A stretch of DNA of 35,958 bases from Pedosphaera sp. GTDB taxonomy: Bacteria > Verrucomicrobiota > Verrucomicrobiia > Limisphaerales > SIAT01. The translations under genes were made by a program, and so were the position numbers. The first letter of the stretch is position 1. The number at the start of each line of letters is the position of its first letter. Positions 1 through 35,958 of this stretch are shown here, piece after piece. Where the stretch lies: assembly GCA_009691645.1 (NCBI GenBank), contig SIAT01000001.1:1-35958 (forward strand), written 5' to 3'. The notes beneath the pieces were generated by a model. That model searched no databases and was not told the origin of the DNA. It saw nothing but the letters and a program-made list of their open reading frames with translations.

Positions 1-419
1 AGTTCCCCACCCTGCCAGCACTCGACGCTGTGGGCGTGGCCGGCTTCGTGCAATCGCGTGTAGGCATCGATGAATTCCGGCGCGATCCACGTGCCCTCTT
101 CGCGCGCGGCGCAGCCTTCCATCACGCGGCGGAAAGCGCGGTCGCGCGTGACCTCGAAAGGATTCTTCCGCAACATGCGCGCGAGACTGCGCGGCACGTG
201 GAACTTCTCCCACTCGAAGACGCCGCGCCGATCCGGCGACCACCACGTGATCGGATCTGCGCTCCACGGAAAGATCCCGCTGCGATACGCGAGCACAAGC
301 CGCTCGATGGATAAATCGCCACCGACGGCCACGAGACCGGTGAACTCGCCTTTGGCCACGGCCGTACGTGGATCGGGAAACCACAGTCGCTCCGTGAGCG
401 TGGCGGGCATCAGGTTCAT
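1..419 (-). CDS. aat: leucyl/phenylalanyl-tRNA--protein transferase (N-degron L/F-transferase); C-terminus runs off the window
   Basis: Absent from the ORF track because there is no stop in the window. Reading the reverse complement from ATG at 419 gives MNLMPATLTERLWFPDPRTAVAKGEFTGLVAVGGDLSIERLVLAYRSGIFPWSADPITWWSPDRRGVFEWEKFHVPRSLARML...REEGTWIAPEFIDAYTRLHEAGHAHSVECW. This is colinear with E. coli Aat motifs (GGDL, Y..GIFPW, WWSPDPR, EGTWI, Y..LH..GHAHS.E.W). Confidence 0.9.
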   Translation of the reverse strand, partial: MNLMPATLTERLWFPDPRTAVAKGEFTGLVAVGGDLSIERLVLAYRSGIFPWSADPITWWSPDRRGVFEWEKFHVPRSLARMLRKNPFEVTRDRAFRRVMEGCAAREEGTWIAPEFIDAYTRLHEAGHAHSVECWQGGE

Positions 420-481
420 TTCCTTTCCTTTTCAGGATCAGACGCACAAGCAGCGGCCCACGTTGCCTTTATTTGCGCCGC

Positions 482-964
482 TCATTGGCTCGCATCCATC
501 GCCGCGAGCAGCACGGACTGGAAAGCCCCCGCCATCTCGCGCGCCCAGTAATGCTGGACGTTTTCCTCCGTGACCTGCAGGCGCTTCTCTGCCTCGTAAT
601 CGGGACTGCCCAGATGCATCCAACTCCCCACGCGGATGTCGTTCAACACTTGCAGCAGCCACTCCATCTCCGCCGCCGCGAACGTGAGGCGCGTGTAACT
701 CTTGGTCGTGTGAACGCGCTGCGGGTCGCCGAGAAATTCCGCGAGGTGACGCTGGTTCGCCCCGCGTTGCTCCGCCAACGCTTCCTCAAGCAGATGCTGG
801 CTCTCGTCAATCTGCGCGCTCTGCGCCGAGCCGATTTGCCTGACGAGCTTGCGCGCGCCCGCGGGAATGACCGGATACAACCCGGTCACTCCCATGAAAA
901 GCCGCTGCTCGCGCGTCGTGAGTTGGAAAACGAAACGGCCGCCCGTGTGTTTGACGAGCTTCAT
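482..964 (-). CDS. hypothetical cytoplasmic protein (160 aa) between clpS and aat; possibly DUF2017-like (unverified)
   Basis: ORF-track 160 aa with no signal peptide or TM. The ATG at 964 overlaps the clpS stop (961-963) in an ATGA junction. It is packed on the same strand 62 nt upstream of aat. I cannot assign a family with certainty by eye. Confidence 0.7.
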   Translation of the reverse strand: MKLVKHTGGRFVFQLTTREQRLFMGVTGLYPVIPAGARKLVRQIGSAQSAQIDESQHLLEEALAEQRGANQRHLAEFLGDPQRVHTTKSYTRLTFAAAEMEWLLQVLNDIRVGSWMHLGSPDYEAEKRLQVTEENVQHYWAREMAGAFQSVLLAAMDASQ

Positions 965-1299
965 TCGTCCCGCTCCATCGTGGCGTTCAATGCGTAGCGG
1001 TGGAGTTGGTGGACGTAGTGCTCGGCCTTCTCGAAGCCCGCACGGACCAGCACGCTCTTGCCCTGCTTGTGCACCTGCATCATGTGGGACTCGGCCTTCT
1101 GTTTGTTCCAGCCAAACACGGCTTGAAAAACGTGCGTGACGTAGCCCATCAGGTTCACCGGATCATCCCAGCAGACGACCAGCCAGCCGGGTTCGCGCGT
1201 CTCCTTCGTTGCAGATTCGACAACGGGGAGAACAAGTGGCTCGGCAATCTCAGGCACGGGGAAATTTAACGGGCATTGGCAACCATTTGAACGCAGCAC
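961..1299 (-). CDS. clpS: ATP-dependent Clp protease adaptor ClpS
   Basis: The core WLVVCWDDPVNLMGYVTHVFQAVFGWNKQKAESHMMQVHKQGKSVLVRAGFEKAEHYVHQL matches the ClpS fold signature. GTG start at 1299 lies 3 nt after the cysE stop; an alternative GTG is at 1257. Confidence 0.88.
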   Translation of the reverse strand: MLRSNGCQCPLNFPVPEIAEPLVLPVVESATKETREPGWLVVCWDDPVNLMGYVTHVFQAVFGWNKQKAESHMMQVHKQGKSVLVRAGFEKAEHYVHQLHRYALNATMERDE

Positions 1300-1302
1300 G
1301 CC

Positions 1303-2277
1303 TCAGATCTGGTAATCGGCCGGCTTGCCCTTCGGCGGCTTTTGCAACACGCGCATGTCGAGGCCGTCGTAAATCACGAGCGAATTCGGCGCGACACTTT
1401 GCATGATGAACACGTTGCCGCCGATGGTGCTGCCCGCGCCGATCACCGTCTCGCCGCCGAGAATGGTCGCGCCAGGATAAATGGTCACGTGATCCTCGAT
1501 CGTCGGGTGGCGCTTCGTGCCCTTGAGCTGCTGCCCGCCGGAGGTCGAACGCGCGCCGAGCGTCACGCCGTGGTACACCTTCACGTGATCGCCGATCACG
1601 CAGGTCTCGCCGATCACCGTGCCGGTGCCGTGGTCGATGAAGAAATGCGAACCGATGGTCGCGCCCGGATGCAGATCGATCCCCGTGCGGCTGTGCGCCC
1701 ACTCAGTCATGATGCGCGGGATCAGCGCGATCTGGCGCCGATACAATTCGTGCGCGAGCCGCTGGACCGCGATGCTCTCGATGAACGGATAGGCGAGAAT
1801 AATCTCCTCTTTGCTCGCCGCGGCGGGGTCACCCGCGTAAGCCGCTTCCACGTCCGTCTGCAAAATCTCACGCACACCGGACAGGCTCGCGAGGAACTCG
1901 CGCGTGGCCGCCTCGGCCGCTTTGCGCGGCGCACGCTTGGCCTCGTCATTCGGCGGTTGATACTCGATCGCCTTGCACATCTCATCCTCCAACCGCCCGA
2001 GCACGGAATCCATCAGCGTCGCCGTCTCCACTTTCAGCTCGGAGGAGTGAATCACCTTCTCATCGAAGAAACCGGGGAAGAGCAACCGCACGAGATCGCC
2101 CGTGATGCCCGCGATGGCGGACTTGGAAGGAAGATTCTTGCCGTCGAGATAATTGATGCCACCCACACGGGCGTAGGAGGCAATCAATTGGTCGGTCAAC
2201 TGCGTGACGTTCACGGTCGCAGAATGCCGCAGCCGCCGGGGAAAGGCAAGGTGCGTGCCAGACGGCGTGGGAGCCAC
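1303..2277 (-). CDS. cysE: serine O-acetyltransferase (long form)
   Basis: Hexapeptide left-handed beta-helix region GATIGSHFFIDHGTGTVIGETCVIGDHVKVYHGVTLGA, plus an N-terminal SAT helical domain (AYAGDPAAASKEEIILAYPFIESIAVQRLAHELY). GTG at 2277 lies 3 nt after the upstream stop; the exact start is uncertain. Confidence 0.85.
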   Translation of the reverse strand: MAPTPSGTHLAFPRRLRHSATVNVTQLTDQLIASYARVGGINYLDGKNLPSKSAIAGITGDLVRLLFPGFFDEKVIHSSELKVETATLMDSVLGRLEDEMCKAIEYQPPNDEAKRAPRKAAEAATREFLASLSGVREILQTDVEAAYAGDPAAASKEEIILAYPFIESIAVQRLAHELYRRQIALIPRIMTEWAHSRTGIDLHPGATIGSHFFIDHGTGTVIGETCVIGDHVKVYHGVTLGARSTSGGQQLKGTKRHPTIEDHVTIYPGATILGGETVIGAGSTIGGNVFIMQSVAPNSLVIYDGLDMRVLQKPPKGKPADYQI

Positions 2278-2280
2278 GGT

Positions 2281-3369
2281 TCACTTCGTCCCGCGCAGCA
2301 CCGCTTCGACCACCGACTCGACGCGGATGCCGGTCATGCAACGGAAATCCACCGGGCACTCGCGCCGGAAACAGGGCGAGCACGGCGTGCCAGCACGGAG
2401 GAGTTGATGACGCGCGTCGCCCGGCAATCCGGGGCCGGTCAATTCCGGCGACGTGCTGCCAAACGGCACCACCACCCGCGTGCCGACGGCCGCGGCGAGG
2501 TGCATCGGACCGGTGTCGTTCGTCAACACCACGCGGCAGAGCTTCAACACCGCGGACAGTTCGCGCAACGAAGTGCGGCCCGCGAGATTCACGCAATCCA
2601 CACCGAGCGACATCATCAATTCGCCCGCGAAATCCACATCATTGCGACCGCCGAGCAACACCCAGCGACAGTTCGTATGGCGGCGGATCTCGAGCGCGGC
2701 GGCTATGAACCGCTCCAGCGGCCAGCGCTTGGCGGGGCCGTATTCCGCGCCGGGATTGATGCCGAGAATCGGCCGCACATCCGACGGCAGGCCAAACTTC
2801 ATCCGCGCCGTCAGCAGCTCCGCGTCGTTGACCGCAATGGACGGGGCGAGCGGTTCCGCGCTCGCACCCAGCGTGGCGGCGAGATGCAGATAATGATGCA
2901 GATGATGGGCCGACGCAGGATGAACCGTCGGCTTCACATCGGGCCGGCCGAGCAGATAACGGATTTCCCAAAGCGGCCGCTTGCGCATTGGCACCGCCTC
3001 GCGGCGCGGCGCGACGGGACGCGTCAAAAGCCAGCCGCGCAGGTTCGCTTCGTAACCGATGCGGTGCGGGATCTTCGCCAGCCAAACCTCGAGCGCGGTA
3101 CGGAATGAGTTCGGCAACACGAGCGCGGCCGTGAAACGTCGCTGCCGCAACCGGCGCGCGACAGCAAACACGCCTTCATCCGGCTCGATGCACATCACAT
3201 CGTCCAGCGCGGGATGATGCGCCCAAAGGCCCGCCAGCTTCACGGGCGTGAGCAGCGTGAATCGCGCTTTCGGTTTCGCCTCGCGCAACCGCAGCAGCGC
3301 GGGCGTGGCCATCACGGCGTCACCGAGCCAGTTCACACCACGGATCAGGATGGATTCACGCGCGCTCAC
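2281..3369 (-). CDS. glycosyltransferase family 9 (ADP-heptose:LPS heptosyltransferase-like)
   Basis: ILIRGVNWLGDAVMATPALLRLREAKP... and the C-terminal NDTGPMHLAAAVGTRVVVPFGSTSPELTGP are classic GT9/RfaF-RfaC motifs. The ORF-track version (to 3708) has a junk N-terminus overlapping lpxL. I start at GTG 3369, 7 nt after the lpxL stop. Confidence 0.8.
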   Translation of the reverse strand: MSARESILIRGVNWLGDAVMATPALLRLREAKPKARFTLLTPVKLAGLWAHHPALDDVMCIEPDEGVFAVARRLRQRRFTAALVLPNSFRTALEVWLAKIPHRIGYEANLRGWLLTRPVAPRREAVPMRKRPLWEIRYLLGRPDVKPTVHPASAHHLHHYLHLAATLGASAEPLAPSIAVNDAELLTARMKFGLPSDVRPILGINPGAEYGPAKRWPLERFIAAALEIRRHTNCRWVLLGGRNDVDFAGELMMSLGVDCVNLAGRTSLRELSAVLKLCRVVLTNDTGPMHLAAAVGTRVVVPFGSTSPELTGPGLPGDARHQLLRAGTPCSPCFRRECPVDFRCMTGIRVESVVEAVLRGTK

Positions 3370-3376
3370 GATCGGC

Positions 3377-4267
3377 TCAATTCTTCGGCAGCCGCCAGCG
3401 GTTGTGAACCCAAAACCAATTCGTCGGATCGCGACGCACGGCGATCTCGAGAGCGGCGTTGATGTCACGCGTGATCTCCTCGATGGGGCGGGCTTTGCCT
3501 TCCACGCGCGTCGGGATCTCCTCGCCGACTTCGATGCGCCAACGGCCGAGCGCCACGCGATAACAAACAGCGGTGTGCAAGTAAGCGCGGTAACGGAGAG
3601 CGAAAACCGCCGGCGCGGCGCTGGCCAAACATTCCTGTCCGAAGAAGGAAATGCGCATGCCATTATCACCGGCGTGCTGATCGGCGAGCAGGCCGAGCGA
3701 GAGTCCACCCTTGTTCAGCGCGGCTTTGAGTGCGTTTCCGCCGGTGCGGCGCTCGAAGAATTGACAACCGGAACGGGCGCGCAACGAACCAAGAAACGCG
3801 TCGAGCCGCAACTGGCGCAGGCCGCGATAGGTCGTGCCGCGCGCGCCGCCCTCGGGGGCGAATTCCTTGGCGCGGGCGTACAACTCGAAGTTACCGAAGT
3901 GGCCGATGGCCGTGATGCGGGTCGGCACCGGTTCGCCGGGCGCAGCGGGGCGGAGCTTCTCCGCGCCGGTCACCTCGAGCACTTTGTCGACCTCCTCGGC
4001 GGTCATCGTGGCCGTCTTGATTGCCGAGGCGTAATTCTCGCCGAGCCGGCGGAAGTTTTCGCGCGCGAGGGCGTGGATTTCTTCAGCGGACTTTTCCCTG
4101 CCGAAACAGCGCTCGAGATTAGCGAGTGCGACGCGGCGATGGCGGGCATCGAGCCACCACGCCAACGCACCGCCGGCGCGGCCGAAGCGCGCGACCGCCG
4201 TCAGCGGCAACGCTTGCAGAAGCGTCACCAACACGCGCACGACCAGATAGAGCAGGCCATCGAGCAT
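3377..4267 (-). CDS. lpxL: lipid A biosynthesis late acyltransferase (LpxL/LpxM/LpxP family)
   Basis: N-terminal hydrophobic anchor, the HFGNFELY motif (HX4E/D acyltransferase) and family-typical ALANLERCFG. The preferred ATG at 4267 overlaps the lpxK TGA by 1 nt. The ORF-track TTG at 4294 is the alternative. Confidence 0.78.
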   Translation of the reverse strand: MLDGLLYLVVRVLVTLLQALPLTAVARFGRAGGALAWWLDARHRRVALANLERCFGREKSAEEIHALARENFRRLGENYASAIKTATMTAEEVDKVLEVTGAEKLRPAAPGEPVPTRITAIGHFGNFELYARAKEFAPEGGARGTTYRGLRQLRLDAFLGSLRARSGCQFFERRTGGNALKAALNKGGLSLGLLADQHAGDNGMRISFFGQECLASAAPAVFALRYRAYLHTAVCYRVALGRWRIEVGEEIPTRVEGKARPIEEITRDINAALEIAVRRDPTNWFWVHNRWRLPKN

Positions 4268-5442
4268 CAGCGAAAGCAGATTTGGCGGACGCAATCGTGG
4301 AAATCCTTCGCGCCGGCAAGGATGTTGATCTCGACGCGCATGAAGTAGATTGGCAGGTCGCGCCGGTCGATTTTTGGAAAGCGCACGGCGTCCTTCTGCG
4401 TGGTGATGATGATCTCGGCCTGACGTTTCTTGGCGCGGTTGATGACGTTGATGATCTCCTGCTGCGTGAAGCGGTGGTGATCGGCGAAACGCTTGGTGTA
4501 CACCAACTCGGCGCCCTGCGCGACGAGGCTCCTCTCGAAGCTCTCGGGCTGGGCGATGCCCGACAGCGCGGCAACCTTGCGGCCTTTGATGAAATCGAGG
4601 CCGCGCCGGTCATCGGGATCGAAGGCATCCTCTAAATAAAGCGGATGGTGAACGCACTCGATGATGCCGGCCTTGGGATTATGCTTGGCGATGCGGGCGC
4701 GAAGCGCGGCGGTATTGCCATCGCTCTTGGTGAGAAAGATGACGCTGGCACGCGCGAGGTGCGAATGCGGTTCGCGCAGCGTGCCGCGCGGCAGCAGGTG
4801 CTCGTTACCGAACGGCTGCTGGCAATCCACCAGCACGATGTCGCGCCGGCGGCCGGCGAGCTTCCAATACTGGAAGCCATCGTCGAGCAGCAGCGTGTCG
4901 CACCCGAACTTCTCGATGGCGTAGCGGCCGGCCTTCACGCGGTCTTTGTCCACCAGCACGACGACATCCTTGAGATTCGAGGCGAGCATGTACGGCTCAT
5001 CGCCGGCCTCCTCGGAGTTGAGCAGGAGCGAGCGGCCGTCGGAGACGATACGCGGAGGGGTGAAGTCGTCGCGCAGCAGCAGCTTGTTCAGGAGGCGCGA
5101 AGCAAGCGGCGGCGGCTTCGATCGGTAACCGCGGGAGAGGATGGCGACCTTGCGTCCGGCATCCTGCAACTCGCGGGCGAACTTCTCGACCACGGGCGTC
5201 TTGCCAGTGCCGCCGACGGTGAGGTTGCCGACGGTGATGATCTGCACGCCGAGCGTGGAATCGCGGATGATGCGGTGCTCGTAGAGGAAGCGGCGCGCCT
5301 TGACGATGACCGCGAAGATCTTCGAGAGGATGAGTAGCACGAAACGCAACAGCCCCGCGCGTTTGCCGCGACGCTGCTCGAAAATGACTTCGAGAACGAA
5401 TGTCTCGATGTGTTCTGTCCAAACCCGGAAGGTCTCCCGCAT
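4267..5442 (-). CDS. lpxK: tetraacyldisaccharide 4'-kinase
   Basis: [38 protein letters not shown] is the LpxK P-loop region, preceded by an N-terminal membrane helix. ATG at 5442 is preferred; TTG at 5478 is the ORF-track alternative. Confidence 0.88.
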
Positions 5443-5525
5443 CGTGCGGAGTCTGCCAACGCGCCACCCGCAGAGCAAGCGCTCGCGTTCTTGCTGGACG
5501 GTTTTTCCTGCATTACCCTCTCGAT

Positions 5526-6926
5526 ATGAAAGCGTGCTTCTTCACCATCGGGTTGTTGTTCTCGTTCCTTCTGCCAGCCGCCGAGTCTGTCCCCGCCGCG
5601 GCCCCGGCCAAAGTCTATGTGCTGCCCATACGCGAAAACGTGGACACACCGCTGGCCTACCTCGTGCGGCGCGGCGTGAAAGAAGCGGTGAAAGCGCAGG
5701 CCGGCGTGCTCATCCTCGACATGGAAACCAAGGGCGGCCGCGCCGATGTGTGCATGGAGATCATCGATATCATCGGCCAGTTCAAGGGACAGACCCTCAC
5801 CTACGTGAACCGCGAAGCCTACTCGGCCGGCGCGTTCATCGCCGTGGGGACGCAAAAAATCTACATGGCGCCGCAGAGCGTCATCGGCGCGGCCGCGCCC
5901 ATTCTCCTCAGTCCCGGTGGCGGCGGGCCGCAAGCGATGCCCGACACGATGGAGACGAAGATGGTTTCCGCCATCAGCGCCAAGGTGCGCACGCAAGCCG
6001 AGAAGAACGGCCACAACAAGGAGGTCGTGCAGGCGATGGTGGACAAGACGACGGAACTGGTCGTGGACGGCCAGATGATCAACAAGAAAGGCAACATCCT
6101 CACGCTCACCGATGTCGAGGCGGCGAAGGTTTACGGAACATCCTCGAAGCCGCTGCTGTCGCTCGGCACGGTCGCTTCGCTGGATGATCTGCTGAACAAA
6201 CTCGGTCTGGCCAAAGCCACCGTCATCCACATCAAACCCTCCGGTGCGGAGCGGTTGGCCTCGTGGCTCAACGTCATCGCGCCGCTGTTGCTCATCATCG
6301 GCATCGCCGGCGTGTACATCGAAATGAAGACGCCCGGCTTCGGCGCGCCCGGCATGATCGGCATCGTCGCCTTCGCTCTCTATTTCCTCGGCGGTTACAT
6401 CGCCGGCCTGTCGGGTGTGGAATGGATGTTCGTGTTCGCCATCGGGTTGATTCTCGTCATCGTGGAAATCTTCGTCTTCCCCGGCACGGTCGTGCCCGGC
6501 CTGATCGGCGCGGGAATGATCCTCGCCGCGTTGGTGATGGCGATGGTGGACCGCTGGCCCGGAATGCCCGCGCTGCCGGGCCTGCCGCAATTGCGCCTGC
6601 CGGTCACCAACCTGCTCATCGCTTTCGGCGGCGGCGTGGCGGTGGTCTGGCTGCTCAGCCGGTGGCTGCCGCACACGAGCCTTTTCCGCACAATGATCCC
6701 CGCTTCAGCCAGTGGCGTCGCCTCGGTACAAGCCCGTGGAACCGCGCAGTCCGCGCGAGTGGGACAGGTCGGCGTGACGCAATCCACACTCCATCCGGGT
6801 GGCAAAGCGCAGTTCGGCGAGGAGATGCTCGACGTGATGACGCAGGGAGAGATGATCTCCAAGGGGGCGAAAGTCCGCATCATCGACCACAGCGGCACCG
6901 AGGCGATCGTCGAGCCGGCGGACTAA
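5526..6926 (+). CDS. NfeD-family membrane-bound ClpP-class serine protease (long form)
   Basis: Starts at ATG 5526 with signal peptide MKACFFTIGLLFSFLLPAAES. It has a ClpP/SppA-like domain (VLILDMETKGGRADV...YSAGAFIAVGTQKIYMAP), multiple TM helices and a C-terminal NfeD OB-like domain (GKAQFGEEMLDVMTQGEMISKGAKVRIIDHSGTEAIVEP). The ORF-track N-terminal extension from 5400 is rejected. Confidence 0.82.
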   Translation: MKACFFTIGLLFSFLLPAAESVPAAAPAKVYVLPIRENVDTPLAYLVRRGVKEAVKAQAGVLILDMETKGGRADVCMEIIDIIGQFKGQTLTYVNREAYSAGAFIAVGTQKIYMAPQSVIGAAAPILLSPGGGGPQAMPDTMETKMVSAISAKVRTQAEKNGHNKEVVQAMVDKTTELVVDGQMINKKGNILTLTDVEAAKVYGTSSKPLLSLGTVASLDDLLNKLGLAKATVIHIKPSGAERLASWLNVIAPLLLIIGIAGVYIEMKTPGFGAPGMIGIVAFALYFLGGYIAGLSGVEWMFVFAIGLILVIVEIFVFPGTVVPGLIGAGMILAALVMAMVDRWPGMPALPGLPQLRLPVTNLLIAFGGGVAVVWLLSRWLPHTSLFRTMIPASASGVASVQARGTAQSARVGQVGVTQSTLHPGGKAQFGEEMLDVMTQGEMISKGAKVRIIDHSGTEAIVEPAD

Positions 6927-7438
6927 TCCGGTCCGGACACAGGTTTGGATTTATCAGGAGGCGGAGTGCCGCCGGGCGGGCCGGGCCGTTTCTCCTTCGG
7001 GAATTTCTTGAAGAAATTGCTGGCGTTCGTATCGCCCCGAGAAGGGAAGGGCCCGCGACTGCGCATCGGCGACGAGTCAAACTTCTTCACCTGTTCGGGC
7101 GTCAGCTCGGCACGGATCTGCTCGCGTACCTTCTTCCCTTCCTCCTGCATCTTGGCAAACAACGGCTCGGCAATGGCGCGCGAACGCTTGTGCCCCTCGG
7201 CGAGAATCGCGCCAACCTTCTCACGCTGCTCGGCGGTGAGGTTGAGGTCCTTCTCCAACCGCTTGAGCGACTCGGCACGAGCCGGTCCTTCCCACGGCAT
7301 GGTCCGCTTGGCCTCGGGTTTCTCGGGATGCTTTTCGCGGAGCTTCACCGGCACTGGCGCGTTGAGGAGTAGGCTGCCGGCGAAGACACCACTGCCGAAG
7401 ATGAACAGCGTGGCGAGGATGACCTTCCACTGTGACAT
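6923..7438 (-). CDS. membrane-anchored periplasmic Spy/CpxP/ZraP-like (LTXXQ) protein
   Basis: N-terminal anchor KVILATLFIFGSGVFAGSLLL, two LTXXQ-type motifs (LNLTAEQREKV, ELTPEQVKKF) and a Pro/Lys-rich tail. The ATG at 7438 overlaps the upstream stop by 1 nt (TGATG). Confidence 0.7.
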   Translation of the reverse strand: MSQWKVILATLFIFGSGVFAGSLLLNAPVPVKLREKHPEKPEAKRTMPWEGPARAESLKRLEKDLNLTAEQREKVGAILAEGHKRSRAIAEPLFAKMQEEGKKVREQIRAELTPEQVKKFDSSPMRSRGPFPSRGDTNASNFFKKFPKEKRPGPPGGTPPPDKSKPVSGPD

Positions 7439-7755
7439 CAGAACTCGAGGGAGGATTCGAAGGAGGATTCCTCAGCCGCGGCGAGCACGACGTTCTCGAA
7501 ATCCATCGCGATCCGGTCGCCAGGCGTCGCCGGCTCGGCGGAGAAGTGGATCCACACCGCAAGGCAAGCCACCGCCAGCGCGTACGGAACGGCCGCGCGC
7601 CAGAGCGAACGCGCCCAAAGCGCCCACACGTCCACCACCGGCAGGGCGGCGATGCGAGCCATCACGCGCTTCTCGAAAGCGTACGGCACGCGGTCACTCG
7701 GCCGCTCGGCACGAGCCGCGGCCAGCAAACGCTTCTCCAACTCGGTCACGTTCAT
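7438..7755 (-). CDS. putative anti-sigma factor (single-pass membrane protein)
   Basis: Lies immediately downstream of the ECF sigma gene and has one TM (VWALWARSLWRAAVPYALAVACLAVWI). ATG at 7755 is preceded by GGAGA. The ORF-track TTG at 7791 is the alternative. Function is inferred from position only. Confidence 0.55.
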   Translation of the reverse strand: MNVTELEKRLLAAARAERPSDRVPYAFEKRVMARIAALPVVDVWALWARSLWRAAVPYALAVACLAVWIHFSAEPATPGDRIAMDFENVVLAAAEESSFESSLEF

Positions 7756-7792
7756 AAATCCAATTCTCCAGACGACCGCCCGCGAGGGCAAG

Positions 7793-8365
7793 TTACAAAT
7801 ACTTTTCCGGCTGCATCTTCACCACCAGCTTCCGCATCTGCGCGCGGGCACGGAACGCGCGCACCTTCACCAGCGTCTCCGACCACCCGGTCAGTTTCAC
7901 GATCTCTTTCACGCTCCGCTCCTCGATCTCGAGCAGCGTGATCACCAGCCGCGCGTCGGGCGAAAGCCGGTCGAGAAGCCGACCGACCAGTTGCTTCGCC
8001 GCCGCTGCGTCGGGCGACGCATCGCCTTTCGCGCCGAGCCGATCGAGCCATTCGCCCTCGTCGTCGGACAGTTCGGCGAAGTTCGTCTCGCGATTGCGCT
8101 GGTGCCGGCGGAGGAAATCGTAGCAAACCCGCACCGCCATCCGCATCAGCCAATGCTCGAACGGCGCCTCCGCACGGTAGGTGTTGAGCCTCTGGAAAGC
8201 CTTCACGAAGACTTCCTGCACGATGTCTTCCACCTCGTCCTCGCGTCGCGCATAGCGGCGGGCGGTGGCGAAAACGCGCGGCTGATAGCGCACCACCAGC
8301 GGCTCAAAGCTGGCTGGGTCACCGCGCAATACCGCGGCAATCAACTCCGCATCCGTCGGTTCCAT
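7793..8365 (-). CDS. RNA polymerase ECF-type sigma-70 family factor
   Basis: Region 2 (FEPLVVRYQPRVFATARRYARREDEVEDIVQEVFVKAFQRLNTY) and region 4 HTH (LSPDARLVITLLEIEERSVKEIVKLTGWSETLVKVRAFRARAQM). 190 aa, with no regions 1 or 3. Confidence 0.9.
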   Translation of the reverse strand: MEPTDAELIAAVLRGDPASFEPLVVRYQPRVFATARRYARREDEVEDIVQEVFVKAFQRLNTYRAEAPFEHWLMRMAVRVCYDFLRRHQRNRETNFAELSDDEGEWLDRLGAKGDASPDAAAAKQLVGRLLDRLSPDARLVITLLEIEERSVKEIVKLTGWSETLVKVRAFRARAQMRKLVVKMQPEKYL

Positions 8366-8419
8366 CCGTATGAGCTATGAACGACTTTTATCGGGCGAAA
8401 GCGGGGGGATATGCATGAA

Positions 8420-9562
8420 TCAACGGCGTTCGCCCTCGGGGCGGCGGACCGGCGGCGCATCACGCTGCGGTTTGCGAGGGTTCTCTTCTCCCTCCAACCG
8501 ACGCGGGCCGCCATCGCGCGGAGTGTTCTCCCGGATCATCTTCGCCGCGCCCTTCACGTTCTCCCAAATCACGCTCTCCCCATCCCACACGGCGGTGAGC
8601 TGCTCGCTGCCGCGGGTAATGGACTGCGCGGAAACGCGCCCGCTCGTGTTGCCTTCAAAAACCTGTTTGCCACCAATGCTCACAACGGTGCGACCATTGA
8701 CGGTCGAAACCGAGATCGCTTGAGTACGGACCTCGGACCGAACTTTCTCGCCCTCACGCTGCGGCTCACGCGGGCGAGCTTCGCCTTCCGGCCGACGGCC
8801 TTCTGGGCGAACTTCACGTTGCCCAGCGGGACGCTCAATATTCGGGCGACCCGGCTCTTCTCCGCGCGCACCTTCCAGGCGGCGCACCGGCGTACGAGCA
8901 TCTCCCTCGCGAGGGCGCGCTTCCCCTTCACGCGGTGGGCGAGGTTCGCCAGCGGGCGGACGAACTTGGCCATCGCGCGGCGGTTGGGCACTCGGACGGC
9001 CTTCACCGCCGAGTCCACCACCGGGCATCAGCATCCCAAAACCGGACGGCGACTGCTTCAGCAACTCGAGTTGCTCAGGTTTCAATGTGGGACGCACCTT
9101 CGCGATGATGCGCTGGCGGATGATGGCCATCTCGGCCTCGGCCTCGCCGAGTTTGGCGGCGGCCTTGCGGATGGCGTCGGCATCCGCTTTCTCTGCAAAG
9201 ACCACCTCGTTCAACTCGCGCCGCGCGGTCATCATCTTCTGGCCAAGACCCATCATGTCCTCGCGCACAGAATCCCACGCATGGCGCACGGCTTGGCGCT
9301 GCGTCTCGGTCAATTCGATCGGCTGAAACGGTTGCAGCGGCTGGCCACGCTGAGCTTCCGGACGGCGCTCGCCATCACGCGGTTGCTCACGGCGTTCACC
9401 CGGCGGCTGCTCGGGGCGACCCTGCTCACGGCGCGGTTCGCGGGGCGCGTCGGGACGCGGGCGTGGCTCGTCGCGCCGTTCTTGAGCGGAGACGATATTG
9501 AGGCTAACGCCCAGCGCCAGAAGCACTAAAGCGCCATTGGAAAGGGTGGGGTGAATTCTCAT
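8420..9562 (-). CDS. secreted LTXXQ (Spy/CpxP-like) protein with Arg/Glu/Pro-rich repeats and a small C-terminal beta-rich domain
   Basis: Signal peptide MRIHPTLSNGALVLLALGVSLNIVSAQ and an LTXXQ-type pair (IELTETQRQAV, TLKPEQLELL) around a helical core. The flanks are low-complexity (REQGRPEQPPGERREQPRDGERRPE; GEPRPPREGEARPREGDAR...RPEGEARPREPQREGE). C-terminus: VSTVNGRTVVSIGGKQVFEGNTSGRVSAQSITRGSEQLTAVWDGESVIWENV. Confidence 0.7.
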   Translation of the reverse strand: MRIHPTLSNGALVLLALGVSLNIVSAQERRDEPRPRPDAPREPRREQGRPEQPPGERREQPRDGERRPEAQRGQPLQPFQPIELTETQRQAVRHAWDSVREDMMGLGQKMMTARRELNEVVFAEKADADAIRKAAAKLGEAEAEMAIIRQRIIAKVRPTLKPEQLELLKQSPSGFGMLMPGGGLGGEGRPSAQPPRDGQVRPPAGEPRPPREGEARPREGDARTPVRRLEGARGEEPGRPNIERPAGQREVRPEGRRPEGEARPREPQREGEKVRSEVRTQAISVSTVNGRTVVSIGGKQVFEGNTSGRVSAQSITRGSEQLTAVWDGESVIWENVKGAAKMIRENTPRDGGPRRLEGEENPRKPQRDAPPVRRPEGERR

Positions 9563-9607
9563 AAGTTTATCAGGGCTGGGTTCGGCGCACTGTTTGGCTT
9601 CTTCTCG

Positions 9608-9633
9608 GACGGCTTACTAGTGCAAAAGGTTAC
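9608..9633 (-). promoter_or_regulatory. candidate ECF-type promoter (GTAACC-N16-CGTC) upstream of the 8420-9562 gene
   Basis: The minus strand reads GTAACC (9633-9628), a 16-nt spacer, then CGTC (9611-9608), about 45 nt upstream of the ATG at 9562. It fits the generic AAC/CGT pattern of ECF promoters. This is pattern only, with no transcript data. Confidence 0.3.
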
Positions 9634-9690
9634 ACGGTTGGAACCTTTTAGCCAGCGGCTTTTACCCCAAGTCAGCGTCAGTTTCCGAGA

Positions 9691-9719
9691 TTGACAGCAG
9701 ACCGCGATGCCCGTACTTT
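9691..9719 (+). promoter_or_regulatory. candidate sigma-70 promoter for rpsU (TTGACA-N17-TACTTT)
   Basis: TTGACA at 9691-9696, a 17-nt spacer, TACTTT at 9714-9719, about 95 nt upstream of the rpsU start. Confidence 0.35.
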
Positions 9720-9812
9720 CGCCAGCCCTGATTTTTGATTATTTTGTATTTTGACGACCAAGGCCCGCGAGAGCGTGCGGCGGCGTCCAAGCCCGAAGGG
9801 GAGTGAATTAAA

Positions 9813-10010
9813 TTGACCGAGATCAAGCTCAAGAAAGGCGAACCCGTGGAACGCGCGCTGCGCCGTTTGAAAAAACGCGTGGACCGCGAAGGCACCCTCA
9901 AAGAGGCGCGCAGCCACCGGCATTTCGAGAAACCGAGCGCGAAGAAGCGGCGCAAAATGAAAGTTGCCCGCTTTAACGCGATGCTCTCAGCTCGTTACGC
10001 CGACCTGTAA
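9813..10010 (+). CDS. rpsU: 30S ribosomal protein S21
   Basis: 65 aa: TEIKLKKGEPVERALRRLKKRVDREGTLKEARSHRHFEKPSAKKRRKMKVARF matches the S21 pattern. TTG start, with a GGGGAG SD 9 nt upstream. Confidence 0.9.
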   Translation: MTEIKLKKGEPVERALRRLKKRVDREGTLKEARSHRHFEKPSAKKRRKMKVARFNAMLSARYADL

Positions 10011-10025
10011 TCGCTGACTCTTCCA

Positions 10026-10058
10026 AGCCGGGCGCGGAATTTTCCGCCCCGGCTTTTT
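10026..10058 (+). terminator. rho-independent terminator after rpsU
   Basis: AGCCGGGCG pairs with CGCCCCGGCT (9 bp, one bulged C) around a 10-nt loop, followed by TTTTT. Confidence 0.6.
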
Positions 10059-10122
10059 CATTTCCATCGTACGTGCAATTCGCCGCTCGAATTCTCCCCC
10101 GCCCTGCCCTAAATTCCCCGCA

Positions 10123-11430
10123 ATGCGCGCCACGGCCACCGAAATCGTCCGCCGCCTGCAATCCGCAGGGCACGCCGCCTTTTGGGTGGGCGGCTGCGTG
10201 CGCGATCGTTTGCTCGGCAAGGAGCCCCAGGATTTCGACATCGCCACCAGCGCACGCCCCGAGCAGACCGAAGCGCTCTTCGCCAAAACCATCCCCGTCG
10301 GACGGCAGTTCGGTGTGATGCTTGTCATCGAGAACGGGCATCCATTCCAAGTCGCCACCTTCCGCGCCGAATCCGATTACAGCGATGGACGGCGGCCGGA
10401 CAAAGTGACCTTCTGCGACGCGCACGCCGACGGGTTGCGCCGCGACTTCACGGTGAACGGACTCTTCTTCGATCCGGTGAAGGAGGAGTTACACGACTGG
10501 GTCAACGGCCGTGCGGACCTCGAAAAGAAAATCCTCCGCACCATCGGCGACCCGTACGAACGCTTCGGCGAAGATCACCTGCGCCTGCTGCGCGCGGTCC
10601 GGTTTGCCGCGCAACTCGGCTTCGACCTCGAGCCGGCCACACTGGTCGCGCTGCAATCTCTCGCACCTCGCATCATCGGCGTCAGCGCCGAACGCATCCG
10701 CGACGAGTTGATCAAACTCTTCCAGTCGCCGCACGCCGCACGCGGTCTCGACCTCCTCCACAAGAGCGGCCTGCTGCCGCACGTGCTGCCCGAACTTGAT
10801 GCGACCCTCGCGTGCGAGCAATCACCCGACTTCCATCCCGAAGGCAGCGTGTTCAACCACATCCGCCTGCTGCTCGCGAACCTCCCGCCGGACGCCCATC
10901 CCTCGCTGCCGTGGACGGCGCTGCTGCACGACATCGCCAAACCCGCCACCGCCGTACACCAACCCGAGGGCCGCATCACGTTTTATGGCCACGAGAAGAT
11001 CGGCGCGGAGATAGCCGAATCACTCCTCACGCGGCTGCGCTTCCCGCGAAAGCAGATCGAAGAAATCGCCTTCGTCGTGCTGCACCACATGCAGTTCAAA
11101 GACGCGCCGCAGATGCGCAAAGCCACGCTGCGGCGGATGCTTCTGCGCGAGACCTTCCCGCTGGAACTGGCGCAGCACCGGCTCGATTGCCTCGCCTCGC
11201 ACGGCCTGCTCGACATCTACGATTTTCTCCAGCGCGAAGCGGCCGAGTTGGCGAATCTGCCGCAATTGGCGCCGCCGCTCGTCACCGGCGCGGACCTCCT
11301 CGCGCTCGGCCTGAAGCCCGGTCCCGCGCTCGGCGAACTGCTGCACCAGATCCGCGACAGACAGCTCGCCGAGGAACTGGCCACGCGCGACGCGGCGCTG
11401 GCGTGGGTGAAAGAAAAGACTGGCATTTGA
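10123..11430 (+). CDS. cca: CCA-adding tRNA nucleotidyltransferase with HD domain
   Basis: The N-terminal WVGGCVRDRLLGKEPQDFDIAT nucleotidyltransferase motif, RRDFTVNGLF, and a C-terminal HD region (LLHDIAKP...GHEKIGA). Confidence 0.85.
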   Translation: MRATATEIVRRLQSAGHAAFWVGGCVRDRLLGKEPQDFDIATSARPEQTEALFAKTIPVGRQFGVMLVIENGHPFQVATFRAESDYSDGRRPDKVTFCDAHADGLRRDFTVNGLFFDPVKEELHDWVNGRADLEKKILRTIGDPYERFGEDHLRLLRAVRFAAQLGFDLEPATLVALQSLAPRIIGVSAERIRDELIKLFQSPHAARGLDLLHKSGLLPHVLPELDATLACEQSPDFHPEGSVFNHIRLLLANLPPDAHPSLPWTALLHDIAKPATAVHQPEGRITFYGHEKIGAEIAESLLTRLRFPRKQIEEIAFVVLHHMQFKDAPQMRKATLRRMLLRETFPLELAQHRLDCLASHGLLDIYDFLQREAAELANLPQLAPPLVTGADLLALGLKPGPALGELLHQIRDRQLAEELATRDAALAWVKEKTGI

Positions 11431-11435
11431 ATCGC
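11421..11435 (+). promoter_or_regulatory. candidate sigma-54 -24/-12 element (TGGCAT-N5-TCGC) upstream of the sigma-54 activator gene
   Basis: GG at 11422-11423 and GC at 11434-11435 have the canonical 12-nt register of TGGCAC-N5-TTGC, with two mismatches to the consensus. It straddles the cca stop codon, 50 nt upstream of the ATG at 11485. Confidence 0.25.
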
Positions 11436-11484
11436 CGCCGTTGTTTGTTCGCCCCGTGGCCGTCGCCACACGATTTCCAACACC

Positions 11485-12903
11485 ATGGACAAGCTCCTGT
11501 TGATTGATGACGAAGCCGACGTGCGCTACTCGTTCCAGCGCATCTTCGACTCGCCCGACCTCGATCTGGCCACCGCCGCTAGCGGCGAGGAAGGACTCAA
11601 GCTCATCCCCAAATTCAAACCCGACCTCGTGCTGATGGACGTGCGGATGGGGGGCATCAGCGGCCTCGAGACACTGCGGCGCCTCCGGCAGTTCGACACG
11701 AAGCTGCCGGTGATCCTGATGACCGCGTACGGCACCACGCAGATGGCGATCGAGGCGATGAAACACGGCGCGTATGATTACGTGCTCAAGCCTTTCGACG
11801 TGCCGAAGCTCAAAGCCCTCGTCGCCGCCGCCCTCAAAGCCTCGCGCGACATGCGGCAAGTCGTCTCCTACAAGCCGCTGCTCGAATCGGAGGATTACGA
11901 GCAAGGCATCGTGGGCCGCAGCGAGCCGATGCAGAACGTCTTCAAACTCATCGGCCAACTCGCCGCCAGCGACGTCACTGCACTCATCACCGGCGAGAGC
12001 GGTACCGGCAAGGAACTCGTCGCCCGCGCCGTGTATCACCACAGCAAACGGAGCGAGAAACCGTTCCTCGCCATCAACTGCGCGGCCATCCCCGAGAACC
12101 TTTTGGAAAGCGAACTGTTCGGCCACGAGAAAGGGGCCTTCACCGGCGCCACGGCCCAGCGCATCGGCAAGTTCGAGCAATGCCACGCCGGCACGCTTTT
12201 CCTCGACGAGATCGGCGACATGACCCTGCCCACGCAGGCCAAAGTGCTGCGCGTGTTGCAGAGCGGCACCTTCGAGCGCGTCGGCGGCAACCAACCGGTG
12301 AAGGTGGATGTCCGCGTGATCGCCGCGACCAACAAACCGCTCGACCAAGCCGTGGCACGCAAGGAATTCCGCGAGGATCTTTTCTACCGGCTCAACGTCG
12401 TGCGCATCCGAATGCCCGCGCTGCGCGAACGGCGCGACGACATCCCGCTGCTCATAAATTATTTCCTGAAAAAGCACGCCAAAGGCGCGCCCAAATCCAT
12501 CTCCACCGCCGCGCTCGAGACGCTGCGGAGCCACGACTGGCCCGGCAACGTGCGCGAATTGGAGAACGCCGTGCAGCGCGCGCTCGTCGTGGCCAAAGGC
12601 GAAGCCCTCCTGCCGGGCGATTTGCCGGCCGAGATCACGCGGCCCGTGCCGAGCACGGCGAGCCTGCCCGCCGGCGCAGTGGCGGCAGACCTGCCCTCAC
12701 TGGCGCAGGCGCTCTTCCGCCTCGCGCGCGGTGACAGGCAGCTCAAGGTCATCCCCGCCATCGAACGTGAGTTGGTGATTCAGGCGATGCTGGAAACCAA
12801 GGGCAACCAAGTGCAGGCCGCCAAACTGCTCGGCATCACCCGCGCCACGCTCCGCAAGCGGCTCGAGAAATTCAAGATCAAGCTGGACCTCTCAGTGCAG
12901 TGA
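11485..12903 (+). CDS. sigma-54-dependent response regulator (NtrC/Fis family)
   Basis: Receiver domain (LLIDDE...PDLVLMDVRMGG), an AAA+ domain with Walker A GESGTGKE and the sigma-54 contact motif GAFTGA, and a C-terminal Fis-type HTH (QAAKLLGITRATLRKRLEKF). Confidence 0.92.
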   Translation: MDKLLLIDDEADVRYSFQRIFDSPDLDLATAASGEEGLKLIPKFKPDLVLMDVRMGGISGLETLRRLRQFDTKLPVILMTAYGTTQMAIEAMKHGAYDYVLKPFDVPKLKALVAAALKASRDMRQVVSYKPLLESEDYEQGIVGRSEPMQNVFKLIGQLAASDVTALITGESGTGKELVARAVYHHSKRSEKPFLAINCAAIPENLLESELFGHEKGAFTGATAQRIGKFEQCHAGTLFLDEIGDMTLPTQAKVLRVLQSGTFERVGGNQPVKVDVRVIAATNKPLDQAVARKEFREDLFYRLNVVRIRMPALRERRDDIPLLINYFLKKHAKGAPKSISTAALETLRSHDWPGNVRELENAVQRALVVAKGEALLPGDLPAEITRPVPSTASLPAGAVAADLPSLAQALFRLARGDRQLKVIPAIERELVIQAMLETKGNQVQAAKLLGITRATLRKRLEKFKIKLDLSVQ

Positions 12904-12958
12904 CGGAAAAAGGCACGGATGATTCCGCACCTTTTGTGTTGTTGAAATAAGCTTCGCG

Positions 12959-14122
12959 TTAAGCGGCCACCTTCGTCCACTTCGCGTTGCGCTTCGAGGA
13001 CTTCACGACGGCATCGATGAAGGCCATGCCGCGCACTCCATCCTCGATCTTCGGATAGTCGTTCGCGATGTCGTCCTTCGCCAGTTTCCTGCCCAGTTGC
13101 CTCGCGCGGATGGCGTTGGCGAAGTTCTTGTAGATGTTCGCGAAGGCTTCGAGATAACCCTCGGGATGCGCGGGCGGCGTGCGGCCGGCGGCCTTCGCCG
13201 CATCGCACAGATAACCATTGGCGGTGCGATAGATCTGCATCGGCTGGTCGAGCCATTTCACGAGCATCGTGTTCGGCTCTTTCTGGTGCCACTCGATGCC
13301 GCCCTTTTCACCGTACACACGGATGTTGATATTGTTCTCCTCCCCGACGGAGATCTGCGAGCTGTGCAGCACGCCTTTCGCGCCGCCTTTGAAACGGAGG
13401 AGGAGGTTGCAATCGTCGTCCAGCTTGCGGCCGGGAACGAAGGAGGTGAGGTCCGCAGCCAGTTCATCAATCTGCAGGCCGGTGATGTACTCGGCGAGAT
13501 TCTCGGCGTGCGTGCCGATGTCGCCAATGCAACCGCCCGCGCCGGAGCGTTTCGGGTCGGTGCGCCAGCCGGCCTGTTTCTGGCCGCTGGCCTCGAGGCG
13601 CGTCGCGAGCCAGCCTTGCGGATACTCGACGACGACTTTGCGGATCTTGCCTAGCTTGCCGGTCGCGATCATCTCGCGGGCCTGTTTCACGAGCGGGTAG
13701 CCGGTGTAGTTGTGCGTGAGGCCGTAAAGCAGGCCGGTCTTCTTCACGAGCGCCGCGAGCTTCTTCGCCTCGGCGAGATTGAAGGTCGCCGGCTTGTCCG
13801 AGAGGACGTGGAAGCCGTTTTCGAGCGCCATCTTCGCCGGCGGAAAATGCATGTGATTCGGCGTGACGATGGTGATGAAGTCCATCCGCTCGCCCTCGGG
13901 AAGTTGGGCTTCGGCCTGGATCATCTCCTCGAAGGTTCCGTAGCAACGATTGGCGGGCAGGAAGAAGTCCGCGCCACTGGCCTTGCTGCGCTCGGGATCG
14001 GAGGAGAACGCGCCGCAGACGAGTTCGACCTGCTGATCCATCGCCGCCGCGATGCGATGCACCGCGCCAATGAACGCGCCGCGACCGCCGCCGACCATGC
14101 CGTAACGAATTTTTCTGCTCAT
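12959..14122 (-). CDS. Gfo/Idh/MocA family NAD(P)-dependent oxidoreductase
   Basis: Starts at MSRKIRYGMVGGGRGAFIGAVHR (Rossmann GxGxxG), followed by IVTPNHMHFPPAKMALENGFHVLSDKP. ATG at 14122 is chosen over the ORF-track start at 14194. Confidence 0.85.
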   Translation of the reverse strand: MSRKIRYGMVGGGRGAFIGAVHRIAAAMDQQVELVCGAFSSDPERSKASGADFFLPANRCYGTFEEMIQAEAQLPEGERMDFITIVTPNHMHFPPAKMALENGFHVLSDKPATFNLAEAKKLAALVKKTGLLYGLTHNYTGYPLVKQAREMIATGKLGKIRKVVVEYPQGWLATRLEASGQKQAGWRTDPKRSGAGGCIGDIGTHAENLAEYITGLQIDELAADLTSFVPGRKLDDDCNLLLRFKGGAKGVLHSSQISVGEENNINIRVYGEKGGIEWHQKEPNTMLVKWLDQPMQIYRTANGYLCDAAKAAGRTPPAHPEGYLEAFANIYKNFANAIRARQLGRKLAKDDIANDYPKIEDGVRGMAFIDAVVKSSKRNAKWTKVAA

Positions 14123-14150
14123 AGGTTGTGAAGAGGAATCAAAGTAGGTG

Positions 14151-14178
14151 TTGAATACGAATGCGCGGCCTTTATAGT
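14151..14178 (+). promoter_or_regulatory. candidate sigma-70 promoter for panD-lpxD (TTGAAT-N16-TATAGT)
   Basis: TTGAAT at 14151-14156, a 16-nt spacer, TATAGT at 14173-14178, 37 nt upstream of the panD ATG. Confidence 0.35.
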
Positions 14179-14214
14179 GACGCCCGTTTTTCAAGTCAAC
14201 GTGGACTTGAGTCT

Positions 14215-14577
14215 ATGCTGGTTCATCTGCTGAAGTCGAAAATCCACCGCGCGCAGGTGACGGATTCCAACGTGAACTACGAAGGAAGCCTCACCATCGC
14301 TGCGGACCTGATGGAGCGCGTCGGCCTGCTGCCCTATGAGAAGATCCTCTGCGGCAACATGGGCAACGGCGAACGCTTCGAGACGTACGCCATCCCCGGC
14401 GAGCGCGGTTCGGGCGTGATCATCCTGAATGGCGCGACCGCCCACCTCGGCAAGAAGGGCGACCGTCTCACCATCATGAGCTTCACCGAGATGGATGACA
14501 GTGCGGCCAAGAACTGGCAGCCCCGCGTGCTGGTGCTCGCGGAAAACAACATCATCGTGAACGAACGCGGAATTTAA
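14215..14577 (+). CDS. panD: aspartate 1-decarboxylase
   Basis: MLVHLLKSKIHRAQVTDSNVNYEGSLTIAADLM contains the Gly-Ser self-cleavage site (YEGS). Also ERFETYAIPGERGSGVIILNGATAHL. ATG at 14215 is chosen. Confidence 0.92.
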   Translation: MLVHLLKSKIHRAQVTDSNVNYEGSLTIAADLMERVGLLPYEKILCGNMGNGERFETYAIPGERGSGVIILNGATAHLGKKGDRLTIMSFTEMDDSAAKNWQPRVLVLAENNIIVNERGI

Positions 14578-14580
14578 CTC

Positions 14581-15606
14581 ATGTCCTACACCGTAGCCGA
14601 GATCGCTCAGCTTTTAGGCGGCGAAGTCACAGGCGACTCCAGCCTCACCCTCAACACCTTTGCCGCAGCCGACAAGGCCGGCGCCGGCGATCTCACCTTC
14701 GCCGAGAACAAGACTTTCTTCGAGCGCGCCGAGCATAGCGCCGCTGCGGCCATCATCGTGGACAAACCGTTCACTTCGGAAAAGAAGACACTCATCCGCG
14801 TACCAGATTCGCGCCGCGCCTTCGCCAAAGTGCTCCCGCTCTTCTTCCCCGAGCCGATGCCGCCCGCCGGCATCCACCCCTCGGCGACCATCGCAGCCAC
14901 GGCGAAGATCCATTCCAGCGCGCGCATCGGCCCGCACTGCATCGTGTCCGAAGGCGTGACCATCAGCGAACACGCCTGTCTGCACGGGAACATTTACGTG
15001 GACGAAGGCTGCCAGATCGGCGAGCGCTCCGTCATCTTCCACAACGTCACGCTCTACCCGCGCACCATCGTGGGCGATCGCGTGCGCATCCACGCCGGCA
15101 CGGTCATCGGCTCGGATGGTTTCGGCTACGTCTTCGACGAAGGCGAACACCGCAAGGTGCCGCAGATCGGCAACGTCATCATCCACGACGATGTGGAGAT
15201 CGGCGCGAACGTCACCATCGACCGCGGCGCGCTCGGGCCGACGGTCATCGGCAAAGGCACGAAGATTGATAACCTCGTCCAGATCGCCCACAACGTCGTG
15301 ACCGGCGAGCATTGTCTCATCGTGGCGCAGGCGGGCGTCGCCGGCAGCACCAAGCTCGGCAACTTCGTCACGCTCGCCGGCCAGGTCGGTCTCGCCGGCC
15401 ATCTGCGCATCGGCGACAAAGTGACCATCGCCGCGCAATCGGGTGTGATGCATGACATCGGCGTCGGCGAAAAATGGTTCGGCACACCCGCCCAACCCGA
15501 TCGGCAGATGAAGCGCCAGCTCCTCGCCGCCCAGAAATTACCCGAGTTGCTCCGCCGCCTCAGCACCCTTGAAAAGCTCTTCAAAGCACGTCCACCGGAG
15601 GTCTGA
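14581..15606 (+). CDS. lpxD: UDP-3-O-acylglucosamine N-acyltransferase
   Basis: The LpxD N-terminal domain ([41 protein letters not shown]), an extended hexapeptide beta-helix and a C-terminal helix. Starts 3 nt after panD. Confidence 0.9.
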
Positions 15607-15638
15607 AGGCCGATTGAGCCATTCTACGGAAATGACTG

Positions 15639-15666
15639 TTGACTTGTCCTGAACGTTTGTTACTTT
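15639..15666 (+). promoter_or_regulatory. candidate sigma-70 promoter for rplM-rpsI (TTGACT-N16-TACTTT)
   Basis: TTGACT at 15639-15644, a 16-nt spacer, TACTTT at 15661-15666, 25 nt upstream of the rplM ATG. Confidence 0.35.
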
Positions 15667-15690
15667 CTACCCCCCTTTACAAAGGGTCTT

Positions 15691-16125
15691 ATGAAGACAT
15701 TTCTTCCGAAAATAGATGTGGATGCGCGCAAGTGGCACGTAATCGATGCCGATGGCGCGGTGCTGGGCCGCCTCGCGGTTCAGGTCGCGAACATCCTGCG
15801 CGGTCGCAACAAACCGATTTTCACCCCGCACATCGACGCGGGCGATTTCGTCGTCGTCATCAACGCCGAGAAGGTGATTCTCACTGGCAAAAAAGAAACC
15901 GCCAAGGAGTTCATGAGCTACTCCGGTTGGAAGGGCGGCGAAAAGCGCCGGACCGTCGCGCAAGTCCGCGCCGCGCATCCCGAGCGCCTCATCATGCACG
16001 CCGTGAAAGGGATGATCCCGAAGAACCGCCTCGGCGACCGCATCCTCACCAAGCTCAAAGTGTACAAAGGCAGCAAGCACGAGCATCAAGCGCAGCAACC
16101 GGCCGTCGTCGCTGTCGTGAAGTAA
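15691..16125 (+). CDS. rplM: 50S ribosomal protein L13
   Basis: KWHVIDADGAVLGRLAVQVANILRGRNKPIFTPHIDAGDFVVVINAEKV is the canonical L13 N-terminus. Confidence 0.95.
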   Translation: MKTFLPKIDVDARKWHVIDADGAVLGRLAVQVANILRGRNKPIFTPHIDAGDFVVVINAEKVILTGKKETAKEFMSYSGWKGGEKRRTVAQVRAAHPERLIMHAVKGMIPKNRLGDRILTKLKVYKGSKHEHQAQQPAVVAVVK

Positions 16126-16131
16126 TATTTT

Positions 16132-16536
16132 ATGGCCAAGCCCACCAAGATCAAAGAATTCCTCGGCACCGGCCGGCGTAAAACCGCCATCGCCCGCGTG
16201 CGCCTCGCCACCGGTTCCGGTAAAATCACCGTGAACGGCCGTGCTTACGACAGCTACTTCTGCGTCGAAGACCAGCGCGCGATGGTCGTGCAACCCTTCG
16301 CCGTCACCGAGTCGAACGGTAAGTTCGACGTGCGAGTGAACGTCGTTGGCGGCGGCCCCACCGGCCAAGCCGGCGCCGTGCGCCACGGTATCGCCCGCGC
16401 CCTGCTCGAGGTGGATGTCGCCATGCGCCCCGCCCTCAAGGCCCAAGGTTTGCTCACTCGCGATTCGCGCGAGAAAGAGCGTAAGAAGTACGGCCAGCCA
16501 GGCGCCCGCAAGCGCTTCCAGTTCAGCAAGCGCTAA
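16132..16536 (+). CDS. rpsI: 30S ribosomal protein S9
   Basis: [14 protein letters not shown]..., [23 protein letters not shown], and a C-terminal [17 protein letters not shown]. Confidence 0.95.
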
Positions 16537-16553
16537 ACCGATTCGTTTCCACG

Positions 16554-16587
16554 AAACCCGCCGGCCCACCGGCGGGTTTTTTGTTTT
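16554..16587 (+). terminator. rho-independent terminator after rpsI
   Basis: Perfect 11-bp stem AAACCCGCCGG / CCGGCGGGTTT with a 4-nt loop CCCA, followed by a T-tract (TTTGTTTT). Confidence 0.8.
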
Positions 16588-16642
16588 CACGAAAAATTTG
16601 CTACGCCTCTTTGGGCCTCTGCGCTAAAATCCCAGCTTCAAA

Positions 16643-17707
16643 ATGAACAAGACCGTCAAAGCCGCCATCGTCGGCGCCTCGGGTTACTCTGGCGAGGAAC
16701 TCGTGCGCCTGCTGCTTCACCACCCGCACGCCGAACTGGTCGCCGTTACTTCGCGCCAGCAGGCCGGGCAGACCGTCGCGCAGATCTTCCCCAAGTTCGC
16801 CAGCCATCCGCGCGCCAAGACGTTGCGGTTCGTGGAACCGAATGCTGAACTGCTCGCCAAGCAGTCGCAGGTTGTTTTCCTCGCCCTGCCGCACGGTGTG
16901 GCCGCTGAATTCGCTATCCCGCTGCTTCAACTCGGCTGTCAGGTCATCGATCTCAGCGCCGATTTCCGGCTGCGCAGCGCGGCGACCTACAAGGAATTCT
17001 ACGCGCACGATCATCCCGCGCCCGAGTTGCTGGCGACAGCCGTGTATGGTTTGCCGGAGATTTATCGAAATGAAATCAAAACCGCGACGCTCATCGCCTC
17101 GCCCGGTTGTTATCCCACCAGCATCCTGTTGCCGACGATTCCCCTGCTGCGCGCGGGGATCATCAAGCCGCACGGCATCATCGCCGATTCGATGAGCGGC
17201 GTGAGCGGCGCCGGGCGCAAAGCCGATCTCGATTATCTCTTCGTGGAGTGCAACGAAAGCGTGCGCCCGTACGGCGTGCCGAAGCACCGGCATCTTTCGG
17301 AGATCGAACAGGAACTGTCCAAGGCCGCCGGCTCCGAGGTCACGCTCCAGTTCACGCCGCATCTCATCCCGGTGAACCGCGGCATCCTCACGACGCTTTA
17401 TCTCGCGCCGGCAAAACACTTCGCCAACGCCGCCGAGATGGAGGCGCTCGGGAAACAGATCACCGCCTGTTATCAGGCCGCCTACGGCGACGAGCCGTTC
17501 GTGCGGTTGCTCGATGGAAAGGCTTTGCCTGACACGAAGAATGTGGTGGGGACGAACTGCATCGAAATCGCGTGGCGGCTCGATCCCCGCACCGGCCGCC
17601 TCATCGTGATGAGCGCCGAGGACAACATCGTGAAGGGCGCCAGCGGCCAGGCGGTGCAGAGCTTCAACATCCTCTGCGGTTTCCCCGAGACCGCCGGCTT
17701 GATTTAG
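16643..17707 (+). CDS. argC: N-acetyl-gamma-glutamyl-phosphate reductase
   Basis: VGASGYSGEELVRLL Rossmann start, the active-site ASPGCYPTS motif, and a C-terminal DNIVKGASGQAVQSFN. Confidence 0.93.
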   Translation: MNKTVKAAIVGASGYSGEELVRLLLHHPHAELVAVTSRQQAGQTVAQIFPKFASHPRAKTLRFVEPNAELLAKQSQVVFLALPHGVAAEFAIPLLQLGCQVIDLSADFRLRSAATYKEFYAHDHPAPELLATAVYGLPEIYRNEIKTATLIASPGCYPTSILLPTIPLLRAGIIKPHGIIADSMSGVSGAGRKADLDYLFVECNESVRPYGVPKHRHLSEIEQELSKAAGSEVTLQFTPHLIPVNRGILTTLYLAPAKHFANAAEMEALGKQITACYQAAYGDEPFVRLLDGKALPDTKNVVGTNCIEIAWRLDPRTGRLIVMSAEDNIVKGASGQAVQSFNILCGFPETAGLI

Positions 17708-17786
17708 ACCGCGACCAGAAACGGGCTTGGCAGGCGCGCTCCGTGAGCTATCATCTGATCATCGTCAAACTCACCGTACACACATC

Positions 17787-18740
17787 ATGAAACATTCCCT
17801 CACCTTCCTGCTGGCCATCACACTGTTCGCACTCGGCTCCACGTCCGATGCCGCGCCGATCAAAGTCCTCATCATTGATGGCCAGAACAACCACAACTGG
17901 AAAGCCATGACGCCTTTCATGAAGGTGCAACTGGAGAAGACCGGCCGCTTCACGGTGGACGTCTCGACCACGCCGCCTGCCACACCGGGTGCGCCGAAGA
18001 GTTTGAACCCGGAACAAAAGGCCAAAGCCAATCAGTCCGGCGCGGAGTTGAAGAAACAGTTCGCTGCGCAATGGGACATGTGGCGGCCGGACTTCGCCAA
18101 GTACGACGTCATCGTCAGCAATTACAACGGACAAGACTGGCCGTTGCCGGTGAAGACGGCGTTCGAGAACCACATGAAGAACGGCGGCCGGTTCGTCTGC
18201 GTCCATGCTGCGGACAACTCGTTCCCCAATTGGCCGGAGTACAATCAAATGATCGGGCTCGGCGGTTGGGGCGGACGCACCGAGAAAAGCGGCCCGTACG
18301 TGTACTTCGATGCCGCCGGCAAGGAAGTGCGCGATACCAAGCCGGGCAGCGGCGGCAGCCACGGCGCGCAGCACGAGTTCATCATCGAGTTGCGCAACGC
18401 GACGCATCCCATCACACAAGGGATGCCGGCCAAGTGGAAGCACGCGCAGGATGAGCTGTACGATTCATTGCGTGGGCCGGGCGAAAACATGGAGATCCTC
18501 GCCACCACGTGGTGCGAAAAAACCAAACGCCACGAGCCGATGATGATGGTTATCAAACACGGCAAAGGGCTCGTGTTCCACACGCCGATGGGCCACGAGA
18601 ACGGGAAGGCGCTTCAATGCGTCGGCTTCATCACCACGATCAACCGCGCCTGCGAATGGCTCGCTACCGGCAAAGTGACCTTCCCCATCCCTGACAATTT
18701 CCCCGGCGCGGAAAAGTCCAGCGTGGTGACGCAAAACTGA
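17787..18740 (+). CDS. secreted ThuA-domain protein
   Basis: Signal peptide MKHSLTFLLAITLFALGSTSDA, then IKVLIIDGQNNHNWKAMTPFMKVQLEKTGRFTVDV and HTPMGH, typical of PVC ThuA-like proteins. ATG at 17787 is chosen over 17727. Confidence 0.72.
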   Translation: MKHSLTFLLAITLFALGSTSDAAPIKVLIIDGQNNHNWKAMTPFMKVQLEKTGRFTVDVSTTPPATPGAPKSLNPEQKAKANQSGAELKKQFAAQWDMWRPDFAKYDVIVSNYNGQDWPLPVKTAFENHMKNGGRFVCVHAADNSFPNWPEYNQMIGLGGWGGRTEKSGPYVYFDAAGKEVRDTKPGSGGSHGAQHEFIIELRNATHPITQGMPAKWKHAQDELYDSLRGPGENMEILATTWCEKTKRHEPMMMVIKHGKGLVFHTPMGHENGKALQCVGFITTINRACEWLATGKVTFPIPDNFPGAEKSSVVTQN

Positions 18741-18867
18741 TCACACGCCGGCGACCGCGTAACAACTCGTGGCCACCGAAATCTTCTGCCGTTCCGTCGC
18801 TGTGAATTCCGTGGAAAGCCAAGCGAAACCCGCTTGCAATCGACCGAAGCGCGGCCAGAGTGGTCTC

Positions 18868-21216
18868 GTGCTTCGCTATCGAGGAATAATCTGGCTGTCC
18901 GCACTCGCCGCGTTCGTTGCGGCACCGCTCGCGGCTCAGCCCGTACTGGATGCCACGGGCCCGCGCCCCGGCCATTCTACCCACGGAGACGCTTTCAACG
19001 AAGGCCCACGCCAGCGCGCCTACCTGATGTCCGGGGTCGGCCACGTCGAGTTCCCCATCACGACGACCGCCTCCGGGGCGCAGGCGTTCTTCAATCAAGG
19101 CGTCGCCCAGCTCCACGGCTTCTGGTATTTCGAGGCCGAACGTTCCTTTCGCCAAGTCGCCGCGCTCGATGCACAGAGCGCGATGGCGCACTGGGGCTTG
19201 GCGATGGCGAACATCAACAACACCCGGCGCGCCAAGGAATTCATCAAGAAAGCGGTCGCCCTCAAGCCCGCCGCCAGTCCGCGCGAGCGACTCTGGATTG
19301 ACGCCCTCGCCGCGCTGTACTCCGATGAACTCAAGGACGCCAAAGCCCGCCAGAAAGCGCACATCGACCAACTCACCGCCATCAGCGAGAAGTTCCCCGA
19401 CGACATCGAGGCCAAAGCGTTTCTCGCTCTGAAAATCTGGATGGATGGCGAGAAAATCTCGCCGTCGCGCCCGTACACCGAGGTCGAAAAAATTCTCAAG
19501 CCGCTCCTCGCCGCGCATCCCGAACATCCCGCGCACCATTACCGCGTCCATCTTTGGGATTATCGTGATGCCAAGCAGGCCGTGGAAAATGCCGCTGCGT
19601 GCGGCCCCGCCGCCGACGGCATCGCCCACATGTGGCACATGCCCGGCCACGTCTACTCACGCCTGCACCGCTACGCCGACGCCGCGTGGCAGCAGGAAGC
19701 TTCGGCCCGCGTGGATCACGCCCACACGATGCGCGACCGCGTGTTGCCGGATCAGATTCACAATTACGCCCACAACAACGAATGGCTCACGCGCGACCTC
19801 AGCCACGTCGGCCGCGTGCGAGACGCCATCGCGCTGGCGAAAAACATGATCGAGTTGCCGCGCATCCCGCAGATTTCCAAAGGCACCAACGCCACCGGTT
19901 CCTACTCCGTTTCCAAGACCAGCAGCCACGCCTACGGCCGCACTCATCTGCTCGCCTTGTTGAACAACTACGAGCTGTGGAACGAACTGATCGCGCTCGC
20001 GCAGACCCCTTATCTCGCGCCCGCAGCGAAGGACACCGAAGATCAGGTCAAGATCGCCAAGTCGCTCGCCAAAGCTTACTTCAGCCTCGGCCGCACCAAC
20101 GAAGGCCAGCAGCAGCTCGCTCTGCTTGAAAAAACTCTCGCCCTCGAACGCGCCAAGCAATTGCCCAAGCCCGCCCCCGCCCCCGCCACGAACGCTCCTG
20201 TCAACGCCCCCCCCAAGACCGCGACGAAATCCCCCTCGCCCACCAACCGCCAGCAGCAACTCGAATCCGCCAGCGCCGAGGCACGCACCTACGCCGCTCT
20301 CGCCGCTGGCAACACCACCAACGCGCTCGCGCATCTCGCCAAAGCCAAGGATTTGTCCAAAGACGAACTCGCCCGACTCCATCTCGCGCTCGGCGACAAA
20401 ACCAAAGCCGAGCAACTCGCTCTCGAAGCGGTGAAGAGTGCGACCAACCAGATCCGGCACCTCGCCACTTACATTCATATCCTTCAGCAGAGCGGCAAAA
20501 CGCAACCGGCCCGCGATGCCTTCCAAAAACTTCGCGAGCAAGCCGCCCACGCCGATCTCGATCTGCCACTGCTCGCGCGCCTCGCGCCGCTCGCGAAGGA
20601 TCTCGATCTCCCTGCCGATTGGCGGGCCAAGCGCATCCCCGCCGCCGATCTCGGCCCGCGCCCGCCGCTCGATTCCCTCGGTCCCTTCCGCTGGCAGCCG
20701 AGTCCCGCGCCCGAATGGTCGTTGCCCGACAGCAAAGGCCGCACCCTCTCGCTCGCCCAGTTCCGCGGCCGGCCGATCGTTCTCCTTTTCTACCTCGGCG
20801 CCGGCTGCCCGCACTGCGTCGAGCAGCTCAATATTTTCGCGCCGGCCAACGCTGACTTCGCGAAGCTCGGCATCACAGTCATCGGCGTGAGCACCGACAC
20901 TGCGGATGGTTTGAAAGCGACCTTCGCCAAGACCACACTCGGCAGCGCGTTCCCTTTCCCGCTCGTCTCCGATCCCTCCCTGAGCGCCTTCAAATCCTAC
21001 CGCGCCTACGACGACTTCGAGCAAATGCCACTGCACGGCACCTTCCTGATCGATGCCGAAGGCCGCGTGCGTTGGCAGGACATCAGTTACCAGCCGTTCC
21101 AGCAGGTGGATTTCCTGCTCGAAGAAGCCCAGCGTCTGCTCTCGTTGAATAAGCCGGCCGCCGTCGCGCCTCCCCTCGCCAAACCCGCTCCGCGCTTCGG
21201 CAAACCCGGCTCGTGA
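18868..21216 (+). CDS. secreted TPR-domain / thioredoxin-fold (AhpC-TSA/TlpA-like, CPHC motif) fusion protein
   Basis: Signal-like IIWLSALAAFVAAPLAAQP, a ~600-aa helical/TPR region, a Pro/Ala linker, then SLPDSKGRTLSLAQFRGRPIVLLFYLGAGCPHCVEQL...GVSTD...FPLVSD...GTFLIDAEGRVRW. GTG at 18868 is preferred; ATG at 18769 is the alternative. Confidence 0.75.
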   Translation: MLRYRGIIWLSALAAFVAAPLAAQPVLDATGPRPGHSTHGDAFNEGPRQRAYLMSGVGHVEFPITTTASGAQAFFNQGVAQLHGFWYFEAERSFRQVAALDAQSAMAHWGLAMANINNTRRAKEFIKKAVALKPAASPRERLWIDALAALYSDELKDAKARQKAHIDQLTAISEKFPDDIEAKAFLALKIWMDGEKISPSRPYTEVEKILKPLLAAHPEHPAHHYRVHLWDYRDAKQAVENAAACGPAADGIAHMWHMPGHVYSRLHRYADAAWQQEASARVDHAHTMRDRVLPDQIHNYAHNNEWLTRDLSHVGRVRDAIALAKNMIELPRIPQISKGTNATGSYSVSKTSSHAYGRTHLLALLNNYELWNELIALAQTPYLAPAAKDTEDQVKIAKSLAKAYFSLGRTNEGQQQLALLEKTLALERAKQLPKPAPAPATNAPVNAPPKTATKSPSPTNRQQQLESASAEARTYAALAAGNTTNALAHLAKAKDLSKDELARLHLALGDKTKAEQLALEAVKSATNQIRHLATYIHILQQSGKTQPARDAFQKLREQAAHADLDLPLLARLAPLAKDLDLPADWRAKRIPAADLGPRPPLDSLGPFRWQPSPAPEWSLPDSKGRTLSLAQFRGRPIVLLFYLGAGCPHCVEQLNIFAPANADFAKLGITVIGVSTDTADGLKATFAKTTLGSAFPFPLVSDPSLSAFKSYRAYDDFEQMPLHGTFLIDAEGRVRWQDISYQPFQQVDFLLEEAQRLLSLNKPAAVAPPLAKPAPRFGKPGS

Positions 21217-21297
21217 GTCGCGCGATTCTGCGCGGCATCAAATCACTCCCTCAAACTCAGACTCGACGGCCCGCGCCCTTTCGTCTTTCTTGAAGGG

Positions 21298-22275
21298 ATG
21301 CAACCACGCACCGCGCACCCCCTTTTCCTTCTCGGAATATTGCTCTCCTTCGCCAGCACTCCGGCTTCAGCCCAAACCGCCAAACCCATCCCGCTGCTGC
21401 AAGCCGTGCCGCAGCCGCACGATCAGATTTCTTTCCAGCGCGACGGTCTCGAGATCGCCCGCTACCACTTCGCGCCCACGCTTCAGCGGCCGTTCGTCTT
21501 CCCGCTCATCGGCCCCAGCGGCCGGCCCGTCACACGCATGGGCCATCCGCACGATCCCGTCGGCCACAGCCATCACAACTCCTGCTGGATCTCACACAAC
21601 GACGTGAACGGCGTCAGCTTCTGGGCCGATCGCGGCACGAACACCGGCCGAATCCTCCATCAACGCATCGAGCGACTCGAAGACAGCGACGACACCGCCG
21701 CCGTGCTCGCGCTGAATCATTGGGTTGATAAAAATGGAAAGGTGCTCCTCATCGAGCGCCGGCGCACCGCCGTGCAGCCGTTGCCCGGCGGCGAATCGCT
21801 TCTCACAATCGATTTGCAACTCGAGCCGCGCGAGAAGGAAGCCACGCTCGGCAAAACGCCCTTCGGCATCTTCGCCGTGCGCGTCACGAAAACGATGGGC
21901 ATCCACGACGGCGGCGGGAGCATCCGCAATTCCGCTGGCAACGTGGATGAACAAGGTGAGAACGGCTGCTTCTGGAAAGCGGCGAAGTGGTGCGATTACT
22001 CCGGCCCCGTCACCGCCAAAGCCACCGAAGGCGTCACCCTTCTCGATCACCCCACGAATCCGAACCATCCCAGCGTCTTTCACGTGCGCGCCGACGGCTG
22101 GATGGGATCCTCGCTCACGTTCGACGGCCCGCGCGTCATCGCCATCGGCAAACCGCTCCAACTCCGCTACGGCGTGTACATCCACGCCGGTAAACCGAGC
22201 CTCGCCGCGCTCGAGCAACGTTGGGAAACCTTCGCCAAAACCGCGCCGTTCGACTTCACTGTGAAACGGAAGTGA
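21298..22275 (+). CDS. secreted PmoA-like / DUF6807 family protein
   Basis: Signal peptide ending SAQ, then LQRPFVFPLIGPSGRPVTRMGHPHDPVGHSHHNSCWISHNDVNGVSFWAD, the conserved His-rich core of this family. Confidence 0.72.
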   Translation: MQPRTAHPLFLLGILLSFASTPASAQTAKPIPLLQAVPQPHDQISFQRDGLEIARYHFAPTLQRPFVFPLIGPSGRPVTRMGHPHDPVGHSHHNSCWISHNDVNGVSFWADRGTNTGRILHQRIERLEDSDDTAAVLALNHWVDKNGKVLLIERRRTAVQPLPGGESLLTIDLQLEPREKEATLGKTPFGIFAVRVTKTMGIHDGGGSIRNSAGNVDEQGENGCFWKAAKWCDYSGPVTAKATEGVTLLDHPTNPNHPSVFHVRADGWMGSSLTFDGPRVIAIGKPLQLRYGVYIHAGKPSLAALEQRWETFAKTAPFDFTVKRK

Positions 22276-22287
22276 CGCGCACCTAAA

Positions 22288-23451
22288 TCACTTCAGCTCG
22301 CGTACGAAGAGGTTGGCGAAGGTGATCGGCTCACCGGCGGCGCGCAGGACAATCGGCCCGCGCTTGGGCGTACCCGTGATGCGGCGCTTTTCACCGAGCA
22401 ACTTGCCGTCCTGTTCCACGGTCAGCTCATCGCCGCGCAGTGTGATTTGCAGTCGATGCCAACTGCCGGATTGCGCGCGGTCGAGCTTCACGAGGGCGGA
22501 ATCCACGCCGCGCAGGGAAATGGATCCCACGTCGCCTGGCTTCGCGGAATCGGGCTTGGCGGAGGAGAGCCAGTCCACGATCATCACGAAGTCGCCGAAC
22601 TCTTGTTCGGTCGTGAGCGGCGGTGTGCCGGCTTTGGCATCACACTCGAGCCGCCAGTCGCTCACGCGCCAGTGCTCTTTCGCAGGCGCATCGGCCCGCC
22701 AGCCAGCGAGATCCACACCGGTGTAAAGCGTGGTGAAACCCTCGGCAGCCTTCGCGATCTGGTCAGGCGATGGACTGGAGGAGGGCAGTTCCTTGATGCG
22801 GATGTTTCGGAAATGGCACTCGCTCCCCTCGCTCTCGAGGCAGAGATAGCCTTTGCGCGGAGAACTGTCCCTGCCGACCGTCACTTCCTTCCCGTTCACG
22901 CTGAGGCGCACCTCGCCGTTGTTGGCGACGACGCGATAATGATTCCACTCAGGCGCGCTTTTCGAGAGTTCTTCGGATGGAAAACTGCGCCGGCCGCTCT
23001 TGGCCACGAGGCCCGCGGGGGTCATCGTCGCGCCGTGGATGGGGAAGATGTCGCCATGCGTGGTGAACCACTCGTTCTTGCCCTTGGCGGCGTAGCCATT
23101 GTCGAGGATCTGCACCTCGATGCCGCGGGCGAAGGGCGTGCCGCGCGCCGTCATCGGATCGCCCCAGATGAAAAGGCCGGCGTTGCCGCCGCTTTTCAGA
23201 TGGCGCCACTCCAACTCGATGATGAAGTTCTCGTACATCCGTTCGGTGCGCATCACGCCGGTCGGTTTGCCGGTGGAGATGATGATCCCCTCGCGCACGG
23301 TGAAGGTGCCTGGCGCGACGTTCACCGGCACCCAACCGGAGAGGTTCTTGCCATTGAACAGCGGCACGAAGCCCTCTTCCGCGCCGCGCGCGATCAGTGC
23401 GCACGCGAATAGGACAACAAGAAGCCTGCGAATGTGCGTGGTTGTTTTCAT
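22288..23451 (-). CDS. secreted protein with two DUF1080 (3-keto-disaccharide hydrolase-like) domains
   Basis: Signal peptide, then GFVPLFNGKNLSGWVPV...FTVREGII...YENFIIELEWRH...NAGLFIW...IEVQILDNGY. A second copy follows (FTTLYTGVDLAGWRA...WRVSDWRLEC...FGDFVMIVDW). Confidence 0.8.
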   Translation of the reverse strand: MKTTTHIRRLLVVLFACALIARGAEEGFVPLFNGKNLSGWVPVNVAPGTFTVREGIIISTGKPTGVMRTERMYENFIIELEWRHLKSGGNAGLFIWGDPMTARGTPFARGIEVQILDNGYAAKGKNEWFTTHGDIFPIHGATMTPAGLVAKSGRRSFPSEELSKSAPEWNHYRVVANNGEVRLSVNGKEVTVGRDSSPRKGYLCLESEGSECHFRNIRIKELPSSSPSPDQIAKAAEGFTTLYTGVDLAGWRADAPAKEHWRVSDWRLECDAKAGTPPLTTEQEFGDFVMIVDWLSSAKPDSAKPGDVGSISLRGVDSALVKLDRAQSGSWHRLQITLRGDELTVEQDGKLLGEKRRITGTPKRGPIVLRAAGEPITFANLFVRELK

Positions 23452-23485
23452 AAAGTGACCCGACGCAAGAACCAGCTTGGCCCGC

Positions 23486-26400
23486 TTACTTCTGCGCTTC
23501 GCTCGCAGCCGTCAGCGTCGGCTTGTAGAGCGGCAGGTAGCGGTAATAGACCTCGAGCGAAAGCGTGGCGAGAGCGGTGGTGATGAAGCGGCCGTAGGTT
23601 TCCTTGCGATCGCCCTCGGCATCCCAGCTTCCCGAGAGTTGGCCGTCGCGCCGCTGCGCCTTCAGGAAGATCGGCCGCATCCGCCCGTTCCATTCCTCCC
23701 ACACCGCGCCCTGATGCTGGTAGAGCGCCAGACAGCCGTAGTACCAGTAGTAATAATTCACCTCGCGCAGGCTGGGCAACTGCTCTCGCAGATAGGCGAG
23801 CGTCTCCGTCGTGCGCACGTCGCCCGTCCCCTGCCCGAGCAGCAGCCGCGAGAACAGCGCCTGCGCCGTCATCGTCGGCTTCGGCTCCGGATCCGACGAG
23901 CGATACCCGTAAAGCCCTCCATGCCGGCCGCGACCGAGCGATTCGATAAACTTCCCCGCGCCCGTGAACGCCGAACTCGGCACTTCCACGCCCGCGAGCG
24001 ACGCGCTCTTCAGCGCCATGATTTGCCAGCCCGTCACCGAGAGATCGCCCTTCTCCTGCGGATCGCGCGCCCACGGCTTGTAACGCCAGCCGCCGGTTGT
24101 TTTGTTCTGCGCCGTGACGATGAACGAGACCGCTTTGCGCACCGGCTCTTGCAGCCGTGGATCTTTCGTGAGGTTGAACGCCTCGGCCAACGCCATCGTG
24201 ACGATCGCCTGATCGTACAAATCGCCGTCGCCGCGCAAATCGCCCTCCGCCTTCGACTGCTTCAAAAGCCACGACATCGCGCGCTCAAGCGTCTCTTGAT
24301 ACGGCCCCGGTTCGGTGTGCTTCGCGCCGTAGCCCATGAAGCAGAGCATCGCCAGCGCCGTCGCCGACGAGTGATGCCCCTGCCCGCCGCGCGTCCAATG
24401 GCCGTCGCGCTCCTGCGTGCGCTTGAACCATTCCAATGCCCGCCGCACCGCCGCCTCCGTCTCATCGTTGCCGCCGAGTTGCTCGAGCAATCCCGCGCGC
24501 ATCTCCGGCGAGCGCAGCGCGAGCGGGTTCTTCGTGTCGATCAAAGACGAGACCGCCGGACGCACCGGCACGGCCATATCCATCAACCGCGTCGCCGCAG
24601 AAGTCGGCAGCTCCGACGGACGCGATAGTTCAACGCTCTCGATCTTGGTTGACGGCTGCAACACCGGCCGCAGCGGTGCCAGATCCATCGGCGCACGCGC
24701 AATCAGTCCCATCGGCCGTTCCACTTTCGTCACAATCGGCGCGGCCTTCATCGGTGTGATGGGCGACGCCAGTCGCACTTCGGGGAGAGGCGCGGGCTTC
24801 GGTGACGCGGCCACCATCGCGGGCTTTGTCTCCAGCTTTACATCCGTGCTGCCGAACTTGAGCGACGCAGGTTGTTGGCCAAAATTCATCGCGACCAAAC
24901 CGCGACCAGACTCACCTGTGCCGGAACCGAACTCCGCCTTCTGCGCCGCGGCGAAAGAACCGAACTTGCTCGCGCCGCCACTACTGCTCCCCGACCCACT
25001 CAACCGGGCCGGCCCGCTGCCCGTGCCGCCTTCACCGCCGCCCGAACCGCTCGCACGGCTCACGGCCGCTTTGCTCGAGGCGCGTCCCACATCCGAACCT
25101 TTACCCGCTGAGCCTGGTGCTGGAGATGCCATCTCCGCACGGAAACCGCCGCCGGCCATCGCAAATTGAGGTAATCCCGCCACCGCGCGTGAAGCTCCCG
25201 CCGCGCCCAAACTCTCGCCACCACCCGAACCCCCACCGGTCGCCGGACCGAACGCACCCACCGCCGATGAACCCGTGCCGCGACCTGCGCCGTTCTTGCC
25301 GCCAGTCCCCACGCCGTCACCCATCGCCGCGCGACCCGGCGCAGCCGAACCGCCATTGCCATTTTCCGAACCATTGCCCGACCGCGACACATCCATCCGA
25401 CTGGATGCACCCGCCAGACCCGCGCCCGATCGCGCGCCCGCTGCGCCACCACCGAGTCGACCTGCTTCCATCTGCATCCCGCCACCGGCACTACCACCAG
25501 CAGCGCCACTGCTCCCAGCGAGCGAAGAAAGTGATCCCGCAGAACTCGCCGCGCCCAAGCCACCACTCGAACCGCCGCCGGCACTCACCGGCCCGAACGA
25601 ACCGACCGCCGAAGAACCGCTGCCCTGTCCCGCGCCGGAACGGCCACCAGCCAGCGCGCCGTTGCCCATCGCCGCGCGGCCCGGTGCAGTTGCACTGCCG
25701 CCCGAGCCATTGCCCGACGGTGACACGTCCATCCGACTCGATGCACTCGCCAAACCCGCGCCCGACTTCGCGCCCGTCGCGCCGCCGCCGAGCCGGCCTG
25801 CTTCCATCTGCATACCACCGCCAGCGCGACCGCCAACAGAGCCGCTGCCCGTGGACGAAGAAAGTGAACTGGCGGAACTCGACGCGCTCAATCCTTCGCC
25901 CGCACCGCCGCTGTTACCGTTGCTCACGGGACCAAATGAACCGACCGCTGAAGAACCACGCGCGGTCCCTGCTGTGCCGCCAGCGAGAGCGCCACTGCCC
26001 ATCTGCGCACGGCTCGACGAGGCCGAACCGCTCGCGCCCGCGCTGCCGGCGGCGCGCGCGACATCCATCTGGCTGGAAGCACTAGCCATTCCCGCACCCG
26101 ATTTCGCGCCCGTCGCGCCACCACCGAGCCGGCCTGCTTCCATTTGCATCGCGCTCGTCGTCGCGCCGCTGGGATTTTCACCGGCCGTTGCCGCCATCGA
26201 TCCGGCTGCGCTCGCTGCGCCCAAACTTTCGCTGCGCGCCGCGTTGTCACTCACCGGCCCGAACGAACCGACGGCAGAACCCGCCGCACTGCGCGAGGTA
26301 CTCACACGCGCGGGCGAGTTCGCCGCGTTCATCTCGGCGCGGGCGGACGTTGCGGCATCGGCTGCGCCGCGCGCGGTGTCCATCCGGCTGGATGGATTTT

Positions 26401-27487
26401 GCATCGTCGGCCCCGACGCGCTGGCGGCGACGGGACGGGCTGATTCCATTTGAACGCCGGTGGTGGAAGGGGTGTTCGCAGACATCGCACCCGACGCACT
26501 CGCTGGGGGGAGTGACGGAGCTGCGGAGGCGGATTCGCCGGTCGCACCCGAGGCTTCCGCCGTGGCCACCTGCACCATGCGCGAAGCGGTGACGCCGGGG
26601 CGTTGCACGCGCACGTTCATCGTGGGACGAGCCATCTCGGGCGTGACCTGCTGCACGGCCATCCGACTCGGCGCAGTGAGATCGAGCGAAGGACGGACCA
26701 TCTCGGGCCGCGGGACACTCGTGTCGGCGCGGGCCTCGAGGGAAGCATTCATCTGCGCGGCTTCCGGGGCGAGCGGGGTCGCGCTCGCGGTCTCGAGCCG
26801 ACCGCTCTCCGTCGGAGAACTCTCGGCGACCGCGAACGACGCCGACGGCGCCGCGCGCCCCGTCGAGCCGCCGGTCATCACGTTTCCATTGCGCATCGGC
26901 GCACCGCCGCCGCCCGATTGGCCGGTGGCCCGGGCTGCGGACATTCCTGCAGCCGCGGGGGGCAGATTCGAGACCTGTTCACGCAACGCTTGCAACAAGC
27001 GCGGATCGGCCTCGCCGCCGCCTCCTTCGCTTTCGCCAGAAAGGCTCGCGAGGTCAATGGGCACGAGACCCGACTCAGCGGACACTTCGATCACGGAACG
27101 TTTCACTGCATTGGAAACAATCCACGTGGTGACGAAGAAACCGGCCAGAAGATGGAGGATGATCGAACCGATGAGGCAGCGCTGGAGGATGTTCAGCTTG
27201 CGCCGCTCGCTCTCGGTGGCGAGCTTGCGGACGATGTGGACAATCCCCACGAGCGAGAGAAGCAGCACGAGCACGGCCCACTTGTATTGCACGAGCGTGT
27301 GCAGCACGGCCTCGACTTTGTCCGGAGCCACAGTAGGAGGTGTCGCCTCGGGAACGATTGCGGGAACGACTGGATCCGCGGCTGAAAGCAAACCGGCCCA
27401 CGCAACGAAACCGAATGCCGTGAGCCAACGGCCTCCCTTCCGCGCGGGGCGCGGCGGCGAGACGTGACGGTCGTGGCGTGTCGGCAT
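23486..27487 (-). CDS. 1333-aa membrane-anchored protein: 3 N-terminal TM helices, a long Ser/Gly/Ala/Met low-complexity spacer with tandem repeats, and a C-terminal prenyltransferase/squalene-cyclase-like alpha/alpha-toroid domain
   Basis: TM candidates are WLTAFGFVAWAGLLSAA, WAVLVLLLSLVGIVHIV and CLIGSIILHLLAGFFVTTWIV. The C-terminal ~325 aa (23489-24463) read RALEWFKRTQERDGHW...AQNKTTGGWRY...DLSVTGWQIMALK...HGGLYGY...NYYYWYYGCLALYQ...LSGSW. The ATG at 27487 lies 8 nt after the upstream TPR gene's stop. Confidence 0.75.
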   Translation of the reverse strand: MPTRHDRHVSPPRPARKGGRWLTAFGFVAWAGLLSAADPVVPAIVPEATPPTVAPDKVEAVLHTLVQYKWAVLVLLLSLVGIVHIVRKLATESERRKLNILQRCLIGSIILHLLAGFFVTTWIVSNAVKRSVIEVSAESGLVPIDLASLSGESEGGGGEADPRLLQALREQVSNLPPAAAGMSAARATGQSGGGGAPMRNGNVMTGGSTGRAAPSASFAVAESSPTESGRLETASATPLAPEAAQMNASLEARADTSVPRPEMVRPSLDLTAPSRMAVQQVTPEMARPTMNVRVQRPGVTASRMVQVATAEASGATGESASAAPSLPPASASGAMSANTPSTTGVQMESARPVAASASGPTMQNPSSRMDTARGAADAATSARAEMNAANSPARVSTSRSAAGSAVGSFGPVSDNAARSESLGAASAAGSMAATAGENPSGATTSAMQMEAGRLGGGATGAKSGAGMASASSQMDVARAAGSAGASGSASSSRAQMGSGALAGGTAGTARGSSAVGSFGPVSNGNSGGAGEGLSASSSASSLSSSTGSGSVGGRAGGGMQMEAGRLGGGATGAKSGAGLASASSRMDVSPSGNGSGGSATAPGRAAMGNGALAGGRSGAGQGSGSSAVGSFGPVSAGGGSSGGLGAASSAGSLSSLAGSSGAAGGSAGGGMQMEAGRLGGGAAGARSGAGLAGASSRMDVSRSGNGSENGNGGSAAPGRAAMGDGVGTGGKNGAGRGTGSSAVGAFGPATGGGSGGGESLGAAGASRAVAGLPQFAMAGGGFRAEMASPAPGSAGKGSDVGRASSKAAVSRASGSGGGEGGTGSGPARLSGSGSSSGGASKFGSFAAAQKAEFGSGTGESGRGLVAMNFGQQPASLKFGSTDVKLETKPAMVAASPKPAPLPEVRLASPITPMKAAPIVTKVERPMGLIARAPMDLAPLRPVLQPSTKIESVELSRPSELPTSAATRLMDMAVPVRPAVSSLIDTKNPLALRSPEMRAGLLEQLGGNDETEAAVRRALEWFKRTQERDGHWTRGGQGHHSSATALAMLCFMGYGAKHTEPGPYQETLERAMSWLLKQSKAEGDLRGDGDLYDQAIVTMALAEAFNLTKDPRLQEPVRKAVSFIVTAQNKTTGGWRYKPWARDPQEKGDLSVTGWQIMALKSASLAGVEVPSSAFTGAGKFIESLGRGRHGGLYGYRSSDPEPKPTMTAQALFSRLLLGQGTGDVRTTETLAYLREQLPSLREVNYYYWYYGCLALYQHQGAVWEEWNGRMRPIFLKAQRRDGQLSGSWDAEGDRKETYGRFITTALATLSLEVYYRYLPLYKPTLTAASEAQK
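25141..26455 (-). repeat. four head-to-tail coding tandem repeats (~306 + 3 x 336 nt) inside the 1333-aa gene
   Basis: Unit starts on the minus strand are at 26455, 26149, 25813 and 25477. The last three are spaced exactly 336 nt. Each unit begins (V/M)QME and carries SS(R/Q)MD, (A/Q)MG.G and GSSAVG(S/A)FGP. The plus-strand string CCTGCTTCCATCTGCAT recurs at 25461 and 25797, and CCTGCTTCCATTTGCAT occurs at 26133. Confidence 0.9.
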
Positions 27488-27495
27488 CAGGTCAT

Positions 27496-30400
27496 TTAGC
27501 GGAGCCGCTCCTTCGCAATCTGAGCGGCATCGGTGTCAGGATAACGTTGCGCAACTTCCTTGAAACGCTCCAGTGCGCCGGGGCGGTCGCCTTTACGCTC
27601 GAGCACGTTTCCGATCCGCAGCAGCGCGCGCGCACTCCACTCGGGATAGCCGTAACCGACCTCGACCTTGATAAGCGCACGAATGGCGTCGTCGTACTTC
27701 TTCTGCGCGAAAAGGCACTCACCGGTCTGGAACTGCGCGCGCGCCGCGAGGTCGTCGCGGCCGCCGCTGGTGATCACCGTTTCGTAGAACGGGAGCGCCT
27801 CGGTGAATTTCTGTTGGTTCTCGTGCGACCAACCGAGGCCGAGCTTGGCGCGACGGGCGAGATCGTGCTTCGGAAACTTCTCGATGAAACTCGCGTAAGT
27901 CTTCTCCGCGTCGGACCACTGGCTGAGCAACGCCTGACATTCGCCCGTGCGGAGCAATGCCTGTTCCTTGACCTCCGCGCCACCGGTCGCGGCGGATGAC
28001 CGTTGAAAATGGGCGAGAGCGGTCTTGTACACCTTGAGCTTGAGCTGCGATTCGCCCGCCTGATACGCAGCCACAGCGATCAATTCGGGCGGCGCATCTT
28101 TGAGTACGGTCTCATAGGACTTCGCGGCGGCAATGAAATCATTCTTGTCGAACTGACACCACGCGAGACGATACCGCGCGCGACTGCGCAGGCCATCGTC
28201 CTTCGTCTCGGCGAGCAATTTCGTGAGCCGCTTGATCGTGCCGTCCACGTTCTTCGCCTCGTACTCCAACTCGGCCAACTCGAACGCGGCCGGCCCGGCC
28301 AGTGGACTTTGCGCGAACTTGCCGAGGAGCGTCTCGTACTCCTTCGCGGCGGCGGCACTGCGCCCCGCGCCTTTCTCCGCCCACGCCGCCTCGTAAATCG
28401 CGCGGTCGCGCAGCGTGGACTTCTCCATCGCCGCGACTTTGTGGAACTGCTCAAGCGCCGGCGCCCACTGGCGCTGCTTCGCAAACACGCTGCCGAGATG
28501 GAAGGATGCTTGGTCGAGCTTCGCATCGTTCGGATTCTCCTTCACGAACTTCGCCAGCGCAGCCTGCGCGGCGGCGGCGGAACCCTCGTCGTTTCGCCGC
28601 GCGAGAAGCACGGCGAGCTGCAGACGTGCGTCGGATGCAGCGGAGTGGCCGGTGAACTTATCCGCCACGATGCCGAATTGCTTCACCGCTTCGTCTTCGT
28701 TCTTCTCCCCGAGAGCAGTCCACGCTAGATAATACTCCGCCCAGCCGAGATAATATTCCACCGCTGCGGCGGGTGTGGCCGGAGCCTTCGAGCCACTCAA
28801 CCCCACAAGCACGCGCGCGCCGGAACCTTGCTCCGATCCTCCTCTCGGCGCCGTGCGGGGAGCGGCAGTGGCCGCGGCAACCTGCGTGAGCGCCTTGCGC
28901 GCGCCGGCGAAATCGTTCGCGTCCAGCCGCAGGCGGCCGATCTCGACGAGCGCGTGCGGCAGGTGCGCGCTGGCCGGATGCTCCCGCGCGAGACGGTCGA
29001 GTGAGCTGGCTGATTTCTCACGGTCGCCCTTGCGATCATGCGCCAACGCGATCTTGAGCAGCGCCGTGTCCGCATCCGGATCTTTCGGCTGCGACGCCAC
29101 GAAACGATTCAGCGCGGCGATCGCGGCGTCCCATTTTTCCTGCTGGAAAAGGCAGTCGCCGAGGAGGAACTCCACCTGCGCGAAAAGCGGCTCGGACTTC
29201 TTCAGCTTGCCGAGCGGTTCCAACTCCTTCACCGCGTCGGCCCACTTCTGCTGCTGATAAAGCGTCTGGCCTGCGCGGAGTTGCGCGATGTCGCGCTGCG
29301 GGTTGGCGGCGTACGCGCCGATGAATTTGCGATAAGCCGTCAACGCAACCTCGAACTTCTCTTGGAAGAAAAGATTCTCCGCCCGCAGGAAAGCGATCTC
29401 GGCCGAAGCGGGCGAACCGGCGTGGTTGGTGAGAAATTCGGCGCAGAGATCGTGACTCGCGGCGAACTGTCCGGCGCGATGCAGACACAGCGCGCGCAGG
29501 CGGAGCGCGTCAGGCGCTTGCGGGAACTTGGAGAACTCAGCGTTGATCCGCGCAAACGGTCTGGCCGCCTCGGCGAACTTCCCTGCGCCGAGCAACGCGT
29601 TGCCGTGGTCGAAAAGCAGGTCGGGCAGGAGCCCATCCTTCGCGTGGCGCGCCGTCGCTTTGGCGAGCGACTCCGCTGCCTCGGCATATTTCTGCTGACG
29701 CGAGAAAGCTCGCGCCTGCCAAAGCGCGACATCCGCGCTGGCGGCGGGCTCGGCAGCGAGTTGTGCCAGCGTGGTCTCGGCGGATTTGAAATCGCGGTTC
29801 TCGAGTTGCGCGCGGCCGAGATAGAGCGCGGCGGATTTGGCGGAAGGATGCTCTTTGTGCTTCGCGCGCAGTTCAGCGAAGTCAGCCGCGGCGGCGGCAA
29901 ATTTCTTCTGCTGGAAACGGACGAAGCCGAGACGGAAGAGCGCCTCGGGAGTGAACTGCCCAGCAAGCTTGCGCGTGGCGTCATACTGCGCCTCCGCACC
30001 GGCGAGGTCGCCCAGCTCGCGTTTGCATTCGGCGAGCAAGAAGATCGACTGCTGCGCGAAGGGGAGGTTTTTCGCCTCAGTCACCAGCTCGCCGAGCAGC
30101 CCGGCGGCTTCCTTGTACTCCTTCAATTCGTAACGGGCGACCGCTCCCTGAAACTTCGCACGCGGCGTGTAGGCAGCCTTCCCCTTCGCCAGCTCATCGC
30201 CACGAGTGATGACTTCTTTCCATTTCTGCTGCTGGAAAAGCGCTTCGACGAGACCGGCCAGCGCGTTGTCGCGCAGCACAGCCTTCTCCTGCTTGAGCGC
30301 TTTTGAAAAAGCCTCCTCCGCTTTCGCGGCCTTGTTCAACATCAACAGCGACTGTCCCCAGACGAGATGCACCTGCTCCGGTTCGGGCGCCTTCGCGTTC

Positions 30401-30693
30401 GCCGCGAGTTCGGCCAGCACCGGCTCGACCTCGGCGTGACGACCGAGATTGAAGAGGCTCAAAGCCATGCCGAGCTTGGCGTGCAGCGCCTTCTCGTGGC
30501 GGGGATGCTTGGCGAGGAAACTCTTATAGTCGGCCGCGGCCAGATCGTAGAGCTTGCGATTGTAAAGGCCGTTGGCGCTGAAGTAGAGCTCGAGGGCGGG
30601 GTCGTTCTGCTGCGCGAACACTGCGGGCGCAAACTGCGCCGCGAGCAGCAGCGCGGCCAAGGCCAGCGCGAGCCGATAAAAGCGAATCATCAT
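27496..30693 (-). CDS. ~1065-aa secreted all-TPR protein (YbgF/CpoB- and BamD-like repeat units)
   Basis: MMIRFYRLALALAALLLAAQFAPAVFAQQ signal peptide, then uninterrupted TPR-like units to the last residue (e.g. ARYRLAWCQFDKNDFIAAAKSYETVLKDAP; ALLRIGNVLERKGDRPGALERFKEVAQRYPDTDAA). ATG at 30693 has a GGGAGG SD 10 nt upstream. In-frame alternatives are at 30753 and 30747. Confidence 0.8.
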   Translation of the reverse strand: MMIRFYRLALALAALLLAAQFAPAVFAQQNDPALELYFSANGLYNRKLYDLAAADYKSFLAKHPRHEKALHAKLGMALSLFNLGRHAEVEPVLAELAANAKAPEPEQVHLVWGQSLLMLNKAAKAEEAFSKALKQEKAVLRDNALAGLVEALFQQQKWKEVITRGDELAKGKAAYTPRAKFQGAVARYELKEYKEAAGLLGELVTEAKNLPFAQQSIFLLAECKRELGDLAGAEAQYDATRKLAGQFTPEALFRLGFVRFQQKKFAAAAADFAELRAKHKEHPSAKSAALYLGRAQLENRDFKSAETTLAQLAAEPAASADVALWQARAFSRQQKYAEAAESLAKATARHAKDGLLPDLLFDHGNALLGAGKFAEAARPFARINAEFSKFPQAPDALRLRALCLHRAGQFAASHDLCAEFLTNHAGSPASAEIAFLRAENLFFQEKFEVALTAYRKFIGAYAANPQRDIAQLRAGQTLYQQQKWADAVKELEPLGKLKKSEPLFAQVEFLLGDCLFQQEKWDAAIAALNRFVASQPKDPDADTALLKIALAHDRKGDREKSASSLDRLAREHPASAHLPHALVEIGRLRLDANDFAGARKALTQVAAATAAPRTAPRGGSEQGSGARVLVGLSGSKAPATPAAAVEYYLGWAEYYLAWTALGEKNEDEAVKQFGIVADKFTGHSAASDARLQLAVLLARRNDEGSAAAAQAALAKFVKENPNDAKLDQASFHLGSVFAKQRQWAPALEQFHKVAAMEKSTLRDRAIYEAAWAEKGAGRSAAAAKEYETLLGKFAQSPLAGPAAFELAELEYEAKNVDGTIKRLTKLLAETKDDGLRSRARYRLAWCQFDKNDFIAAAKSYETVLKDAPPELIAVAAYQAGESQLKLKVYKTALAHFQRSSAATGGAEVKEQALLRTGECQALLSQWSDAEKTYASFIEKFPKHDLARRAKLGLGWSHENQQKFTEALPFYETVITSGGRDDLAARAQFQTGECLFAQKKYDDAIRALIKVEVGYGYPEWSARALLRIGNVLERKGDRPGALERFKEVAQRYPDTDAAQIAKERLR

Positions 30694-30833
30694 AGCGATC
30701 AAACCTCCCGAACCGGCTGAGAAACGCCTTGGGTTGTTGCTCGTCATCGTCATATTGCCCCAAAAGCTACACCCACTTGTCGCGCAATTCGACCCAAGTC
30801 GCAATCAAATATTCAGAAGCAGAGCGTTTCTGT

Positions 30834-31874
30834 TCAACGCGCTTTCCGCGCCGAAATCACGCTGCGATCGGCAGTCGTCGGCGTAAGAGTCATTCCGGTG
30901 AAACCGGCCTCTGCCAGCCACACCTCCAATTCAGCCACCGAATAGCAGCGCCCCTCCGTCACCGCCATCAGGATGGCCGAGTAACTCGCCACCGGCAACG
31001 GGCCGGTTTTGTCGGCGTTCAAGTGCATGTCGTGGATGAGCAGTCGCCCGCCCACCGGCAGCGTGGCGTGCGATTTTGCCAGCAACGCGCGCACCGTCGG
31101 CGCATCCCAATCGTGCAGGACATTCGAGTAAAGATGAGCGTCGAATCCATCCGGAAGCGGCCCTTTGAAGAAATCGCCCGTCAGCACTTCGACGCGCTCG
31201 GTCAATCCACGCTCGGCGATCTTCTCGCGGGCGATGGCGTCCACTGGCGCGCGTTCCAGCACCGCTGCGCGCAAATGCGTGTGCCGCGCCGCGATCGCGC
31301 AGGCGTAGATCCCGGAGCCGCCGCCGATATCGAGCAGTCGGTGGCTGCCGTTCAAATCCACCTGACGCGCCAGCGCTTGGCCGAGATAGACACCGCGGCA
31401 ATCCATCGCCGCCGTGAAGCCCCGCGCAAATCCCTCGCCCTCCATCGCCTTCGCCCATTCGCGCTCGTCCTTGTAGCTGCCCCAGTTCGCCGGTTTGTCT
31501 GTGCGGAGAATCGTGACGAAATCGCGGCAGACCGGCCGTTCCTTGAGCGAGCCGAAGTACGGCCCGAGGTTCCATTGCGAGCCGGCCACCAGATGTTCGC
31601 GCGACAGGGCTGTGACGTGAAATGTGCCGGCGCGTTTCTCGACGAGTCCCATCGCGCAGAAAAGCGTGAGCATCACATCCACCGGCCGTTCATGAAAACT
31701 GAAGGCGCGGCAAATCGCGGCGAGGTCGGAAGGGTTTTTGTCGAGCCACGTGAAGAAATCGAGTTGCGCCACCGCCGCACCGAGCAAGTCCGTGGCGTAG
31801 ATGCCGTCGCGCTGGCGGAAGATCGGCAGCGGATCGGTCTCGGGCGCACGCGTGAGGTCGGTGAGATCCCTCAT
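30834..31874 (-). CDS. class I SAM-dependent O-methyltransferase (family-2 type with N-terminal dimerisation/winged-helix domain)
   Basis: Starts at MRDLTDL, and the ATG at 31874 overlaps the upstream TGA (ATGA). SAM motif RLLDIGGGSGIYACAIAARH, then GDFFKGPLPDGFDAHLYSNVLHDWD. The ORF-track N-terminal extension to 32258 is rejected. Confidence 0.8.
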   Translation of the reverse strand: MRDLTDLTRAPETDPLPIFRQRDGIYATDLLGAAVAQLDFFTWLDKNPSDLAAICRAFSFHERPVDVMLTLFCAMGLVEKRAGTFHVTALSREHLVAGSQWNLGPYFGSLKERPVCRDFVTILRTDKPANWGSYKDEREWAKAMEGEGFARGFTAAMDCRGVYLGQALARQVDLNGSHRLLDIGGGSGIYACAIAARHTHLRAAVLERAPVDAIAREKIAERGLTERVEVLTGDFFKGPLPDGFDAHLYSNVLHDWDAPTVRALLAKSHATLPVGGRLLIHDMHLNADKTGPLPVASYSAILMAVTEGRCYSVAELEVWLAEAGFTGMTLTPTTADRSVISARKAR

Positions 31875-33277
31875 CTCCCGAACTCCCCCGCGGGCGCCGG
31901 CAGTTCGCGCTGGATCTCTTCCACGCGATAACCAAAGCCCGCGCCGCGGAGTGTGCTGAGATCCACGCAGCCGTCGCGGCGCGCGTGCAATCCCGGATGC
32001 ACCTGCGCTTCGGCAGTCGAGGCTTCGGGATAAAACTGCATCGCGTTCGTCTCCACGCCTTGAATCGTCCCGGTGTGCGCCGCGAGCAGACAATGCGGAA
32101 CCTGCGCGAGCATCGGGTTCGTCAAATCCTGCACCATCAGCGTCATCCCGTGCGCCTTGGCCCAGCAGGCCGAGAGCAGCGCGCCGGTCTGCGTTTTGCA
32201 CGTCTTGAGCGCCACGCCGGTCCAGCCCAACTCGCGCCCGAGCCGCACGTGCTCCCAATCGTGCGCGCTCTCGTCGAGGAACAGCGGCTTGCGCGCGCTG
32301 ACGCTGCGCACGTCGATGCGGTGCTTCTCCAGCTCGTACGGAAACGGCTGCTCGACGTAGAGCAACATGCCGTACAGCCGCGGCTGCTCGTCGCGCAGGC
32401 GATCAAGAATGTCGTTCACGTACGCCGGTTCGGTGACGGTGCAGTTGAAGTCGGCCGTCAACCACTCCACGCCGTGCGCCACGGCGATCGCGCCAATCTT
32501 CAGCGTGCGCGCGTAATCCCACGCCGTATCGTTGCCGCGCAGTTTGATCTTGAGACACTTCAACCCGTCGCGCCGAATCCAATCTGCGAGCAGAACCGGA
32601 TAGCCGTCCTTCGGCTCGGTCCCTTTCAATTCCGATTCATCCAACGGATCGAGTCCGCCGACCAAATGCCACGCGCGCAGCCGTTGCGGCGCGGGCGTGA
32701 CGAAGAAGTCGCATGGAAACTTGCCGGCAAACGAAACGCCCGCGCCCGCCGCCGGCTCGAGGAAATCGCCGAGCGAACGCGTCATCCATTGCGGCCCGTA
32801 CATCTCGTACACGGGGCGATCGTGCAAGTTGCCGTAGGCGTCGTGCACCGCGAGGTCGAGCACCGAACAACAAACCAGCGCCGCCAGCCACGGCATCGGC
32901 TCGCGACCGGCGCGCGCAGCGTTCGCTTCGTCGAGCAACCGCGGCAGCACCTGCTTCTGGAAGTCGTGGCCGAGTTCAATCGGATGACCGATCGCGGCGA
33001 ACTCCGTCCACGCCCGCGAGAGACGCAACGTGAAATCCTTCAACGCCGCGTGGCGTTCCTCGTACGGCAGCGCACTTGGCCAGACCCACGTGACCGACAG
33101 CGGTGTCTCTCCCCAGCCATCGGCCGTGCGGCCTTTGGCATCAGCCACACGCACGCGGGCGCGCGCGCAGGTGACGTAAGTGACCGTCTCCGGCCCGAAC
33201 TTCAGCGGCATGCGCGTGTGGACCGGCAGGAAATAAAGCGCGCTGGCGATGCAGCGGACGTCGGTGGGCTTGGACAT
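31871..33277 (-). CDS. enolase-superfamily enzyme (MR/MLE family, MLE-subgroup-like)
   Basis: The barrel motifs occur in order: LKCLKIKLRG (KxK), LTADFNCT (Asp ligand), LLYVEQPFP (Glu ligand), LFLDESAHD (Asp ligand), ALKTCKTQTG (second catalytic Lys), LMVQDLTNP. 468 aa, with an N-terminal capping domain. Confidence 0.72.
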   Translation of the reverse strand: MSKPTDVRCIASALYFLPVHTRMPLKFGPETVTYVTCARARVRVADAKGRTADGWGETPLSVTWVWPSALPYEERHAALKDFTLRLSRAWTEFAAIGHPIELGHDFQKQVLPRLLDEANAARAGREPMPWLAALVCCSVLDLAVHDAYGNLHDRPVYEMYGPQWMTRSLGDFLEPAAGAGVSFAGKFPCDFFVTPAPQRLRAWHLVGGLDPLDESELKGTEPKDGYPVLLADWIRRDGLKCLKIKLRGNDTAWDYARTLKIGAIAVAHGVEWLTADFNCTVTEPAYVNDILDRLRDEQPRLYGMLLYVEQPFPYELEKHRIDVRSVSARKPLFLDESAHDWEHVRLGRELGWTGVALKTCKTQTGALLSACWAKAHGMTLMVQDLTNPMLAQVPHCLLAAHTGTIQGVETNAMQFYPEASTAEAQVHPGLHARRDGCVDLSTLRGAGFGYRVEEIQRELPAPAGEFGR

Positions 33278-33316
33278 GAACGATGCAGAAAAACGCAGGA
33301 GCGACGGGGACGTAGG

Positions 33317-34297
33317 TTACTTTTTCTTCGGCTCCTTTGCTTTGTTCCCCTGCTCTTTTTCCTTCGGCGTAGTTTCCGGGGCAACCTTCGGCACGACCTT
33401 TGGCGCGGCAATCGGTTCCTTCTGCATATAATCAGCGTGGACGCGCGCGACATCGCCCATGTAGCCGAACTTCTCCGACTTCTCAGCCGCTCGGCCCAGA
33501 TACAGCCGCGCGAGGTCCGTCTTGCCGGTCACGTCGTAGTAAAGGCCGAGATAAAGATGCGCGTTGAAGAGCCGGTACTCGAGTTCGGCGGGCGGCGGAT
33601 TGCCGGCCTTGGCGGCGGTCATCACCTCGCTCGGCTTGAGTGTGCCGGCGAAAAGTTTGAGCACTTCCATCATCGGTACGCGCTTGTCGCCCTCGATAGG
33701 GATGAGCTTCTCGCGGGCTTTCTCGAGGCCGTCCTTGCGCGCCACGCAGAGGAAATGCCAGACGGCGTTCTCGACGTCGTTGTGGTTCACCGTCTGATGC
33801 CAGTCAAACTGCTTGCGACCCTCCTCGTAACGCTTGGCGTAATAGTAGGAGATGCCCCGCTGCCAATGGTGAGGCTCCTGTTTCGGCTGGAAGCGGATGT
33901 AAGCGTCGAAGTCGGCGATGGATTCCTTGAAGCGCCCGAGCTTGAACTGGCAAGCGCCGCGCAGTTGGTAGATTTCGGCTTGGGAGGGATCGAGTTGCAG
34001 AGCGATGCTGAGATCCTGCACCGCCTCATCGTTCATCCGCAGCGTCTCGTGCAACTGGCCGCGAAAGAGATAGCCGTACATGTTCTTCGGCGCGGCGGCG
34101 ATGGCTTTGGTCGCAAAACCAATCGCCTCCTTGTTTTTGCCGCCGCGGAAAAGTTCGCGCGACTGGCGCATGAACATCTCCTGCTCGGCCGTCGGCGGGG
34201 GCGTCTTCGGCGGTGCCGCTTTCGGTACCGGCGATTGAGCGTGCAGCGCGAACCCTGCCGCGCAAACCAATCCTGCGAGAAGAAAGTTTCGTGTCAT
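33317..34297 (-). CDS. secreted NlpI-like TPR protein with Lys/Pro/Glu-rich C-terminal tail
   Basis: Signal peptide MTRNFLLAGLVCAAGFALHAQ. TPR units (YLFRGQLHETLRMNDEAVQDLSIALQLDPSQAEIYQLRGACQFKLGRFKESIADFDAYIRFQP) are followed by a region colinear with E. coli NlpI (...NAVWHFLCVARKDGLEKAREKL...RLFNAHLYLGLYYDVTGKTDLARLYLGRA). Start is ATG 34297 or 34306. Confidence 0.6.
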   Translation of the reverse strand: MTRNFLLAGLVCAAGFALHAQSPVPKAAPPKTPPPTAEQEMFMRQSRELFRGGKNKEAIGFATKAIAAAPKNMYGYLFRGQLHETLRMNDEAVQDLSIALQLDPSQAEIYQLRGACQFKLGRFKESIADFDAYIRFQPKQEPHHWQRGISYYYAKRYEEGRKQFDWHQTVNHNDVENAVWHFLCVARKDGLEKAREKLIPIEGDKRVPMMEVLKLFAGTLKPSEVMTAAKAGNPPPAELEYRLFNAHLYLGLYYDVTGKTDLARLYLGRAAEKSEKFGYMGDVARVHADYMQKEPIAAPKVVPKVAPETTPKEKEQGNKAKEPKKK

Positions 34298-34499
34298 CGC
34301 GTCCATCCTACGAGGTTTTCCGCGCGCCTCAACCAATTCTTTGTCCACCTTATTCACAGCGCCCGGGCAACGCCCGATCGGCCTCAGCACACCGGCCGGA
34401 ATCGGGCGACGCACACAATCGAGTTATCCGCGAACGGGTCCCCTGACCCAGCGTTTCTTTGCTGACAACCCGGCGCGGCGCGACTAACAACTTCGCCCC

Positions 34500-35423
34500 G
34501 TGCTCGGCGCTGTTCTTGCCACCATCCTGTTTTCCTGCTCCGGCGTCTCCGGCCGTCAACTGGTCAAGTGGCTGCCCGGCACGGAAGTCAACTTCTGGCG
34601 GCTCACGCTGGCCACGCTGCTGCTCGGCGCATGGGCGCACACGATGGGCGGAGGTTTGGGCGGCGGAGCATTGGCGGTCTTCCTCATCAGCGGCGCCATC
34701 GGCTTCGGCTTCGGTGACATCGCCCTCTTCCAAACCTACCCGCGCCTCGGCACACGGCTGACGATGATGATGGTGAATTGCCTCGCCGCGCCCTTCGCCG
34801 CGCTCATCGAATGGATGTGGCTCGGCAACAGCCTCAACGCAGCCGAAGTCACCTGCGGCGTAGTCATCCTTGCGGGCGTCGGCACGGCGCTCGCACCGGG
34901 CGAGAACCCGCACATCGAGCGGCTCGCTCTCAGGGCCGGCATCACCTTCGGCACGCTCGCGGCGCTCGGCCAGGGTCTCGGCGCAGTGCTGAGCCGCAAA
35001 GCGTACGAGGTCGCCGAGGCCGCCGGCCAACCGGTGGATGGCATCACCGCCGCCTACCAGCGTATCCTCGGCGGGCTGTTCGTCACCGCGCTGTTTCTGC
35101 TTTTCCTGCGACGGAAGAAAATCTTTGGCGCGGAAGAACCCGTTTCACCCTCACCCGCGTTGACGCAGCGCGAGAAGTGGCGCGCCGCCGCGCCGTGGCT
35201 CGTGTTCAACGCCCTCGTCGGCCCGACGCTCGGCGTGAGTTGTTACCAGTGGGCACTGCTCACCAAAGGCACCGGCGTGGTGTTGCCGATCATCGCCATC
35301 ACGCCGCTCACAGTGATTCCCTTCGCGGTCTGGATGGGCGAGGAACGGCCGAGCCGACGCGCGCTGATCGGCGGCGTGGTCGCCGTGGCGGGCGCGGTCG
35401 CGCTGGTGCTCGTGAGCCGGTGA
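34500..35423 (+). CDS. EamA/DMT-superfamily transporter
   Basis: 307 aa with about 10 hydrophobic segments in two halves and a Gly/Ala-rich helix pattern typical of EamA repeats. GTG start. Confidence 0.75.
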   Translation: MLGAVLATILFSCSGVSGRQLVKWLPGTEVNFWRLTLATLLLGAWAHTMGGGLGGGALAVFLISGAIGFGFGDIALFQTYPRLGTRLTMMMVNCLAAPFAALIEWMWLGNSLNAAEVTCGVVILAGVGTALAPGENPHIERLALRAGITFGTLAALGQGLGAVLSRKAYEVAEAAGQPVDGITAAYQRILGGLFVTALFLLFLRRKKIFGAEEPVSPSPALTQREKWRAAAPWLVFNALVGPTLGVSCYQWALLTKGTGVVLPIIAITPLTVIPFAVWMGEERPSRRALIGGVVAVAGAVALVLVSR

Positions 35424-35523
35424 CGTGGAAATTTCACGAAGCGCAGTTGACAGAGAGATGCGAAACTGTTTTCTGTAGGCATCGCACGATGCAATTGGAC
35501 GTTAAAGCCAATTACTCTTTCCG

Positions 35524-35544
35524 CCGCGAATAACCTCTTCGCGG
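35524..35544 (+). terminator. hairpin downstream of the transporter gene (possible weak terminator)
   Basis: CCGCGAA / TTCGCGG 7-bp stem with a 7-nt loop. The T-rich tract (CCTTTTCCTTTTCC) starts only 9 nt later, so it is not a textbook terminator. Confidence 0.3.
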
Positions 35545-35596
35545 TTCGCCGCCTTTTCCTTTTCCTACCACCACCGACCAAGCTTTTTATTTTTTG

Positions 35597-35958
35597 ATGC
35601 GCGTTATTTTCAAACCTGTTCCCGGCGCCATTATCGCTCCGAAAGGTTTCTTTACCGCGGGCGTCTTCTGCGACATCAAACGGCTCGGCACCGGCAAAGG
35701 TTCTCAGAAAGGAAAGAAGCGCGACCTCGCGCTCATCGTCTCCGAGGTGCCCGCGGCCGTGGCGGGGATGTTCACGACGAATCAGATCTGTGCCGCACCG
35801 GTGAAAGTCTGCGCCGAGCGCGTGAAGGGCGGCATCGCGCAGGCCATCGTCGTGAATTCCGGCAACGCCAATGCCTGCACCGGCAAGCAGGGAATGAAGG
35901 ACGCGCTCGCGATGAGCGACCTCGTCGCACGGCAACTTCACCTTCCCGCCGAGCACGT
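35597..35958 (+). CDS. argJ: bifunctional ornithine acetyltransferase / N-acetylglutamate synthase; N-terminal part, runs off the window
   Basis: Absent from the ORF track because there is no stop. From ATG 35597: MRVIFKPVPGAIIAPKGFFTAGVFCDIKRLGTGKGSQKGKKRDLALIVSEVPAAVAGMFTTNQICAAPVKVC...AIVVNSGNANACTGKQG, the canonical ArgJ N-terminus. Confidence 0.9.
   Translation, partial: MRVIFKPVPGAIIAPKGFFTAGVFCDIKRLGTGKGSQKGKKRDLALIVSEVPAAVAGMFTTNQICAAPVKVCAERVKGGIAQAIVVNSGNANACTGKQGMKDALAMSDLVARQLHLPAEH

What the first reader, a model, noticed from the sequence alone, without database searches (positions are those of the whole stretch)
23486..30693. Coupled giant gene pair: all-TPR secreted protein plus a membrane-anchored tether with a terpenoid-cyclase-like head
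Two very large minus-strand genes are separated by only 8 nt (TPR stop at 27496-27498, next ATG at 27487). The upstream product is a signal peptide followed by wall-to-wall TPR units of the YbgF/CpoB/BamD type. The downstream 1333-aa product has three predicted N-terminal TM helices and then roughly 850 aa of Ser/Gly/Ala/Pro low-complexity sequence, including four ~112-aa tandem repeats. It ends in a ~325-aa globular C-terminus whose aromatic/Gly spacing (GHW, GGWRY, TGWQ, GLYGY, YYYWYYG, GSW) looks like the prenyltransferase/squalene-cyclase alpha/alpha-toroid repeat. I see no DxDD cyclase motif and no CxEQ thioester, so a binding role seems likelier than a catalytic one. The layout (anchor, long flexible spacer, globular head, partnered with a CpoB-like TPR protein) recalls TolA/TonB-type envelope-spanning tethers but is built from unrelated parts. 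I know of no characterised system with this composition. A tandem-DUF1080 gene follows 34 nt downstream on the same strand.
Basis: partly seen in the sequence, partly recalled or inferred. Interest (0 to 1): 0.7.

Follow-up and report, generated by a model that had tools for sequence, protein, structure and literature searches.

The report
TolA-like tether with toroid head
A secreted all-TPR protein and a membrane-anchored protein with a long floppy spacer and a ring-of-helices head belong to a widespread, unstudied family that related bacteria encode right behind the proton-driven ExbB-ExbD motor, so it is probably a new kind of cell-envelope force transmitter, here separated from its motor genes.

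Summary
There are two minus-strand genes 8 nt apart. One is a 1065-aa signal-peptide protein built from about 10 CpoB/YbgF-type TPR modules. The other is a 1333-aa protein with three N-terminal hydrophobic segments, an ~860-aa Gly/Ala/Ser spacer containing four ~112-aa repeats, and a C-terminal (alpha/alpha)6 toroid without DxDD or CxEQ.

The pair is a reduced copy of a conserved PVC-superphylum cassette: giant TPR, ExbB/TolQ, ExbD/TolR, then anchor-spacer-toroid. Among 50 related loci with enough upstream sequence, ExbD lies just upstream on the same strand in 47, and the full TPR-ExbB-ExbD order occurs in 39.

The last membrane helix carries a family-wide Cys-x3-Ser-x3-His face (His 40/40, Ser 39/40). 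It has the spacing, depth and orientation of the S-x3-H motor-docking motif of TolA and TonB. A conserved strand-like "motor box" candidate follows it.

I read the protein as a proton-motive-force-driven periplasmic force transducer of the TolA/TonB kind with a new head, partnered by a poly-CpoB TPR protein. The window lacks ExbB/ExbD and the PD40 loop domain found in relatives, so motor coupling would have to work in trans. The only precedent found is a 2025 report of vWA-headed transducers. Function, ligand and motor coupling are all untested.

The parts
27496..30693 (-). Gene for a secreted 1065-aa all-TPR protein with about 10 CpoB/YbgF-type TPR modules. The signal peptide is roughly residues 1-27 (30613-30693).
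   Evidence: An independent gene call also gives 1065 aa. E. coli CpoB hits the equivalent giant TPR proteins in 48 related loci. It is collinear with the L001 TPR genes at 31-32 % identity.
27488..27495 (-). 8-nt intergenic spacer between the TPR stop (TAA, 27496-27498) and the transducer ATG (27485-27487).
   Evidence: Terminator-like sites in the region are not above chance (17 found versus 11.3 +/- 3.7 expected).
23486..27487 (-). Gene for the 1333-aa anchor-spacer-toroid protein, the putative force transducer.
   Evidence: A 99.8 % identical strain variant has the same length.
27374..27427 (-). First hydrophobic segment (residues about 21-38). It is either TM1 or an uncleaved/cleavable signal, and it follows a basic N-terminus.
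   Evidence: Hydropathy 1.68. Relatives place a PD40 domain between this segment and TM2; here only about 25 residues lie between them.
27224..27292 (-). TM2 (residues about 66-88), the first helix of the conserved hairpin.
   Evidence: Hydropathy 2.2. It is aligned across the family.
27113..27187 (-). TM3 (residues about 101-125), carrying Cys104-x3-Ser108-x3-His112 just after the basic cytoplasmic loop RRKLNILQR. This is the candidate motor-docking helix.
   Evidence: His 40/40, Ser 39/40 and Cys 37/40 in family hairpins. S-x3-H is present in all 101 of 125 long family representatives that match the TM3 profile. It aligns in register with E. coli TolA S18/H22, but at only 4 bits.
27074..27097 (-). 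Residues 131-138 (SVIEVSAE), a strand-like alternating hydrophobic element just after TM3 and a candidate 'motor box'.
   Evidence: The family alignment shows 96-97 % hydrophobic residues at two alternating columns, preceded by D/E-P. The motor-box concept comes from PMC12204202.
24488..27073 (-). Low-complexity Gly/Ala/Ser/Pro spacer (residues about 139-1000), predicted to be periplasmic.
   Evidence: Composition. GC rises to 0.70 here. Family spacers range from 155 to 1219 aa and are A/P/S/E-rich.
25145..26482 (-). Four tandem ~112-aa protein repeats (residues 336-781), each with one S-F-G-P motif.
   Evidence: A 90-115-aa period recurs in distant homologues.
23489..24487 (-). C-terminal (alpha/alpha)6 toroid head (residues about 1001-1333) with QW-type repeats and family motifs GGWRY, D-x-SVTGWQ, YYYWYYG and LEVYYRYLP.
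   Evidence: The alignment has 49 invariant columns.
22288..23451 (-). Downstream tandem DUF1080 (3-keto-disaccharide hydrolase family) gene, 34 nt after the transducer stop. Probably co-transcribed, but only loosely associated with the cassette.
   Evidence: It is syntenic only in L001, L002, L012 and L093.

Best explanation
The 1333-aa protein belongs to a large PVC-superphylum family of inner-membrane-anchored, periplasm-spanning proteins. These proteins work like TolA and TonB.

Proposed mechanism:
- A membrane helix with a Cys/Ser/His face docks on the outside of an ExbB/TolQ-ExbD/TolR proton-driven 5:2 motor.
- A strand just beyond the membrane engages the ExbD/TolR periplasmic domain.
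- A long disordered, repeat-expanded spacer crosses the periplasm.
- A C-terminal (alpha/alpha)6 toroid head grips a ligand at the peptidoglycan or outer membrane, so that motor work is delivered there.
- The secreted ~10-module CpoB-like TPR protein is the periplasmic partner. By analogy with CpoB and TolA domain II, it most likely binds the repeated spacer units.

In this genome the cassette has lost ExbB, ExbD and the PD40 loop domain. The transducer therefore has to borrow a motor encoded elsewhere, as orphan TonB paralogues do.

Shown: the domain anatomy, the fold of the head, the conserved motifs and the family-wide synteny with ExbB/ExbD.

Inferred: motor docking, force transduction, TPR-spacer binding, the nature of the ligand, and motor supply in trans.
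For: Synteny:
- In 50 related loci with at least 6 kb upstream, ExbD lies upstream on the same strand in 47, ExbB in 40 and a giant TPR in 41. The full TPR-ExbB-ExbD order occurs in 39.
- Precomputed Pfam annotation shows the same order in L001, L091 and L093.
- In Gimesia, ExbD and the toroid gene are 1 nt apart.
- The window locus is orthologous to L001/L093, with the same flanks (MR_MLE_C; DUF1080, ThuA, TPR-AhpC, Asd, LpxD). There TPR-TPR-ExbB-ExbD precede the transducer.

Motor: the membrane Asp of the cassette ExbD is invariant (61/61), so the motors look functional.

Anchor:
- His112 is conserved 40/40 and Ser108 39/40. Both lie at the cytoplasmic end of an in-to-out helix after a basic loop.
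- The planctomycete short forms carry the same motif.
- All 101 of 125 long representatives that match the TM3 profile have S-x3-H.
- A strand-like element follows the helix.

Literature (PMC12204202):
- The SHLS motif docks TolA and TonB on their motors.
- A beta-strand 'motor box' follows the membrane helix.
- vWA-headed transducers occur in PVC bacteria downstream of TPR-tolQ-tolR.

Spacer: it is disordered and Ala/Pro/Ser-rich like TolA/TonB domain II, and its length ranges from 155 to 1219 aa.

Head: the model is confident, the canonical cyclase and thioester motifs are absent, and 49 columns are invariant.

TPR partner: it carries 10 CpoB-type modules.
Against: - The window contains no ExbB or ExbD gene. 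Whether the genome has one elsewhere cannot be seen.
- Similarity of the anchor to TolA and TonB stops at the motif. A TM3 profile finds no TolA or TonB chain in the PDB. It scores 4.0 bits on E. coli TolA and -4.3 bits on TonB.
- Only the S-x3-H half of SHLS is present. In the window, Val replaces Leu at H+7 and there is no Ser at H+11.
- The anchor is a hairpin, often with a large loop domain, rather than a single helix.
- The syntenic relatives L001, L093 and P0186 have a single-helix anchor without S-x3-H, even though they follow ExbB-ExbD.
- The head has invariant polar residues (E, Q, E, R, D, N) that could equally be catalytic.
- No experiment exists for any member of the family.
Confidence: 0.55

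Rival explanations
1. Passive envelope tether or scaffold. In this organism the protein no longer couples to a motor. It links the inner membrane to peptidoglycan, the outer membrane or a periplasmic assembly through its toroid head and the TPR partner, like a long static strut or spacer.
For: ExbB and ExbD are absent from the locus although orthologous loci have them. The PD40 loop domain is also lost. Three other lineages (L004, L050, L056) likewise have TPR followed directly by the transducer.
Against: The Cys/Ser/His face and the strand after TM3 are fully retained in the window protein and in the motor-less loci. That is unexpected if docking were no longer under selection. Orphan TonB paralogues commonly share motors (general knowledge of Ton systems). 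PVC genomes carry further ExbB-ExbD sets, for example a second cluster in L008.
Confidence: 0.2
2. Membrane-tethered periplasmic enzyme. The toroid would be a catalytic (alpha/alpha)6 domain acting on an isoprenoid lipid or a glycan of the envelope. The spacer would only set its reach, and the neighbouring ExbBD would be functionally linked in some other way.
For: Sequence and fold matches are to enzymes: squalene-hopene cyclases, single-domain cyclase-like 8pak/8paj, AprG, GH76 mannanases and MstE. The head has invariant E, Q, E, R, D and N plus many aromatic residues. A DUF1080 hydrolase-family gene follows it.
Against: There is no DxDD anywhere. It has one toroid instead of the two-domain cyclase body. 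NCBIfam cyclase models score 26-30 bits against cut-offs of 323-431. Fold matches are moderate (TM 0.6-0.65, 10-19 % identity) and include non-enzymatic TED domains. An enzyme reading does not explain the near-obligate ExbD adjacency or the TolA/TonB-like anchor. This rival is compatible with force transduction rather than exclusive of it.
Confidence: 0.15
3. The Cys-Ser-His helix is not a docking face. It would instead be a functional site of its own (metal or redox sensing, or intramembrane chemistry), making the protein a sensor or regulator of the adjacent motor rather than its load-bearing output.
For: Cys104 is conserved 37/40 and has no counterpart in the TolA/TonB SHLS motif. The hairpin architecture differs from single-pass TolA and TonB.
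Against: The i, i+4, i+8 spacing puts all three residues on one helix face, which suggests a helix-helix interface. The long spacer and the conserved distal head are hard to explain for a membrane sensor. No signalling domain is present.
Confidence: 0.05

Closest known systems
TolA and TonB (PMF-driven periplasmic force transducers of the Tol-Pal and Ton systems)
   Same: - Gene position directly after ExbB/TolQ-ExbD/TolR in relatives.
- In-to-out membrane helix with an S-x3-H face near the cytoplasmic end.
- Strand-like element after the helix.
- Long disordered Ala/Pro/Ser-rich periplasmic domain.
- Globular C-terminal head.
- CpoB-type TPR partner, as in the tol-pal operon.
   Different: - The head is a ~330-aa (alpha/alpha)6 toroid, not the ~90-aa TonB_C/TolA-III fold.
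- The anchor is a hairpin (plus a third segment and, in relatives, a PD40 loop domain), not a single helix.
- Only half of SHLS is kept, and a conserved Cys is added.
- No significant sequence similarity.
- The spacer reaches ~1200 aa and is built from ~100-aa repeats.
- The window lacks adjacent motor genes.
vWA-headed force transducers of PVC and other phyla (Mol Biol Evol 2025, PMC12204202)
   Same: - Proposed non-canonical TolA/TonB analogues with an SHLS-type helix, motor box and disordered linker.
- Found in PVC bacteria downstream of a TPR gene and tolQ/tolR-like genes.
- Function unknown.
   Different: - The head there is a vWA fold, and no vWA match occurs here.
- Those have a ~100-residue domain II and a pair of tolR-like genes.
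- Here there is usually one ExbD, a hairpin anchor and a toroid head.
- The toroid family is not mentioned in that paper.
CpoB/YbgF (Tol-Pal-associated TPR protein)
   Same: The TPR modules match the YbgF TPR-domain model ten times (268 bits). It is periplasmic and encoded with a TolQR-type motor cassette in relatives.
   Different: It is 1065 aa with ~10 modules, against 263 aa with one module plus an N-terminal coiled coil. It fails the CpoB equivalog cut-off (60 versus 383 bits). It lies at the head of the cassette rather than the tail.
Class II terpenoid cyclases and single-domain cyclase-like proteins (SHC; PDB 8pak/8paj)
   Same: QW-type repeats. Pfam SQHop_cyclase_C scores just above the gathering cut-off. 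These are the best Foldseek hits (TM 0.65).
   Different: No DxDD. One toroid only. It is predicted to be periplasmic and tethered. Identity is 15-18 %. It is far below the NCBIfam cyclase cut-offs.
TolB / PorE-type PD40 beta-propellers (relevant to the family, not to this window)
   Same: Canonical family members carry PD40 repeats in the periplasmic loop before the hairpin. These match PorE and CHU_0125 propeller regions.
   Different: The window protein has no PD40 domain. E. coli TolB gives no phmmer hit in any locus.

Membership tests
TolA/TonB-type force transducers | Membrane helix with the SHLS motif (S-x3-H-x6-L-x3-S) that docks on ExbB/TolQ | tested here: inconclusive
   S108-x3-H112 is present and conserved across the family (39/40 and 40/40), with the same orientation and depth. 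H+7 is Val in the window and mostly Leu in the family. There is no Ser at H+11, and an extra Cys lies at S-4. Docking itself was not testable here.
TolA/TonB-type force transducers | Encoded with ExbB/TolQ and ExbD/TolR motor genes | tested here: not met
   The window has no ExbB or ExbD. At family level the feature is met: ExbD in 47/50 loci and ExbB in 40/50, upstream on the same strand.
TolA/TonB-type force transducers | Beta-strand 'motor box' in a disordered stretch after the helix | tested here: inconclusive
   A conserved (D/E)-P-x-M-E-h-x-h element lies 23-30 residues after the His. In the window it is SVIEVSAE at 131-138. No secondary-structure or complex prediction was run.
TolA/TonB-type force transducers | Periplasm-spanning domain II (proline-rich, disordered or helical) | tested here: met
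   An ~860-aa G/A/S/P low-complexity spacer. Family spacers are 155-1219 aa and A/P/S/E-rich.
TolA/TonB-type force transducers | C-terminal TonB_C/TolA-III domain that binds by beta-strand addition | tested here: not met
   The head is an all-helical (alpha/alpha)6 toroid. No TonB_C or TolA Pfam hit.
TolA/TonB-type force transducers | Detectable sequence homology to TolA or TonB | tested here: not met
   The TM3 profile finds no Tol or Ton chain in the PDB. It scores 4.0 bits on E. coli TolA and -4.3 bits on TonB. phmmer with E. coli TolA and TonB finds nothing in the window or in any locus.
vWA-headed PVC force transducers (PMC12204202) | von Willebrand A head domain | tested here: not met
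   No vWA family appears among the Pfam hits. The head folds as a toroid.
vWA-headed PVC force transducers (PMC12204202) | Located downstream of a TPR gene and tolQ/tolR-like genes | tested here: inconclusive
   At family level the feature is met (39/50 loci). In the window only the TPR gene is present.
Squalene-hopene / oxidosqualene cyclases (terpene cyclase/mutase family) | Full-length match to cyclase models (two toroid domains) | tested here: not met
   TIGR01507 scores 30.3 bits against 431 and TIGR01787 26.4 against 323. Only one ~330-aa toroid is present. Pfam SQHop_cyclase_C scores 28.4 against 26.1 over 88 residues.
Squalene-hopene / oxidosqualene cyclases (terpene cyclase/mutase family) | Catalytic DxDD (or DCTAE) acid motif | tested here: not met
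   No D.DD occurs in the 1333 residues.
Squalene-hopene / oxidosqualene cyclases (terpene cyclase/mutase family) | QW repeat motifs | tested here: met
   Read directly from the sequence: RALEWFKRTQERDGHW, KAVSFIVTAQNKTTGGW and RMRPIFLKAQRRDGQLSGSW fit the R/K-A/G-x2-3-aromatic-x4-Q-x2-7-G-x-W pattern. The PDB alignments pair these segments with cyclase QW segments.
Alpha-2-macroglobulin / complement thioester (TED) domains | CxEQ thioester motif | tested here: not met
   No C.EQ. TED structures appear only as weaker Foldseek hits.
CpoB/YbgF | YbgF-type TPR domain | tested here: met
   TIGR02795 scores 268.6 bits against a 90.1 cut-off, in 10 stretches.
CpoB/YbgF | CpoB equivalog architecture (~260 aa: coiled coil plus one TPR domain) | tested here: not met
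   NF008068 scores 59.9 bits against 383, matching only the last module (961-1064). The protein is 1065 aa.

The most novel reading that the evidence does not exclude
The cassette is the PVC-superphylum counterpart of the Tol-Pal system and a third class of PMF-driven periplasmic force transducer, after TolA/TonB and the vWA type. Its parts map onto Tol-Pal as follows:
- giant CpoB-like TPR protein;
- TolQ-like ExbB and TolR-like ExbD;
- one polypeptide that fuses a TolB-like PD40 propeller, a TolA-like S-x3-H anchor with a repeat-built spacer, and a toroid head standing in for the Pal/TolA-III end.

On this reading the ~100-aa spacer repeats, with one F-x-P per unit, would be docking sites for the TPR modules and would set the reach across an unusually wide periplasm.
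Probability: 0.3. Interest if true: 0.8.

Novelty: new variant of a known kind. Interest (0 to 1): 0.62.

Why it matters
**Open questions it bears on.** Tol-Pal is reported as largely reduced in Planctomycetes (PMC8871954), and at least one PVC species lacks recognisable TolA and TonB (PMC12204202). How these bacteria energise outer-membrane processes such as tethering, constriction at division, uptake of large substrates and surface motility is therefore open. I found no description of this cassette in the searchable literature.

**Size of the family.** It has 8581 clusters at 50 % identity with E <= 1e-30, and it occurs in at least 585 species-level genomes.

**What it would show if the reading is right.** The ExbBD/TolQR motor output module would be exchangeable, with TonB_C, vWA or toroid heads. 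The family would give a testable candidate for the missing PVC envelope machine.

**Practical point for annotation.** Gene callers routinely split these proteins. The C-terminal pieces are then named 'terpene cyclase/mutase family protein', which misdirects annotation toward lipid biosynthesis.

Tried and rejected
- **DNA repeats.** Tandem Repeats Finder on the DNA found no array. The repeats are visible only in protein.
- **ExbB/ExbD in the window.** phmmer with ExbB and ExbD from L001 against all window ORFs of at least 50 aa gave no hit. Pfam on all large window ORFs also found no motor genes.
- **Anchor against known structures.** A profile of the TM3 helix searched against all PDB sequences returned only a chance adrenergic-receptor peptide.
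- **Anchor against E. coli proteins.** The same profile aligned E. coli TolA and TonB in register but without significance. I therefore do not claim homology of the anchor.
- **Hairpin in the 5.8-billion-protein index.** The single sequence found nothing. The alignment found only 73-153-aa stubs without domain information. One contig checked was too fragmented to help.
- **Closest relative.** The contigs of the closest relative (87 % identity) break inside the spacer and show nothing upstream.
- **Source contig.** The contig carrying the identical protein is shorter than the window.
- **Other Tol-Pal proteins.** E. coli TolB, Pal, TolA and TonB give no phmmer hits in the window or in any of the loci.
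- **Cyclase and thioester readings.** Both were rejected on motif tests and model cut-offs.
- **DUF1080 as a core component.** Rejected, because it follows the toroid gene in only a few close relatives.
- **N-terminus as an ExbB remnant.** I considered that the three N-terminal helices were left by a deletion. I rejected this because the same hairpin occurs downstream of intact ExbB-ExbD in most loci.

Full report
**1. Observation**

- The minus strand carries an ORF at 27496-30804 whose ATG at 30693 gives 1065 aa, and an ORF at 23486-27487 of 1333 aa.
- An independent public gene call on an ENA contig that encodes the identical protein gives the same two lengths.
- The junction reads ...CGC TAA atgacctg ATG..., so the intergenic gap is 8 nt.
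- The region holds no more terminator-like sites than expected by chance (17 versus 11.3 +/- 3.7), so co-transcription is plausible but not shown.

*The upstream protein.*
- It starts with a typical Sec signal (…AVFA/QQ).
- It is TPR from end to end: Pfam TPR_6, TPR_16 and YfiO; NCBIfam YbgF/CpoB TPR-domain model at 268 bits in ten stretches; BamD at 174 bits.

*The downstream protein.*
- It has hydrophobic segments at about residues 21-38, 61-91 and 100-128.
- The spacer is 25 % Gly, 21 % Ala and 19 % Ser over residues 331-830.
- It has three clean 111-112-aa repeats (447-781) preceded by a diverged unit, with FGP at 409, 518, 631 and 746.
- Tandem Repeats Finder sees no DNA repeat.
- The DUF1080 gene starts 34 nt downstream.

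**2. The head**

Residues about 1001-1333 form a single (alpha/alpha)6 toroid.
- They match Pfam SQHop_cyclase_C just above its cut-off (28.4 versus 26.1 bits) and squalene-hopene cyclases in the PDB weakly.
- With a 24-sequence alignment, AlphaFold2 gives a confident all-helical model (pLDDT 89, pTM 0.89).
- Foldseek returns only (alpha/alpha)6 toroids: single-domain cyclase-like 8pak/8paj (TM 0.65), AprG, GH76 mannanases, MstE, SHC and complement TED domains.
- Three segments fit the QW repeat pattern.
- There is no D.DD and no C.EQ anywhere in the protein.
- NCBIfam cyclase models score 26-30 bits against cut-offs of 323-431.

It is therefore a toroid of the terpenoid-cyclase superfamily but not a cyclase by any defining test. 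The family alignment has 49 invariant columns (GGWRY, D-x-SV-x-GW, YGY, YYYWYY, W-x2-WN, GSW, LEVYYRYLP). That indicates a strongly constrained surface or pocket. Whether it binds or catalyses cannot be decided here.

**3. The family and its genomic context**

*Size and architecture.*
- The head domain has more than 900 relatives in the word-indexed search.
- It has 8581 cluster representatives with E <= 1e-30 among 1.84 billion.
- At least 585 species-level genomes encode it, mainly Verrucomicrobiota, Planctomycetota, Kiritimatiellia and Lentisphaerales.
- The best 150 representatives are mostly 1000-2300 aa with the toroid at the C-terminus, so the long anchor-spacer-head layout is the norm.
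- Public gene calls often break it. In L001 three spurious opposite-strand genes are called over the spacer and the toroid gene starts at an internal Met. C-terminal pieces of 400-600 aa are named 'terpene cyclase/mutase family protein'. N-terminal pieces appear as 73-153-aa stubs.

*Synteny.* I scanned 84 loci with local profiles.
- The order on one strand is giant TPR, ExbB, ExbD, then the hairpin-spacer-toroid gene.
- Among 50 loci with at least 6 kb upstream, ExbD is present in 47, ExbB in 40, TPR in 41 and all three in 39.
- Precomputed Pfam annotation confirms MotA_ExbB and ExbD in L001, L091 and L093.
- In Gimesia, ExbD and the toroid gene are 1 nt apart.
- The membrane Asp of ExbD is invariant (61/61). 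The ExbB-like proteins score closer to E. coli TolQ (47 of 48), and the ExbD-like proteins score mostly closer to ExbD.
- NCBIfam places the ExbB-like and ExbD-like proteins of L007 nearest TolQ and TolR, below the equivalog cut-offs.

*Where the window fits.*
- The window locus is orthologous to L001/L093, with the same flanks: MR_MLE_C on one side; DUF1080, ThuA, TPR-AhpC, Asd and LpxD on the other.
- There, TPR-TPR-ExbB-ExbD precede the transducer.
- The window has neither ExbB nor ExbD anywhere in its 36 kb.
- The tight two-gene pair is thus a rare derived state. It is shared only with L004, L050 and L056 (TPR directly before the transducer); L078 has neither TPR nor motor genes upstream.

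**4. The anchor**

The second and third hydrophobic segments form a hairpin that aligns across the family.
- The consensus is …L-L-x-(R/K)-C-L-x-x-S-x-x-x-H-L-L-L… In 40 sequences His is invariant, Ser is 39/40 and Cys is 37/40. In the window these are C104, S108 and H112.
- Planctomycete short forms (600-790 aa) carry the same K-C-x-x-L-S-x3-H.
- In an independent sample, 101 of 125 long representatives match the TM3 profile, and all 101 have S-x3-H.
- The helix runs from a basic cytoplasmic loop outward, with the motif at the cytoplasmic end.
- TolA (…KRAIIISAVLHVIL…) and TonB (…LLSVCIHGAV…) show the same geometry. Both sequences were read from the E. coli record. According to PMC12204202, their SHLS motif mediates docking on the motor.
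- About 23-30 residues after the His lies a conserved (D/E)-P-x-M-E-h-x-h element, with two columns 96-97 % hydrophobic. In the window it is SVIEVSAE at 131-138. It resembles the beta-strand 'motor box' that the same paper describes after the TolA/TonB helix.

The resemblance is at motif level only. A TM3 profile retrieves no Tol or Ton chain from the PDB. It aligns E. coli TolA in register at just 4 bits and TonB at -4 bits.

Canonical long members carry PD40 repeats (TolB/PorE-like) in the periplasmic loop before the hairpin. Some have a second toroid there. The window has only about 25 residues at that position.

**5. The spacer and the TPR partner**

- Family spacers range from 155 to 1219 aa and are Ala/Pro/Ser/Glu-rich.
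- In several distant lineages with quite different composition, the best internal period is 89-116 aa. Lengthening thus seems to proceed by duplicating a ~100-aa unit.
- Many units contain one F-x-P. Over 46 spacers I counted 69 against 27 expected. This count is inflated by relatedness and by the repeats themselves, and the motif is absent in several lineages.
- E. coli CpoB hits the giant TPR proteins in 48 loci.
- The window TPR is collinear with both L001 paralogues at 31-32 % identity.
- From my own knowledge of the Tol literature (not retrieved here), the CpoB/YbgF TPR domain binds TolA domain II. By analogy, the poly-CpoB protein may bind the repeated spacer. This is inference only.

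**6. Mechanism proposed**

The protein is a TolA/TonB-type force transducer with a new head.
1. TM3 docks through the Cys/Ser/His face on an ExbB/TolQ pentamer.
2. The post-helix strand engages ExbD/TolR.
3. The disordered, repeat-expanded spacer crosses the periplasm.
4. The toroid grips a ligand at the peptidoglycan or outer membrane.
5. The secreted TPR protein scaffolds or regulates the spacer.

In this genome the motor must be supplied in trans. The anatomy, fold, motifs and synteny are shown. Docking, force transduction, TPR binding, ligand and trans supply are inferred. I put this at 0.55.

Rivals:
- a passive tether that has lost motor coupling (0.20);
- a tethered periplasmic enzyme (0.15), which is not exclusive of force transduction;
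- a sensor or regulator role for the Cys-Ser-His helix (0.05).

**7. Comparison with what is known**

- It works like TolA and TonB but fails membership on the head fold, on sequence homology and (in this window) on motor adjacency.
- The nearest published concept is the vWA-headed transducer family. It was reported in 2025 in PVC and other phyla, downstream of TPR-tolQ-tolR, with an SHLS helix and unknown function (PMC12204202).
- The toroid-headed family is not mentioned in that paper.
- No paper in the searchable library combines squalene-cyclase/prenyltransferase-repeat terms with ExbB, ExbD, TolQ or TolR.
- Planctomycetes are reported to have a largely reduced Tol-Pal system (PMC8871954).
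- Tichowtungia aerotolerans, a PVC species, is reported to lack discernible TolA and TonB.

**8. Verdict**

Novelty: a new variant of a known kind, namely a PMF-motor output module with a toroid head, a hairpin anchor and a poly-CpoB partner. The window copy is a reduced, motor-less form. Interest is 0.62. The family is large, conserved and uncharacterised, and it bears on an open question in PVC envelope biology. Against that, everything functional is inferred, and this particular locus lacks the motor genes that make the case.

Noticed in passing
L001 7695-11179 (and generally): Gene callers fragment this family. Spurious minus-strand genes are called across the low-complexity spacer, toroid genes are started at internal Mets and named 'terpene cyclase/mutase family protein', and N-terminal hairpins appear as 73-153-aa orphan stubs.
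   Followed up: partly
window 25145-26482; L048, L050, L056, L024, L016 spacers: Spacer repeats have a recurrent ~90-115-aa period in distant lineages with very different composition. Many units carry one F-x-P (window residues 409, 518, 631, 746; 69 observed versus 27 expected over 46 spacers). It could be a TPR-binding short motif, but it is absent in several lineages.
   Followed up: partly
L006, L007, L012, L014, L030, L005 (ORFs listed): Canonical long family members carry PD40 (TolB/PorE-like) repeats in the periplasmic loop before the S-x3-H hairpin. Some (L005, L010, L011, L018, L024, L047) have a second toroid in the same ORF. Phycisphaerae forms add a CarboxypepD_reg domain after the toroid.
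   Followed up: partly
L001 7695-7850; L093; P0186: The relatives most syntenic with the window have a single-helix anchor (…RRHIMFGLLVLLISALF…) without S-x3-H, although they directly follow ExbB-ExbD. This is an unexplained exception to the family motif.
   Followed up: no
L059 8437-11104 and other Gimesia/Planctomycetaceae loci (L051, L052, L068, L076, L080, L084): These loci have an ExbD-toroid gene pair (1-nt gap in L059) with no detectable ExbB or giant TPR immediately upstream. Unrelated genes, including a methyltransferase, lie there instead.
   Followed up: partly
L092 10001-11263 (P0059): Stand-alone ~420-aa paralogues (signal anchor plus toroid, no long spacer) sit away from any ExbBD or TPR genes, so the head domain also exists outside the cassette.
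   Followed up: no
window 18769-21216 (+): An 815-aa fusion of an N-terminal TPR region with a C-terminal AhpC/TSA peroxiredoxin-like domain. Its synteny is conserved in L001 and L093 (769 aa).
   Followed up: no
window 2281-3708, 4267-5478, 14581-15606: Lipopolysaccharide genes lie in the same neighbourhood: a GT9 heptosyltransferase, LpxK and LpxD. LpxD is also near the cassette in L001 and L093.
   Followed up: no
window 30834-32258 (-) versus 31871-33277 (-): The listed 474-aa O-methyltransferase ORF overlaps the MR_MLE_C gene. An independent gene call gives 346 aa, so the true start is downstream of the TTG.
   Followed up: partly
window 25001-27000: GC content rises to 0.70-0.71 across the spacer-coding region, against about 0.63 elsewhere. 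GC skew is -0.27 at 25-26 kb, reflecting the Gly/Ala/Ser codon bias of the repeats.
   Followed up: no
P0165 versus window 23486-27487: A 99.8 % identical strain variant (3 substitutions in 1333 aa) has exactly the same repeat number, so the repeat array is stable at this divergence.
   Followed up: yes
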